Shown here piece after piece: positions 1-64,000 of a DNA stretch of 64,000 nt. The notes beneath the pieces were generated by a model that was not told the origin of the DNA, searched no databases, and was given only the letters and a program-made list of their open reading frames with translations. Origin of the DNA: an uncultured Bacteroidota bacterium (lineage in GTDB: Bacteria; CLD3; SB21); NCBI GenBank assembly GCA_964544475.1, contig CAZJBS010000007.1:43741-107740 (forward strand), in the 5' to 3' direction. A program made the translations under genes and the position numbers. Positions within the stretch are counted from its first letter, which is position 1, and each line of letters opens with the position of its first letter.

Positions 1-2357
1 GTCAGATCCGTATCCAGCAAAAGGTCGGTCATCCCGACGACGCCGTTCATCGGCGTTCGGATTTCGTGGCTCATCGTGGCGAGGAATTCCGCTTTGGCAA
101 CCGACGCTTCTTCCGCCGCTTCGCGGGCCGCTATGAGCGCCTGTTCCGCCGCCTTTCGCTTGGTGATATCTTCCTTGACGGCAATATAACTCGTGAGCGT
201 CCCGTCGGACTCCCTCAACGGAGAAATCGTCGCGGACTCCCAGTACATCTCACCATTCTTCTTACGGTTGCAAAATTCACCCCTCCACGTTCCGCCGGCG
301 GTTATCGTACTCCAAAGCTCCTCGTAGACATGCGCGGGCGTCCGGCCCGACTGAAGCACGGACGGGTTCTTGCCCACCACCTCTTCCGGTGTATACCCGG
401 TCAATTCGCAAAACCATGGATTGACGTAGGAGATGAGTCCTCCGGTATCCGTGATGACGACGGACACGGGAGACTGTTCGACCGCCCGGGAGAGCTGATT
501 AATCTTGATTTCGGCCGATTTTTGATCGGTGATATCCGTGGCATTGACGACGACATAGGGATCGGCTCCGGCAACACACATGCCTTTGACCAACAGGTTG
601 CGCCACGTTTCGTTCGAATGACGCACTCGTATTTCAACAATGTGCGTGCTGCCAGGTTCGGCAATGGCCGCCATAAGGGTCGCACGGGCCATGGCCTGAT
701 CGTCCGGATGAATCAGTTCAAAGGCGCTTCGCCCGGTCATTTCTTTCGGCGTCAATGCCAGCGTGCGATCCATCGACGGGCTGTTGTAGGAGATCGTGGC
801 GTCCATATTCAGCACGACGACGATATCCAGCGAGTTGTCAATCAGGCTGTGGTAGTACTTTTCCCTCGCCGCCAAAGCGGACTCGGCGTTCTTTCGTTCG
901 GTCGTATCGTGCAGGATGCCGTCGATGCGCACAGCCTTCCCGTCGCCGTCCTGCATCAGTTGCATGAAGGCGGTCACCCATCGGATCTCACCGTCCGGCT
1001 TCGTGACACGGAATTCCATATGGCTGATGCCCGATTCAAAAAGAGCCGTTTCTCCGGACCTTACGATGCCCGCATCGTCCGGATGAACGAATTCGCGCAA
1101 GTGGAATGGCTTTTCGGCCAATGCCTCGATCGGACGGCCAAGAAGTCCGGCCGCGGAAGGACTGAGATACAACAGCCTGTCGTCCCCGGGTGACACCGAC
1201 CAGATCACATCTTTGATCGTATTGAGGATGCTGTGGAATTTATTCTCACTTTCGCGCAATTTCTCCTCCATGAGCACACGAACCGTAATGTCGCGGGCGG
1301 CACACTGCAGATGCGTGATCCGGCCGTCGTTCAGAAACAACTGGGCGTTTTGACCGATCCAGATTTCATCCCCATCGGCGCCGAGGATGGGGAATTCCAG
1401 ATACGTTTTCGCGATGCGGCGGCGGAACTGGTCGGTGTAGAATTCCGCCACGGCATTTCTATAGGATGGCGCCACATGATCCAGGTAGCTCGTACCGATC
1501 AGTTTTTCTCTGGTTAAGCCGGTCATTTGAAGTGCCACGGCGTTGACGTAGGTGAAACGACCCCGGTCGTCAGTACGAAAAATGAGGTCATCCGCCGATT
1601 CGACGAACTGCCGGTACTTTTCTTCGCTGGCTTTCAAGGCCGACTCCGCATTCTTTCTATTCGTGATGTCCCTGTAAATGCCATAAATGCCGACCACTTC
1701 ACCGTCAAATAGTATCGGCGTCCCGAGGATGGATACGTCGACCAGAGAACCGTCCTTGCGCCGTCGTGTCGCCTCCAGGGTCACCTCCCGTCCGTTCATG
1801 ATGTTCTGATTGATCTCTATCGATGTGTCTTCCATACCTATCGGAACGACCAATTCCGAAATGTGACGGCCAATCGCCTCGTCGATCGTGTAACCGTACA
1901 GATTCGTGAATTCCCCGTTGATCCGGACCACATGAAAACTCTCGTCGAGAATAACGATCGCCTCCGGGGCATGATCGATCAGTTGTTCAAGGTAGGCCGT
2001 TTTGACTTCGAGGGATCTCAGCGCTTCGTGCGATTTCTCCGTTTCATGCCGGAGGGCGGCTTTGTGGTCCAGAAAACTCAGAATGCAGCGGCTGATGTCT
2101 CCGAATTCATTGTCCGTTTTAGAAAGCGCCGTCAAAACATCGGGATTGTCGTTTTTAAGACTATTCGAAATACGGCTCAACGGCTCATTGATCCACCGGT
2201 TCGTCAGAAGAACGACTACAAACATGACGGCGACGGAAACGGCCGCAACCGGAATGACCTCCTGACCGGTTGGACTGACGATATGTGTAATCAGGCCGGC
2301 CAGAAACATGACGCCCATCAGCAGAAGGAGAATGAGTATTCTGAATTGTATTTTCAT
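1..2357 (-). CDS. Multi-PAS/PAC membrane sensor histidine kinase, N-terminal ~785 codons only (catalytic C-terminus lies beyond window start)
   Basis: Own reverse-complement translation from ATG at 2357..2355 is stop-free down to position 1. It begins [21 protein letters not shown] with two N-terminal TM helices, followed by repeated PAS/PAC-like blocks each ending in motifs like [10 protein letters not shown] / [13 protein letters not shown] HisKA H-box ([24 protein letters not shown]) sits at the window edge. It is absent from the ORF track because the ORF is open at the edge; track ORF 66..1193(+) is its antisense shadow. Confidence 0.8.
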
Positions 2358-2695
2358 GCGCACTCCATTTGGACTTCCTCCGGTATACATCAAAAAGCAT
2401 GCTCAAAGAAGCCCCACGAGAAATAGCTAATAATTAATGAGTTACATTCCATGAATACGCGCTGAAAATGGGTAAAGATTTGCCCAGGTATGGCATTTGG
2501 CCATAACAAAAAAAGTACTTTCAATCGCGGTTCTTTCATGGTACATTGACCGCGTCGTCGTTTCGTTTGTTCTCACGAGCATAGGCCGGGGGTGGTTCTA
2601 ATGCTATCAGTCACGGGTTCTTTCTGCAAAATCCTCTTCTTGTCTGGGAAGTGTTCCCCGTCCAGTTCGTGTATCCGAAATAAACTCCTTCATCC

Positions 2696-5600
2696 ATGCG
2701 AAGGAGCCGGCCTGTGAAGCCACGCCCGCACGAATCGCCACCATCCGTCTGGATGCTGGTTACTATCTTTCTTTGTCTGGCTACGGGCTTTTCGGCCATT
2801 GGCTATGTGTATTATCGTACCGAACGCCAAAAAGCCCTCACGGCAAAACAGGACGAATTGGCGGCGATTGCCGATCTGAAGGTACGGAGCCTCCATCAGT
2901 GGAGACGCGAGCAATGGGGTGACGCCAACCGCGTGACGTACCATCCGAGGCTGGCCAGGCAGGTGGCGCGGGCGCGGGCGGCGAGCCATACATCATCCGA
3001 CGTTCATGAAGTCACACAATGGTTGAAATCCATGCGTGACTACGAAGAATTCGCCACGATCATGGTGTTGGATGCCGCAGGGAAATCGCGCCTCTGGATT
3101 CCGGGCGAAGATTCGATCCCGGGTCCTCTGGTACTCCGGCACTTGAGCCGGGTCATCCAATCAAGGCAACCGGAACTCATTGACATTCATGTGGGACCGA
3201 CCTCCGACGTTCACCTTGACCTCCTAGCGCCTTTGATGGATGACGAGGGGCAAGATACCATCGTCACGGGCGTTCTTCTTTTCAGAATCGACCCGCATGA
3301 TTTCCTGTTTCCTATGATTCAGACCTGGCCGACAAAAAGCCCGACGGCCGAGACTTTGATTCTGCGAAAGGAGGGAGACAGCATTGTCTTCATCAATGAA
3401 TTGCGCCACACCAATGCGCCGGCTCTGAGCCTGCGCTTTCCCATGACGGACCTGGCAAGGCCGGCGGTTCAGGCCGCGCTGGGCCGCGAAGGTGTTTTTG
3501 AAGGTACCGATTATCGGGGGCACGCCGTTTTATCCGTTTTGAGAAGCGTCCCGGACAGTCCATGGTTTCTGATCGCCAAAGTGGACATGGAAGAAATCGA
3601 TGCCTCTACCCGTCAGATCGGAATCACGGTGTGGCTCACGGTGACCCTTCTTATTTTGATCGCCGGCCTGATGATCGGCGTGCTTTGGAGAAACGCCAGC
3701 GCCCATTTTTACCGTCAACTTTACGAATCCGAAGCGGGCAGACAGGCCCTGGCGAGCCACTATGAATATCTGGTCAAGTTCGCCAACGACATCATCCTCC
3801 TGACCGACATGGACGGCCATATCCGTGAAGCCAATGACCAGGCCTGCGCGTGCTATGGATACGTTCGTGAAGAACTCCTGCGGCTGAACCTGAACGACCT
3901 CCGGGCGGAACGAGATCGGAAGGAACTAACGACAATGATGCGGGAATTGGAGGCGAGTGGAGGAAAGCGTTATGTGGTGTGGCATATGAGGCGGGACGGC
4001 ACGGAATTTCCCATCGAGGCCAGTTCCAGGACCATCCGGGTGGACGGGCACGTTTTCTTCCAGAGTATTATCAGGGACATCTCTGAAAAACAAGTCGCCG
4101 ACGAAGCGCTCCAGACAAGCGAAGCGCGTTATCGCGGTCTCTTCGAGAACATGTCGGAAGGGTTTGCCTACTGCCGGATGCTTTTCGAAAACGGCATCCC
4201 AACCGACTGGATATATCTGGCGGTCAATGACGCCTTCGAGTCCCTGACCGGATTGAAAAACGTGACCGGCAAACCGGTGTCTGAGGTTATTCCCGGCATC
4301 CGGCAATCCGATCCTGGTCTGTTTGAGATGTACGCCGACACGGCCCGGAACGGCGTCGCAAAAAAATTTGAAGTATTCGTAGAAGCCCTCCAGATGTGGT
4401 TTTCCATATCCGTTTATTCGCCGGAACCGGACCATTTTGTCGCGGTCTTCGACGTTATCACCGAACGTAAACGCGCCGAGGAGACGCTGCGCCGCAGTGA
4501 ACATAAATTCTCGATTATGTTCGAAAAGGCCGCCTTCGCCGCCTCGCTTTCACGACTGTCCGATGGTCGTCTCGTCGACGTCAACGAGGCCTTCGAACGC
4601 GATTTCGGATATTCCAAAGCGGACGTGGTCGGCAAAACGTCTTTGGAACTCGGGATCAATCCCAATGCGGCGGAACGCCAACGGGTCCTGGACATGCTGA
4701 AGGCACGCGGCAAAGTGCGTGACGTGGAAATGTCGTTGCACACGATATCCGGCAGCATCCGCTCCTTTGTCGTCAATATGGACATCGTTGACATCGGAGA
4801 AGAGAAATTCATACTGCAAACCGCCAATGACATCACGGACCGGAAAAACGCCGAACGGGAGGTGAAGGTCAGGGATGAACTGCTTCGTATGACGAGCCAA
4901 ATGGCCAAAGTCGGCGGATGGGAATTTGACACAGCGACGATGCACGGCACATGGACGGATGAAGTGGCGTTGATCCACGACTTGGATCCGCATCAGCCGA
5001 CCTCCGTCGAGTTGGGCGTCAGTTTTTATACACCGGATTCCAGGACCAAAATTGAAAAAGCCATTCAGGAAGCCATCGCGGAGGCCCGCCCGTACGATCT
5101 TGAGTTGGAGATGATCACGGCCAAAGGCATCCACAAATGGGTGCGGTCGAGCGCTTTGCCGGTCGTGGAAAACGGCGTCGTCGTTAAAGTGAAGGGCATC
5201 TTCCAGGACATTACGGAACGCAAGCTCGCCGAAGAGGAGATTCACAGTCTAAATGTCCATCTTGAACAGCGCGTCCGCGAAAGGACAGCGCAGCTGGAAG
5301 CAGCCAACAAGGAACTGGAAGCGTTTTCCTATTCGGTTTCCCATGACCTGCGGGCGCCCCTTCGCAGCATCGACGGATTCAGCCAGGCCCTGCTCGAGGA
5401 TTACGGTGAAAAACTGGATGATCATGGCAAAGACTATCTGAGCCGCGTCCGACGGTCCACCCAGCATATGGGCGTATTGATCGACGACATGATCAATCTT
5501 TCGCGGGTTACACGGCAAGCCATGAATCTTACCGAAACCAATCTGAGCCGGCTCGCCGATGGCATTGCCGCCGATTTGCAAAAATCCGACGGCCGCCGAA

Positions 5601-5980
5601 GGGTGACGTTTGCGATTTCTCCCGGGCTGATCGCGCGGTGCGATGAACGGCTGATGGGGATCGTGTTGAACAACCTCATCGGCAATGCCTGGAAATTTAC
5701 GGCCAGGGAAGCCGATGGCCGGATTGAATTTGGAAAACATACCAAAGACGGTGTGCCGGCGTTCTTCGTCAGGGATAACGGCGCCGGATTTGACATGAAC
5801 TACGTGGACAAACTTTTTGGCGCTTTCCAGCGTCTGCATCCGACGGCGGAATTTCCGGGCACCGGCATCGGGCTGGCGACTGTGCAACGCATCATACGCC
5901 GGCACGGGGGCCGGGTCTGGGCCGAGGGGAAAGTCAACGGGGGCGCCACTTTTTCATTTACACTGGGACAAGATGATTAG
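2696..5980 (+). CDS. PAS/PAC multi-domain sensor histidine kinase (HisKA + HATPase_c)
   Basis: Track ORF of 1094 aa with an N-terminal TM segment (VWMLVTIFLCLATGFSAIGYVYY) and several PAS/PAC blocks. HisKA H-box FSYSVSHDLRAPLRSIDGF is present. HATPase N, G1 and G2 boxes are present (NNLIGNAWKFT, DNGAGFD, GTGIGLATV). An alternative start GTG at 2714 is preceded by AAGGAG at 2700-2705. Confidence 0.85.
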   Translation: MRRSRPVKPRPHESPPSVWMLVTIFLCLATGFSAIGYVYYRTERQKALTAKQDELAAIADLKVRSLHQWRREQWGDANRVTYHPRLARQVARARAASHTSSDVHEVTQWLKSMRDYEEFATIMVLDAAGKSRLWIPGEDSIPGPLVLRHLSRVIQSRQPELIDIHVGPTSDVHLDLLAPLMDDEGQDTIVTGVLLFRIDPHDFLFPMIQTWPTKSPTAETLILRKEGDSIVFINELRHTNAPALSLRFPMTDLARPAVQAALGREGVFEGTDYRGHAVLSVLRSVPDSPWFLIAKVDMEEIDASTRQIGITVWLTVTLLILIAGLMIGVLWRNASAHFYRQLYESEAGRQALASHYEYLVKFANDIILLTDMDGHIREANDQACACYGYVREELLRLNLNDLRAERDRKELTTMMRELEASGGKRYVVWHMRRDGTEFPIEASSRTIRVDGHVFFQSIIRDISEKQVADEALQTSEARYRGLFENMSEGFAYCRMLFENGIPTDWIYLAVNDAFESLTGLKNVTGKPVSEVIPGIRQSDPGLFEMYADTARNGVAKKFEVFVEALQMWFSISVYSPEPDHFVAVFDVITERKRAEETLRRSEHKFSIMFEKAAFAASLSRLSDGRLVDVNEAFERDFGYSKADVVGKTSLELGINPNAAERQRVLDMLKARGKVRDVEMSLHTISGSIRSFVVNMDIVDIGEEKFILQTANDITDRKNAEREVKVRDELLRMTSQMAKVGGWEFDTATMHGTWTDEVALIHDLDPHQPTSVELGVSFYTPDSRTKIEKAIQEAIAEARPYDLELEMITAKGIHKWVRSSALPVVENGVVVKVKGIFQDITERKLAEEEIHSLNVHLEQRVRERTAQLEAANKELEAFSYSVSHDLRAPLRSIDGFSQALLEDYGEKLDDHGKDYLSRVRRSTQHMGVLIDDMINLSRVTRQAMNLTETNLSRLADGIAADLQKSDGRRRVTFAISPGLIARCDERLMGIVLNNLIGNAWKFTAREADGRIEFGKHTKDGVPAFFVRDNGAGFDMNYVDKLFGAFQRLHPTAEFPGTGIGLATVQRIIRRHGGRVWAEGKVNGGATFSFTLGQDD

Positions 5981-6042
5981 GAACTCAATTCCGTGGGCTG
6001 TGACACCCGCGACCTGCCCAGAGCTGCCTGCCGTAAGCTTGT

Positions 6043-6100
6043 CGAACCCCACCCTTGCCCTCCCCTCGAAGGGGAGGGTCGCGGTGGGGTTGACCGGCGC
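6043..6100. repeat. Copy 1 of a ~55-60 nt G/C-rich palindromic intergenic repeat (cgaa-CCCCACCCTTGCCCTCCCCTCGAAGGGGAGGGTCGCGGTGGGG-TTGACCGGC)
   Basis: Read directly from the sequence. The inner part is a 9-bp stem / 3-nt loop hairpin (ccctcccct cga aggggaggg). It is nested in an outer stem ccccaccc / ggtgggg. It is about 96 percent identical to the copy at 6362-6418. Confidence 0.6.
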
Positions 6101-6282
6101 GCGGACATCTACCGCTCCCCGAGTGGGCTGCCGAAGGCAGACCGTATCGAGGGGAGCGATGGCTTGGCGAGCACGCTCTGTTGTCACACCCGCGGGTGTC
6201 TCATTCGTTGCGGAACTGTATTCAGGTTCCTGCCAAAAGACATTCGACGGCATGAAGTTCCACGTTGAGGTGAAGTGCCATT

Positions 6283-6314
6283 GCACTTTCTCTTGTTGCG
6301 CCAAGAGAAAGTGC
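6283..6314. other. Perfect 13-bp stem hairpin (gcactttctcttg ttgcgc caagagaaagtgc) inside the HK-RR intergenic region
   Basis: Seen in sequence. No T-run follows, so it is not a classical intrinsic terminator. A perfect 16-bp palindrome gacacccgcgggtgtc also lies at about 6184-6199 in the same region. Confidence 0.4.
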
Positions 6315-6361
6315 CAAAGCGTGTCAGCCTGTGGGCTGGAGAAGGCGCTAATACACGCGCC

Positions 6362-6418
6362 GAAACCCCACCCTTGCCCTCCCCTCGAAGGGGAGGGTCG
6401 GGGTGGGGTTGACCGGCT
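6362..6418. repeat. Copy 2 of the same palindromic intergenic repeat
   Basis: ccgaaaCCCCACCCTTGCCCTCCCCTCGAAGGGGAGGGTCGGGGTGGGGTTGACCGGC. It lies about 318 nt downstream of copy 1 in direct orientation, and both copies share the flanks cgaa... and ...ttgaccggc. Confidence 0.6.
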
Positions 6419-6489
6419 CAGCGCAAGCTGCGGGACCAACAAAAAAGCGCGACAATTCTTGTCACTATTTAACGAAATGAGGAGATCCT

Positions 6490-6930
6490 ATGGCGGACAA
6501 AATCATACTCCTGGTCGAAGACAACCCGGACGATGCGGAGTTGACCATACGGGCGCTCAAAAAGAGCAACGTGGCCAATCGTATTGTGCTGACTCAGGAC
6601 GGCGCGGAAGCCCTGGACTACCTGTTTGCGACGGGTTCGTATGCCGGCCGGGACGTGCGCGATCAGCCGGCGGTGGTCCTGCTGGACCTGAAACTGCCCA
6701 AACTGGACGGCCATGAAGTCCTGAAACGCATTCGCTCGGATGATCGCAGTAAGTTCATTCCCGTGGTCATCCTGACGTCGTCCACCGAAGAACAGGATCT
6801 CGTCCGCGGATATAGTCAGGGCGCCAATAGTTTCATACGCAAACCGGTCGACTTCGTACAGTTTGCCGAATCGGCCCGGCAACTGGGCCTTTATTGGCTC
6901 GTTCTGAACGAAACCGTTTCATCCAAGTAA
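6490..6930 (+). CDS. Single-domain response regulator (CheY-like receiver, Rcp1-like)
   Basis: 146 aa beginning MADKIILLVEDNPDDAELTIRALKK, with phospho-acceptor context VVLLDLKLPKLDG and a conserved K in IRKPVDF. GGAG lies 7 nt upstream of the ATG. Confidence 0.85.
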   Translation: MADKIILLVEDNPDDAELTIRALKKSNVANRIVLTQDGAEALDYLFATGSYAGRDVRDQPAVVLLDLKLPKLDGHEVLKRIRSDDRSKFIPVVILTSSTEEQDLVRGYSQGANSFIRKPVDFVQFAESARQLGLYWLVLNETVSSK

Positions 6931-6947
6931 TACGAAATGAGGGTATC

Positions 6948-9900
6948 ATGAACTCCAGAAAGCAACTCTCAGTTTTGATGGTCGAGGACTCGCCGGATGA
7001 TGAAGCGCTTCTCCTTCGCTTTCTCGCGAAGAACGGCTATGATGTCCATGTTAAACGTGTGGACAGTGAACCGTTATTCCGGACCGCCCTGGCCGAACCT
7101 CAATGGCAGATCATCCTGTGCGATTTTGCCATGCCGGCTTTCAGCGGCCTGAGGGCCCTTGAGATGGTCCAGGAAATGAAAATCGATCTGCCGTTCATAT
7201 TCGTTTCCGGTACCATGGGGGAAGGGACGGCCGTCGATGCCATGCGGGCCGGCGCCCACGACTATGTGGTCAAGGGCAATCTGCAGCGCCTGGCGCCGGT
7301 CATCGAGCGCGAACTCCGCGAAGTCGAAGTCCGGCGCAAACAACGCCAGGCCGAAGAGGATCTTGTCCTGCGCAACGCCGCTTTGGAAGCCGCGGCCAAT
7401 GCGATTGTGATCACCGACGCCGATGGCACTATCCAATGGGTCAACCGTGCTTTTGCTTCACTGACGGGTTATGACTCGCGGGAAGCCATCGGCCACAACC
7501 CGCGTGAACTTCTGAAATCCGGGGCGCACGAACGGACCTTCTATGAAGAAATGTGGAACACGATTCTGGCCGGCCACGTCTGGCGGGGCGAGATGATCAA
7601 CCGCCGCAAGGACGGGACGTCCTACTACGAAGAAATGACGATCACACCGCTTTCCGACGATCACCAGCGAATCACTCATTTTATTGCGGTGAAGCAGGAC
7701 ATCACCGAACGTCATCGAGCGCAGGAGGAACTGAATAAGGGAGCTTCTTTACTACGGGCCACACTCGAATCAACGGCCGACGGCATACTGGTCGTGGATC
7801 GTGAGGGCCGTATCACGGGTTACAACGAGCGATTCCTGGAACAATGGGGCATTCCGAATTCTGTTATTTCGTCCGGTGACGACAACGAGGCGCTGTCCTT
7901 TGTCATGGATCAACTGAAAGATCCGGAATCCTTCATTGAAAAAGTGAGGGCATTGTACGCCCATCCCCGGCAGGAAAGCTTTGATCTGATTGAATTCAAG
8001 GACGGAAGAATCTTCGAGAGGTATTCGCGCCCGCAGCAACTGGGCGATCAACTGGCCGGACGGGTCTGGAGCTTTCGTGACATTACCGAACGAAAACGCT
8101 CCGAAGAGGCCCTGCTCCTCAGCGAGCATCGCTTTTCTACCGTATTTCGCAACAGCCCCATGGCTATTGCGATCACGCGATTGTCCGACAATCAATTGAT
8201 CGATGTCAACGACGCCTGGTCCGACATCACCGGATTTACGAGAGAAGACGCCGTAGGACAGTCGGCAACAGATCTCAAAATATGGGTCGATCCCACCGTC
8301 AGGGAGCAGGTTCTGTCAAGACTTGCGAAAGAGAATATTGTTCGTGGATTGGAAATCAAGGTCACCAACCGCAAGAAGGGAACGATTCACGACCTGCTTT
8401 GGTCCGCTGAAATGATTGATATCGGCGGAGAGGCTTGTATGGTGTCGATGGCGCTGGATATTACCGCAAAGAAGCAGGCTGAAACAGCGCTTAAGGAAAG
8501 CGAAGAACGCTACAGGAACCTCATCGAAAGCGCGCAGGACGTCATCGTTACGGTTGATGCCCGGGGAGTTATTACTTCCCTCAATCCGGTTTTTGAATCG
8601 ATCACAGGATGGTCCTGCACAGAGTGGATTGGCGAGCCTTTTCAAGAATTGGTGCATCCCGATGACTTACATCCCGCCACCGACAATCTTTTCTCTGTCA
8701 TGAACGGGCATACGATATCCAATCTCGAACTTCGCGTACTTTGCAAGGACGGCTCATATCGCATCAGCGATCTCCGGTTGTCGCCCATCAAAAAGGGGCA
8801 CGATATTTTGGGCGTATTCGGGATAGCCCGGGACATCACGGAGCGAAAGAAGGCCGAGACAGACCTCAAGGCGAGTGAAGAAAAATACCGGAGTTTCTTC
8901 GAAAACGATCTCTCCGGCGATTTTGTATCCACGCCCGACGGAAAACTGCTCGACTGTAACATCCAGTTTGCGCGTATCTTCGGATATGAGACGGTCGAGG
9001 AAGCCCTGGCTATGGATGTCGTCTCCCTGTATCCCCATCCCGAAGACCGGCAGAAACTACTGGACCGGCTTGCCACTGAAAAACGGCTTGACAGGATTAC
9101 GTCGGAACTTCGCCGCCGTGACGGATCGCCGGTGTACGTCGTGGAGAACCTCGTCGGCTTTTTTGATGAAAGCGGCCGTCTCACGCAACTGATGGGTTAT
9201 CTGATCGACGAAACTCACCGGAAATCGCTCGAAAAACAGCTCGTTCAGGCCCAGAAAATGGAAAGCATCGGCACTCTCGCCGGCGGTATTGCCCATGATT
9301 TCAATAACATCCTGGGCATCATCCTCGGTCATGTTTCTCTGATCAAGCGCAAGTATGCCAGCGATGAGTATATCACGTCCAATGCCGAGACGATCATTAC
9401 GACAACTCAGCGCGGCGCGGCCCTCGTCAGGCAATTGCTGACGTTTGCGCGAAAGGGCGAAGCGAAACCGGGTTCCATCCTGATTCATGAGATCATGCAG
9501 GAAACCAAGAAACTGCTGGACGAGACCTTCCCAAAGATCATCGCCATCGACGTGCATTTTGAGAAAGACCTGCCACCCATCATGGCCGATCCAACCCAGA
9601 TGCACCAGGTTTTCATCAATCTTTGTGTCAACGCGCGCGACGCCATGCCGTCGGGCGGCCGCCTGACCCTGTCCGCGGATCTGGTATCCGGACGTACGGT
9701 GAGGGATCGCTTTCCCGCCGCTCTCTCCTCCGAATATGTGCGGATTTGTTTTTCCGATACCGGCGTCGGTATGGACGAGACGACAAGAAACCGTGTTTTC
9801 GAACCCTTTTTCACCACCAAAGAGCGTGACAAAGGCACCGGGCTTGGACTGTCCGTTGTTTTTGGCATTGTCGACGCGCACCAGGGTCACATCGACGTCC

Positions 9901-10376
9901 GAAGCGAACCCGGGCAGGGCACGACGTTCGATGTTTTCCTGCCGGTCCATCAGCATTTTGTTGAAGCGCGTGAAAAACAGGAACAAACCGGGGAAGCGGC
10001 AGGCGGCCACGAAACGATTCTCGTCGTCGATGACGAGGAATTCATGATCCGCTTTTTGAAAATGATCCTGACGGAAAAGGGGTATCGTGTTCTGACGGCG
10101 CCGGACGGCAAAACGGCGTTGGCGCTGTATCAGGAGCGTCGTTCCGATATCGCCCTTGTGCTGACGGACATGGGACTCCCTCAAATGACCGGCGATGTGT
10201 TGTTCCGTGAAATCCGCTCCATCAACCCCGCGGCCAGGGTCATCATTGCCAGCGGTTTTTTTGAACCGCATCAGCGCTCGGAATTGCTCAAGGAAGGCGT
10301 GGATGAACTCGTGCAGAAGCCCTTCGTGCCGGACGTCATTCTGGGCAAGGTGCGCGAAGTGATCGACCGGAAATGA
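6948..10376 (+). CDS. Hybrid sensor histidine kinase: N-terminal REC, multiple PAS/PAC, HisKA, HATPase_c, C-terminal REC
   Basis: The track ORF starts at TTG 6894 and overlaps the upstream gene. An internal ATG at 6948 (MNSRKQLSVLMVEDSPDDE) has GAGGG 8 nt upstream and starts a receiver domain. H-box AGGIAHDFNNILGIILGHVSL is present. ATP-lid motifs are DTGVGMD and GTGLGLSVV. The C-terminal receiver reads ETILVVDDEEFMIRF...VLTDMGLPQMTG...KPF. Confidence 0.85.
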   Translation: MNSRKQLSVLMVEDSPDDEALLLRFLAKNGYDVHVKRVDSEPLFRTALAEPQWQIILCDFAMPAFSGLRALEMVQEMKIDLPFIFVSGTMGEGTAVDAMRAGAHDYVVKGNLQRLAPVIERELREVEVRRKQRQAEEDLVLRNAALEAAANAIVITDADGTIQWVNRAFASLTGYDSREAIGHNPRELLKSGAHERTFYEEMWNTILAGHVWRGEMINRRKDGTSYYEEMTITPLSDDHQRITHFIAVKQDITERHRAQEELNKGASLLRATLESTADGILVVDREGRITGYNERFLEQWGIPNSVISSGDDNEALSFVMDQLKDPESFIEKVRALYAHPRQESFDLIEFKDGRIFERYSRPQQLGDQLAGRVWSFRDITERKRSEEALLLSEHRFSTVFRNSPMAIAITRLSDNQLIDVNDAWSDITGFTREDAVGQSATDLKIWVDPTVREQVLSRLAKENIVRGLEIKVTNRKKGTIHDLLWSAEMIDIGGEACMVSMALDITAKKQAETALKESEERYRNLIESAQDVIVTVDARGVITSLNPVFESITGWSCTEWIGEPFQELVHPDDLHPATDNLFSVMNGHTISNLELRVLCKDGSYRISDLRLSPIKKGHDILGVFGIARDITERKKAETDLKASEEKYRSFFENDLSGDFVSTPDGKLLDCNIQFARIFGYETVEEALAMDVVSLYPHPEDRQKLLDRLATEKRLDRITSELRRRDGSPVYVVENLVGFFDESGRLTQLMGYLIDETHRKSLEKQLVQAQKMESIGTLAGGIAHDFNNILGIILGHVSLIKRKYASDEYITSNAETIITTTQRGAALVRQLLTFARKGEAKPGSILIHEIMQETKKLLDETFPKIIAIDVHFEKDLPPIMADPTQMHQVFINLCVNARDAMPSGGRLTLSADLVSGRTVRDRFPAALSSEYVRICFSDTGVGMDETTRNRVFEPFFTTKERDKGTGLGLSVVFGIVDAHQGHIDVRSEPGQGTTFDVFLPVHQHFVEAREKQEQTGEAAGGHETILVVDDEEFMIRFLKMILTEKGYRVLTAPDGKTALALYQERRSDIALVLTDMGLPQMTGDVLFREIRSINPAARVIIASGFFEPHQRSELLKEGVDELVQKPFVPDVILGKVREVIDRK

Positions 10377-10379
10377 CCG

Positions 10380-11654
10380 TTACGACGCCAGCTTGAGCTG
10401 GAGATGAACCGTGGTGCCTTTTTGCGGTTCGCTTTCAAGGCGAATCGACCCGCCGTGTTTTTCCATGATCTCCTTGCAGATAAACAAACCCAATCCGGTG
10501 CCTTTGCCGGCGCTTTTCGTCGTGAAGAACATTTTGAAAATTTTCTGAAGATGTTCCGGGCTGATGCCCGCGCCCGAATCCCGAATCACCAGACGGACAT
10601 CGCCCGGGCCGTCTCGTTCTTCGGCAATTTCGACGGTGCCCTTTCCTTCAATCGCCTCCAGCGCATTTTGCAGTACGTTGACCAGTACGTGCTCCAGCTG
10701 GCCACGATCGCCCTGCACAAACAGCGCCGGATTCTGAATGCGGTTGACGATGGATATCGACTTCTTTTTGTTAAGGGTTTCCACGAGGCTCACCGCATGC
10801 CGCACAATATCCGCAAGATTGATCCTGGCAAATTGTATGCTTTCGGTGCGCGCATAAAGCCGCACCTGGCTTACCAGTTCGAGCGTCTGGTTAAGATATT
10901 GCCTCATCATCGCCAGTTCCTTCTGGGTCATGTCGTCCGAATGCCGTTTTTGAAGAACGTCCATGATGCCGGAGATGACGCCCAGAGGATTGGCGATACC
11001 ATGAATCAGCATGCTCGACAGAAGTCCGAGCGTCGAGACTTTGTTGGAGACAACCACCTGATTCAGGTAGTTCTGCAGTTTGTCGTTGACGGCCTGCAAT
11101 TCACGGTTGGCGCGCATGAACATCTGGTTCTTCTTGGAAAGGGCGTCTGCAAAGCGGTACAGTTGCTCCGTTCGTTTCTGAACCAGTTTCTCCAGGCCGT
11201 CGCGGTATTCCTTGTTTTCCTTTTTCAGAAGATAAATATCATTGGCCCGATGGATGGCCATCTCCAGAATATCCGGATCGACGGGTTTGGTGATGTAATC
11301 CGCCGCGCCGGCCTTCATGGCTTCGATGACGGTCGCCATGTCCATCACGCCCGTCACCATGATCACCAGCGTCAAAGGATGCCGTTCTTTGATGCGACGG
11401 AGCGCATCCACACCGTTCATCTCGGGCATGCGAATGTCGCACAAGACGAGTTCGAATGGCCAGTCGTCCAGCCGGGCTTCAAATTGTCCGGCATCCTCGA
11501 GCGTCGTGGCGTGGTAGCCCATGTCGGTCGCAAGACTTGCGAGCATGGATCGTACGGACGATTCGTCGTCGATGATCAGGATATGTCGTATACCGGTTTC
11601 GGCGGGATTCGTGACGGGTTTGAATTGATCCGGAAAAAGCACATCGGTCATCAT
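10380..11654 (-). CDS. Hybrid histidine kinase: REC - HisKA - HATPase_c (no obvious sensing domain)
   Basis: The track ORF extends to 11747, probably from a non-ATG start. A likely start is ATG-ATG at 11654 (MMTDVLFP...), preceded by GGAG that overlaps the TAA stop of the upstream gene (GGAGTAAGGCCATGATG). Receiver signature ILIIDDESSVR...LVLCDIRMPEMNG is present. H-box reads ISGIMDVLQKRH (weak) and the ATPase motif is GKGTGLGLFICKEI. Its stop is 3 nt from the stop of the convergent gene ending at 10376. Confidence 0.8.
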   Translation of the reverse strand: MMTDVLFPDQFKPVTNPAETGIRHILIIDDESSVRSMLASLATDMGYHATTLEDAGQFEARLDDWPFELVLCDIRMPEMNGVDALRRIKERHPLTLVIMVTGVMDMATVIEAMKAGAADYITKPVDPDILEMAIHRANDIYLLKKENKEYRDGLEKLVQKRTEQLYRFADALSKKNQMFMRANRELQAVNDKLQNYLNQVVVSNKVSTLGLLSSMLIHGIANPLGVISGIMDVLQKRHSDDMTQKELAMMRQYLNQTLELVSQVRLYARTESIQFARINLADIVRHAVSLVETLNKKKSISIVNRIQNPALFVQGDRGQLEHVLVNVLQNALEAIEGKGTVEIAEERDGPGDVRLVIRDSGAGISPEHLQKIFKMFFTTKSAGKGTGLGLFICKEIMEKHGGSIRLESEPQKGTTVHLQLKLAS

Positions 11655-11658
11655 GGCC

Positions 11659-13107
11659 TTACTCCAATCCGAATTCTTTGATTTTTCCAAGGAGGCTTTT
11701 GTAATCCACATCCAACAGGCGGGAGACTTCGCTTTTGTTCCCGTCACACAACTCCAGCGCCCGGCGGATGGCTTCTTTTTCAGCTTCCTTGCGTATGTCT
11801 TTCAACGTCTGCAGGCCTGAGGCGGGCGCCGCGGACGTCACACCGGCCTTGAAGACCGATTGGGAATCAAAAATCAGATGTTCCTCGTTGATCTCGGCAT
11901 CCGCCATGAGCACGGCCCGGCGTATGACGTTTTTTAATTCACGTACGTTGCCCGGCCACTGGTAATGAATGAGTTGTTCGAGCGCACGCTTGTGGATATG
12001 GCCCACTTCTTTTTCGAGTTCCGCGTTGGCTTCCCGGATGAACCGGTTGGTGAGAAAAATGATATCTTCACGCCGGTTGCGAAGCGCGGGGAGATAGACG
12101 GTGAATTCATTGAGCCGGTAAAACAGGTCGAGCCGGAATTTCCCGCTCTTGATGGCGTCCTCAAGGGGAAGATTGGTCGCACACAGGACCCGGATATTGA
12201 TATCGATCGGGGTCGTGCCGCCGATGCGCATGATTTTGCGTTCCTGAAGCGCGCGCAGCAGCTTACCCTGGATTTCGATGGGAATGTTCGCGATTTCGTC
12301 GAGGAAGAGCGTACCGTCGTGGGCGGTTTCGAACAGACCGTCTTTTCGCCGGTCGGCGCCGGTGAATGCGCCCCGTTCGTATCCGAACAATTCGCTTTCG
12401 ATCAACGTGGAGGGAATCGCGCCGCAATCCACGGCCACAAAGGGTTTCGTCTTTCGCGGGCTCATTTCGTGAATGGCGCGCGCAATCACTTCCTTGCCGG
12501 TTCCGCTTTCACCCTGGATCAGCACGCTGAGGTTGGTGGCGGCCACTTTTTCGGCATTGGCCTGAACCTGCCGGATTTCTTCGCTCATCCCCATGATCTG
12601 GGCAAGATGGCTCCGGCTCTGGAGTTTGGAGCGCAGCGCCTGCACTTCCGAAACGAGGTTCTGATGTTGAATGGCCCTCTCGACCGTGATCTGCAATTCC
12701 TCTGCCGAACACGGTTTAAGAAGGTAATTGAACGCGCCGGATCGGACGGCTTCAACCACGTTGCGCGTGTCGCCGTGCGCCGTCAGCATGATGACCTCCA
12801 CCGCCGGCAGGTGTTTCTTGATTCGCTTCAGAATGGTCAGGCCGTCCATCTTGTCGGGAATGTTGAGATCCAGAAGTACGAGTTCCGGAAAATTTTCGGC
12901 CAATTCGTTGAAATCATCAAAAAAATCCTCTCCACAGGCGTACTCTTTGATGTCGTAGAGGTCGGCATCCAGGTATTGGCGGATGATGTAACGCATACCG
13001 CCTTCGTCGTCGATCACGGCGATCCGGCTTTTTTCCACTTCGCTGGCCATAGCGTTTGGCAGGTTGGGTATGGAAGGATGGAATTTGTAGGTAATATAGT
13101 CGGCCAT
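11659..13107 (-). CDS. Sigma54-dependent response regulator (NtrC/PilR-type enhancer-binding protein: REC + AAA+ sigma54-interaction + Fis-type HTH)
   Basis: Receiver domain (IAVIDDEGGMRY...VLLDLNIPDKMDG). Walker A GESGTGKE and the GAFTGA motif (ERGAFTGA) are present. A C-terminal HTH (EVSRLLDVDYKSLLGKIKEF) is present. Its position in a type IV pilus operon suggests a PilR-like role. An alternative start is ATG 13050 (MASEVEK...). Confidence 0.85.
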   Translation of the reverse strand: MADYITYKFHPSIPNLPNAMASEVEKSRIAVIDDEGGMRYIIRQYLDADLYDIKEYACGEDFFDDFNELAENFPELVLLDLNIPDKMDGLTILKRIKKHLPAVEVIMLTAHGDTRNVVEAVRSGAFNYLLKPCSAEELQITVERAIQHQNLVSEVQALRSKLQSRSHLAQIMGMSEEIRQVQANAEKVAATNLSVLIQGESGTGKEVIARAIHEMSPRKTKPFVAVDCGAIPSTLIESELFGYERGAFTGADRRKDGLFETAHDGTLFLDEIANIPIEIQGKLLRALQERKIMRIGGTTPIDINIRVLCATNLPLEDAIKSGKFRLDLFYRLNEFTVYLPALRNRREDIIFLTNRFIREANAELEKEVGHIHKRALEQLIHYQWPGNVRELKNVIRRAVLMADAEINEEHLIFDSQSVFKAGVTSAAPASGLQTLKDIRKEAEKEAIRRALELCDGNKSEVSRLLDVDYKSLLGKIKEFGLE

Positions 13108-13131
13108 GGCCCAAAATGCAAAGTTTAGAAG

Positions 13132-14178
13132 TCAGGTGGTGAACATCGTGGGATCGTGCGATTCACGCCGGGCGTCCGCCGTGGTGATCCAGCCTTTGCG
13201 GCAGGCCTCGATCAGGGATTGATCGAGCGTCTGCATATGATATTGCCCGCCGGTCTGAATGGCCGAATAGACCTGGTGGGTCTTGTTCTCCCGGATCAGG
13301 TGTCGTACGGCCGGCGTCGCGATGAGGATTTCATCGACGGCCACGCGCCCGTGACCGTCCGCCCGCTTCAACAGGCGCTGGGCGACGACGCCTTCGAGGG
13401 TATTGGCCAGCATGGTACGAATCTGCTGCTGTTGGTCCCCGGGAAACACGTCGATGATACGGTCGACGGTCTCGGCCGCACTTTTCGTATGCAGCGTGGC
13501 GAAGACCAGGTGACCGGTCTCCGCCGCCGTGATGGCCAGCGCAATCGTTTCCAAATCCCGCATTTCGCCCACGAGAATGACGTCCGGATCTTCGCGCAAG
13601 GCGCTTCGCAACGCATTGGCAAAGGATCGCGTATGGGCCTGCAATTCCCGTTGATTGATGAGACAGTTCTTCGGCGTGTGCGTGTACTCGATGGGGTCTT
13701 CAATTGTCAGAATATGATCGTGGCGCTCGGTATTGATCAGATCGACCATGCCGGCCAGCGTCGTGGATTTTCCGGAACCGGTCGGCCCCGTAACCACAAC
13801 GAGGCCTTTTTTCAGCCGGGCCAATTCATACAACCCCCCGGGCATATTCAACTCATCCAGCGAAAAAATCTTCATTGGAATCGTTCGAAACGCGGCGCCA
13901 ATGCCGCGCATTTGCTGAAACAGATTCACGCGAAATCGTGACAAACCCGGCATTTCATAGGCAAAATCCAGTTCGAGGGTCTTTTCAAACTGGTCCGTTT
14001 GTTCTTCGGTGAGCATCGCCAACAGCGCCTTGGACAACTGATGCGGATCGAGAGCGGCGGTTTCCAGCGCTTCGAGGTCGCCGTGCCGGCGCATGAGAGG
14101 CGTGTGGCCAGCCGTCAGGTGTACATCGGACGCGCCTTGCCGAATCGCCAGCGCCAAATATTCATCAATGGTTTTCAT
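13132..14178 (-). CDS. pilT: Type IV pilus retraction ATPase PilT
   Basis: 348 aa with Walker A GPTGSGKSTT. PilT/GspE-family Asp/His boxes and the motif ATLHT are present. The ATG overlaps the pilQ stop (ATGA). Confidence 0.9.
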   Translation of the reverse strand: MKTIDEYLALAIRQGASDVHLTAGHTPLMRRHGDLEALETAALDPHQLSKALLAMLTEEQTDQFEKTLELDFAYEMPGLSRFRVNLFQQMRGIGAAFRTIPMKIFSLDELNMPGGLYELARLKKGLVVVTGPTGSGKSTTLAGMVDLINTERHDHILTIEDPIEYTHTPKNCLINQRELQAHTRSFANALRSALREDPDVILVGEMRDLETIALAITAAETGHLVFATLHTKSAAETVDRIIDVFPGDQQQQIRTMLANTLEGVVAQRLLKRADGHGRVAVDEILIATPAVRHLIRENKTHQVYSAIQTGGQYHMQTLDQSLIEACRKGWITTADARRESHDPTMFTT

Positions 14179-15503
14179 AACGCGCCGGAACCTGTCCCTA
14201 TCAAACGCGGTGTGATAAAGATCAACAAATCGGTTTTCTTCTTTTCCTTGCCCGAGTTCGTGAACAATCTCCCCAGCAACGGGATATCGCCAAGCAACCA
14301 GACTTTTTCCTTGGTATCCACTTCGACCTCCTTCAAAAGTCCGCCGATAACGATCGACTCATCATGCCGCACGACGACCTGCGTCTTGGCGTATCGCTTG
14401 GAGATGATCGGCTGGCGGTTGTCGCCGGAACCGGTGTAGCCGATGATGTCCTCGATCGTCGGCTCGATCATCAGGCTGATCATCGAATCCGGATTGACGC
14501 GAGGCGTGACTCGGAGACTCACGTTCACATTTTTGTCCGTATAAGTGATGATATCGCCGGCCACGCTTCGGCTGATCGTCTGGATGGGGATGGTCGTGCC
14601 GACCGACAGTTCCGCTCTCTGGTTGTCCAGGGTCAGGATCTTCGGATTTGACAGCAATTTCGAATTCGTCTTGGTTTTCAGAAAATTCAGTGAAAACGTC
14701 AGACGATCGACCGAGAGCTTGCCCATGATGATATTCTGGAGTTTGTCTTCCAGCGGCGCCAGAGCCGTGAAATCCGTCTGGCTGTTGGGGTCGTCCGGAT
14801 TGCGGGCATCGAAGGTTTTGCCGGTGACCGCCGTCGGCAGGCCGACGCCGACTTTCTGATTGTTATCCAGCGTGGTCTCATACATGCGGACTTCGATCAT
14901 CAATTGATCCAACGGGCGATCCAGCATCTGCATAACCGAATCGATGACCGCCATCCGGAATGACGCGTCCGAAACCACCAGGAGGTTGGAACGTTTTTCT
15001 TCCGACGTCCCGTTGCGGGAGCGGCACATGGCTCCCATTTTGCCCCTCTTGGATAGGAAAGGCGACAGCGTTTCCTTGATATCCAGAGCGTCGGCGTACT
15101 TCAATTCGTAAACCCGTGTCGCCACCGTTGCGTTGCGTTCGGTTTCAATGGGTTTGACAAAAATGATGTCTCTTTCGATATAGTAGTCGTAGCCATTCGC
15201 TTTGAGGATGGTTTCCAGCGCCTCGTCAAGCGTGACGTCGTCAAAATGCACCGTGACCTTGCCCTTGACGTCGTGGCTGGCAACCAGATTGAGGTGATTT
15301 TGTTTGGACAAGAGGCGCAGTACGCCGAGGATATCGGCATCCCGGAAACTCATGGATAGTTTCGGCCGTGTGCTGTCCGCTTCCGCCACCTGGGCATGGC
15401 CGCCTTGAAACAAAGGCACAAGCAGGAGACCCATCCACACAACGACGGCCCATTCCATGGCCCGGACCGAACCGGCGGTTTCGCGGCATTTTCGCTTGTT
15501 CAT
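14175..15503 (-). CDS. pilQ: Type IV pilus secretin PilQ
   Basis: Signal peptide MEWAVVVWMGLLLVPLF. Secretin C-domain motifs VIGGLLKE...LLGDIPLLGRLF...LLIFITPRLI are present. The ATG overlaps the pilP stop (ATGA). Confidence 0.85.
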   Translation of the reverse strand: MNKRKCRETAGSVRAMEWAVVVWMGLLLVPLFQGGHAQVAEADSTRPKLSMSFRDADILGVLRLLSKQNHLNLVASHDVKGKVTVHFDDVTLDEALETILKANGYDYYIERDIIFVKPIETERNATVATRVYELKYADALDIKETLSPFLSKRGKMGAMCRSRNGTSEEKRSNLLVVSDASFRMAVIDSVMQMLDRPLDQLMIEVRMYETTLDNNQKVGVGLPTAVTGKTFDARNPDDPNSQTDFTALAPLEDKLQNIIMGKLSVDRLTFSLNFLKTKTNSKLLSNPKILTLDNQRAELSVGTTIPIQTISRSVAGDIITYTDKNVNVSLRVTPRVNPDSMISLMIEPTIEDIIGYTGSGDNRQPIISKRYAKTQVVVRHDESIVIGGLLKEVEVDTKEKVWLLGDIPLLGRLFTNSGKEKKKTDLLIFITPRLIGTGSGAL

Positions 15504-15991
15504 AAAGTCTCCTCGTCGGGCAATGACAATGTAAAAGTGAAATCATCTTTCTTGAGAACAACTTCGGTGGAACGGATCGCGACGACGCGGTAGCCGTGAA
15601 TCGACTCGCCGGTTGCCACAATCTGATCATTGATGAGGGCGTAGGCCTGACGGCCGTCGTGCGATACCGCCGTCAGTTCCAGATCGACGAGTCTGGGCAG
15701 CAGGATTTTTTGCAAAGCCTTGCCAATAAAATTTGCCGACGCGGCTTCGGGGTACTTTCGGAATGGATCCCGGCGCCAGCCTGCCACGGCTATGGTGGGC
15801 GGCGCGCCCGCCGTTTGGATTCCCGATTCCCGGACCGGAGCGGTCATTTCAGTGGTCACAGCAGCCGCCGATTCTTTCGCCGGAGCCACCGGCCTTGGCT
15901 TGGCGGTCACGCGATCATATACCGCATAGGCAGCGATGATGGCCAGGATGATCAGGAGCCGTTTTTGCGATTTGGACATCGGTTTTGACAT
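15500..15991 (-). CDS. pilP: PilP-like pilus assembly protein
   Basis: 163 aa with an N-terminal hydrophobic anchor (RLLIILAIIAAYAVY), a Pro/Ala-rich linker and a C-terminal beta domain. It lies between the PilO-like gene and pilQ. Confidence 0.6.
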   Translation of the reverse strand: MSKPMSKSQKRLLIILAIIAAYAVYDRVTAKPRPVAPAKESAAAVTTEMTAPVRESGIQTAGAPPTIAVAGWRRDPFRKYPEAASANFIGKALQKILLPRLVDLELTAVSHDGRQAYALINDQIVATGESIHGYRVVAIRSTEVVLKKDDFTFTLSLPDEETL

Positions 15992-16001
15992 GGCGTACCT
16001 G

Positions 16002-16556
16002 CTATCGTTTTGACGCCGGTTGCATTCGCACCCGGGCCAGGGTTTCTATGATCAGTTCTTCATCGGATGCTTCACGAACCATATTAAAATCCGTGAAACG
16101 GATGGTAAACGGCAGTTCGTCCAGATGTTCCAGCATCATGCCGAAATCCAGATAGCGTCCGCTGAAAGTCAATGAGAGCGGCAATTCAAAACTGGACGAG
16201 GACGTTCGCAGGCCGGCTATGAGAGAATCCGTCGAAAACGCCAGCTGCCCGATGCGCACGTGGTATTGAGCGGCCAGCTGGCTCAACGTTTTCATGGCCC
16301 GGGACAGGCTGTCCGGCTCAAGGATCCGTTTTCGCAATTCAACGACTCTCGTCTCCGCGTCACGGCATCGCATCAGGAGAGACGGGATATCGCGAACCCG
16401 GCTGATGGTTTCATTAATACGCGCATCGGTCTCAACCATCGAGGCCTGCAACTCGTTGACGTCGCGAAGGGCCGGCAACCATCCAAAAATCGTGTAGGCA
16501 GTTGCCGTCGATATCCCCATCGCAACCAGTATCCAGAATGTCAGGACGTTTTTCAT
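16002..16556 (-). CDS. pilO: PilO-like pilus assembly protein
   Basis: 184 aa with an N-terminal TM (LTFWILVAMGISTATAYTIFGWL) followed by coiled-coil. Its start overlaps the pilMN stop (ATGA). Confidence 0.65.
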   Translation of the reverse strand: MKNVLTFWILVAMGISTATAYTIFGWLPALRDVNELQASMVETDARINETISRVRDIPSLLMRCRDAETRVVELRKRILEPDSLSRAMKTLSQLAAQYHVRIGQLAFSTDSLIAGLRTSSSSFELPLSLTFSGRYLDFGMMLEHLDELPFTIRFTDFNMVREASDEELIIETLARVRMQPASKR

Positions 16557-18514
16557 GGCGTGTTCTTTTTTGGCGCAACAAGTTCAAAATAGGTCACATC
16601 GGCTTCCGGATCATGGCGTTTCTCCCGGAGCCGGATTTCCCCGAAAAAGGACGCTTTTTCGAGGGCATTGATGAAATTCAGTAAATGGACGTCGGCGAAA
16701 AACACGTCCAGATAAACGGCCCCTCGTACACGGAAGGCCATGGAGTCGCCGCTCGTGGCCGTCACCATGCCGTTGTTCTTCATGCGGGCCTGGCTTTCCA
16801 GACGCCGCCGTTCGATCTCGTTGAAGGACTGCCCCCAACTCACCCGGTCGATCACAATTTCTTTTGGCGTGACGGCGCTCAATATTCGCATGACGGACGC
16901 CATGGTCGAATCCGGCTGTGTTTCTTTCCTGAGGACACTCTCAGCGGCCTGCCATCGCCTGTATTGACGGTTGAGATCCTCATAAACCTGGCGGCGTTCG
17001 TTCATCGCATCCAACGAGGCGCTCATCCGGTCGCGAATTCCCTCCACGTCCAGTTTTCGGCGTTGCAGCAAAAAAGCCGTCGTGCCGATGGTGATGAGAA
17101 GCACCAGAAGGCCGGTGACCGCCCTGGATACCGTGCGTCGATATCGCCATTCCGTCTTCAGGTTTTCAGGGAGAAAACTGAAATCTGAAGAGCGGGATAG
17201 CGCCGAGCCGATGGTGTCCGCCATGGATGTATCCATCGCACGTCCTGACTTGTCGTCCGGACCGGCCATCGTGAGGAATTCCATCTTATGACCGATTTCC
17301 GTTTCCAAATACTGGCGGAGGCCCTTCAAACGACGGCCATTTCCGGTCAACCAGATCCGGTCGAATTGGTCTGCCTTGAATTGCTCCCTGTAGTAATCCA
17401 TCGACAGCCGGATTTCCGACAATAGCTTTTCGGCCACCGGACGCATCATTACACCGACTTCCGCATAAGGTATGTCGTGCGGCGTTTTCTCTTCGGATGA
17501 TTCGGGGGCCAGACCGACTTCCCTTTTGACAGACTCGGCCTCGCTTTCGCTCAGTGTGTGGGAGGACTGACCCACAAAAATCGTCTGCGTCAGCGCCTTC
17601 GTGAAGTGACGCCCGCCGGTCGGAATTTCGCGGGCGAACTGCAGAGACCCGTTGCCGTAGAACGTCACATGCGTACTATCCAGTCCGATATCCACCACAC
17701 ACCGGACACCTCCGGTTTCAGGCAGCAGCCGCACGAGATTCCATTGCGCCACCGGTCGGATGATCAACTTTGCGGCCAGGATCCCGGCCCGGTCAAGTAT
17801 GGCGAGATGACGTTTGATCGACTCTTCCTTGACGGCGACGACCATGACATGGAATTCATTGTCGGCTTTATCTTCATCCAGGATGACATAGTGTAACACC
17901 GTAGGAGCGTCGTTGAAAAAATGAAGTTCCTTTTTGTTTTTCCACAGAAGGGCGTCGTGAATCTCTTTTTTTGACACTTTCGGTATCCGCAGGAGACGGA
18001 TATTCATGTCGTGACCGGGCAAAATCGACGACACCGGCGCCGGGCCCGCTTTCAGGCGGCGCATAATCTGCTTCAGCCGTTGCGACACCATCAGGACATC
18101 CTCGGCCGCTCCCGGCTCCAACGGTTCTTCAATGGTGGCCATCACGTCCTGTCGCCGGCCCCACCGCCGGACTTTGGCGGCACGTATCGCGCTATTGGTG
18201 ATTTCCAATCCCACCGTCGTGCGGGCAGCCATCCGCTGCCACCACGCCAATCCACCCGCGGGCGCGAGATCCGTTTCCGGACAGTCGGCATCCAATGGAT
18301 TGGAAATCATCGGTCTCTCTTCAACCGGAGCCCGTTTCAGTTCCTGCTCATGAGCGGCAAGAAATTCTTCCACGGTTCGGTCGGATCCGTTGGATCGGTC
18401 CTGCGATTCCTTTTCCGTTTCCTCGGAGATCCCGCCCGACACGATGGCCTTCATCAATAACATGCTGGCCGGGTTGGCGGCCTCCGCGGTTTGGTTTCGT
18501 CGATCGTCAAACAT
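16553..18514 (-). CDS. pilMN: Fused PilM-PilN (actin-like ATPase fused to TM/coiled-coil PilN), with a possible ~95-aa N-terminal extension
   Basis: The PilM-like core begins MAARTTVGLEITNSAIRAAKV and contains VVDIGLDSTHVTFY. The PilN-like part (TEWRYRRTVSRAVTGLLVLLITIGTTAFLLQRRKL + coiled coil) is in the same ORF with no intervening stop. The ATG at 18514 overlaps the last codons of the ExeA-like gene (ATGTTTGA). An alternative internal start is 18232. Confidence 0.75.
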   Translation of the reverse strand: MFDDRRNQTAEAANPASMLLMKAIVSGGISEETEKESQDRSNGSDRTVEEFLAAHEQELKRAPVEERPMISNPLDADCPETDLAPAGGLAWWQRMAARTTVGLEITNSAIRAAKVRRWGRRQDVMATIEEPLEPGAAEDVLMVSQRLKQIMRRLKAGPAPVSSILPGHDMNIRLLRIPKVSKKEIHDALLWKNKKELHFFNDAPTVLHYVILDEDKADNEFHVMVVAVKEESIKRHLAILDRAGILAAKLIIRPVAQWNLVRLLPETGGVRCVVDIGLDSTHVTFYGNGSLQFAREIPTGGRHFTKALTQTIFVGQSSHTLSESEAESVKREVGLAPESSEEKTPHDIPYAEVGVMMRPVAEKLLSEIRLSMDYYREQFKADQFDRIWLTGNGRRLKGLRQYLETEIGHKMEFLTMAGPDDKSGRAMDTSMADTIGSALSRSSDFSFLPENLKTEWRYRRTVSRAVTGLLVLLITIGTTAFLLQRRKLDVEGIRDRMSASLDAMNERRQVYEDLNRQYRRWQAAESVLRKETQPDSTMASVMRILSAVTPKEIVIDRVSWGQSFNEIERRRLESQARMKNNGMVTATSGDSMAFRVRGAVYLDVFFADVHLLNFINALEKASFFGEIRLREKRHDPEADVTYFELVAPKKNTP

Positions 18515-19340
18515 AAGCCACCTCGCGCTGGCGGATGCTCCGCGTGACGACGTCTTCGTCGATCATATCGAGATGCTCGCCCAGACGGGTCATAAACGCC
18601 TCGTGGCAAAGGTGGATCGCCTTTCTCGGGAATCCATGACTGTATTCATACACCTGGTCGAGGGCTCTTTTTGTGAAAACACGGTGCAGCGGTTTGTCGC
18701 CCGTCCGTCGGAGACGGTGATCGATCAACCGTTCCAATTCGTCACGCGTGAAAGGTTCGAGCACAAGCGCCGACGCGATGCGATCCATGAAATTGGGCAT
18801 GGAACGGATGCGTTCGGTGAATTCGAGTTGGGCCAGTATGACGACCTGGATGAGTTTGGATGTGTTCGTCTCGAAATTCAGGAGGCCCCGAATGGCCTCC
18901 ATCATCGGCGGTGTCAGCTTCTGCCCTTCATCGATGATAAGGACCGGGACTTTTTTTTCATTAACGCCTTTGTAATACAGGTAACTCTGCAGGCTTTCTT
19001 TGATCTCCAATACGGAGGATGCGTTGTGTTTGATTTCAAAAAGCCTGGCCAGGTGACTCAGGAATTCCAGCTCGTTTTCAAACTGCGGGTCGAGAATCAG
19101 TCTGAACAGGTAATCGGGCTTATCGTGAAACAGCCTCATCAGGATGCGCCCGATGGTTGTCTTGCCCGTGCCCACGTCGCCCAGCACAAGGCTCAGACCC
19201 GACCTCAACCGGATCGCGCTTTCCAGAGACTGCAGGCAGGAGACGTGTTGTCGTGAGAAGTAAAACAATTTTGGATCCGGGGAAATCGAGAATGGATTTC
19301 GCTTCCGGCACATCGCAGCGGATTCGGGAAAACCGGTCAT
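18507..19340 (-). CDS. ExeA/GspA/MshM-like P-loop ATPase
   Basis: 277 aa with Walker A LVLGDVGTGKTT and Walker B VLIIDEGQ. The overall layout resembles secretion-associated ExeA/MshM ATPases. Its start overlaps the GGDEF gene stop. Confidence 0.75.
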   Translation of the reverse strand: MTGFPESAAMCRKRNPFSISPDPKLFYFSRQHVSCLQSLESAIRLRSGLSLVLGDVGTGKTTIGRILMRLFHDKPDYLFRLILDPQFENELEFLSHLARLFEIKHNASSVLEIKESLQSYLYYKGVNEKKVPVLIIDEGQKLTPPMMEAIRGLLNFETNTSKLIQVVILAQLEFTERIRSMPNFMDRIASALVLEPFTRDELERLIDHRLRRTGDKPLHRVFTKRALDQVYEYSHGFPRKAIHLCHEAFMTRLGEHLDMIDEDVVTRSIRQREVAYV

Positions 19341-20785
19341 GGCGTCACCCCGTGCTTTTCGGATTCGGCGCCCACGACGCGGTTACGGCCTTCGGCCTTT
19401 GCCCGATACAGTCCCGCGTCCGCTTTATGGATGAGTTCGTCGCTCCGCGTCGAATCGTCCGGAAAGGTCGCGACGCCGATGCTGATGGTGAGATGGCCGA
19501 GCGGCTGGGCTTCCTGGTTGAAGAAATGCGTTTCCTCGATTTTTTGGCGCAGTTTTTCGGCAATCATCATGGCCTGGGCCTTTTTCGTTTCCGGCAGTAT
19601 CAGCGCAAATTCTTCACCGCCGTACCGGCATTCCATATCGCAGACCCGTGTGGTCTCGCGCAAAAGGGCTCCGACGGTTTTCAAGACCTCATCACCGGCC
19701 TGGTGGCCATTGGTGTCATTGTACGTCTTGAAGTGATCCACGTCGATCAGGACCAGAGACATGCTCAGGAAATGACGCAAAGAGCGCTGCATTTCCCGGT
19801 CAAGCTCTTCATTGAAGAAACGCCGGTTGTACAATCCGGTCAGGCCGTCCGTGATCGCCTGATGCTTGAAGTTGCGGTAGCTTTCATGCAGATAATTATA
19901 GACGTCGATGTGACCCAGTGTGAGACCCGCGGCATAGGCATACCGTTGGAGCAGGTCCTTGTGCTCCATGACGCGCTTACGGTCGCTCCGCCCAACCATC
20001 AGGATAGCGTTGGTCGTGGTGTGGCCTTTGTAGTTTTCGATCATCTCCTCGACATCGTCGATGCTGACGATGGGTATCAGGAAGATGACTTCCGAATTCA
20101 GGACCTGACGAAGCTGGTGCATGTGCGCGAGGTTTCGGCTGTCCGTCCGAAGGCCGTCGTCATCGTCCACCAGAAAATAACTTTTGCGATGGTCGACCAG
20201 ATCGCAATACGGCCGGTGGTCGATCCGAACGTCCAGTTCGGCGATCGAATCCAGCGAGACATTGGACCATGACATCGGCACGAGTTTGTTCTCCTGGCGG
20301 TCCACCACCCACAGAATGGCGCTGGAGAAATCGAGTTCCTCGCAGAGAGCCGACGTCACTTTTTTCAGAAGTACTTTACGATCGGTGGTGGCAAAGAGAC
20401 TCTGCGTGGCGTTGTTGAGGACGATCAGTCTCTGGGCATAATTGCGTTCCTGCAGCACAACCTGCTTAAGCCATTGGGCCTCCCTCTCCAAAACCATGTT
20501 TTCTTCGACGAACTTCCGGACCGTGTTCTGGGTTTTTTCATACGCGGCATCGCGATCGCGGGAAGTCAGGTAGGTCAGCCATCTCACGAGGAGACGACGC
20601 AGGCGGAGCGAAATCTTCTCCCGCCAGCCGGCGACGATACGCCACAACCCGGACACCGTCATCCCGACCGACAATCGGCGACCGGAATCAGCGGTCTCGG
20701 CGGCCACACATCCATCGTTCAGACTCCATTCGGGACGCATCGACGACGAAATCCAGATGAGGGACGATTCACGCAGCGGGTTCAT
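19337..20785 (-). CDS. Diguanylate cyclase (GAF-like N-terminal region + GGDEF domain)
   Basis: GGDEF active site RYGGEEFALILPE with upstream DGLTGLYNRRFF. The first ~95 aa are Arg/Trp-rich, so the true start may be internal (for example ATG 20497, MVLEREAQW). Confidence 0.8.
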   Translation of the reverse strand: MNPLRESSLIWISSSMRPEWSLNDGCVAAETADSGRRLSVGMTVSGLWRIVAGWREKISLRLRRLLVRWLTYLTSRDRDAAYEKTQNTVRKFVEENMVLEREAQWLKQVVLQERNYAQRLIVLNNATQSLFATTDRKVLLKKVTSALCEELDFSSAILWVVDRQENKLVPMSWSNVSLDSIAELDVRIDHRPYCDLVDHRKSYFLVDDDDGLRTDSRNLAHMHQLRQVLNSEVIFLIPIVSIDDVEEMIENYKGHTTTNAILMVGRSDRKRVMEHKDLLQRYAYAAGLTLGHIDVYNYLHESYRNFKHQAITDGLTGLYNRRFFNEELDREMQRSLRHFLSMSLVLIDVDHFKTYNDTNGHQAGDEVLKTVGALLRETTRVCDMECRYGGEEFALILPETKKAQAMMIAEKLRQKIEETHFFNQEAQPLGHLTISIGVATFPDDSTRSDELIHKADAGLYRAKAEGRNRVVGAESEKHGVTP

Positions 20786-21146
20786 GGCTGTATGGGAAAT
20801 GGTTGTCGGGTGAATACGAAAACCGGGCTTCGGCCGATTCGAGGAGTGCCGCCATTTTTCGACTTGCGCTGAGCCAGAAACGGTTTTTCAGCGGAACGGA
20901 ATTCGCGGTCAGATCTTTGACGGCCAGTTCTTCCAGCGACGCCAGAGACTCGGCGGCGTCTTCCGTCCGTTCGGACCTTCGCAGCATGGTCTTTTCCCAA
21001 TGCGCCAAAGCTGGCGAGGGAGCCTGGATATCCTGGATGAGCACGGATTCGAGTTCTTCCAAATCATACAGGACCGACCCCGGAGCCCCATGGCTCTCTT
21101 TGGGAAGGTCGTACATGATAATAAAGGGTGACTTTGAGGTTTTCAT
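20769..21146 (-). CDS. Small acidic hypothetical protein embedded in the pilus operon
   Basis: The track ORF starts at TTG 21221. An internal ATG at 21146 gives MKTSKSPFIIMYDLPKESHG...; no recognisable domain. Confidence 0.4.
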   Translation of the reverse strand: MKTSKSPFIIMYDLPKESHGAPGSVLYDLEELESVLIQDIQAPSPALAHWEKTMLRRSERTEDAAESLASLEELAVKDLTANSVPLKNRFWLSASRKMAALLESAEARFSYSPDNHFPYSHEPAA

Positions 21147-21156
21147 GGTGAGGCCT

Positions 21157-22152
21157 TTACAGTTGCTTCCAATGACGCCATATGGTGATGTATGGCATTC
21201 CGCTGAGTGCGTACGAACCAAAGAACTTCCTGATGTATGACGCGCGATAGTAGACGTTTATCTTGTTCTCGTTGCCAAGACCCTCCACATTGGCGCCGCC
21301 GAAAATGCCGCCGTATACGGTTTCCTTGTTGTGCAGATCCACGTCCTGCTGCACCACTGAAACCGGACTGGGAAGGTAAAGCACGCCTTCGAGTTTCTGG
21401 CTGTTTTTGAGTGTGACATCGCCCTGAACCACGACGATCCCAAAAATCTGACCGCTGTTCTTGACTTCGAGATTGCCCTCGATGTATACCACATTCGGCG
21501 TATCGCTCGGCGTGCCATTGGGACGCGGATGATAAAAATTGGCATCATTGCCCGTCGGGTACGAGGCCCCGTTGGACACGGAAAGACTGCCTGAAAAATA
21601 ATGACCCTGGGCAATAGCCATCTGTTTGAGACGCTCTGTATCCATTTCAGGAAGTTCCGTGGCGTATTCGCGGGCCAGCATGGGATTTGGATTTCCGGCC
21701 GAGTCACGGACCGTGACATCGTTCAGACTTCCGCTGATGTATATGGCAAAACCCGAGATATCCGTCAGCCGCATTCGAAAGGTTTGCCCGGATGTTGCGC
21801 CGCCGTACGTCCCGATCACTCTCACTTGAAGCGTGTCATGCAGCGCCGGGTATAACGTGCTGTCTTCCGCAATCACCGTGACGCTGCCCGATCCGATGGC
21901 CTGCTGGCTCGCATTCCAATGCCAATTGCCCGACGTCAGGGATTTCCGGATGCCATACTCGAGGCCCGACTGAGCGGCATAAAAGGCCCGGGCACTGGCA
22001 ACGTCCACCGCCAGCGACCGCGCGTTATTGTCCGTGAGCGACACCAATACAAAACCGGCCAATGTAAGGATGGTCACCAGTGATATGGCGGCCACCAGCG
22101 TCGACCCTTTTTCCTGGTGCACAAAGTCAGTATGTCGGTTGTTGTTTTGCAT
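21157..22152 (-). CDS. PilX-like pilus-associated protein (PilX_N-type N-terminal hydrophobic segment)
   Basis: 331 aa with N-terminus MQNNNRHTDFVHQEKGSTLVAAISLVTILTLAGFVLVS, resembling the PilX N-terminal motif (no G/F prepilin cleavage site). The remainder is Gly/Ser/Thr-rich and beta-strand-like. Confidence 0.55.
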   Translation of the reverse strand: MQNNNRHTDFVHQEKGSTLVAAISLVTILTLAGFVLVSLTDNNARSLAVDVASARAFYAAQSGLEYGIRKSLTSGNWHWNASQQAIGSGSVTVIAEDSTLYPALHDTLQVRVIGTYGGATSGQTFRMRLTDISGFAIYISGSLNDVTVRDSAGNPNPMLAREYATELPEMDTERLKQMAIAQGHYFSGSLSVSNGASYPTGNDANFYHPRPNGTPSDTPNVVYIEGNLEVKNSGQIFGIVVVQGDVTLKNSQKLEGVLYLPSPVSVVQQDVDLHNKETVYGGIFGGANVEGLGNENKINVYYRASYIRKFFGSYALSGMPYITIWRHWKQL

Positions 22153-22384
22153 GGTCGTTGTTCCGCGACCAATAGGAGCAATACCCGTACCGAATAGATG
22201 TGTCTGAAAATCAATCAGTTACGAATAGAAGGAGTCCATCTGCTTATGGCGGAAAAGGACTAAATAAGTGAATATTGCCATACAGAGGGAATTTCACGAA
22301 ACGAAGGTCTGGAAAGGGAGTGACAGAGGGCAGAAACGATGAACACGGTCGGTCCGTCGTGATGCTTGCAATCAAAAAGAATGG

Positions 22385-22897
22385 CTATCTCATGTTCCGC
22401 AGTAGCACCGTTCGATCCACCGAATACGCATAGCCCCGGTAGCTCACAGAAAATACATAGCGCACCCTGGCGATCTGGCTCGTCGGCGAGGCACTGGTCC
22501 ATGCCGTGCCATCCCACTTGTAATAGGAGAATACAAAACCCGAGACTCCCGACGCCAGTACATCGTTGTTACGCAAGATTCGTTGGGCGCTGTACTGGAG
22601 ATCGATGGCGGCATCGGCGTTGTTCGTCAGCTTGAATCGAGTGGACGTGGCGATGAGAATGCTGGTTCTGTTCTTCACGCTTTTGGCTTCGCGCTCGAGC
22701 ACATCCGCCGCCCGTTGCGCGTCCTGGACGGCGACGGATGAACGCAAAACATCCGCGTAGATGTCCGTGGAGGTATTGAAAGACAAATACACACCTGTCA
22801 TGATGACCCCGGACAATGTCGCATAGAGCATGAGCTCTATGAGCGTGAATCCCCGTTCATCATCCATGGCATCTTTTTTAGAAAAGTGGCGTTTCAT
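22385..22897 (-). CDS. Type IV minor pilin (prepilin-type N-terminus)
   Basis: N-terminus ...DERG|FTLIELMLYATLSGVIMTGV with Glu at +5 after the putative cleavage Gly. The leader is atypical: either 24 aa, or acidic (MDDERG) if it starts at ATG 22867. Confidence 0.7.
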   Translation of the reverse strand: MKRHFSKKDAMDDERGFTLIELMLYATLSGVIMTGVYLSFNTSTDIYADVLRSSVAVQDAQRAADVLEREAKSVKNRTSILIATSTRFKLTNNADAAIDLQYSAQRILRNNDVLASGVSGFVFSYYKWDGTAWTSASPTSQIARVRYVFSVSYRGYAYSVDRTVLLRNMR

Positions 22898-22901
22898 GGG
22901 A

Positions 22902-23285
22902 TCAACTCTGCGTCAGCCATGTGACGATCTGTACCGCCGAAATCAAATCATGGGACACTCGGACCGTCACCTCGGCATAGGCCACTCCGGAAAATGTCTT
23001 TCCGGCGGTCACAATGGTAGTGGTTCGCGTGTATCCGCCGGCCAGATTCTCCGCGGCATAACGCCCGGGCGTTGTAACCCACGAGTAGCCCCGGCTCGGG
23101 GACATCTTGTCGGCGGTAATGTCCTCCAATTTCTGTTCACATAGCGCCAGAGCCCTGGATTCGATTTCATACGTTGCGCTGTGCAGAAAGGTATAGCTGT
23201 ACAAATCCACCAGGGCGGGCACGGTAATGCCGACAAACAACAGCGTCGTGATGATCTCCAGCGTGGAATAACCTTTTTCATTCAT
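22902..23285 (-). CDS. Type IV minor pilin (PilV-like)
   Basis: An internal ATG at 23285 gives MNEKG|YSTLEIITTLLFVGITV (Gly-1, Glu+5). The track ORF extends to 23360 and overlaps pilC. Confidence 0.65.
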   Translation of the reverse strand: MNEKGYSTLEIITTLLFVGITVPALVDLYSYTFLHSATYEIESRALALCEQKLEDITADKMSPSRGYSWVTTPGRYAAENLAGGYTRTTTIVTAGKTFSGVAYAEVTVRVSHDLISAVQIVTWLTQS

Positions 23286-23301
23286 GATCGTCGCCCCGCT
23301 T

Positions 23302-24513
23302 TTAGTGTTTACCCATGTGGCCCAACATGTCCCACATCGGCATGAATATCGCCAACGCAATGAAGAGTATCGCGCCGCCCAGCAAAACGGTAATCATCGG
23401 CTCGATCAAGGTGGTCAGATTCTTGACCGTGTGATCGACCTCTTCGTCGTAGTATTCGGCAATATTGGTCATCATCGTGTCGAGCGAGCCGGATTTTTCG
23501 CCGATCGCAATCATTTGCACGACGATGGCCGGAAAGATCCGGCTCTTGCGCAATGGCTGGGCCAGACCCTGGCCGTCCTTCACACCATTGAGCGCCCGGT
23601 AAACTTCATCCGTCACGACGCTGTTCCCGATGGTTTGCGCGATGATGGTCAGGGTCTGGATGATCGGCAACCCGCTGCGATTGAGAGTCTCAAACGTTTT
23701 CGAAAACCGCGACAGATACGTCTTGACATTCAACTCACCGAAAACCGGAAGGTGCAGTTTGCGTTCGTCCCACCATCGGCGTCCTCTCGGCGTCCTCATG
23801 AAATAGCGCAGGCCGATCAGCAAGGCCACCGCCGCCGGTATGACGATCATCCAGTACTGCGTGATCGCCGTATTGATCCCGATCAGAATCTGGGTCGGCA
23901 GGGGCAGGTCAACTTTCATTCGTTTGAAAATGTCAACGAATTTGGGCACGACCATGACAATCAGAACGACAAACGCAATCAGGATGCCGAAAAGGACCAT
24001 GATGGGATAACGCGTGGCTTTTTTGATGTTTTGGCGGATTTCCATATCGTGGGACAGAAAAGAAACCAGCCGCAAGAGCACTTCATCCAGTACGCCGCCG
24101 GTTTCACCCACCTTGATCATGCTGACATACAGATCCGAAAAGGCCTCCTTATGGGGTTTCAAGGCGTCGCACAGGGGTTTGCCGCTTTGAATGTCGCCGC
24201 TGACCTTCTTCAGGATGACCCGCATCGATTCCGAGGCCGCCTGCTCCTCCAGCGCCTGGAGACAGCCCAATAAGGGTACGCCCGCCTTGAACAGCGTCGC
24301 AAACTGTTTCGTGAATACGATGACTTCCTTGGGATCGATTTTCTTCTTGGAAAAGGCGCCGGCGAAGAGGCCGGGCCGGACTTCGGAGATTTGAAGTGGA
24401 AGGTAATTCAGACGATCCAGATACTCGGTGACAAATCCGATGTTCGGCGCTTCGATTTTGTCGACGACGACCTGCCCGGTGTGGTTGATGGCGCGGAACT
24501 GAAAATGGGACAT
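23302..24513 (-). CDS. pilC: Type IV pilus inner-membrane platform protein PilC (GspF family)
   Basis: ATG at 24513 is preceded by AAGGAG (ggattaaaggagacgccATG). It contains two GspF-type repeats and three TM segments; its sequence is typical of PilC. Confidence 0.9.
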   Translation of the reverse strand: MSHFQFRAINHTGQVVVDKIEAPNIGFVTEYLDRLNYLPLQISEVRPGLFAGAFSKKKIDPKEVIVFTKQFATLFKAGVPLLGCLQALEEQAASESMRVILKKVSGDIQSGKPLCDALKPHKEAFSDLYVSMIKVGETGGVLDEVLLRLVSFLSHDMEIRQNIKKATRYPIMVLFGILIAFVVLIVMVVPKFVDIFKRMKVDLPLPTQILIGINTAITQYWMIVIPAAVALLIGLRYFMRTPRGRRWWDERKLHLPVFGELNVKTYLSRFSKTFETLNRSGLPIIQTLTIIAQTIGNSVVTDEVYRALNGVKDGQGLAQPLRKSRIFPAIVVQMIAIGEKSGSLDTMMTNIAEYYDEEVDHTVKNLTTLIEPMITVLLGGAILFIALAIFMPMWDMLGHMGKH

Positions 24514-24523
24514 GGCGTCTCCT

Positions 24524-26227
24524 TTAATCCTGGGTGACCCGGACGACTTCTTCAATGGACGTCAGTCCCTGAAGAACCTTCGCCACGCCGTCCTGGCGGA
24601 GGGTGCGCATGCCGTTTTCGATGGCCGCGTCTTTGAGACGGCTGGAAGAAGCGCGGGTCATCGTCAGTTCTTTGATCTCCTCATTGACAATGAGCAGTTC
24701 GTAGATGGCCAGCCGGCCGCGGTAGCCCTTGTCGTGGCAAGCCGGACAGCCCGCCGGTTTATGAAAAGTATACGAACGGCCGTTCTGCAAATTGAGCGAC
24801 TTGACCATCGCGTCATTTGGCGCATAGGGTTGCCGGCATTTTGGGCACAACCTCCTCACCAGTCTCTGAGCCAGTACACCGGAAAGGGCCGAGGCCGTCA
24901 GAAACGGCTCGATGCCCATGTCGGTCAGCCGGTTGATGGCGCTCGGGGCATCGTTGGTGTGGAGCGTTGAAAAAACCAAATGGCCGGTTAAAGCCGACTC
25001 CACGGCGATGTGCGCCGTTTCCTGGTCCCGGATTTCACCCACCATGATCACATCGGGATCCTGCCGCAGGATGGACCTCAGACCTGTCGCAAATGACAGC
25101 CCGATTTTGGCATTGATCTGGCATTGGCGGATCGTGTCCAGCCGGTATTCAATGGGATCTTCAACGGTGATAATGTTCTTGTCGATGGAGTTGATCGAAC
25201 TCAACGCCGAGTAGAGCGTCGTGGTTTTTCCGCTGCCGGTCGGGCCCGTGACCAGAATGATGCCGTTGGGACGGCGGATCAGTTGTTCAAAAAACACAAA
25301 CGTGTTCCTGTCAAATCCGAGTTCCTGAAGACTGACGGTCACAGAGCCTTTATCCAGAATCCTCAGCACAATATTCTCCCCATTGATCGTCGGAAACGAA
25401 GAAATACGGAAATCGATCGTTCGCGAACCGATGCGGGTTTGAAACCGGCCATCCTGGGGCAGCCGTTTTTCGGCAATGTCCAGTCCGGACATGATCTTGA
25501 ACCTTGAAATCAGCGCCGACTGCAGATGCTTGTCCAGAACGAATGATTCCTTCATGAGGCCGTCCACACGGAACCTCACCAGCAGGTTCCTTTCTTCCGG
25601 CTCAATATGAATATCACTGGCCCCTTCGCGGACTGCCGCTGCCACGATCACGTTGGACAACCGGATGATCGGGGTGTCCTTCGCCGCTTCTTCCAACTGT
25701 TCCCGGCTTTCCGTCACTTCCTCGACCGTGATCATTTCGACGTCCGCCTGGTAATCCAACACCGCGTCGCGAACTTCGTCCTGATAGGCTTGTGAGGAAT
25801 TCTTGAAAATCCGGCTCAGCGTGTCCTGCAAATCCTGTTCGGAACACAGCATGGGTGAAATGGTCAAACCGGTCAATGACTGAAGTTCGTCAATCACCGC
25901 CAGGTTGCGCGGATCGACCATCGCCACGGTCAATTCGTCTCCAATTTTGAATAACGGAAGCAACTGTTTGGATCGCAGGACGTTTTCGGGCACGAGTTGG
26001 ACCACATCCATGTCGATTTCGAAGGTCGTCAAATCGACCGTCGGCAAATCCAGATGATCCGACAGAATCTGGAGCAGGTCTTCATCTTTTACGAGGCGCT
26101 TTTCCGAAATGATCTTCCCGAGTTTCTTGCCGTTCTTCAGCTGGTGGCTTAGAATTTCCGACAGTTGGCTTTCCGTCACCAGGTTGTTGCTGACCAGCAA
26201 TTGGCCCAATTTGGGATGGACGGGCAC
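24524..26227 (-). CDS. pilB: Type IV pilus assembly ATPase PilB (GspE family)
   Basis: 567 aa with a GspII_E N-terminal domain, Walker A GPTGSGKTTT, and a tetracysteine motif CPKC...CPAC. Confidence 0.9.
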   Translation of the reverse strand: MPVHPKLGQLLVSNNLVTESQLSEILSHQLKNGKKLGKIISEKRLVKDEDLLQILSDHLDLPTVDLTTFEIDMDVVQLVPENVLRSKQLLPLFKIGDELTVAMVDPRNLAVIDELQSLTGLTISPMLCSEQDLQDTLSRIFKNSSQAYQDEVRDAVLDYQADVEMITVEEVTESREQLEEAAKDTPIIRLSNVIVAAAVREGASDIHIEPEERNLLVRFRVDGLMKESFVLDKHLQSALISRFKIMSGLDIAEKRLPQDGRFQTRIGSRTIDFRISSFPTINGENIVLRILDKGSVTVSLQELGFDRNTFVFFEQLIRRPNGIILVTGPTGSGKTTTLYSALSSINSIDKNIITVEDPIEYRLDTIRQCQINAKIGLSFATGLRSILRQDPDVIMVGEIRDQETAHIAVESALTGHLVFSTLHTNDAPSAINRLTDMGIEPFLTASALSGVLAQRLVRRLCPKCRQPYAPNDAMVKSLNLQNGRSYTFHKPAGCPACHDKGYRGRLAIYELLIVNEEIKELTMTRASSSRLKDAAIENGMRTLRQDGVAKVLQGLTSIEEVVRVTQD

Positions 26228-26238
26228 GGGCGGTCGTC

Positions 26239-26667
26239 CTAAACGACCTGCGCCATCGGCGGATACATGCTGGCGACAGGCCGGCCCGCAGGGCGTTTCC
26301 CGGCGATCAGGCTGCCGATCTTGTCCAGGAGTTCCGGCGGATCGTAGGGTTTGTGCATATACGCATCGGCCCCCATTTCCATTCCGGTATGCCGGTCGAT
26401 GTCACGGGCCCGCGAGGTAAGCATGATGATGGGAATGTGGCGGCGCTTTTCGTCCGACTTCAGGAGCCGGCATATTTTGAAACCGTCCATTTTGGGCAAC
26501 AAGACGTCCAGCAGAATGAGGTCCGGACTTTCTGTGCGCGCCTTGAAAAGCCCGTCCAGGCCGTCCGCGCTGGACAGAACCTCATAACCCTCGGACTGCA
26601 AACGCATGGTCAGTACGCGCACGAGATTGGGATAATCATCCACAATCAGTATTCTGGGAATCGGCAT
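26239..26667 (-). CDS. Single-domain response regulator (CheY-like)
   Basis: Begins MPIPRILIVDDYPNLVRVL. Contains LILLDVLLPKMDG and HKPY. It overlaps the upstream kinase by 32 nt. Confidence 0.8.
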   Translation of the reverse strand: MPIPRILIVDDYPNLVRVLTMRLQSEGYEVLSSADGLDGLFKARTESPDLILLDVLLPKMDGFKICRLLKSDEKRRHIPIIMLTSRARDIDRHTGMEMGADAYMHKPYDPPELLDKIGSLIAGKRPAGRPVASMYPPMAQVV

Positions 26668-27868
26668 GATGACGCACCTTTCGTCGTTTTGGAAGAAAAA
26701 TTGTAAATGTACTGCCCCGGCCGTACTCGGATCTCACTTTGATCCGTCCATGATGAAGTCGCACCATTTCCTTCACGATGCTCAAACCCAGGCCGCTGCC
26801 TTTGTCCCGATTGTGGACATGTTCGGCATGATCCAGTTGGGAAAAACGCTTGAACAACTTCCGGATGTCCGATTTCAACATGCCAAAGCCCTCGTCCCGG
26901 ACGGACAATTCGAGGCCGCCGTGTTGCGGCGTGGCCGTGATTTCGATCGTCGTGGATGGCGGCGAATATTTGATGGCATTGTCAAGCAGATTGAACAGCA
27001 TTTGTTTTACGCGATCGGCATCGGCATACAGGTTGTCAATCGCCATCGGAATATTTTCACACAGCGTTATGCGCTTGTTTTTCGCTTTTCTCTCAACCGA
27101 CGTCATTGCCGACCGCACAAGCAGGTGGACGTCGATCCGGGTACGATGCAGACGCGTCTGGCCGGCATCCAGCCGGTTGATTTCCAGCAGATCGCCCACC
27201 AGGCGCGACAGACGATTCGTTTCGTCAAAGGCCACCTGGAGACATTGGCGTTGGGTCGGATTGATGGCGCCGATTCTCTCTTCCAGCATCAGGGACAGGC
27301 TCTCTTTGACCGGCGCCAGCGGATTGAATAATTCATGCGTGACCACGGACAGGAACTCGGATCGTTCACGGGCTTCCGTCCACGACGCGCTGACGTCGCG
27401 AATCAGGAACACGTGACCGATCCGCGTACCGTCCGGATGGCGGATGGCTTTGACGGTGATGTCATAGACAAAGAACGGCCGGCCGGAAACAACCTGATCA
27501 CGAAGTACCGACGGGTGGCGTTGCCGGGCTTTGAGAAGAAGTGGTTCCAGATTGAGCCGGGCGCCGGAAGCGAGTTGCCGCACGGTCGTGATTTCCGGAC
27601 GCGCGTCATCTTCGATCCGAAGCAGTCTGACGGCCCTGGGATTGATGATTCGAACCCGGTCAAGAAGATCGACCAGGACAATACCGGTATCCAGGTGATC
27701 GATGACGGCTGTCGTTTCGGTATGGCATTGACGAATGAGCAGATCATCCATCCGGCTTTCGATCGGAAACCTCCCGTCGGCCGAGGCGTTCGCGGTCAGG
27801 GACTCCGTGCCATGGTTATTCTTGACCGTGACGGGGTTGGGAATCAGTCGTAGTGCGCCGGTCATCAT
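26636..27868 (-). CDS. PAS sensor histidine kinase (HisKA + HATPase_c)
   Basis: H-box FLSVVTHELFNPL. HATPase N-box reads NLLDNAIKYS. G-box motifs are DEGFGM and GSGLGLSIV. Its start lies 10 nt downstream of the pilD stop. Confidence 0.8.
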   Translation of the reverse strand: MMTGALRLIPNPVTVKNNHGTESLTANASADGRFPIESRMDDLLIRQCHTETTAVIDHLDTGIVLVDLLDRVRIINPRAVRLLRIEDDARPEITTVRQLASGARLNLEPLLLKARQRHPSVLRDQVVSGRPFFVYDITVKAIRHPDGTRIGHVFLIRDVSASWTEARERSEFLSVVTHELFNPLAPVKESLSLMLEERIGAINPTQRQCLQVAFDETNRLSRLVGDLLEINRLDAGQTRLHRTRIDVHLLVRSAMTSVERKAKNKRITLCENIPMAIDNLYADADRVKQMLFNLLDNAIKYSPPSTTIEITATPQHGGLELSVRDEGFGMLKSDIRKLFKRFSQLDHAEHVHNRDKGSGLGLSIVKEMVRLHHGRIKVRSEYGRGSTFTIFLPKRRKVRHHADSQNTDCG

Positions 27869-27878
27869 GATCTCCCGG

Positions 27879-28655
27879 TTATCTGTTTACCACGTTGTCC
27901 AAATACCATTGGATAAGGTCCGCTCCAAAGAGAAGACTTCCCATCATGGCCATCGCAAAAAAAGGCGCCATTGGAATTTCCGCCCGGCGATCCAATTTCC
28001 TGAACAGAACGCCGATCCATCCCGCCACCGAAATGAAGAGAAACGTCAGAAACAGGACCATCGCCAGAAGTTTCCAGCCCAGGAAGAGGCCCAGTAAGGC
28101 TGTGAGTTTGATGTCGCCGCCGCCCATGGCGTCTCTCTTATACACGCGACGGCCGACCAATGCGATCCCGGTCATGATGGCGCCCCCCATGACCATACCG
28201 GCCATACCGGCCACCAGAGATGAAACGCCTTCGAGTATCAGGAATCCCACGCCGATCGGCAGGCTGATCAAAAGAAGCCGGTTCGGGATGATATGGCTCC
28301 TGTAATCGATTTCTGACAGGACGATCATCAATAAGGTCAGATAAGCCGATTTGAAAAACAGGATCGTCCACCCAAACTGGCTGTGCAGGAAAACCAGGCA
28401 TAGCGCCGTTGCCAACTCGACCGCCGGATAACGGATAGAAATTTTCTGGCGGCAGGACCCGCAGCGGCCGCCCAGGATCGCGTATCCCCACAATGGGATA
28501 TTGTGGTACCACCGGATCGGTGAACCACAATGCGGGCAATGGGAAGCCGGAAACCACAGCGATTGTCTGAGCGGAATGCGATGAATCACGACGTTCAGAA
28601 AACTGCCCAATAGCAGTCCGGCCGCGGCAATGAGCAAGTCAGGCGACAGACTCAT
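27879..28655 (-). CDS. pilD: Prepilin peptidase PilD (A24 family)
   Basis: Polytopic protein with the zinc-binding CPHCGSPI...CGSCRQ pair. Catalytic Asp contexts are present, including GGGDIKL. Confidence 0.9.
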   Translation of the reverse strand: MSLSPDLLIAAAGLLLGSFLNVVIHRIPLRQSLWFPASHCPHCGSPIRWYHNIPLWGYAILGGRCGSCRQKISIRYPAVELATALCLVFLHSQFGWTILFFKSAYLTLLMIVLSEIDYRSHIIPNRLLLISLPIGVGFLILEGVSSLVAGMAGMVMGGAIMTGIALVGRRVYKRDAMGGGDIKLTALLGLFLGWKLLAMVLFLTFLFISVAGWIGVLFRKLDRRAEIPMAPFFAMAMMGSLLFGADLIQWYLDNVVNR

Positions 28656-29520
28656 AATGGGCGTCCTGGGTTAGCGTGACAAATTGAGATGAGTTTTCCC
28701 TGTAAATACGTTCGATACCAAACGTCGCCTGGAACATGGCCACGTCGAGATTGACGTTTTTCACGCTGAGCAGAGTCAGGATCAATGTGTTTTGAGCCAC
28801 GACCATTTTGTGCGACACCGCCTGCAACGGAAGATCGAAATAAACGGATCCGTTCGCCGATCCGCTCTTGGCATAACGTTCAAGATGCCGGTAGAAGAAT
28901 TTTGCAAACTCCGAATGTTCGCCGCCCCCGGATTGTTCCAGATCCGACAGCGCGGCCACCGGAAGACCGTCCCCCGTGGTAACCACCGCGGCAAACAATC
29001 CGAACTTACGAATGATATTCTGAAGATAGTGTTCAAGCGCCTTGTCCTGCTCCTCCGTCCGACGGCTGCGTCGGTCGAACAGGGAGATCATGCTGCGAAT
29101 CTGTTCGCGCAACTTCTGGCTGGCGCACATCGGATTGGAATGGACACAATAGTTGGCCCGGCAGGCCGTCACCGGCTCACTGCACATCTGGCGCCGATGG
29201 TAATTGGCCGTGGGTTCCATGCGGCTCGTAATAAATTCACGAGCCAACTTACGGTGAAGTGTGTTTTCGGCAAAATCTATGGCCTCGTGCCAAAGGAAAA
29301 TCTGGAGTTCCATCAATTGTTCGACCGTCATCCCCGTCATGATGGAGTCAATGAAATGAGGGTCGGAAATATTCTTTCGGATCTTTTTCAAAAGGTCCCG
29401 GCTGAGCGTGCCCTGCACGAATGATGTCTTGAATTCGGTCAAGGACGCTTCCTTACCGGCCATAGATTCCATATTCAGACTTTGATTAGTCTGGCGGTCG
29501 GTATCTCTCAAGTCGAACAT
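28639..29520 (-). CDS. Hypothetical protein; C-terminal ~110 aa possibly Roadblock/LC7 (MglB-like) fold
   Basis: 293 aa. It contains a Cys cluster CSEPVTACRANYCVHSNPMC. The C-terminal region LFAAVVTTGDGLPVAALSD ... VYFDLPLQAVSHKMVVAQNTLILTLLSV ... has a beta-alpha-beta-beta-alpha pattern reminiscent of Roadblock domains; this was judged by eye only. It overlaps the pilD start by 17 nt. Confidence 0.45.
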   Translation of the reverse strand: MFDLRDTDRQTNQSLNMESMAGKEASLTEFKTSFVQGTLSRDLLKKIRKNISDPHFIDSIMTGMTVEQLMELQIFLWHEAIDFAENTLHRKLAREFITSRMEPTANYHRRQMCSEPVTACRANYCVHSNPMCASQKLREQIRSMISLFDRRSRRTEEQDKALEHYLQNIIRKFGLFAAVVTTGDGLPVAALSDLEQSGGGEHSEFAKFFYRHLERYAKSGSANGSVYFDLPLQAVSHKMVVAQNTLILTLLSVKNVNLDVAMFQATFGIERIYRENSSQFVTLTQDAHYESVA

Positions 29521-29543
29521 GGGAACTCCTCGTTAAGGGTGAC

Positions 29544-29575
29544 CAGGCTCCCATACCATACCGGATGGGAGCCTG
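29544..29575 (-). terminator. Strong hairpin (11-bp stem) 15 nt downstream of pilA stop, no T-run
   Basis: On the minus strand the sequence reads caggctcccat-ccggtatggt-atgggagcctg. It is a candidate attenuator or partial terminator between pilA and downstream genes. Confidence 0.4.
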
Positions 29576-29589
29576 AGTCTTGATGGAAA

Positions 29590-29931
29590 TTAGTGGCCAG
29601 AGACAGAACACGAGACCGTGCCCGTCGTCGAAGAATACGTGTACGTGCCACCGGACGGACACGTGGGATGCGCACCGCTCGCAAAGAGCGTGTCCATGGC
29701 GCTCAGACTTGCCGGAAACGTGGCCGGGCCGCCGGCCAAAGCCGACTGGGCGTAAAATACGCTGGCCGCTGCGCCAATCGCACCCTGATTGGACTTGCAG
29801 GCGCCGGCTTCCGCCTGATCCGTCAAATCGAAATACTTCGGCACCGCGACGGCGGCGAGAATACCCAGGATCACGATGACCGTGACCAACTCCATCAGGG
29901 TGAAGCCTTTTTCATTTTTCATGGATTTCAT
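29590..29931 (-). CDS. pilA: Type IVa major pilin PilA
   Basis: ATG at 29931 is preceded by GGAGGAAG. It gives MKSMKNEKG|FTLMELVTVIVILGILAAVAVPKYFDLT (class III signal peptide, Phe+1, Glu+5). A C-terminal Cys pair is present. The track ORF is extended upstream to 29988. Confidence 0.85.
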   Translation of the reverse strand: MKSMKNEKGFTLMELVTVIVILGILAAVAVPKYFDLTDQAEAGACKSNQGAIGAAASVFYAQSALAGGPATFPASLSAMDTLFASGAHPTCPSGGTYTYSSTTGTVSCSVSGH

Positions 29932-29980
29932 TTTTCTTCCTCCAAAGAGATTAAGAGTTTGATTCGTTGGCCTACTCTCC

Positions 29981-29996
29981 ATCAACATCCGTGCCG
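29981..29996 (-). promoter_or_regulatory. Candidate sigma54 (-24/-12) promoter element upstream of pilA (imperfect)
   Basis: On the minus strand the sequence reads cGGCACGgatgTTGAt, against the consensus TGGCACG-N4-TTGCW. The -24 GG is present, but the -12 GC is replaced by GA. It lies ~55 nt upstream of the pilA ATG, and a PilR-like sigma54 activator is encoded in the same cluster. Confidence 0.3.
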
Positions 29997-30095
29997 TCGT
30001 TTGATATTTTGTTTAATAACGACTTGAACGACACATCCGGTGGCAGGGGTTGTGGGAAAAAATGCCCAACAGAGGAAATTCGACCCCATTTTTTG

Positions 30096-30132
30096 GCAAT
30101 AAAAAAGGCCGGAACACCTTCGCATTCCGGCC
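30096..30132 (-). terminator. Rho-independent terminator downstream of ssb
   Basis: On the minus strand, a hairpin ggccggaa-tgcgaaggtg-ttccggcc (8-bp stem) is followed by TTTTTTATT. Because it has A-run/T-run flanks it may be bidirectional. Confidence 0.6.
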
Positions 30133-30168
30133 TCTGGTTGGTCCTTCCTTCAGGACCGTGGGTGAAGA

Positions 30169-30513
30169 TCAGTCTTTTTTCCGTTCAAGAATCTGCATCT
30201 TGTCGGCCACGACTTCCGTCACAAACCGTTTCACGCCATCGCCGTCTGTGTAAGACCGCGTCTTCAACTGGCCTTCCACCGACACGAGCGAACCTTTCTT
30301 CAGGTATTGACCGCAGATTTCGGCAAGCTTGCGCCAGGCCACCACACGGTGCCAGTCGGTTTGTTCGACCTTGTCGCCTTCCTTGTTCTTGAAAACCTGA
30401 TTCGTCGCGAGCGAGAACAGGCTTATCGGAATACCATTCGGCGTGTACCGCATCTGCGGTTCTTTTCCAACACGTCCGATAATGACGGCTTTGTTGAGGG
30501 TTCCTTTGGACAT
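30169..30513 (-). CDS. ssb: Single-stranded DNA-binding protein, short tail-less form (OB fold only)
   Basis: 114 aa beginning MSKGTLNKAVIIGRVGKEPQMRYTPNGIPISLFSLATN. It ends ...VVADKMQILERKKD right after the OB fold, with no Gly/Pro-rich linker and no acidic DDDIPF-type tip. Confidence 0.85.
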   Translation of the reverse strand: MSKGTLNKAVIIGRVGKEPQMRYTPNGIPISLFSLATNQVFKNKEGDKVEQTDWHRVVAWRKLAEICGQYLKKGSLVSVEGQLKTRSYTDGDGVKRFVTEVVADKMQILERKKD

Positions 30514-30769
30514 GGTTGTCTCCTTTGAATAATGATGTTAGTACTATTAATAAATGATATGGTTTGTTCGCGTTTTCGTTTGTCCTGACCCTATTAATCT
30601 AACCATGCCAAAGCCTCATTTTTTCTCAAAAATTGAGAATAATTGGCGCCGCAAATCGAAGGCCTTCCGTCAAGGCCCTCTTGCTTCCCTCAAATAAAAT
30701 CTTCACATTGGCCCACCCGCAGAACGCGGTCTTGCAGAATGATCCACAACCTAAGCACCTGGGAGAACT

Positions 30770-32794
30770 GTGATGCTTTACCGGAGTTTGATACTGGCGG
30801 CGCTCGTTTTGGCGGGATGCCAGCCATCGGCAAAAAACGGCCCCGATCCGCTGGCCGACAATAGAGACACGACCGTCAGCCCACGCAAGGATTTCTTTCT
30901 CCACGCCAATGGCGGTTGGTTCAAGAAGCACCCCATTCCGGAATCCGAATACATGAACGGCCTTTGGCTCACCATACTGGAGGACACACGTAAGTCCGTT
31001 CGCGAAATCTGCGAAACTTCCGCGGCAGACACGACAGCCAAACCCGGTTCCAACCGCCAAAAAATCGGTGATTTTTTTGCCAGCGGCATGGACAGCGCCG
31101 GCGCCGAATCCGCCGGCCTGACGCCGATTCAGGAACTACTTGACGAGATCGATGCGATGAAATCAAAAGAAGACCTGGCCCGTGTGGCCGGCCGTTTGCA
31201 CCGCGGCATGGCCGGATCTCTTTTCTCCATGCACGTGGGCAAGGATGACAAGAAGCCGGGCGCCTACGCGATCCTCCTCAACCAGGGCGGCCTGGGTCTC
31301 CCCGACCGGGACTATTACTTCAAGACGGATTCCAGAAGCGTAACCATCCGGCAGGAGTACGTGAAACATCTGGAATTCACCGCCTCCGCATTCAAAAGCC
31401 AAACGCCGGTCGCAGACGCCAAAACGATCCTGTCGCTGGAAACCGCGTTGGCCAAATCCAGCCGCGTACTGGAAGCCCTGCGCGATCCGTATGCCAATTA
31501 CAACAAGCTGAGCGCGTCGGAACTGCAGAAACTCACGCCGGATTTTTCATGGCCCGTATTTTTTGAAACCGTTGGCCTGAAGAACGTCGATTCCGTCGTC
31601 GTCGGCCAGCCGGAGTTTTTCGCCGCCATGCAACGCGCCCTGACCTCCACGCCGATGGCCTCATGGAAAGCCTATTTCAAATGGTGCCTGCTGGCGGAGT
31701 ACTCGGCGTATCTGACCGAAAATCTCGCCGTGGCCGATTTCAATTTCTTCGCGAAGACGATCCGCGGTATCGAACAGCGCAAACCACGATGGAAACGCGT
31801 CGTCGAAAAGACCAACCGTTCTTTGGGAGAATTGGTCGGACAGGAGTATGTCGCCCACCATGTGCCCAAAGGCGCCAAGGAAAAACTGCTCGAAATCGGC
31901 AACACCATCCGTGACGTCTGCCAGGAACGCATCCACGCGATTTCGTGGATGGGCGACTCCACACGGGCCAAGGCGTTGAAGAAACTGGAAACGATGGTCA
32001 TGAAGGTCGGATACCCCGACCGGTGGAAGGACTATTCGGACCTGACCATCGATCGCGGGCCGTACGCCGCCAACGTCCTTCGCGCGCACCAATGGGCCTT
32101 TGCCGACATGATCCGCAAATGGGGCAAACCGGTCGACCGATTGGAATGGGCCATGACGCCCCAGACCTACAACGCGTATTACGATCCGAATAACAACGAG
32201 ATCGTTGTGCCGGCCGCCAATATCATCGTGCCGGGTTTTGAAAAGGAACTGCCGGATGATGCGATTTTGTACGGCATCATCGGAGGCGGCACGTTTGGGC
32301 ACGAAATCATCCACGGTTTCGACGACATGGGCAGTCAGTACGACGAGACCGGCCGACTCGCCATGTGGTGGACCACGGAGGATCGCGAGCGCTTCACCGC
32401 CAAAACAAAATTGCTGGTCGATCAATGCGACAACTATGTCGTCCTCGATAGTCTCCACCTGCGGGGACAGGCCACCCTCGGCGAGAATATCGCCGACCTG
32501 GGCGGCGTGCAACTCGGCTACGACGCCTTCAAACGCACGGCTCAATTCAAATCCGGAAAAAGGATAGCCGGTCTGACCCCCAACGAACGCTTCTTCCTGG
32601 CCTACGCCTACGGGTGGATGATCCAGATGCGGCCGGAATCCCTCGCAGACCAGATCATGACCGATTTCCACGCGCCCGCCCAGTTCCGCGTCAATGGCCC
32701 GTTTTCCAATGTCCCGGAATTCTATGAGACCTTTCATGTCGTGCCGGGAGACGCCATGTACCGTCCGGACAGCCTGCGCGTCAGCATCTGGTAG
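30770..32794 (+). CDS. M13-family zinc metalloendopeptidase (PepO/neprilysin-like), lipoprotein
   Basis: Lipobox LVLAGC. The zinc-binding motif is HEIIHGFD (HExxH). The GENIADLGG (ENxADxGG) motif is present. GGAG lies upstream of the ATG. Confidence 0.9.
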   Translation: MMLYRSLILAALVLAGCQPSAKNGPDPLADNRDTTVSPRKDFFLHANGGWFKKHPIPESEYMNGLWLTILEDTRKSVREICETSAADTTAKPGSNRQKIGDFFASGMDSAGAESAGLTPIQELLDEIDAMKSKEDLARVAGRLHRGMAGSLFSMHVGKDDKKPGAYAILLNQGGLGLPDRDYYFKTDSRSVTIRQEYVKHLEFTASAFKSQTPVADAKTILSLETALAKSSRVLEALRDPYANYNKLSASELQKLTPDFSWPVFFETVGLKNVDSVVVGQPEFFAAMQRALTSTPMASWKAYFKWCLLAEYSAYLTENLAVADFNFFAKTIRGIEQRKPRWKRVVEKTNRSLGELVGQEYVAHHVPKGAKEKLLEIGNTIRDVCQERIHAISWMGDSTRAKALKKLETMVMKVGYPDRWKDYSDLTIDRGPYAANVLRAHQWAFADMIRKWGKPVDRLEWAMTPQTYNAYYDPNNNEIVVPAANIIVPGFEKELPDDAILYGIIGGGTFGHEIIHGFDDMGSQYDETGRLAMWWTTEDRERFTAKTKLLVDQCDNYVVLDSLHLRGQATLGENIADLGGVQLGYDAFKRTAQFKSGKRIAGLTPNERFFLAYAYGWMIQMRPESLADQIMTDFHAPAQFRVNGPFSNVPEFYETFHVVPGDAMYRPDSLRVSIW

Positions 32795-32818
32795 ACTATA
32801 TTTGACAGGGTCCGAAGC

Positions 32819-33673
32819 ATGGCCACACGCATAGACGAACTCCACCGCCAGATCGAAATGGCGGCTTTGATCGCGGAATTCCCGGAAAAGTATTCGGAGG
32901 ACGATCTCGCGGCCCATTTTTTCACGAGTGTGAGTTCGATCCGCCGCGACGTCAAAGCCCTGCGCGAAATGGGCGTCGAAGTGCGTTCGCGAAAACTGTC
33001 CTACCGCATCGACCTTTCCGTCGACGATCTCAATCGGCTGGTCACCACCTATTGGGCCTTCGGCAACCACGAGCGCATCAAAAACCTGCCGCTCATCCGG
33101 AACAAGCTGAAAAACCGGACGTTGATGTTCTTTGTGCAAACGATGAAAGCCATGCAGGAAAGAAAAGTCATGGAGATCGATTACCGTTCCGGCAAAAAGG
33201 AAACATCGCGGTGGCGGACCCTAACGCCCGTCGCTTTCTACAATGGCGGTAAAACCCATTACCTTATCGCGATGCACGACACGGTGCCGAAAATGTTCAC
33301 GATCGAACGCATCCTCGACTTCCGATTCCCCAACCAACCTTCACCGCTGAAGGAAATTCCATCGCTGTCCGACCTGTTCCGGCACGCGTGGGGCTCCTAC
33401 ACCGGCGGCGCGTTGGCCACCGTGCGTTTGAGATTCCGCGATGATCTCGAACAGTACATGTCCGAAAAATTCTGGGTCGAAAACCAGGAAATGAAACACA
33501 CGGAGGATGGGTTTGAAGTGACCCTGAAAATACGGCTATCCAATGAATTCGTCGCCTGGGTGATGGGCTGGGGCGATGCGGTGACGATTCTGGATCCGAA
33601 GGAATTGCGGGACGCGGTCGTAAGGAAGGCTTCCGACATCGTCGCCCGGTACAGGAAGGGAAAAAAATCCTGA
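32819..33673 (+). CDS. WYL-domain transcriptional regulator (HTH + WYL)
   Basis: 284 aa with an N-terminal HTH-like region followed by a WYL-type segment (PVAFYNGGKTHYLIAMHD). Confidence 0.7.
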   Translation: MATRIDELHRQIEMAALIAEFPEKYSEDDLAAHFFTSVSSIRRDVKALREMGVEVRSRKLSYRIDLSVDDLNRLVTTYWAFGNHERIKNLPLIRNKLKNRTLMFFVQTMKAMQERKVMEIDYRSGKKETSRWRTLTPVAFYNGGKTHYLIAMHDTVPKMFTIERILDFRFPNQPSPLKEIPSLSDLFRHAWGSYTGGALATVRLRFRDDLEQYMSEKFWVENQEMKHTEDGFEVTLKIRLSNEFVAWVMGWGDAVTILDPKELRDAVVRKASDIVARYRKGKKS

Positions 33674-33735
33674 TCGGATTTTTCTTATTAAGTTGGGAGA
33701 ACTCCCTTCCGCCATGAGCGGACAGCGATCACAGC

Positions 33736-33767
33736 ATGCAGGTTGGCACAGACCTGCATTTTTTCTT
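33736..33767 (+). terminator. Rho-independent terminator after the WYL regulator gene
   Basis: Hairpin atgcaggt-tggcacag-acctgcat followed by TTTTTCTT. Confidence 0.6.
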
Positions 33768-33782
33768 GAGAAAAAAATAGTA

Positions 33783-33811
33783 TTGACAATCAATCTTTGA
33801 TACTATATATT
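33783..33811 (+). promoter_or_regulatory. Sigma70-like promoter (TTGACA-17-TATATT) with an embedded palindrome atcaatctttgat (candidate MarR operator)
   Basis: TTGACA at 33783-33788, a 17-nt spacer containing ATCAA-tct-TTGAT, and TATATT at 33806-11. It lies ~45 nt upstream of the MarR-family gene. The region is AT-rich and also contains tagtaa direct repeats. Confidence 0.45.
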
Positions 33812-33855
33812 AATGATAGTAACACTAATTAGTAATAACAATAGTTTGGAATAAC

Positions 33856-34320
33856 ATGGTTGCAACACGGGATGACGAGAGCCTTCTAAGAGCGCACGCA
33901 GCTCAACTGGCCGACCTCGTGTTTCAGTTGCTGGCCGATTGCCACGAAAAAGAAAACCGGATTGCGGCAAGGCACAACTTGAGCCCGGCGGAATTCAGAT
34001 GCTTGCGTGCCTTTCGTGGACTGGAATCTGTGAGCAACAAAGACATTGCGCAAAAGATGAATCTTACACCGGGCCGCTTATCCAGGATTCTGGACGGTCT
34101 GGCGGCCAAGAACTATGTTATTCGAAAGGAAGACAGCCACGATCGAAGAAATGTCGTTGTTTCGCTGTCCTCAAAAGGCAAGAACCTCGTGACATCCCTG
34201 GAGGAAGACTACCTCAATGCTCACGCCGACATATTGCGCCGCATGAATATGCCCCACGAGAATTTGGTGCAAGGTATGGGCGAATTCCTCACCGCCGTCC
34301 GAGATTGGCTTGAAAAATGA
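33856..34320 (+). CDS. MarR-family transcriptional regulator
   Basis: 154 aa with a winged-HTH (NKDIAQKMNLTPGRLSRILDGLAAKNYVIRKEDSHDRRNVVVSLSSKG). Confidence 0.85.
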   Translation: MVATRDDESLLRAHAAQLADLVFQLLADCHEKENRIAARHNLSPAEFRCLRAFRGLESVSNKDIAQKMNLTPGRLSRILDGLAAKNYVIRKEDSHDRRNVVVSLSSKGKNLVTSLEEDYLNAHADILRRMNMPHENLVQGMGEFLTAVRDWLEK

Positions 34321-34377
34321 AGGTTTTTTTTGACTGTAAATACGATAATTGCATCTTATTATGCTCGGAGAAATTCT

Positions 34378-35715
34378 ATGGCTAAGCACGCGCTATGTCT
34401 CGCCTTACTCATGACAGCCCTCATACTGGGTTGTTCCGAAGACAAAAAAGATGACCCCGATGGTAACCCCGACATCGCATCCTGCGAAGGCTGTCATACC
34501 GACTACGAGACACTCAAGGCAATTGCCGCCGAAGACACCATAAGCGGCGGAGGAGGATGTGGTGGAGATGCGCCCCACATCGAGCGATATGACCGCGTAT
34601 ATCTTGGAGGCGCCGGATACACGGCATTCAAGAACTCGACTCACGGTGGAATGACATGCGTTCAGTGCCACAATGGCACGGATGAGACTTCGGACAAAGC
34701 GGTGGCCCATTCGGGTGATTTCATCAGCCACCCGTCCACGTTTGCGCAGGACAAGTGCGGCAGTTGCCACAACACCATGGTGACGATGGCAAACAACAGT
34801 CTGCACCAGCAGGGATGGGGTCAGAAGAGAATGGTGTTCCTCCGGGCCGGATTGAGCTCATTCGATGCGCTGTCTGAAACGATGAAAGCGGGATACCAGA
34901 CGAACTGCGCCAAATGCCACGCCGGTTGCGGCGATTGTCACGTCATGCGGCCAAAAGCCGGTGGCGGCGGACTCTACAAAGGCCATCAATTCACGTCCCC
35001 CGACATGCGAGATCAATGCGTGGCATGCCATTCCAGCCGTGGAGGTCATGCGTATTTTGGTATTGGAACGGGAACGGTTCCGGACGTCCACTACTCAAGC
35101 CAGCATATGGAATGTCTGGACTGCCATACCGGGGCCGAAGTGCACGGCAATGGACAGGTGCAAAATACCCGGTGGCAGATGCCCGGCCTGCCTTCCTGTA
35201 CCAACTGCCACACCGATGTGGCCACGTCCAATGCGTATCATACGGAACACATCGGAACCTTCAGTTGCAACACATGCCATTCGCAGAACTACAACAACTG
35301 CGGCAGCTGCCACATCGGGGGCGAAGGCGCGCGTGTCGTCTCTCATCAGAGTTTCAAAATCGGCATGAATCCGATCAGGGACATCAAACCGCCATACAAG
35401 TTCGCGCTCCTGCGCAGATCGCTGAGTGCGCCGGACAGCTGGGAACTCTATGGAACGTCGTCGCTGGGCAATTTCGGCGTGGCGCCAACGTACAAGTATA
35501 CCACGCCGCACAACATTCTACGCTGGACCACCCGTACGCAGGTTGGAAGCGGCAAACCATGTTACGACAATTGCCACATCATTTTCGAAAACAACACGTA
35601 TCGCAACCGCAATCTGTTCTTGTTCAATTCCGATTTACTGGAGACGTGGGAACTCAGCGCCGATACCGGCATCGTCGTGGACGGCAGACTTCCGTCCGGC
35701 TGGGGTACACCGTAA
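34378..35715 (+). CDS. Multihaem c-type cytochrome lipoprotein (10 CxxCH + 1 CxxxCH)
   Basis: ATG at 34378 has GGAG upstream. Lipobox LILGCSE. Haem motifs are CEGCH, CVQCH, CGSCH, CAKCH-AG-CGDCH (back to back), CVACH, CLDCH, CTNCH, CNTCH, CGSCH, plus CYDNCH (CX3CH) at 35560-35577. Confidence 0.85.
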   Translation: MAKHALCLALLMTALILGCSEDKKDDPDGNPDIASCEGCHTDYETLKAIAAEDTISGGGGCGGDAPHIERYDRVYLGGAGYTAFKNSTHGGMTCVQCHNGTDETSDKAVAHSGDFISHPSTFAQDKCGSCHNTMVTMANNSLHQQGWGQKRMVFLRAGLSSFDALSETMKAGYQTNCAKCHAGCGDCHVMRPKAGGGGLYKGHQFTSPDMRDQCVACHSSRGGHAYFGIGTGTVPDVHYSSQHMECLDCHTGAEVHGNGQVQNTRWQMPGLPSCTNCHTDVATSNAYHTEHIGTFSCNTCHSQNYNNCGSCHIGGEGARVVSHQSFKIGMNPIRDIKPPYKFALLRRSLSAPDSWELYGTSSLGNFGVAPTYKYTTPHNILRWTTRTQVGSGKPCYDNCHIIFENNTYRNRNLFLFNSDLLETWELSADTGIVVDGRLPSGWGTP

Positions 35716-35752
35716 CTCCGACACATCCACTTAACCGTTTGAAGGAGACTGT

Positions 35753-36754
35753 ATGAAGAACTGGAAGCACATGATGGCCTTGCTGGTCATTCCATTGATG
35801 CTTGGATTTGTCGCCTGCAGCGACGACGATGACAAGGCGGCCATTAATGAAGCCGACGTGTTGTTGAAGTACCTCGAGGCCAATGGGAATTACATCAACA
35901 CGTCCGCGCCGTCGATTGCACCCGCCTCGGAGGTCCGGACCAATCAGGGTTCTGCATCCTATTATATCATCGACATCCGGAGTTCCACGGACTTCGCCAA
36001 CGGTCATATCGAAGGGGCTCACAATGTGACGATGGCCAATCTGCGCAGCCACTATGTCGCCAACAACGGGCCGTCCTTCACAAAGGTGTACGTTGTTTGT
36101 TATTCCGGCCAGTCGGCGGCCTACGGGGCGTCCCTGCTGCGTCTGCTCGGTTACAGCAACGTGTATTCGATGAAGTGGGGCATGAGTTCATGGGATTCGA
36201 CCTTCGCACAAAACTACTGGCTGACAAAACGCAGCAACGTGCGGGCAACTCAGTTCGACACGATTACCTATCCGAAGCCGGCCGCCGGAGAACTTCCCGT
36301 TCTCAACACCGGTTTGAGCGACGGTGCGTCCATCCTGTCGGATCGCGTGGATACTTTGCTTTCTTATGGGTTCACACCGGCCAATATCACCGAAGCAACG
36401 GTGTTTGCGAATCTGAGCAACTACTATGTTGTCAACTACTGGCTGACGTCGCAATACTATGATCCGGGCCACATTCCCGGCGCCGTGAATTATGTCCCCA
36501 AAGCGGACCTGAAGGACTCGACGTACATCCGGACGCTGCCGACGGATCAACCGGTTGTCGTGTATTGCTACACCGGCCAAACCAGCGCTTTTGTATCGGC
36601 ATACCTGAGACTGCTGGGCTATGACGCCCGCTCCCTGTCCTTTGGAGCCAACGCCATGATCTACGACCTCATTCTGGGTCGTGCGGGTTTCACGACCTTC
36701 GTGCCGGGAACTGACATCATGCAGTACCCCTGGGTCACGGGCGCGGCAAACTGA
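35753..36754 (+). CDS. Tandem rhodanese-domain lipoprotein (two catalytic Cys loops)
   Basis: Lipobox LGFVACSDD. The two rhodanese active-site loops are CYSGQSAAY and CYTGQTSAF. Confidence 0.8.
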   Translation: MKNWKHMMALLVIPLMLGFVACSDDDDKAAINEADVLLKYLEANGNYINTSAPSIAPASEVRTNQGSASYYIIDIRSSTDFANGHIEGAHNVTMANLRSHYVANNGPSFTKVYVVCYSGQSAAYGASLLRLLGYSNVYSMKWGMSSWDSTFAQNYWLTKRSNVRATQFDTITYPKPAAGELPVLNTGLSDGASILSDRVDTLLSYGFTPANITEATVFANLSNYYVVNYWLTSQYYDPGHIPGAVNYVPKADLKDSTYIRTLPTDQPVVVYCYTGQTSAFVSAYLRLLGYDARSLSFGANAMIYDLILGRAGFTTFVPGTDIMQYPWVTGAAN

Positions 36755-36774
36755 CCACGCTGATCACGAGTCAT

Positions 36775-36807
36775 GAAAAAACCCGCCGGAAGGCGGGTTT
36801 TTTCTTT
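36775..36807. terminator. Bidirectional rho-independent terminator
   Basis: aaaaaacccgccggaaggcgggttttttctttt has a GC-rich 7-8 bp stem flanked by an A-run and a T-run. It sits between convergent genes ending at 36754 (+) and 36849 (-). Confidence 0.8.
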
Positions 36808-36848
36808 TATGGCACATAAGCTTGTCTTGCGGCTTTGGCCGGGGCAAG

Positions 36849-37685
36849 TCAAACCCTCTCTCCGGCCAATGCCACCTCACGCAATGGCGTCCGTTTCGAA
36901 GATTTCTCACCCTGACAAGCGTTTTCCCGAAGCCACCACTCCCATCCGCACTCGTCGTTTTCCGGCAGGGCACAGGTGTTGTGACCTTTCTTGAATCCGG
37001 CCGCCATTCGGCCAAAGGAAGGCAACGGGAGAATTCGACCTGGGACGCCACAGCGTTCCATCCAGACCCGCGCCATTTCGCCCAGCGTCGTCACCTCGGG
37101 GCCGCCAATCTCCACGATTTTCCCTTGCGGACCTTCCCGGACCAACCTCGCCAACTCGCCGGAAACCGTATCGGTGCTGATGGGCTGGACTTTGAATGAT
37201 GTCGGAATGACAAGCCATCGCCCGATCCGGCCTCTGGAAAACAGTTCGTCGATGAATTCATGAAACTGTGTGGCCCGCAATATGGTGAACGGCAATCCGC
37301 TTTGACGAACGAAATTTTCCGCCACCAGTTTTTTTCTATAATAACGAAATGGAATCCGGTCGACGCCGACAATGGAGACATACAAGAGATGCCGGACCCC
37401 CGCTTCTTTGGCGGCGCGAATCAGGTTGCGCGTGCCCATCGTATCGGTGGTGTAATTGAATGAACGGGCGCCGGAGGCCAGGTGAATCACGGTGTGAACT
37501 CCGTCCAGGGCGGCCTTAAGGCCAAAGCCGTCGTACAAATCCACCGGGTACCAATCCCACGGCATGTCTTCCGCCCGACGGCGTGACGCAATCCGGACCT
37601 GGGCGCCTTCCGTCCCCAACCGGGCCGCCACTTTCCTGCCCAGTACGCCGGTTCCACCCGTGATCAATATTTTATCTGTCATCAT
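36849..37685 (-). CDS. NAD(P)-binding NmrA-like/atypical SDR oxidoreductase
   Basis: Begins MMTDKILITGGTGVLGRKVAARL (Rossmann GxxGxxG). Confidence 0.75.
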   Translation of the reverse strand: MMTDKILITGGTGVLGRKVAARLGTEGAQVRIASRRRAEDMPWDWYPVDLYDGFGLKAALDGVHTVIHLASGARSFNYTTDTMGTRNLIRAAKEAGVRHLLYVSIVGVDRIPFRYYRKKLVAENFVRQSGLPFTILRATQFHEFIDELFSRGRIGRWLVIPTSFKVQPISTDTVSGELARLVREGPQGKIVEIGGPEVTTLGEMARVWMERCGVPGRILPLPSFGRMAAGFKKGHNTCALPENDECGWEWWLRENACQGEKSSKRTPLREVALAGERV

Positions 37686-37788
37686 GTCTCCTTGTCGCGT
37701 CGGCGTTCGGAACGATGCCTGACTTCATCCGCCACGCGGGTACTTGAGTACGGAATCCAAAGCCCCATACGCAACATGTCCGAAAAAG

Positions 37789-40700
37789 TTACGCCACCAC
37801 TTTGGTTTCCAGTTTCGGGACGACCGCCGGCGCCGGCATCCTCCCGTTACGGCGTCCATACACCCTCCGAAACAACGCCGGCACTTTGACGCTCCACTCG
37901 TCGATCTTGGAATAAACGACAGGCACCAGGAGCAGCGTGAGAAACATCGAACTCGTCAGACCTCCGATCAAAGCCCACGCCAGGCCGGTTTTCCATTCCG
38001 AACCCGCCGCCGTGGACATGGCAATCGGCATCATGCCGATGATCATCGTAAGCGTGGTCATGAGAATCGGCCGCAGACGGCTTTTGCCGGCCTCCATCAA
38101 CGCCTCCCGCGTTCCCAGGCCGGATTCCGATTTGTTCTGGTTCGTGCGGTCCACCAGCAGGATGGCGTTCTTCCCGACAAGTCCAACGAGCATGATGATG
38201 CCCAGCATGGAAAAAATGCTCAGCGATTTCATCGTCAGCGCCATGGCGAGCAGCGCGCCCACCATTGCCACGGGAATGGAAAACATGACTACGAGCGGAT
38301 AAATGTACGAATCATACAACGCCACCATGATCATATATACGAAAATGATGCCGGCCAGGAGCGCCAGCCCGAGGCTTCCAAAGGAATCTTTCTGATTTTT
38401 CAAATCGCCCATATAGGCGAGCGAAACGCCCCTGGGCAGCGGATTCTCTTTGATGGTCTTTTCGAAATCCTGAGCGATGCTCCCGCTCGGGCGGCCCACG
38501 GCCTGCGACAAGACGGTGATCGACGTATTGCGGTCCCGCCGTTGAAGCTTGCTCGGTCCGGTCACTTTTTGGATCGTGGCAAATTGCTGCAACTCGATCG
38601 CCTGCCCGCGCCGGTTGAGGAAAGTGAGCCGGCCAATCTCGCCGGTTTTGGACCGGTCAAGTTCATCCATCACCACACGGATGTCGTACTCGTTTTCGCC
38701 GTCCCGGAATTTCGATTCGTTGTCGCCGGTCAAAGCGACACGCAGCGTGGCCCCGACCTCGGCCATCGTCAGTCCGAAAGCGGCCATCTTCTGCCGGTCG
38801 ATATCGACGCGCGTTTCGGGCTTCCCGTCCTCCGACGACAGACGCACGTCCCCGGTGCCCGGGATGGCATGCAGCATATCCACGATGCGATGCGCCGAGG
38901 CCAACACCAACGCCCGGTCGGAACCGCTCACCGCAATCTGGATCGGGGTCTGGTTGGCCGTGCCGAAAATGCCGATCGGATTCGCGCGCACTTTGACGCC
39001 GGGGATCTGCTGGACTTTTTGTTTGATCTCCCATTGCATGTCGTCCGTCGATTTCACGCGTTCCTCTTTTGGCACAAGCGTCACATTGATCTCGGCGACG
39101 TTGTTGGAGTTTTGACCCAGCAATCCTTCGTTGGAAGCGCCGACGTTGACAAAAGCCATATGGACTTCCGGCATCGCAAACAGCATACGCTCGACGTCCT
39201 GCGTCGTATAGTTCGTCTGCTCAATGGAGGCGCCCGGGGGCAGTTCGATGGTGACCGCAAATTCCCCGCGATCCGATTGCGCCACAAACTCCGAGCCGAT
39301 GAATCCCAGCGGCACGAGCGACAACGAAGCAAAAAACAACGCCAGGGTCATCAGGGCCACCTTGCCGCGGTTGGCCAGGCTCCAGCGCAACAAGGAAAGA
39401 TAGTGCGTCGTGAACCGGTCATACCACGATTCGAACCACAACGCAAACCGGCCCATCAGCGTGTCCTTCGTGAACAGTTCGATCTTCGCAAACCGGGACG
39501 CCAGCATCGGTGTGATGGTGAAAGACACAAACAGGCTGAGCAGGGTCGATACGACGACCACGACGGAAAACTGGCGCAGGATATTGCCGATCAGGCCGCT
39601 CGTAAGGGCCAATGGCACAAACACCACCACATCCACGAGTGTGATCGAAAGGGCCGCAAACCCGATTTCGTTACGGCCGATCAACGCAGCCTTGCGCCGC
39701 TCGACACCCTTTTCAAGATGATGGTAAATATTCTCCAGCACAACGATGGAATCATCGACGAGAATGCCGACGACCAGGGACAACCCCAGCAACGTCATCA
39801 GATTGAGTGAGAAATCGAACAGGTACATCGCAATGAATGTGGAGATCAACGAAGCCGGGATCGCGATCATCACAATGACCGAGTTGCGCAGGCTGTGCAA
39901 AAAGAGGAACATCACCACGGCCACGAGCAGGACGGCCAGGGCGAGATCATACTTGACCGCGTTCGCGGCATCGACCGTGAATTGCGAAATATCCTGGGCA
40001 AGCTCCATCTGCAGCCGGATATCCTTGTGCTCGTCCTGCAACTTCACAATCTCGGCCCGGACCAGTTTGCTGACCGCCACCGCATTGGCGTCGGACTGTT
40101 TCTGCACGTAAATACCGATCGACGTCTTGCCGTTGATGCGGCTGATATTGACGTAATCCCTCTGTCCGTCCTGCACTTCGGCCACGTCGGAAAGCCGAAT
40201 GTCCCCCCCGGTTTTGGAGCGCCCGAGCACCAGGTCGCGCAGGTCGTCGACGGAATGGAATTTTCCGGCCACGCGTACGACATACTGGCCGTCCTCGTCT
40301 TTGATGTTGCCGGTCGGAAAGTCCAGGTTCGACGCCTTGATGATCTCGGTGACCTGCAGGACGGACAACCCGTACCCGCGCAGTCTGGCCGCATCCAGGT
40401 TGACTCTGATTTCACGTTCATCGCCCCCGATCAACGTGACCTGACCGACGCCGGGCAACTTGGACAAACGTGGCTTGACATTGTCTTTCATGAACTGGTA
40501 GAACTCACGGGCCGGCATCGTCGACGTGGCGCCCAGCCGAACAACCGGAATTTCATCAAGGGCAAATTTCGAAATGGCCGGCGCCTTGACGTCGGCGGGA
40601 AATTTCCCTGTGATTTCACCGATTTTGCGCTGGGCATTCTGCAGGGCGACATCCACGTCGGCCCCCTGGTTGAATTCGATGAAGGCAAAGGAAACGCCTT

Positions 40701-40956
40701 CGGCGGACGTGGTCGCGATCGAGGAAATATCGTCGAGACTCGAAACGGCGTCCTCAATCGGCTTGGACACGGACGTCTCCACCTCATACGGCGACGCGCC
40801 CGGATAGACCGTCGCGATCGTAATCACCGGCGGGCTGATTTTCGGGAGCAATTCGTACGACAATTGCGTGTAACTGAAAAACCCGAGTACACCCAGCGCC
40901 GCGAAAATCACGACGATGAGCGACGGACGTTTTATGGCAAGTTCTGTCAGAGTCAT
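37789..40956 (-). CDS. RND efflux transporter permease (AcrB/HAE1 family)
   Basis: 1055 aa with 12-TM architecture and two large periplasmic loops. The N-terminus MTLTELAIKRPSLIVVIFAALGVLG is typical. Confidence 0.9.
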   Translation of the reverse strand: MTLTELAIKRPSLIVVIFAALGVLGFFSYTQLSYELLPKISPPVITIATVYPGASPYEVETSVSKPIEDAVSSLDDISSIATTSAEGVSFAFIEFNQGADVDVALQNAQRKIGEITGKFPADVKAPAISKFALDEIPVVRLGATSTMPAREFYQFMKDNVKPRLSKLPGVGQVTLIGGDEREIRVNLDAARLRGYGLSVLQVTEIIKASNLDFPTGNIKDEDGQYVVRVAGKFHSVDDLRDLVLGRSKTGGDIRLSDVAEVQDGQRDYVNISRINGKTSIGIYVQKQSDANAVAVSKLVRAEIVKLQDEHKDIRLQMELAQDISQFTVDAANAVKYDLALAVLLVAVVMFLFLHSLRNSVIVMIAIPASLISTFIAMYLFDFSLNLMTLLGLSLVVGILVDDSIVVLENIYHHLEKGVERRKAALIGRNEIGFAALSITLVDVVVFVPLALTSGLIGNILRQFSVVVVVSTLLSLFVSFTITPMLASRFAKIELFTKDTLMGRFALWFESWYDRFTTHYLSLLRWSLANRGKVALMTLALFFASLSLVPLGFIGSEFVAQSDRGEFAVTIELPPGASIEQTNYTTQDVERMLFAMPEVHMAFVNVGASNEGLLGQNSNNVAEINVTLVPKEERVKSTDDMQWEIKQKVQQIPGVKVRANPIGIFGTANQTPIQIAVSGSDRALVLASAHRIVDMLHAIPGTGDVRLSSEDGKPETRVDIDRQKMAAFGLTMAEVGATLRVALTGDNESKFRDGENEYDIRVVMDELDRSKTGEIGRLTFLNRRGQAIELQQFATIQKVTGPSKLQRRDRNTSITVLSQAVGRPSGSIAQDFEKTIKENPLPRGVSLAYMGDLKNQKDSFGSLGLALLAGIIFVYMIMVALYDSYIYPLVVMFSIPVAMVGALLAMALTMKSLSIFSMLGIIMLVGLVGKNAILLVDRTNQNKSESGLGTREALMEAGKSRLRPILMTTLTMIIGMMPIAMSTAAGSEWKTGLAWALIGGLTSSMFLTLLLVPVVYSKIDEWSVKVPALFRRVYGRRNGRMPAPAVVPKLETKVVA

Positions 40957-40971
40957 GGGATCATCCTTTGA

Positions 40972-42021
40972 TTACTGTATGACCGTGACGGGATAATCAT
41001 CCCGCAGGTTGTTATGGCCGCTGGTCACGACCTGTTCACCGTCCTTCAATCCGTCGATGACCTGGAGCCGCGTTCCGAATTCCGAACCCACCACAATGGG
41101 GCGCAATCTCGCGGCGCCGTTTTCGATCACGAAAACCTCCGGTTTACGGATACTCCCGATGAGAGCCTCCCGCGGTATGGTCAGATACGCCCCCGTGCCG
41201 GTTCCCGTCAGTGCCACGCGAGCGAACATGCCGGCTTTGAGCGGGTGCTTCGAATCATTGGTGAGCGCGATTTCGACGGGATACGTGTGCGCTTCGTCGG
41301 CTTTGGCGCTGATGGTATGAACCCGTCCTTCGAAGGCAACCCCGGGATAGACTTCCGTCGTGACCACGGCCTTGTCACCCGTTTTCAAGCCGAACACGTC
41401 CGCTTCGGCCACAGAGACTTTCACTTTAAGTCTTGAAATATCCACGACATTGGCCACGGCCATTTTGTCGAGGATCATTGTTCCGACGTCCACCATGCGG
41501 GCCGTGACAACGCCGGCAATCGGCGACGTGACCCTGGTGTCCCGGTATTGGCGCCGAGCCATGATGAATTGGGATTCCGCGGCCTGGAAAGCCTGTCGTA
41601 CGGATTCATACTGCGAATCGCTGATGGTCTTTTCTCTAAACAATGTCTCGTAGCGATCGAGGTCTTTCTTCGCTTTGTCATAATTGACTTCGGCGAGCGA
41701 CAGGGCGGCCTTCTTCACCTCGTCGTCCACCTGGACCAGTACAGCGCCGGCGTCCACGTGGTCGCCCACCTCGACAAACGCCGCAAGGACACGGCCCTGC
41801 GTCTCGGCCAGGACGGTGACATCATGGTGGCCGGCGATCGTGCCGACAAGGGACAGGCGTTTTTCCAGTGTTTGCGTCGATACCGTAACAACGCTCACCG
41901 GATACGACGACATTTTGTCGCTTCGAGCGCTGGCTGCGGCCCTGGATTTGTTGTTGATCAGAATGGTCACGATGCCGGCCAGGAGGGCCAGTACGACGAC
42001 GGTTATTTTGATGCGTTTCAT
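40972..42021 (-). CDS. RND efflux membrane fusion protein (periplasmic adaptor)
   Basis: 349 aa with an N-terminal TM anchor, coiled-coil and beta-barrel segments typical of HlyD/AcrA. Confidence 0.85.
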   Translation of the reverse strand: MKRIKITVVVLALLAGIVTILINNKSRAAASARSDKMSSYPVSVVTVSTQTLEKRLSLVGTIAGHHDVTVLAETQGRVLAAFVEVGDHVDAGAVLVQVDDEVKKAALSLAEVNYDKAKKDLDRYETLFREKTISDSQYESVRQAFQAAESQFIMARRQYRDTRVTSPIAGVVTARMVDVGTMILDKMAVANVVDISRLKVKVSVAEADVFGLKTGDKAVVTTEVYPGVAFEGRVHTISAKADEAHTYPVEIALTNDSKHPLKAGMFARVALTGTGTGAYLTIPREALIGSIRKPEVFVIENGAARLRPIVVGSEFGTRLQVIDGLKDGEQVVTSGHNNLRDDYPVTVIQ

Positions 42022-42048
42022 CGGTTGCGTCTCCTCGAGTGAAAGGGT

Positions 42049-43380
42049 CTATTTTTTCGTTTCAATGGTCGTGCCCAGGGCCTGTTCGAGCCGGGCTTTC
42101 GCGATTTCAAAATCCACCAGCGTGTGGGTGTAGTTGGTCCGGGCCTGCAACAACGCCACTTCCGCATCGAGCAGATCGGAACTCAACGCAAAACCGTTTT
42201 TGAATTTCTCGCTGGTGATCCGGTAGTTCTCCTGCGCGAGCCTGACGCCCTTGTCCGCCACCGAGATGCGCTCTTTCGCCTGTTGGACGTTCAGGTAACT
42301 CTGCGTGATTTCCAGGGACAGCCGGTCTTTCGTCATCTGCAGGCCATCCCGCATTTGCTCCAGCTGGGCCCTGGCCTGATGCGTCTGGTAACCGGTTGCA
42401 CCCCAATTCCAGATGTCAAAACTCACCGACAAGGCCACATCCCAGGTGTCCCGGAATTGATCGCGGGTCGGAAAAATCCGCTGATTGGGATTGCTGTAAT
42501 AATAATTGGCGCCCAAAGCCACTTGCGGATACCAGCCGCCGCCTGCGGCTTTGACATTCGCTTCGCCGGCCTTCACGCGGTATTCCATGGCCCGGATTTC
42601 ACTGTGGTTATTGGCCGAAAGTCCAACCATGTCATTCAAGGGAGGCATCGCCTCGTCCTCAAACCGGATCTCCGAGGCGGGTTCCACCGTCGTATCCAGC
42701 GGCAACCCGATGACATTGTTGAATCCGATCATGGCCAACCGCACGGCATTGCGGCTGTCGATATCCTGAAGCTCGACGCCGGCCAATTGCACTTCCACCT
42801 TCAGGACGTCGCTCTGCGTAGCCAGTCCCTGCGCCAGAAGATTTCGTGCGTCCTTCAGGTGGGCTTTCACCTGGGCCACATTTTCCGCCACCATCGCGCT
42901 GACCTGCCGCGCTTTGTAAAGGTTCCAATACGCCGCTTTCACGCGAAAGGTCAGGTCGCGTTTGTCCCTGTCAAATTCCATTTGACTGGCCTTGGCCGCA
43001 TAATCGGCGGCTTTGATGCCGTTTTCGATCCGAAAGCCGGTGAAAAGCGGTTGTTGGAGGGACACGGACGAGTTGTAGTAATTCACAATGGACGGCGCGA
43101 TGGTGATCGGATTGGGCACACCGGGTATCGAAAAGCTGGCTGCGTCGATTTCACTGACGCGCTGGTAGGCCGCATTAAGTTTGAGCTTCGGCAGGCGGGC
43201 CGTTTCCATCTCACGTTGGCGCGCATCGGCATACGCCACGCCCATCGACGACGCATGCAACGACGAACTGTGGTCGAGCGCAATGCGGATCGCGTCTTCA
43301 ACCGTCAGTTTTTGCTGCGCCCAAACCGGCCCGGTGAGCGTCACGGCCAGCGCATATCGGATAAAACGGAGGAATTTCAT
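42049..43380 (-). CDS. TolC-like outer membrane efflux protein
   Basis: ATG at 43380 has AGGAG upstream (MKFLRFIRYALAVTL signal peptide). It has the two-repeat OEP architecture. Confidence 0.8.
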   Translation of the reverse strand: MKFLRFIRYALAVTLTGPVWAQQKLTVEDAIRIALDHSSSLHASSMGVAYADARQREMETARLPKLKLNAAYQRVSEIDAASFSIPGVPNPITIAPSIVNYYNSSVSLQQPLFTGFRIENGIKAADYAAKASQMEFDRDKRDLTFRVKAAYWNLYKARQVSAMVAENVAQVKAHLKDARNLLAQGLATQSDVLKVEVQLAGVELQDIDSRNAVRLAMIGFNNVIGLPLDTTVEPASEIRFEDEAMPPLNDMVGLSANNHSEIRAMEYRVKAGEANVKAAGGGWYPQVALGANYYYSNPNQRIFPTRDQFRDTWDVALSVSFDIWNWGATGYQTHQARAQLEQMRDGLQMTKDRLSLEITQSYLNVQQAKERISVADKGVRLAQENYRITSEKFKNGFALSSDLLDAEVALLQARTNYTHTLVDFEIAKARLEQALGTTIETKK

Positions 43381-43396
43381 TGTTAGCTCCTGTGAA

Positions 43397-44041
43397 TTAG
43401 CGTTCAACAAACCACGGCTCGGTCGCCGTCACAAACGTATCGTGATATTTCGCTCTCCCCGAGTCGGTCAGCAAGCCTTCAAAAAAGACTTTTTGAATCG
43501 CGTCAAAAACCTGGGACGCGGTGTACGGCATCTGGTTAAGCGCGTCGGGCGTGACCAAACCCTGAATGGCCGTCGCCCAGATATGGACCACGAGTTTTTC
43601 GTCGAGATCCTTTCGAAATACACCGTTCTCGACGCCTTCATGTATGAGCATCGCCGTGTCCTGAAAAATGCGCTGACGCCGGAACTCCATGATCTTCGCC
43701 CAGATCTCCGGCCAATTGCGCTTCATGTCCGAGACCAGTACGGTGCTCCATTGCGAATAAATGTTCTTCGTGAGATACTCCATCATGTGCTTCAGACGCT
43801 GCACAAAATCCATGCTCTTGTCGGCCATCAATTCGCCGACATAGCAATCGCATTGATCGGTCACGGCATGAATGATTTCCTGCAAAAGCGCTTCCTTGCT
43901 CGGAAAGTATTGATAAAGCGTTTTCTTGCTCATGCCGAGTTCGTCGGCGAGTTGATCCATGGTCACGGCCGTAATACCCAAATGGTAGAATAGTTCCCTG
44001 GCTTTGCCCATGATGCGGTTTTTTGTTTTGAGTTCTGTCAT
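43397..44041 (-). CDS. TetR-family transcriptional regulator
   Basis: N-terminal HTH GKARELFYHLGITAVTMDQLADELGMSKKTLYQYF. Confidence 0.85.
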   Translation of the reverse strand: MTELKTKNRIMGKARELFYHLGITAVTMDQLADELGMSKKTLYQYFPSKEALLQEIIHAVTDQCDCYVGELMADKSMDFVQRLKHMMEYLTKNIYSQWSTVLVSDMKRNWPEIWAKIMEFRRQRIFQDTAMLIHEGVENGVFRKDLDEKLVVHIWATAIQGLVTPDALNQMPYTASQVFDAIQKVFFEGLLTDSGRAKYHDTFVTATEPWFVER

Positions 44042-44140
44042 AGCGGAATTTCCTGTCTGATTTTTCGCATTATACTGAAGAAACTCTCAGAATGTTTCAA
44101 GTTTCCATGAATCGCAAAAGAATGCCCTCAATGGGCAATT

Positions 44141-44170
44141 TGGAAACTCTTATCGTTTTTACAGTTTCCA
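44141..44170. promoter_or_regulatory. Inverted repeat TGGAAACT-N14-AGTTTCCA (candidate TetR operator); a further GTTTCCATG copy at 44101-44109
   Basis: Seen in sequence, 100-130 nt upstream of the tetR start, in an AT-rich region. Confidence 0.35.
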
Positions 44171-44257
44171 TAATATCCGAAATAGTCCAACAAATCAAGT
44201 AAAAAAATATTTTTTTGGAGAATAACTAAGAAGAACTGTGGTTCGCAGTTGCTCCGG

Positions 44258-45013
44258 CTACGGCTTACCCCCGTTGGCGACATCATCCACATACACGGCG
44301 ATGGCCGTGAGGTTGTCCATGGCGCCGCCCTCATAGACCAGCGATTTGATGCGCTCACAGATCGCCTGCGGGTCCAATCCCTCTGCCACCATGGACGTCA
44401 ATTGCTCCAGGCTCACATATTCCGCCACGCCATCCGAGCACAGCAGGTAAAAGTCTCCGGGTTTCACATCCGCATTCTTGACAAACACGTCAATGTCCGG
44501 CTTGTGGGCGATACAACTCAGCAGCACATTGCGCATGGGATGACGCTTGGCCTGGTCTTGGGAAATAATACCCCGGTCAACCATCTGTTGCACAATACTC
44601 TGATCCTTGGTCAGTTGTTCACCGACGCCGTCACGCACACGATAAATTTTGCTGTCGCCCACGTGGCCGACGAGAGCACGATCCACATAGAAGTAAAGAA
44701 CGGAAAGGGTTGAACCCATGTTCCGGTATTCCGGTTTCTGGGCTTCCTGGTATACGACGCTGTTCACGCGTTTGACGGCGCGCTCGACGATTTTCAATTC
44801 GCCGGACGCGGACAGGCCGTTTTCGCGGGTTGCGTCATCGAAAAAATCCCTGAATTTCTCAACGGTCATCTGACTGGCCACTTCGCCGGCCAGCTCTCCG
44901 CCAAGGCCATCGGCCACCATAAATAGAGGTTCCGCCACCAACAAACTGTCTTCGTTGTGAGGACGATTGGGATTTAGGCCACGATCTGTGATGCTGGCTG
45001 TGCGGAACTTCAT
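44258..45013 (-). CDS. PP2C-family Ser/Thr protein phosphatase
   Basis: Begins MKFRTASITDRGLNPNRPHNEDS. Metal-binding motifs MVADGLGG and LLCSDG are present. Confidence 0.85.
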   Translation of the reverse strand: MKFRTASITDRGLNPNRPHNEDSLLVAEPLFMVADGLGGELAGEVASQMTVEKFRDFFDDATRENGLSASGELKIVERAVKRVNSVVYQEAQKPEYRNMGSTLSVLYFYVDRALVGHVGDSKIYRVRDGVGEQLTKDQSIVQQMVDRGIISQDQAKRHPMRNVLLSCIAHKPDIDVFVKNADVKPGDFYLLCSDGVAEYVSLEQLTSMVAEGLDPQAICERIKSLVYEGGAMDNLTAIAVYVDDVANGGKP

Positions 45014-45067
45014 ACCCTTACTTATCTCGGTGGAAGTACGCCATGATAAAGACTTTAACTACCTTTA

Positions 45068-47065
45068 TCAAGTTTTTGTTTTGACGTGACCGTTCATTTT
45101 GAATTTCTTGAGCCCGTTTTCGAGGTCAATGGTCAGCTTCTGGAGTTGGTCGGCGGACACTACAACCGACTCAATCGATGAGGACACATCCTCCGTAGCC
45201 CGGTTGATCGTATGGATATTCTCGCCAATGTGCACGTTCGTGGCCGCAAACGCATGGGCCAGTTCAGCGATATGGTTGACCATGCTGTTCATCTGGTGAA
45301 ACACGTCCGTCAATTCGGAAAAACTCGTCTTGGCTTTGCCGGCCAGCGTCAGGCCCGTGGCGCCGTCATCCTGGCTCTTTTTCATCAGTTCCACGGACTC
45401 CGAAATGCCGCGCTGAATTTTTGTGACCATTTCGTGAACTTCCCCTGTTGATCGCGTCGTTTTGTGGGCCAGCTTTTTGATCTCTTCGGCCACCACGGCA
45501 AATCCTTTTCCGCGCTCGCCCGCCTTCGCCGCTTCGACCGCGGCATTGAGCGCAATGAGATTCACCTGTTTGGTGATGTCTTCGATCAGACCGATCACCC
45601 GTCCGATCCGGCTGCTGGATTCGTGCAGGGAATTAACCACTTCCGCGGACTGGTTGATCTGGTCCACCATACGCTGCACGCCGGATGCCGTCTGCTCCAC
45701 GACAGTCGTTCCCTGTTCGGCCTTGTGCTGGGCTTGAATGGCCATCTCCCGGGCGGCCACGGCATGGTGGGCAATGTCGTCCACCGACCGTGACATCTGG
45801 TCGACGGCTTCGTTGGCCGACACCGCCATGGTGGCCTGGTTTTTCGAATGGGCCGCCATTTTTTCCGCTTGTGAGTAGATCCGCCGGCCTTCGTCCGATA
45901 CGGCGTTGGAAGTCCGGATCACATCCTGAAGGGTGTCGCGAATCGAAATGACGAATCGATCAAAGGAGTTGGCCAGCCGGCCTATTTCATCCCCGCGCTT
46001 GAGATTGAGTTTGGTATTCAGATCGGCCTGATCCATGTTGTCGGCCACGACCTTGATCGGAGTTGCCAGGCGGCCGGAAATGAAAAACAGCATGACGCTC
46101 AGAACAACGATCGTGGCCAGGCCGGCCACCACGATCCAACGAACGGCTGCGTCCACGCCTGCCATGATTTCGTCTTCCGGAACCACCGTGATCAGACTCC
46201 AGTTGTTCGTGCGCACGGGTGAGAAGAAAAGACTCGCCGGACGGCCGGTTCGAGGATCCTTCGTTTCAATAAAACCCTCCTGGCTCTGCTCGACGCGCAA
46301 TGCCAGCGCCTGCCATTCCGGACTCTTGCGCGATTCGGCGACGGCGGCCAGGGATGTCGTGCCGGCAAAACTGCTGTCCCGGTGGGTGATGATCTGACCC
46401 TTCTTGGAAGTCAAAAACGCATAACCGGTTTTGAACAAATCGATGTCGTTGATGAGTTCGTTGAGATAATTGACCGAAATGTCCAGGGCGCAGGCCCCTT
46501 GGAATTCATCATCTTTTCTTATCGGCACCACATACCGCACGGTCCACTGTCCGCCGTGCAACGCCGGTTCGAGCATCGCCTCCGATGCGTCACGGCTCGC
46601 ATCATACCAGGCCTCGTCATCCGTCGCCAGCGTCGTTCCCAACTGAACCTCATCGTCCTCACGACGCCAATACGGCATGAAACGTCCGCCGGCATCCTGG
46701 CCGGGCCGGCCCCGGAAAAACGCATCCCGCCCATCAAACGCATCCGGCTCGTAGACCACACCGATGCCCACCGCGTTATAGTCGCTGGCCACAAGTTGCT
46801 TCAGGATGCGGGTCACTTCGGCACGTTCCTTCGTCTCGTAAGATTGCATCATGTGCGATAGCGTCTGCAAAATGACGAGGTGCGAATTGAATTCCACGTC
46901 AAGCTGATTGGCATACTGCCGGGCGGTTTCCAATGCCTTCTCGTACGCCAGGTCCTTGACCATGCCGCGAATCGTAATATTCACGATGACCGTTGACGCG
47001 AGCGTGATCAAGACGACCGACGGTATGATATATAAAAGCATTCTTCGCCGGATGGTGAGGCGCAT
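45068..47065 (-). CDS. Methyl-accepting chemotaxis protein (periplasmic Cache-like sensor, HAMP, MA domain)
   Basis: ATG at 47065 (MRLTIRRRMLLYIIPSVVLITL) has two TM segments. The highly conserved MCP signalling core is present (IALNAAVEAAKAGERGKGFAVVAEEIKKLA). Confidence 0.85.
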   Translation of the reverse strand: MRLTIRRRMLLYIIPSVVLITLASTVIVNITIRGMVKDLAYEKALETARQYANQLDVEFNSHLVILQTLSHMMQSYETKERAEVTRILKQLVASDYNAVGIGVVYEPDAFDGRDAFFRGRPGQDAGGRFMPYWRREDDEVQLGTTLATDDEAWYDASRDASEAMLEPALHGGQWTVRYVVPIRKDDEFQGACALDISVNYLNELINDIDLFKTGYAFLTSKKGQIITHRDSSFAGTTSLAAVAESRKSPEWQALALRVEQSQEGFIETKDPRTGRPASLFFSPVRTNNWSLITVVPEDEIMAGVDAAVRWIVVAGLATIVVLSVMLFFISGRLATPIKVVADNMDQADLNTKLNLKRGDEIGRLANSFDRFVISIRDTLQDVIRTSNAVSDEGRRIYSQAEKMAAHSKNQATMAVSANEAVDQMSRSVDDIAHHAVAAREMAIQAQHKAEQGTTVVEQTASGVQRMVDQINQSAEVVNSLHESSSRIGRVIGLIEDITKQVNLIALNAAVEAAKAGERGKGFAVVAEEIKKLAHKTTRSTGEVHEMVTKIQRGISESVELMKKSQDDGATGLTLAGKAKTSFSELTDVFHQMNSMVNHIAELAHAFAATNVHIGENIHTINRATEDVSSSIESVVVSADQLQKLTIDLENGLKKFKMNGHVKTKT

Positions 47066-47199
47066 CAGAATGGCCTTTCGTGCAGGGAATGGTTGTACTT
47101 GTGCAGGATCGATCCCGGCGGAATGGAATTGCAATTGGATGAATTTCTCATAAAATATAGGCTTTGTTGAACGACAATACAAGCAGACTTTGGAGTTCC

Positions 47200-48159
47200 A
47201 TGCCGATCAGACCTTCCACGTATCGCTGCGCCTGGTACCAGCGTAACGGACATCTTCAGTCCATTTGGCCCACGCTTTTCCGGCGTGTCCAAAGCCATCC
47301 GGCATCACGGATCCGTATAGACACGCCCGATGGCGATTTTTTGGATCTGGACCATTACAGGAATTCATCGCGAAAACTCGCCGTGCTTTCGCATGGTCTG
47401 GAAGGCAATTCCCGGCGCCACTACATCGTCGGCATGGCGGGAAGCTTCATGGCTAAAGGCTGGGATGTCATCGCCTGGAACAACCGGGGCTGCGGCGGCG
47501 AGCCGAATCGCAAACTGCAGTTCTATCACAGCGGCGCCACCTACGATCTGGATGCGGTCGTGCAATACGCGCTGAATACCGGATGGTATGACGAAGTCTG
47601 TCTGGTCGGATTCAGCCTCGGCGGCAATCAAACCCTCAAGTACCTCGGTGAACGACCAGACAGACTCGACGCCCGCATCAAACGTGCCGTTGTTTTTTCA
47701 GTCCCATGTGACCTGGCCGCCAGCGCGCGACGCATGGCCCTCTGGTACAACCGACCCTACATGAAACGTTTTCTCGACATGCTCCACGAAAAAATCCGGA
47801 TCAAAATGCAGATGTTCCCTGGCCAGATTGACGACGACCATTACGAATTGATCCGGGATTTCGAGGCGTTTGACAACCGATACACCGCCCCTTTGCACGG
47901 TTTCAGGGATGCCGTCGACTACTGGACCCGCAACAGCTCGAAACCGTTTCTGCCGCACGTCCGGGTTCCCACCCTGATGGTCAGCGCACTGGATGATCCC
48001 TTTCTGACGCGTGAGTGTTTCCCGATCGCAGAGGCTGAAGCCAACGCCTGCTTGTATCTGGAGACGCCGAAACATGGGGGCCATGTCGGATTTATCCATG
48101 GAAACCAGGGACCCTACTGGTCGGAACAGCGCGCGGTGGCTTTCGCAGAAGAATCCTGA
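47200..48159 (+). CDS. Alpha/beta-hydrolase (YheT-like)
   Basis: ATG at 47200 has GGAG upstream. The nucleophile elbow is GFSLGGN. Confidence 0.75.
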   Translation: MPIRPSTYRCAWYQRNGHLQSIWPTLFRRVQSHPASRIRIDTPDGDFLDLDHYRNSSRKLAVLSHGLEGNSRRHYIVGMAGSFMAKGWDVIAWNNRGCGGEPNRKLQFYHSGATYDLDAVVQYALNTGWYDEVCLVGFSLGGNQTLKYLGERPDRLDARIKRAVVFSVPCDLAASARRMALWYNRPYMKRFLDMLHEKIRIKMQMFPGQIDDDHYELIRDFEAFDNRYTAPLHGFRDAVDYWTRNSSKPFLPHVRVPTLMVSALDDPFLTRECFPIAEAEANACLYLETPKHGGHVGFIHGNQGPYWSEQRAVAFAEES

Positions 48160-48171
48160 CCGGAGGTGGCG

Positions 48172-48630
48172 TCAGTTGGAATGAAAGATGGGAATGGCCG
48201 AGCCCTCAACGGGTTTCGGTTTCGCGCCAAGCAGATCCTGCAGCGTGACGTTGGCGAGTGCCCGGTCCACGGCCTTTTGCACGTTTTCCCACAATCCACG
48301 AACGTTGCAGCTGGAGACCGTGTGCGAACACACCTGGTCCGGACCGGAATGTTTTTCACAAAAATCCGACGTGTACAAACGTCCCCCAAGTACGGCCAGC
48401 ACTTCACCCACCAGAATCCGTTCGGCCGGTCTCGCCAGCCGATAACCGCCGTCCTGCCCGCGCAGGCTCTCGACAAATCCGCCCAGCCGTAGGATACGCA
48501 TCAGTTTCCCGACGTTGGCTTGCGAAAGATTTTCCAACTGGCTGATCTGCGGTATGGTCAGTCCGTCCTCGTGCCTCCCGATCTGCACCAGACAACGCAA
48601 CCCGTATTCTTCCTGGGTACTGAATTTCAT
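48172..48630 (-). CDS. Rrf2-family transcriptional regulator (terminal gene of suf operon)
   Basis: ATG at 48630 gives MKFSTQEEYGLRCLVQIGRHEDG..., an Rrf2 HTH. Cys residues CEKHSGPDQVC...C are candidates for cluster ligands. Confidence 0.8.
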   Translation of the reverse strand: MKFSTQEEYGLRCLVQIGRHEDGLTIPQISQLENLSQANVGKLMRILRLGGFVESLRGQDGGYRLARPAERILVGEVLAVLGGRLYTSDFCEKHSGPDQVCSHTVSSCNVRGLWENVQKAVDRALANVTLQDLLGAKPKPVEGSAIPIFHSN

Positions 48631-48632
48631 GC

Positions 48633-48953
48633 CTACACCATCCCGAGTTCCAAACGGGCCGCTTCCGACATCATGGACGGATTCCACGGGGGTTCCCACA
48701 CGACATCCACCTTGACCGAGGTCACGCCCCGGACGGTCCGCACTTTGCGGTCCACGTCCACCGGCAACGACTCGGCGACGGGACACATCGGCGAAGTCAG
48801 CGTCATCTTGATATAGGCGTCGCCGTTGTCGGCCCTGACTTCGTAGATGAGACCCATCTCGTAAATGTTCACCGGAATTTCCGGATCATAGCACGTCCTC
48901 AGCACGTCGATGATGCGTTCCTCGATGGTCAGGTTGTTCTGGATTTCATTCAT
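48633..48953 (-). CDS. sufT: SufT/DUF59 (MIP18-family) Fe-S assembly protein
   Basis: ATG at 48953 has GGAG upstream. It gives MNEIQNNLTIEERIIDVLRTCYDPEIPVNIYEMGLIY...TSPMCP. Confidence 0.7.
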   Translation of the reverse strand: MNEIQNNLTIEERIIDVLRTCYDPEIPVNIYEMGLIYEVRADNGDAYIKMTLTSPMCPVAESLPVDVDRKVRTVRGVTSVKVDVVWEPPWNPSMMSEAARLELGMV

Positions 48954-48955
48954 GG

Positions 48956-49408
48956 TCACTCCGTGGAAACGGTTTCGTCTTTGCGGTCGATCGCCGCCCG
49001 CAACGTGTGCCAGGCCAGACTCGCGCATTTCACGCGGGCTGGAAATTCCCTCACTCCGGAAAACACCGCCAGTTTGCCCAGTTCTTCCGTGGCGACTTCC
49101 TGGTCCATCGGCGCCGTTACGAGATCATGGAATTTCTCAAACAGCCGGTCGGCCTCTTCCACGGTCTTTCCTTTCAGCAGCGTGGTCATCAGGGACGCCG
49201 ACGACTTCGAAATCGCGCAGCCGTTGCCTTCGAAACTGATGTCCGTGATGACGCCGTCTTCGAGCTTCAGATAAAGGTGAAGATGGTCGCCGCAGAGCGG
49301 ATTGAATCCTTCCTGCGAACACGTGGCGAGTTCGAGTTTCTTGAAATTCCTTGGATTCTTGTTGTGATCCAGGATGATTTCCTGATAGAGTTCACGCAGA
49401 TCGGACAT
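48956..49408 (-). CDS. sufU: SufU/IscU-like Fe-S scaffold or sulfur-transfer protein
   Basis: Contains NPLCGDHLHL, GNGCAISKSS and VKCASLAWH, which are the SufU Cys ligands. Confidence 0.8.
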   Translation of the reverse strand: MSDLRELYQEIILDHNKNPRNFKKLELATCSQEGFNPLCGDHLHLYLKLEDGVITDISFEGNGCAISKSSASLMTTLLKGKTVEEADRLFEKFHDLVTAPMDQEVATEELGKLAVFSGVREFPARVKCASLAWHTLRAAIDRKDETVSTE

Positions 49409-50676
49409 CAGCTGAATACCTTCATGACGTGGTGAATAGCTTTGGCCAATTCGTCGATTTCTTCCTTGGTATTATAGAAGGCCAGGGAAGCGCGTGAGGT
49501 CGCCGGCACTCCGAAGAACTGCATCACGGGTTGTGTGCAATGGTGCCCGGTCCGTATGGCGATCCCTTCGAGGTCGAGAAACGTACCCACATCGTGCGGA
49601 TGCACGTTGTGCAGTGTAAAGGACAGCACGCTGGCTTTATCCCGGGCGGTGCCGATGATGCTCAGGCCTTGGATGGCGGACAGCATCTCGGTACCGTACG
49701 AAAGCAGTTCCTGTTCGTACCGCGCAATCCGTGTCACACCGACGCCTTCGACGTAGTCAATGGCCGCCCCGAGAGCGATGCCGCCGGAAATGTTCGGCGT
49801 GCCGGCTTCGAATTTGTACGGCAGGTCGTTGTAAGTTGTCTTTTCAAACGTCACACTGCGGATCATGTCACCACCGCCCTGATAAGGCGGCATCCGATCG
49901 AGCCACGCCTCTTTTCCATAAAGAACACCGACACCAGTCGGTCCGAACAGTTTGTGGCCAGAAAACGCATAAAAATCGCAATCCAATTCCTGCACGTCCA
50001 CCGGCATATGCTGAACCGCCTGTGCACCGTCCAGCATCACCGGAATGCCGCGCGCGTGGCTGGCCATAATGACGGCCTTTACAGGATTGATGGTACCGAG
50101 GGAATTCGACACGTGGACGATGGATACAAATTTTGTCCGGTCGGTCAGAAGACGGTGAAATTCGTCCATGCGCAGTTCGCCGCGCTCGTTTATCGGGATC
50201 ACCTTGAGAACCGCGCCCATCTGCCCGCACAATATCTGCCACGGCACGATGTTTGAATGGTGCTCCATGGCGGAGATGAGTATCTCGTCTCCTGCCTTGA
50301 GAAAGGTCCGTCCATAACTTTGCGCCACCAGGTTGACGGCTTCGGTGGTTCCCCGCACGAAAACAATTTCCTTTTCACTGGCCGCGCGCACGAACGCTGC
50401 GATCTTCTTGCGCGTCGCTTCATAGGCGGCGGTCGCCTGCGCGCTCAGCCGGTGCACACCCCGGTGAATATTCGAGTTTTCGGCTTCATAATAGCGATTG
50501 ATCGTATCGATCACGATTTGAGGCTTCTGGCTGGTGGCGGCATTGTCGAGATAAATCAGCGGTTTCCCGTGCACGCGTTCCTGCAATATCGGAAAATCGG
50601 CCCGGATGCGGCCGACATCCAGCGCGTCGGCTTCCGATCGGACGGCCGGCGTATGTAAGGTAACGGTGCCCATCAA
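49408..50676 (-). CDS. sufS: Cysteine desulfurase SufS (class V aminotransferase)
   Basis: The PLP Lys is in [15 protein letters not shown]. The catalytic Cys is in RTGHHCTQP. Its start overlaps the sufD stop (ATGA). Confidence 0.9.
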
Positions 50677-51974
50677 TGTTCCAGTCGCTTTTTCAAACGG
50701 TCGTCCAGTTTTTCGCGCACGGCGGGAACACCGATGCGGTCGACGATTTCGCTGGCAAAGGCATACGTCAGGATGTTGCGTGCCGCCTCCCGGCTGAGTC
50801 CTCGCGAACGCAGATAGAACATGGCTTCGTCATCCAGCCGGCCGATCGTCGCACCGTGCGTGCATTTCACGTCATCGGCAAATATCTCCAACTGCGGTTT
50901 CGTATTCACGGTTGCGTGTTCCGAAAGCAGAAGACTGTGGTTGGATTGTTTGGCGTCGGTTTTCTGCGCATCCGGACGAACCAGGATCTTTCCGTTGAAA
51001 ACGCCGGTGGACCGGCCATCGAGAATGCCTTTGTAGAGTTCATGGCTGGCGCAATGCGGTTTGGCGTGATCGATGAACGTACGGTGATCCGCGTGTTGCA
51101 TGCCCGTGGTCAGATACAAACCGTTGAGCGTGGCCTCGACGCCTTCGTCCTCCAGGACGGCGTGAATCACGTTGCGGGTGAGCCGCGCACCGAGCGTCAC
51201 GGTCGTGGCCGTCAAACGGCTGTTTCGTTCAAGTTGGGCAAACACCAAAGCCAGGTGACCGGCGTCCGTGTGCTCGTCCTGGATCTTTTGATAATGGACG
51301 ACCGCCCCGGGTCCGACCATCCATTGGGTCACCGCGTTGGTCAGATGAACACCGCCGTCCATGGTCACGTATTCCTCCGTCAGATCAACGCGGGCGCCGG
51401 ATTCGACACGAAAGATGTTGCGCGGTTGAACCAGCAGAGGTCGGTGATCCGGCACGGCGAGAAACAAACAATGCACCGGCCGGTCCATCGCGACATCTGG
51501 CGCGACATTCAAAAACAGGCCGTCCGTCAGGAACGCGTTATTCATCTGGGCAAAAATATTATCATTCGAAACCGGCAGGCGTTCGGCCAGCGCACGAACG
51601 GCGTCCGGTTCCTTTCGGCCCATGTCGGCAAGGCCGGTCATCGTGACGCCAGGCGGCAGCCCGGCGAGATCGCTCAACGCGGGCGACCATTGTCCGTTGA
51701 CAAAGACCAGACGATAGGCCGCCAAATCTCTCCAGAAATGGACTTCGGGGCGCGGCGGATCGATCGGGCGATAAGATTCGAAAGGCAGCAACATGGGCTC
51801 GACGCTCGTGTATTTCCATTCCTCAAAGCGCGTCGTCGGCCACGGCATCGTGCGGAATTTTTCAAACGCTGAACGCCGCAGATGATGGAGCGGCGACCGG
51901 CTCTCTCCGTTCAGACCTTTTTCAAGCAACGCGAATTGCGAATGGTAATGATGGGTCAGATGCTGTGTGTCCAC
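50673..51974 (-). CDS. sufD: Fe-S cluster assembly protein SufD
   Basis: Likely GTG start at 51974, preceded by GGAG 7 nt upstream and directly after the sufC TAA. It has the SufBD beta-helix fold. Confidence 0.8.
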
Positions 51975-51984
51975 GATGGGCTCC

Positions 51985-52737
51985 TTAGACCGCCACGGTT
52001 TCTTTGGTCCAGTCGTAACCCTTTTCTTCGAGTTCCAAAGCCAGGTCCTTGCCGCCGGACTTGACGATTCTCCCGTCGACCAGCACGTGCACAAAATCCG
52101 GCACGATGTAATTGAGCAGTCTCTGGTAATGGGTCACGACGATGACGGCGTTGTCTTTCGAACGCAGCGTGTTGACGCCATTCGCGACGATGCGAAGGGC
52201 GTCGATATCGAGACCGGAATCCGTTTCATCGAGAATGGCCAGCTTCGGATTGAGAACGGCCATCTGGAATATTTCGTTGCGTTTTTTTTCACCGCCGGAA
52301 AAACCCTCGTTGACGGCGCGTTTGAGCAGGTCCTCGTCCATTTCAACCAACCTGACTTTTTCGCGCACGAGTTTCAGAAAATCCATGGCGTCCTGTTCTT
52401 CTTCGCCGCGGTATTTCCGGATGGCGTTGTAAGCGGTGCGGAGAAAGTACGTGTTGTTGACACCGGGAATTTCGACCGGATACTGGAACGCCAGAAACAC
52501 GCCTTCGCAGGCGCGTACATCGGCGTCCATTTCCAGGAGATCTTTGCCCCCGAATGTCACCGTACCGGCGGTCACGTCGTATTCTTCGCGGCCGGCAAGG
52601 ACATTGGCCAGCGTACTCTTGCCGGAGCCGTTGGGTCCCATGATGGCGTGAACTTCCCCGGCTTTGACCGACAGGTTGATCCCGTTAAGGATTTCGTGAC
52701 CGTCAATGGATGCGTGCAGGTTCTTGATGTCGAGCAT
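51985..52737 (-). CDS. sufC: Fe-S cluster assembly ATPase SufC
   Basis: ATG at 52737 (MLDIKNLHASIDG). Walker A GPNGSGKST is present. The ABC signature is FSGGEKKR. Walker B is LAILDETDSGLD. Confidence 0.9.
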   Translation of the reverse strand: MLDIKNLHASIDGHEILNGINLSVKAGEVHAIMGPNGSGKSTLANVLAGREEYDVTAGTVTFGGKDLLEMDADVRACEGVFLAFQYPVEIPGVNNTYFLRTAYNAIRKYRGEEEQDAMDFLKLVREKVRLVEMDEDLLKRAVNEGFSGGEKKRNEIFQMAVLNPKLAILDETDSGLDIDALRIVANGVNTLRSKDNAVIVVTHYQRLLNYIVPDFVHVLVDGRIVKSGGKDLALELEEKGYDWTKETVAV

Positions 52738-52771
52738 GAATGCCTCTGTTTGTTTTTCTTTGGTCCGTCGT

Positions 52772-54217
52772 TTATCCCACACTGCCTTCGAGACTGACGC
52801 TCAGCAGTTTTTGCGCTTCAACGGCAAATTCCATGGGCAGTTCCTTGAACACTTCCTTGCAAAAACCGTTGACGATCATATTCACCGCGTCCTCTTTGGA
52901 AATGCCACGCTGGTTGCAGTAAAAAATCTGATCCTCGCCTATTTTTGACGTCGTGGCTTCGTGTTCCACCTGCGCGCTGGGGTTTTTCACTTCGATATAC
53001 GGAAACGTGTGGGCGCCGCACCGGTCGCCGATCAGCAACGAGTCGCATTGTGAAAAATTGCGCCCGTTTTGCGCGCCTTTCATCATCTTGACCAGGCCGC
53101 GATACGTGTTCTGTCCGACGCCGGCTGAAATGCCTTTGGATACGATCGTGGATTTCGTGTTCCGGCCGATGTGAATCATCTTAGTCCCTGTATCGGCCTG
53201 CTGGTGATGCGCCGTGAGCGCCACCGAATAGAATTCACCCACCGAGTGGTCGCCCTGGAGGATACAGCTTGGATACTTCCACGTGATGGCCGAACCCGTT
53301 TCGACCTGGGTCCATGAGATTTTGCTGTGCGCACCGGCGCATTTGCCCCGTTTGGTCACAAAGTTATAGATGCCGCCTTTGCCGTCCTTGTCGCCCGGGT
53401 ACCAATTCTGGATGGTCGAGTATTTGATCTGGGCGTGGTCCATGGCCACCAATTCGACGACGGCCGCATGAAGCTGGTTTTCGTCGCGCATCGGAGCGGT
53501 GCAGCCTTCGAGATAGCTGACATAGGCTCCTTCGTCGGCCACGATCAGCGTTCGTTCAAATTGTCCCGTGTTCGCGGCATTGATTCGGAAATACGTGGAC
53601 AATTCCATCGGGCAACGTACGCCTTTCGGCACGTACACAAAGGAACCGTCGGAAAAGACGGCGGCGTTCAGCGCGGCGAAGTAGTTGTCGGTATGGGGTA
53701 CGACGGAACCCAGATATTTCTGGATCAGATCGGGGTGTTCTTTCACGGCCTCGGAGAATGAACAAAAAATAATCCCCAGTTCGTTGAGTTTGGCCTTAAA
53801 CGTCGTGGCGACCGACACGCTGTCGAAAACCGCGTCCACGGCCACACCGGCAAAGATCTCCTGCTCACGCAGCGGAATGCCGAGCTTGTCGTAGGTCTTG
53901 AGCAATTCCGGATCCACTTCGCTCAGGCTGTTGAGCTTCTTCGGTTGTTTGGGAGCGGAATAGTAGATGATGTCCTGATAGTCAATCTTCGGGAAGTGCA
54001 CATTCTGCCATTCGGGCTCGGTCATTTCCTGCCAGCGACGAAAGGCGTTCAGGCGCCACTCCAGCAGAAAGGCGGGCTCGTTCTTTTTGGCCGAAATGAA
54101 CCGGATGATGTCTTCATTCAGCCCTTTCGGCGCAGTATCGGCTTCGATGTCGGTGACGAATCCGTACTTATACTCCCTGCCGGCAAGTTTCTCAATGATC
54201 TTTACGTCCGTACTCAT
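52772..54217 (-). CDS. sufB: Fe-S cluster assembly protein SufB
   Basis: 481 aa beginning [25 protein letters not shown]. Confidence 0.9.
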
Positions 54218-54474
54218 CTAATCTCGGTCGACAAGTTAAGTTCATAATAAATAACGCGCATCATCATCCACGTGCCAAAACTACCTATTCTTAACTAAAA
54301 AGTCAAGATTAATGAAATATGTTGTAAATCAAGCTGATTCAATGGAAGATTGCCGAGTAGCAGCTCGCTTACGGACGGTCCGTTTCGGCAGAAGTACTCC
54401 GCGAACAGTCGGTTTCCGTACGCGGAAAGCCGGTTTTTATTTGTATGTGCTGGGTTTTGCGCGGAGTGAATTTC

Positions 54475-55512
54475 TCAAAAATATTTTTTCTTGAACCATA
54501 ACGCCACGTCCACGAGCAGGATCAAGACCGGAACTTCGACCAATGGCCCGATTACGGTCGCAAAAGCGACCTGCGAATTGATTCCAAAAACGGCTACGGC
54601 GACCGCGATGGCCAATTCAAAGTCATTGCTTCCGGCTGTAAAGGCCACGGTCGTGGAGTTTTCGTACGAACTGCCCATTTTCTTTGCGGCGTAAAAAGTC
54701 ACAAAGAACATCACGGCAAAATACAATGTGTAAGGGATAGCTACCCGGATCACATCCATCGGCAATTCAACGATTTTCTCGCCTTTTAGCGAGAACATGA
54801 CGAATATCGTAAAAAGTAACGCCACAGGCGTTATTGGGGAAATCTTCGGAACGAAATTTTCATGATACCATGTTTTGTCCTTAATTTGGAGCAACAAGAT
54901 TCTGGTGATCATACCCGCCGCAAAAGGGATCCCAAGATAGATCAATACCGTTAAAGCAATTTCTGAGATGGATACTTCAACTAACGCCCCGTGCAGGCCG
55001 AATAGAGGCGGCAGGAGCGTAATGAAGACGTAAGCATAAACCGAATACAGGAATACCTGGAACAGCGCATTGAAGGCCACCAATCCGGCGGCAAGTTCCG
55101 GATCGCCTTTGGCCAGGTCATTCCATACCAGCACCATCGCAATACATCGCGCAAGGCCGACCAGTATGACGCCAATCATCAGATCGGGCTTGTCCGGCAA
55201 AAGCAGGATGGCAAACAGGAACATCACCAACGGACCGAGTATCCAATTCTGCACCAACGAAAGAAAAAGTAATTTGGTGTTTCGAAATACGATAGGCAGT
55301 TCTTCGTATTTCACTTTGGCCAATGGCGGATACATCATAAGAATAAGGCCGATGGCGATAGGGATATTCGTGGTACCTGAACTCAGCGAACCCCAATAGC
55401 CGGCAAGTACGGGAAACAGCGAACCGGCCACAACGCCCATGAACATGATGAGAAATATCCAGAGCGTCAGATAGCGGTCAAAGAATGATAATTGTTTGGA
55501 TACGGATGACAT
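54475..55512 (-). CDS. acr3: ACR3-family arsenite efflux transporter
   Basis: 345 aa, polytopic, beginning [23 protein letters not shown] as is typical for ACR3. Confidence 0.9.
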
Positions 55513-55531
55513 ATGGCGCCTCGTTCTTAGT

Positions 55532-55636
55532 TGGTCACTTTGGCCATATCGAGAAGCCAGTGTTCCAAACCATTCCTTCCAGCTTAACGCAATTGGCGCA
55601 ACCGGGCCCCAATACTTTAATCTCTAACATACTCAT
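55532..55636 (-). pseudogene. Truncated remnant of a small thioredoxin-like CxxC protein (redox-active disulfide protein 2 / Thioredoxin_3-like)
   Basis: Own translation of the arsC-acr3 spacer gives [21 protein letters not shown] then nonsense and a stop after 33 codons. The first 20 residues match the N-terminus of ~77-aa CxxC proteins commonly found in ars operons, but only ~110 nt are available. The ATG overlaps the arsC stop. Coordinates are +/-2 nt. Confidence 0.45.
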
Positions 55637-56067
55637 GGCTCCTTCTCTTGCAGTTCTTTGCGATACAGGTCGAAAAAACGCTCTTTGATCTGATCGCGGA
55701 TCTTTCGGAATTCGGAAAGAATTTCTTCTTCCGTACCAGTCGCCTCCGCCGGATCTTCAAAGCCGATATGCTGACGATGTTTTACTTTGCCTGTAAAAAC
55801 AGGACAATTCTCATTCGCATGGCCGCAGACAGTGATCACATAGTCAAATGCTTGCGAAATAAATTGATCCGTACTTTTGGGATAGTTCATGCCAAGATCG
55901 ATCCCGGCTTCCCGCATCACCTGAATAGCTTTGGGATGAACTTGTCCGGAAGGTTTCGTTCCTGCAGAATGGACTTCCAGGTTCTTGTCAAACGATTTTA
56001 GAAACCCTTCCGCCATTTGACTCCGGCAGGAATTGCCGGTGCAAAGAATCAGAATCTTCTTGAACAT
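55633..56067 (-). CDS. arsC: Arsenate reductase ArsC (LMW-PTP family)
   Basis: The P-loop CTGNSCRS is present, along with Cys in VCGHANENCP. Confidence 0.9.
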   Translation of the reverse strand: MFKKILILCTGNSCRSQMAEGFLKSFDKNLEVHSAGTKPSGQVHPKAIQVMREAGIDLGMNYPKSTDQFISQAFDYVITVCGHANENCPVFTGKVKHRQHIGFEDPAEATGTEEEILSEFRKIRDQIKERFFDLYRKELQEKEP

Positions 56068-56261
56068 CCTTTCCTCCTATTTTCAATTGCCCGGTGACAT
56101 AAACATGGGGGCATCAACAAAATGGTATCTGAATGCCCTGTATCCTGACTATTTTGTCAAAAACCCCACATACTCTCCGCCGAGTCCCGGTCTTCAGGCT
56201 TTCGCTAAGTTGGACAAGTACAAGGAACTTTGCATCGGTGAGCAGAAAATGGCAACCCCAC

Positions 56262-56312
56262 CCGAGCCATCCTCGACGGGATGCTCAGGGTGGGGCCGCG
56301 ATCATCTCAAAA
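56262..56312 (-). terminator. Long imperfect G/C-rich hairpin downstream of the lipoprotein gene (candidate terminator)
   Basis: ccccacccgag-ccatcctcgacgggatg-ctcagggtgggg; followed on the minus strand by ttgccattttctg. It shares the outer arms CCCCACCC/GGGTGGGG with the repeats at 6043-6418. Confidence 0.35.
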
Positions 56313-56326
56313 TTTGTCTGTACGCC

Positions 56327-57997
56327 TTAGTCGAGCCTGACAAGAAATTGGCCACCCGTGATCGACTTCGTTTGCGACAGAAAACTATTGTAAGCTGTGA
56401 AACTAAACGTCCCCCTCGCAAGGCCCGTTTGACTGTCATAAAACGTCACTTCCAGAACGCCCGTATGCGTGGCATCCGTTGAATAGTATTCGAACACAGA
56501 AGCCGAGTCCCTGTAGTAATTGGCATACCCCGGGCTTCCTCCCCCGATCGGATACGTACCCACTCCGGTGAAATTGTCTGTGTTGATATGTATTTGTTCC
56601 CACGTATTCCCCATCTCCCTGTCGCCTCCCAACTCAAAATAACCTCCCGTTCCCCACGTATACCCATAGCCGTACATGTCGCACGCTTCGAAGGGCAGCC
56701 CGCCCACGAACGCCGTCATGTAGTCGTGACCGGCCGTGTCAATTTCGATGTCAAACGTTTCTTTGAATTGGTCGGAGGAGGCCATATCGGGAAAGATATT
56801 ATTCATGTGAGGATCCGGAAAGATAACGCTGTTCCACTTCCAGAATAGCTCGGATTCGCCGCATGCATTCGTAAACACCGACACCGTGTAGGCCGGCAGT
56901 TTCGTCTTGAAATCCTGAATTGGATTGGTGAAGAACTGCTTGAAACTGACTGTGAGATCCAGTCCGTCGTTGAAGTCCTCGAAAATCACCGAATTTTCGA
57001 GTCCGGTCTTGATGTCAATCAACGCATTTCGGATATCCTGAAGGTCGGTCTGGTCATTGAATTTGATGATGTCGTTGTCCTGGTTATCCGTCTCGCTTTG
57101 CAGGAAATCGACAGCTTCGACGAGGATATCCGATGCGTCCATGAGATCCGTCCGCGCCGATGGTAATTCCTGATGGCTGTTCAGCGTGAAAAATGAGGTG
57201 CCTGGTTGGAGCGCCGCTACGATCCCGTCCGCCGTGTAATCGTCGACATCGAAGTCGTATGCGTTGAATACTCTCAGCGTCGCCCGCAGACTCAGCAAGC
57301 CTCCGTGAAACGCCTTGACTTCGGTCATGTCGAGTTCGCGGGGATCGCGGTCATAATTGCCCTGCATTTGCGGCGTCACGGTGTAGGTGAACGTGGGCGT
57401 TTGTTCCACGACTTCCAGCCGCCCGATGGCGTACGTGACAGCCGGCATCAGTTTGTCCTGGATCAGGGCCTGGACCTCGCTCATGAGCGGCGGATTGCCA
57501 AGGGCGACCTTTGGGATGGCCCTGTATTCACGAACGACCATCAAGGGATCGACACCCCTCAGGGTGGGCGTGAACGGCGATACTCCAACGTCCAGCATTT
57601 TCCGGTCGGATTTTTTCAACGCTCCCGTCAATCGGCCTCTGCCCCAGAAATCCGCGGTGTCGAAATAGTTTTCAAAATCATCGCGCATGTTTCTGATTTC
57701 CTGGTCGACATTCAGTTTCATGATTTCCGTGATCGCGGCGCCCAAATGCGCGGACGTAATGGTCGGATCCGCCGCGATCGTCTCGCGGTAAAGGCGATTC
57801 GGCGTCGTGAAATCGATCCCATCCAGATCGGACGGTTCCGAGGCGTTCATGAATTGGTACATGGCCACGGCCATGGCCGAATCGGCTTCCCGGATACGAT
57901 TGTGATCGTTGGTTGCGGTGTCTTCGCAACTCGCCACCGCCAATGTGAGAAGCAAAATCACCAACCAACCGCCGACTTGTCTTTTTTGATTTTTCAT
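56327..57997 (-). CDS. Hypothetical lipoprotein (~556 aa)
   Basis: ATG at 57997 has AAGGAG upstream. It gives MKNQKRQVGGWLVILLLTLAVASCED (lipobox). The remainder is rich in D/N/T/Y/G and has no recognisable domain. Confidence 0.55.
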   Translation of the reverse strand: MKNQKRQVGGWLVILLLTLAVASCEDTATNDHNRIREADSAMAVAMYQFMNASEPSDLDGIDFTTPNRLYRETIAADPTITSAHLGAAITEIMKLNVDQEIRNMRDDFENYFDTADFWGRGRLTGALKKSDRKMLDVGVSPFTPTLRGVDPLMVVREYRAIPKVALGNPPLMSEVQALIQDKLMPAVTYAIGRLEVVEQTPTFTYTVTPQMQGNYDRDPRELDMTEVKAFHGGLLSLRATLRVFNAYDFDVDDYTADGIVAALQPGTSFFTLNSHQELPSARTDLMDASDILVEAVDFLQSETDNQDNDIIKFNDQTDLQDIRNALIDIKTGLENSVIFEDFNDGLDLTVSFKQFFTNPIQDFKTKLPAYTVSVFTNACGESELFWKWNSVIFPDPHMNNIFPDMASSDQFKETFDIEIDTAGHDYMTAFVGGLPFEACDMYGYGYTWGTGGYFELGGDREMGNTWEQIHINTDNFTGVGTYPIGGGSPGYANYYRDSASVFEYYSTDATHTGVLEVTFYDSQTGLARGTFSFTAYNSFLSQTKSITGGQFLVRLD

Positions 57998-58041
57998 TTT
58001 CAAAACTCCTTCGTTGGTTAACATGCAAACGAAACACGAAA

Positions 58042-59460
58042 TTAGAAGAGCCATGTAAGTGCCACCTTGCCGAGAAAACCCCCTCCCGACGCTTTGACCT
58101 TCCGAAGATTGCGGGATGACCGGTCGGCGGAAGGCAACGGAAGAAGTTGCTCGCCGCTCACGTCCACAATCCACGACGGAAACTGCAGATGGTAATCAAC
58201 GGCCACATCCAGAAGATGACGCTCCACGCGCCATGATCCGGATCCCCGATCAACGACAAAGAAGATGCCCTGCACCTTCCGAAATTCGTAATGACCGCGG
58301 CCGCGCAGGAACACCCAGCCCGTCTTGAGTTGGAGACCGTGGCGCTGTCCCGCCTGCCATTGGCCTCCGGCAAACAAGCCGTCCCACGTCAACCGTCCAT
58401 CCACACCCGCCTCGTACGACGTCCCCAACAGGTCCACCAGCGCGCCGGTGAATGGCCAGCTTTCCACGATCGCGCCGACGTGCGACGTCAGGCCAATATG
58501 GTTGAATTCTGCAAACGTTGAATACCGGGTTCCAAAACGGTAGGCCACCAGGCCATCATGGGCAACGTATTCGGGATTCGGGATGTTGATTTTGCCATAT
58601 TGTTGGTTGTCCTGTTCAAACCTCGACAATCCGTCGAAGGAAAGGACATCCACGTCGTAGCGAAGGCGCCATGGACCATACACCCCGGTCAGTGTCCCTT
58701 CGTACCGCCGGGATGCCCCGTCCGGAATTGACGAATACGAATCCTCGTACACCAGATCGGAGCCTACCCGGCCGTAGGTGGCGACCACGCCGCCCTGCAA
58801 TCCGGTTGCCGGAGTCACCGACATATAGAAGCCACGGTTGTCCACATGGTAAGCCAGCGGGGCTCCTATGCGATTGACATCATACCAGATCACCGCGGCA
58901 TCCTGAAACGTGTGTCGGGAAAAGAAAATGCCTCCTCGCAAACGGCCCCGATCGAATCCGAGTTGGGTTGAAAAACCGGTGTACCGTGTCTTCCAGCCTT
59001 TGGAGATCGAATAACCCACGCAACTCTCCATCCATTCAAATGTCCGGACGGCATACCGGCATGCCAATTCGTCATAGTCATTGTGATAGATCACCGAATT
59101 CCCGGATGTAAACCGGCCGGTCGTGTTGCCGTCGAAACCCGACCATTGCAGAGTCACATGCCCCCATCGGCCGTCCGGTGTGAGCGGTCGCGCCAATTCC
59201 AGTCCGTAATTCATCTGGGAGAATTGCATCGAATGGCGGCCATAGCGGACATGAAGCCAATTCCGATATACGCCGTGGCTACGCAGATAGCGTGTCTCGT
59301 AAGAAAACGGATTCAGGAAGCCCGGTTGAAGTTCGTCCGATGATCGCAGGCCTCTGGGGAGAAACCAGTCAAACCACTCAGTGCCGGCCGCCGCCGCGTG
59401 ACCGGCAAGAACTGTCGACGCGAGCAGAAAAACAAAGTTATGTCGGCACGAATTGAACAT
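58042..59460 (-). CDS. Hypothetical outer-membrane beta-barrel protein (~472 aa)
   Basis: ATG at 59460 gives MFNSCRHNFVFLLASTVLAGHAAAAG (signal peptide). Its composition is aromatic/Gly-rich with alternating hydrophobic residues, and it ends with a terminal Phe (LTWLF), typical of OMP barrels. Confidence 0.5.
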   Translation of the reverse strand: MFNSCRHNFVFLLASTVLAGHAAAAGTEWFDWFLPRGLRSSDELQPGFLNPFSYETRYLRSHGVYRNWLHVRYGRHSMQFSQMNYGLELARPLTPDGRWGHVTLQWSGFDGNTTGRFTSGNSVIYHNDYDELACRYAVRTFEWMESCVGYSISKGWKTRYTGFSTQLGFDRGRLRGGIFFSRHTFQDAAVIWYDVNRIGAPLAYHVDNRGFYMSVTPATGLQGGVVATYGRVGSDLVYEDSYSSIPDGASRRYEGTLTGVYGPWRLRYDVDVLSFDGLSRFEQDNQQYGKINIPNPEYVAHDGLVAYRFGTRYSTFAEFNHIGLTSHVGAIVESWPFTGALVDLLGTSYEAGVDGRLTWDGLFAGGQWQAGQRHGLQLKTGWVFLRGRGHYEFRKVQGIFFVVDRGSGSWRVERHLLDVAVDYHLQFPSWIVDVSGEQLLPLPSADRSSRNLRKVKASGGGFLGKVALTWLF

Positions 59461-59670
59461 GTCTTCCCTGCATACAACAAATAAATATATACACATATGT
59501 CCTTAAATGCTACTGGTATTGTAGTGGTAAAGGCGCGCGAAGGCCCGATTCGCCTTCCAAAACCTGTACGACCGTGCGCTTTGGTGAATTCCCGCTTTCA
59601 CTTGAATTTCTGAACCCCGCGGGCTATATTTAGCCGCCTTTTCTAAACCCGTCCGGCGGAAATTCCATAC

Positions 59671-61622
59671 ATGTATCGCATCCTCAGACAATTCAACGAC
59701 TACATCCTGTACGCCATTCTGATCTTCATTTTCATTGTGACGTTCCTCATGATTGAGGACGTGTTTTCGTCCTTTTTCCCTCGGGCCAATGATGTGCTGG
59801 TGCTTTTCTTCAAGGCGTTTGTGATTGTCACGGTGTACGAACCGCTTCGCAAGCTGATTGAATTGCTGATCAAGAAAATCATTTTCCGCTATTATCACCG
59901 GCGGCAGGAAGCGATCCGGAATCTGGATGGCACGCTCTCGGCCAATCAGCCGTACAAGGAACTCGCGGATCTGGTCACCGGCCGTTTACGCGAGATTCTG
60001 TACGTCAAACACGTCTCGTTTTACTTGAAGATTCCGGATGCGCTCTCCCTCGTCAGTAGTACCGCCAGGAACGAACTGCTCATCAAGAAGATACGCCTTG
60101 ATTCATCCTTCTACGAGCCCCTCCTCAACCGCCGTCGCGTCTTTGACGTGGACGATCTGGTCATTTTCCGAAACGGCGTGCATCCGGAATTTACACTGGA
60201 AACCCTGAAACACGAGGGCCACCGCTACGTCGTTCCGATGTGGCAGAAGGAAGGCCTTGTCGGCCTCATGGCGCTGGGTCCTGAAACGGAGTATCGTCAC
60301 GAACTGACCGGCGAGGACAAGAAGATTCTGTGGCATTCGCTTCAGCGGGTCGGTCACACGCTGGAAAACGCCCGCCTGTACGCCCAATTGCAGAAAACGG
60401 TCCTTGAAAAAGAGCTCGTGCTTGGCATCGCCAAGAAATTCAACTCCGCCCTGCATGTCGAGAAACTGCTCGACATGATCCTGGATTCGGTCAAACTCAT
60501 CGTACCCTACGACGCGGCCGGCATGTTTCTGATCAACGAGGACACGCAGGAGATCGAAAGCACCGTCATGCGGGGATACGACCCGGAAGCGATCGAAGAA
60601 GTCAACATGAAGGTGGGCACCGGTCTGATCGGCCAGTCCGCCAAGACCGGCAAAGCGATCATCGTCAAAGATGTCAGTTTCAACGAGCATTACGTTCCTG
60701 TGCGGGCCACGACGCAATCCGAAATTGCGATACCCATCTGCGACGGGGATGAAGTGATCGGCGTCATGAATCTTGAAAACGACACGCTGGGCGCCTACCA
60801 CGAGGGTTATCTCGACATCCTCAACGCGCTCGCCGGTGAAGCCGCCATCGCCATTCGCAATGCCCGTCTCAATGAAGAAGCCGTGCGGACGGAGGAACTT
60901 GAGAAAGAGCTGGAAATCGCCGGCAAGATCCAACAGGCCATTCTCAACCAGAAGCTGCCCCACGTGGAAATACTGGACATCGCCGCTCGCAGCATTCCAT
61001 GTCGCGCCGTCGGCGGGGATTTTTATGATGTGCTCCGGCTCAACGACCACCAGATCGGCGTGTGCATCGGCGATGTGTCCGGGAAGGGCATTCCCGGCGC
61101 CATCATGATGTCGGTCCTTTACACCGGCTATCGGGGCGTCGCCCGGGAATACACCACCACGTCCGAAGCCGTGTCCTACCTGAACAATTTGCTCTGTGAG
61201 AATACGGCCGTCGGTACGTTTGCCACCTTTTTCTATGCCATCGTTGATTTTGAGTCGCTCATCGTTTATTATACCAACGCCGGACACAACGCGCCGATCC
61301 TGTTCAAACGTTCGGGCACCTTTGACTCGCTCAACAAAGGCGGCATCGTGCTGGGTTTCATCCAGGATCAGGACTACCGGCAAATCACGCAAATGGTGAA
61401 CTACGGCGACATCCTGCTTTTTTACACCGACGGCGTGACGGAGGTATTCAATGAAGCGGACGAGATGTTCGGTGAAGAAAGACTGAAGGCCATCGTGACG
61501 CAGTACCAGGATGCGTCGGCCCGGGAAATCCAGGATCACATCATGGAAGCCGTCAGGGATTTTTCGCCGGAATCCGAACAACAGGACGATATGACGATGG
61601 TGGTGATCAAAGTTGAAAAGGA

Positions 61623-61626
<4 letters not shown>
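59671..61626 (+). CDS. Membrane-anchored GAF-GAF-PP2C (SpoIIE/RsbU-type) serine phosphatase
   Basis: N-terminal TM helices (YILYAILIFIFIVTFLMI). Two GAF-like regions are present. The C-terminal PPM domain contains GGDFYDV, GDVSGKGIPGAIMMS, YTDGVTE and DDMTMVVIKV. Confidence 0.8.
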
Positions 61627-62621
<995 letters not shown>

Positions 62622-62661
62622 TCGATAATCCAAGCCAACGGATTTCTACTTTTTCCGGCGT

Positions 62662-64000
62662 ATGACCATGAACGATTATTTCGGTCTGACATTAACCTTC
62701 CGCGGGCCGATCGCCCACCTGGTCTTTGATTTTCCGAACGAGCGTGTCAACAAACTTTCGACGCGGGTCATGATGTCGCTGGATCGGGCCATCGACGCGT
62801 TGTTTCAAAACGCCGCCAACGTGAAGGCCTGTCTCTTGTACAGCGCCAAAGAAGGCTCCTTTATCGTCGGCGCGGATATCGATGAAATCCGGGATATCAG
62901 CGACGCTGCCACGGGCGCCGCCGCCTCGGCCGCCGGCCAGGCGATTTTTGGAAAACTCGAAAAGCTGCCGTTCCCGGTCGTGGTCGTCATCAACGGCGCT
63001 TGCATGGGCGGAGGCACCGAAATGGCTCTGGCCTGCCACTACCGGCTGGCCACCGACCATCCGAAAACACGCATCGCCCTGCCGGAAGTGATGCTGGGCA
63101 TCATTCCTGGTTTCGGCGGCACCCAGCGCCTGCCCCGACTCATCGGACTTCAACGGGCCCTCCCGCTCATCCTGAGCGGCAAAGCTCTGGATCCCGTGCG
63201 CGCGTACAAGAACGCGATTGTCGATAAGGTCGTGCCCTGGACGTTTGCGATCCGCCATGCCGAGGCATTCGTCGAAGAGATACTGGCCGGCAAAGGCAGG
63301 ACGTACATCGATCGGCGGCGTGTGAGAGGCGTGGCCAATCGGTTTCTGGAGACAGCCGGGCGGGGTTTGATTTTCAGAAAGGCGCGCCAGAGCGTCCTTC
63401 GTGAAACCAAAGGCCATTATCCCGCTCCGCTGCGGGCGCTTCAGGCCGTGCGTGAAGGATTCGGACGTTCATTGGAGGATGGTCTCGCGATCGAGGCGCG
63501 TCACCTCGGGGACATGGTGGCTTCGCCGATTTCCAAAAACCTGATTCGCATTTTCCGTCGGACCGAGGCCATCAAAAAAAGCAATGGAACCGACGACCCG
63601 TCGGTCATGACGGCCGACATTCGTCATGCCGGCGTGGTCGGAGCCGGCGTCATGGGTGGCGGCATAGCCCAGCTGTTCGCGGCCCACGATCTGGAAGTAC
63701 GACTCAAAGACATCAACCACGCCGCCATAGGCGTGGGCCTGGACGCCGCCGCGTCGGTGTTCAAACGGCAGGTCAAGCGCCGCCGCCTGACCACGCGGGC
63801 ATTCCAGCGTCATATGGCCCGTATCACCGGCACACTGGATTATTCGGGATTCCGCCGGTGCGACGTCGTCATCGAAGCCGTCATCGAAAACATGGATGTC
63901 AAAAAAAATGTGATTCTTGAATTGGCGCCGCATCTGAAAGACACCGCCATTCTGGCTTCCAACACGTCGTCGCTGTCCATCACGGAAATGGCCACGGCCT
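62662..64000 (+). CDS. Fatty-acid oxidation multifunctional enzyme (enoyl-CoA hydratase + 3-hydroxyacyl-CoA dehydrogenase, FadB/FadJ-like), N-terminal part only
   Basis: Own translation from ATG 62662 is open to the window end. It begins MTMNDYFGLTLTFRGPIAHLVFDFPNERVNKLS. A crotonase fold is indicated by VVVVINGACMGGGTEMALACHY. The NAD-binding motif GVVGAGVMGGGIAQ is present. It is absent from the track because it is open at the edge. Confidence 0.8.
   Translation, partial: MTMNDYFGLTLTFRGPIAHLVFDFPNERVNKLSTRVMMSLDRAIDALFQNAANVKACLLYSAKEGSFIVGADIDEIRDISDAATGAAASAAGQAIFGKLEKLPFPVVVVINGACMGGGTEMALACHYRLATDHPKTRIALPEVMLGIIPGFGGTQRLPRLIGLQRALPLILSGKALDPVRAYKNAIVDKVVPWTFAIRHAEAFVEEILAGKGRTYIDRRRVRGVANRFLETAGRGLIFRKARQSVLRETKGHYPAPLRALQAVREGFGRSLEDGLAIEARHLGDMVASPISKNLIRIFRRTEAIKKSNGTDDPSVMTADIRHAGVVGAGVMGGGIAQLFAAHDLEVRLKDINHAAIGVGLDAAASVFKRQVKRRRLTTRAFQRHMARITGTLDYSGFRRCDVVIEAVIENMDVKKNVILELAPHLKDTAILASNTSSLSITEMATA

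Follow-up and report, generated by a model that had tools for sequence, protein, structure and literature searches.

Tail-less SSB paralogues and WYL-type DNA-damage regulons are both known kinds of system. The protein 3VDY is SsbB (YwpH) of Bacillus subtilis, a competence-induced, tail-less paralogue of the single-stranded DNA-binding protein (SSB) with a size of about 113 amino acids. PriB (primosomal replication protein N) is an SSB-derived OB protein that also has no tail. Furthermore, DriD of Caulobacter and PafBC of mycobacteria represent WYL-controlled DNA-damage regulons that operate independently of LexA. DriD, for which the structures 7U02 and 7TZV are available, has a palindrome of 20 bp as its binding site, at its own promoter as well as at didA and recA, and is activated by single-stranded DNA (ssDNA) (PMC9186387). 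Regulators of the wHTH-WYL-WCX type generally bind palindromes of 20–30 bp located in bidirectional promoters and act as activators or repressors in response to ssDNA (PMC11662680). Moreover, SOS motifs of the type CTAA-N5-TTAG and GGA-N5-TCC are assigned to the non-canonical LexA (XRE-S24) of Bacteroidetes, the regulons of which include recA and ssb, and binding to TTAC-AAATT-GTAA was demonstrated experimentally (PMC8565304).

The gene considered here, designated ssbA, is encoded on a 64-kb stretch of DNA from an uncultured Bacteroidota bacterium, which is referred to as the window. The corresponding species was not found among the GTDB representative genomes, the best match amounting to 72%. 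The gene is described as follows:

30169..30513, minus strand: ssbA, encoding an SSB of 114 amino acids that consists of the OB fold only, without linker and without acidic tip

Residues 6–109 of the ssbA product were aligned to the complete Pfam profile PF00436 (positions 1–104 of 104) with an E-value of 2.9e-39 and a score of 133.7 bits, the cut-off being 26. The TIGR00621 profile likewise matched with 143.3 bits (cut-off 53.95), and the protein possesses a complete SSB-type OB fold scoring above the curated cut-offs for bacterial SSBs. Since the TIGR00621 match covers profile positions 3–110 of 165 only, the linker and the tip are absent from the ssbA product. The C-terminus reads ...VVADKMQILERKKD, with the last residues ...MQILERKKD, and the stop codon falls five residues past the conserved MQ(M/I)L motif. 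A disordered linker and an acidic tip of the form D-D-[DI]-[IL]-P-F were not found in this protein. Its nearest homologues, being 65–75% identical and 140–152 amino acids in length, extend 25–40 residues further and terminate with DDLPF. Both statements of the initial annotation on the architecture of the protein, namely that it stops directly after the OB fold and that it lacks the linker as well as the acidic tip, were therefore borne out by the profile matches and the homologues.

In E. coli SSB, the aromatic residues W40, W54, F60 and W88 stack on ssDNA, and H55 is part of the tetramer interface. The ssbA product shares 46% identity with E. coli SSB (BLASTP alignment) and keeps the full SSB signature, featuring F41, W54, H55, W60 and Y88 at the positions of W40, W54, H55, F60 and W88. 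Judged from its sequence, it is an SSB-family OB protein and not a canonical, partner-recruiting SSB. Like PriB, the protein is short, derived from the OB fold of SSB and devoid of a tail. Identity with PriB was rejected, because TIGR04418 yielded 28.5 bits, well short of its cut-off of 72, and an rpsF-priB-rpsR context is missing.

The gene is followed by a terminator of its own:

30104..30135, minus strand: intrinsic terminator of ssbA with a 14-bp stem comprising seven G-C pairs, a 4-nt loop and a T-run

This element begins 34 nt 3' of the ssbA stop codon. An Rfam scan of positions 29400–30900 returned three matches, all below the gathering score, of which two overlap the terminator hairpin.

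Closest tailed relatives that are only approximately 30 amino acids longer than the ssbA product raise the question of whether ssbA is a decaying duplicate, or a normal ssb truncated by sequencing or assembly. However, the identical protein recurs with unchanged gene order in independent Logan assemblies, where it is indexed in 57 blocks. Moreover, the sister lineage, represented by locus L100, encodes an ssb with 81% nucleotide and 95% amino-acid identity to ssbA of the window, which is terminated by the same stop codon and possesses its own terminator (hairpin and T-run). The stop codon was kept in spite of saturated synonymous sites, and the dN/dS value between both genes is 0.018 at saturated dS. 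The ssbA gene is under purifying selection. Remnants of a tail were not found past the stop codon in any of the three frames, and the sequence runs into the terminator after 34 nt. Truncation during sequencing or assembly, the possibility that would have undermined the initial annotation, is effectively refuted by the 57 blocks and the stop codon common to L100, and decay or truncation in whatever form appears next to inconceivable as an explanation of the short protein.

Upstream of ssbA, the intergenic region contains two candidate control elements and is followed by two divergently oriented genes:

30617..30645, no strand assigned: 29-bp palindromic candidate operator, termed 'ssb/recA box', with the core TCAATTTTTGA at 30626–30636
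30594..30601, minus strand: TAnATTrA box TAGATTAA, putative -7/-10 promoter element of ssbA
30770..32794, plus strand: gene for an M13-family peptidase, divergent from ssbA and separated from the WYL gene by 24 nt
32819..33673, plus strand: gene for a wHTH-WYL-WCX transcription regulator (Pfam HTH_11, WYL and WCX)

The core of the palindrome, which can be written as the dyad CTCA-AATTT-TGAG, precedes the ssbA ATG by 113–123 nt and the start of the divergent M13 peptidase gene by approximately 125 nt. The general form of the palindrome upstream of first ssb copies is TTTT(Y)N-CTCAAATTTTGAG-N(R)AAAA. Within the 64-kb window, the box represents a single copy with a PWM score of 40.3, the next best site reaching 12.1 and hence lying within the shuffle range. 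In 1.6 Mb of fetched loci, a scan that took in about 70 loci from other phyla, the box is confined to this lineage and was detected only 82–131 nt upstream of ssb or upstream of recA. It is present upstream of every first ssb copy in the related loci, in the divergent region between ssbA and the M13-WYL tandem, and upstream of recA on L096 and L021. The box is thus both conserved and specific. Variants with CTCA and GTCA differ among very close relatives.

The TAnATTrA box TAGATTAA follows the centre of the palindrome at a distance of 30 nt. A similar box of the TAnnTT type occurs at about the same spacing from the palindrome in approximately 18 aligned upstream regions, and this element may function as ssbA promoter element. 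Equipped with its own putative operator/promoter region and its own terminator, ssbA is, as far as these elements can be read, a separate transcription unit.

The M13 peptidase gene and the WYL gene are probably co-transcribed, and the M13-WYL tandem also adjoins the ssbA orthologue in L013, L018 and L024 at 58–60% identity. Among solved structures, the WYL protein matched only five constructs, all yielding the same DriD alignment with E-values of approximately 1e-7. Based on this phmmer alignment, the E-value of which is only about 1e-7, five of the seven DriD ssDNA contacts are identical in the WYL protein: Y168, R176, R178, Y192 and Y240 of DriD correspond to Y122, R131, R133, Y148 and Y194. 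Of the remaining two contacts, R204 is conservatively replaced by K158 and R207 by T161. The system resembles DriD in that DriD is the closest solved relative of its WYL protein, in which most ssDNA-contact residues are putatively conserved. It resembles DriD and PafBC in featuring a wHTH-WYL-WCX regulator together with a palindrome that is located in the divergent promoter of the regulator itself as well as upstream of recA. Unlike DriD and PafBC, it occurs in another phylum and its operator sequence is unrelated; moreover, the main adjacent targets are two to three ssb paralogues per genome, which are often tip-less. Screening of the WYL, SSB and M13 proteins by means of PADLOC returned generic WYL models only and no defence system.

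The WYL gene was found beside the box-proximal ssb in 9 of the 13 loci offering at least 3 kb of upstream flank. In L016, L022, L023 and L102, the box-proximal ssb was not accompanied by a WYL gene within the fetched flank. The sister lineage L100 carries the WYL gene directly divergent from its 114-amino-acid ssb. Its adjacency, its domain architecture and the content of the regulon make the WYL protein the foremost candidate for the factor that binds the box.

The closest relatives of ssbA all originate from metagenome-assembled genomes (MAGs) of uncultured Bacteroidota. Related genomes feature a conserved layout, in which the WYL regulator gene, sometimes accompanied by the M13 peptidase gene, is divergently oriented to an ssb-recA-ssb series. 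This series was detected by tblastn on one contig in nine genomes (L005, L013, L015, L016, L017, L018, L019, L022 and L024), and the downstream ssb of these genomes encodes a canonical, tipped SSB ending with DDLPF. Orthologues of ssbA in about ten related genomes of uncultured Bacteroidota adjoin the divergent WYL gene and in most cases precede recA and the canonical ssb, whereas pilus genes never follow them. In a neighbor-joining tree, the SSB of the window was placed in the first-copy clade, apart from the clade of the canonical SSBs encoded downstream of recA. Both copies differ in the fate of the tip: it was kept in 11 of 11 recA-linked SSBs, whereas 13 of the 19 box-proximal SSBs have lost it. 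Complete losses of the tail occurred independently in L026 (116 amino acids) and L011 (121 amino acids). These losses are not linked to pilus genes.

SSB genes are common on phages and other mobile elements, where many of them are tail-less or feature altered tails. Relatives of the ssbA product are indeed encoded on 68 viral contigs, and an origin from a phage or another mobile element was considered. The best viral identity amounts to 56%, as opposed to 72–95% for the chromosomal relatives, and ssbA falls inside a clade of chromosomal genes, the synteny of which is conserved. Moreover, GC content and tetranucleotide composition are uniform across the segments of the window, no PADLOC defence system was reported, and neither an integrase nor a phage domain was detected among the Pfam-scanned ORFs of the window. 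A phage origin was rejected on account of the viral identity of 56% at best, and a mobile-element SSB is regarded as very improbable.

Within the 64-kb window, tblastn detected neither a second ssb nor recA. Both genes were encountered on the contigs L096–L099, on which an SSB of 152 amino acids ending with DDDLPF (P0054) is encoded 23 nt downstream of recA. On L096, the box is located upstream of recA. These contigs lack ssbA upstream of recA and hence form the exact complement of the window. Their tetranucleotide composition correlates with that of the window at r=0.975, which equals the self-consistency of the window (0.975–0.978), the best unrelated locus reaching 0.907. GC contents are 0.553 for L096–L099 and 0.550 for the window. 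Among the samples shown, DRR774208 is common to L096–L099 and the contigs carrying the ssb of the window, and another sample represents an adjacent run accession. Runs rich in this organism include SRR36604290, SRR24576372, SRR34646270 and DRR774208. Prevalence values were 67 blocks for P0054 and 57 blocks for the ssbA protein. Composition and co-occurrence, rather than an assembled genome, suggest that L096–L099 belong to the organism of the window. The ssbA product is very probably a paralogue and not the sole SSB of this organism. The second, full-length ssb for which the initial annotation had recommended a search thus very probably exists in the same organism, and the case of an only, merely unusual housekeeping SSB very probably does not apply, given the recA-ssb locus on L096–L099. 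In the lineage of L100, a third, tipped and box-carrying ssb was identified (P0008; L102), the counterpart of which in the window's organism may be P0002 (75% identical).

Taken together, ssbA is best explained as the first, dispensable copy ('SSB-A') of a lineage-specific ssb/recA regulon in uncultured Bacteroidota, a reading that we consider probable as a whole, albeit well short of certain. In the ancestral layout, the WYL regulator gene, with or without the M13 peptidase gene, would have been divergent from a box-controlled series of ssbA, recA and ssbB, the latter encoding the canonical SSB with the DDLPF tip. This module would have been split in the common ancestor of the window's organism and the sister lineage: ssbA would have stayed with the WYL regulator gene and ended beside the type IV pilus cluster, while recA-ssbB would have been relocated elsewhere together with a copy of the box. 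The same ancestor would have lost the whole C-terminal tail of ssbA.

Regarding its control, the box is predicted to be bound by a dimeric regulator and to overlap the -35 region of the promoter from which ssbA is transcribed; the regulator would be, most likely the adjacent DriD-like WYL protein, the WYL domain of which would sense ssDNA. Accumulation of ssDNA, e.g., due to DNA damage or replication stress, would then cause ssbA and recA-ssbB to rise together. The tail-less product would still form an OB-fold tetramer and coat ssDNA, without being able to recruit proteins that bind the SSB tip. Hence, SSB-A would buffer ssDNA and thereby protect it, alongside RecA and the full-length SSB. The ssbA product most likely serves as an inducible protein that coats ssDNA but is blind to partners, and it would belong to an ssb/recA regulon that is controlled through the box and probably governed by the DriD-like WYL protein; this assignment is held with the same reasonable but incomplete confidence as the reading of the locus.

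The same damage-inducible set of ssb and recA genes could also be controlled by a different protein. In this alternative, the box represents an SOS box for a non-canonical LexA of the Bacteroidetes type (XRE HTH and S24) that is encoded elsewhere, and the adjacent WYL regulator controls another target, e.g., the M13 peptidase gene. The core CTCA-AATTT-TGAG features a 4-N5-4 dyad with an AT-rich spacer, comparable to CTAA-N5-TTAG and TTAC-AAATT-GTAA, and in addition to this dyad-spacer-dyad shape of the operator, a regulon including recA and ssb is common to both systems. Moreover, no WYL gene is present near the recA locus or near four of the ssb loci that carry the box. Differences to the Bacteroidetes LexA system concern the half-site (CTCA/TGAG), the longer palindrome and the adjacency of a WYL regulator. 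Against a LexA-like protein, the box is always located in the divergent promoter region of the WYL gene or its operon wherever this gene is present (nine loci), as is typical of local regulators that control their own expression. Furthermore, the palindrome extends to 25–29 bp, as for dimers of wHTH-WYL-WCX regulators, DriD itself binds a palindrome at recA, and no XRE-S24 gene appeared in the fetched flanks in an unsystematic look. Control by a LexA-like protein is accordingly judged unlikely, while deserving serious consideration. Under either regulator, WYL or LexA-like, the regulon is of the DNA-damage/recombination type.

An extension of the preferred, WYL-governed reading is conceivable, although we regard it as speculative and doubt it: the DriD-like WYL regulator could form a LexA-independent, ssDNA-sensing circuit controlling a small regulon that would consist almost wholly of SSB paralogues (two to three per genome) and recA, in which the tail-less or tip-less first copy serves as feedback element. 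The first copy would be induced by ssDNA and subsequently sequester it without attracting repair partners. Sequestration would thereby protect the DNA and switch the WYL sensor off.

On its other side, ssbA is adjacent to genes of a type IV pilus:

29981..29996, minus strand: sigma54-like -24/-12 element of the pilin gene, CGGCACGGATGTTGAT (CGGCACG-N4-TTGA)
29590..29931, minus strand: gene for a type IV pilin of 113 amino acids with a class III signal peptide and an N_methyl motif; an orthologue is encoded in L100
10380..29520, minus strand: remaining part of the type IV pilus cluster (context only)

The leader of the pilin reads MKSMKNEKG|FTLMELV, and the gene call in the Logan contigs has its start at 29931. 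The pilin start is therefore most likely the ATG at 29931 and not position 29988, which results in a gap of 237 nt between ssb and the pilin gene. A type IV pilin gene downstream of ssb had been described by the initial annotation, and with the corrected start this holds true; its designation as the major pilin is suggested by its position in the cluster. The cluster encodes a prepilin peptidase, PilB, PilC, minor pilins, a PilM-like protein, PilO, the secretin and PilT, and furthermore a GGDEF protein, an AAA_22 ATPase, a sigma54 response regulator and histidine kinases. The sigma54 enhancer-binding response regulator is encoded at 11659–13107, i.e., inside the pilus cluster.

The sigma54-like element CGGCACGGATGTTGAT deviates from the consensus by two mismatches. 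Matches to the sigma54 consensus are not enriched across the window (10 matches versus 11 expected), and the element is not significant on its own. It was retained because its position is conserved in L100: in both lineages, it is located at -64/-65 from the pilin ATG, while the pilin intergenic region of L100 is otherwise unlike that of the window, as compared by eye and not by alignment. The terminator and the sigma54-like element that had been reported between ssb and the pilin gene are both real.

From the missing tail and the neighbouring pilin gene, the initial annotation had deduced a competence-type SsbB and a transformation role for the locus. According to this reading, the ssbA product would be an SsbB analogue protecting ssDNA imported via the neighbouring type IV pilus. 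Several observations are in agreement with it. The ssbA product matches B. subtilis SsbB in size class, in comprising nothing but the OB fold, in lacking an acidic tip and, very probably, in being a second copy beside a full-length SSB. Furthermore, a complete type IV pilus cluster including the PilT retraction ATPase and the secretin is located within 0.24 kb in the window and 1.9 kb in the sister lineage. In the window's lineage, a single ancestral branch accounts for both the loss of the tail and the arrival beside the pilus cluster.

However, the cut-offs of the short-SSB equivalog profiles were missed. The scores were 87 bits against a cut-off of 189 for NF005242 and 87 bits against 169 for NF005579, profiles of 112 and 131 positions that, on account of these lengths, were assumed to stand for the SsbB types of B. 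subtilis and streptococci. Also in the recommended comparison with SsbB proteins, the ssbA product reached 82.8 bits against 3VDY, which is below the 100–109 bits obtained for housekeeping SSBs (SsbA and E. coli SSB). Unlike SsbB, ssbA is tied by its operator to recA and ssb and by its position to the WYL regulator, and not to competence or pilus functions. The ssbA product is thus an independently evolved tail-less paralogue inside a Bacteroidota clade and not a member of the SsbB family, even though it may work like SsbB in coating ssDNA without recruiting partners. Contrary to the proposal that a missing tail is the hallmark of competence SsbB proteins, it is not diagnostic of competence here, because loss of the tip recurred in the same regulon without pilus linkage.

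The juxtaposition with the pilin gene fared no better as an argument for transformation. Transcription units of ssbA and the pilin gene are separated by the terminator of the former and the sigma54-like promoter of the latter, ssbA being preceded by its own box and promoter. The sister lineage has a G6PD gene on the opposite strand between ssb and the pilin gene. Judged from tblastn searches or gene calls at the ssb loci of this lineage, pilus genes are located nearby in the window and its sister only, the orthologues in about ten genomes being associated with the WYL, recA and ssbB genes and never with pilus genes. The box, common to the recA and ssb loci, was found neither in the pilus cluster nor upstream of any pilus gene in the window. 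Moreover, comEA, comEC and dprA, whose presence had been suggested as a further check, were not detected in the 64 kb when most ORFs of at least 150 amino acids were scanned with Pfam. Contact with the pilin gene is loose even between the two lineages having it, the WYL regulator being the constant partner of ssbA; the pilin gene is a neighbour of the ssb module and not a member of it. Its adjacency looks like a local rearrangement rather than a link to DNA uptake. A transformation role retains some plausibility because tail loss and arrival at the pilus cluster fall on the same branch, and a secondary use of the ssDNA buffer for pilus-imported DNA is possible in the window's lineage. As primary explanation of ssbA, the competence reading is considered distinctly improbable.

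The missing tail and the pilin neighbour are hence insufficient to call ssbA a competence SsbB; synteny and the common operator point to a role in recombination or the response to DNA damage instead. The results describe a conserved regulon in a poorly known Bacteroidota lineage, comprising a WYL regulator, a 29-bp palindrome, several ssb genes and recA, in which the dominance of SSB genes and the restriction of tip loss to one paralogue are notable. For Bacteroidota, no case of WYL-type DNA-damage control was found in the literature searched, and the regulon, if governed in this way, would extend such control beyond Actinobacteria, Alphaproteobacteria and Moraxellaceae. Finally, the repeated loss of the SSB tip in one paralogue and its invariable retention in the other represent a natural experiment on the need for the SSB tail.

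Within the type IV pilus gene cluster, a 293-aa ORF (window 28639-29520, minus strand), flanked by the pilin and prepilin peptidase genes, yielded no match in Pfam or NCBIfam. At the equivalent position in the sister lineage, locus L100 encodes a 290-aa protein (12626-13498), for which no Pfam match was obtained. Furthermore, the cluster contains a second sigma54-like site, CGGTACGGGTATTGCT (window 22177-22192, minus strand), and a 331-aa ORF (21157-22152) begins 25 nt 3' of this element. The second site suggests that the pilus cluster possesses at least two sigma54 promoters. An accessory gene set that is unusual in a type IV pilus locus was also observed in the cluster:

19337-20785, minus strand, GGDEF diguanylate cyclase
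18507-19340, minus strand, AAA_22 ATPase
within 16553-20785, minus strand, 653-aa protein with a PilM-like domain

Between the box-controlled ssb gene and the gene encoding the WYL regulator, an M13-family metallopeptidase gene is located (region 30770-33673), and the WYL gene starts 24 nt 3' of it. The same placement of the M13 peptidase gene was found in three relatives (L013, L018 and L024; 58-60% identity). In these loci, a secreted-type peptidase is partnered with a regulator of the DNA-damage type. Further genes within the window are unrelated to the finding on ssbA, the gene for the tail-less SSB:

34330-35715, multihaem cytochrome c, adjoining a rhodanese gene (region 34330-36754)
37789-44041, RND efflux system with TetR regulator
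48172-54217, Rrf2 regulator and SUF iron-sulphur cluster operon

The genomes of relatives (loci L008/L020, L011, L022 and L026, L021 and L025, and L102) contain two or three copies of ssb, and each copy either is recA-linked or features the palindromic box (the putative operator). An Endonuclease_NS gene in L008 is accompanied by one tip-less SSB gene on either side (L008/L020 10001-13811), and in L011 (region 10001-12244) the WYL gene has a tipped ssb on one side and a tip-less ssb on the other.

At loci that have no ssbA ahead of recA, the box is located directly 5' of recA itself: at 8541-8569 in L096, a recA-ssb contig very probably from the window's organism, and at 4631-4659 in L021. Where ssbA, recA and the canonical ssbB are contiguous, the box is present at ssbA only. 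This distribution suggests that ssbA, recA and ssbB represent one controlled unit.
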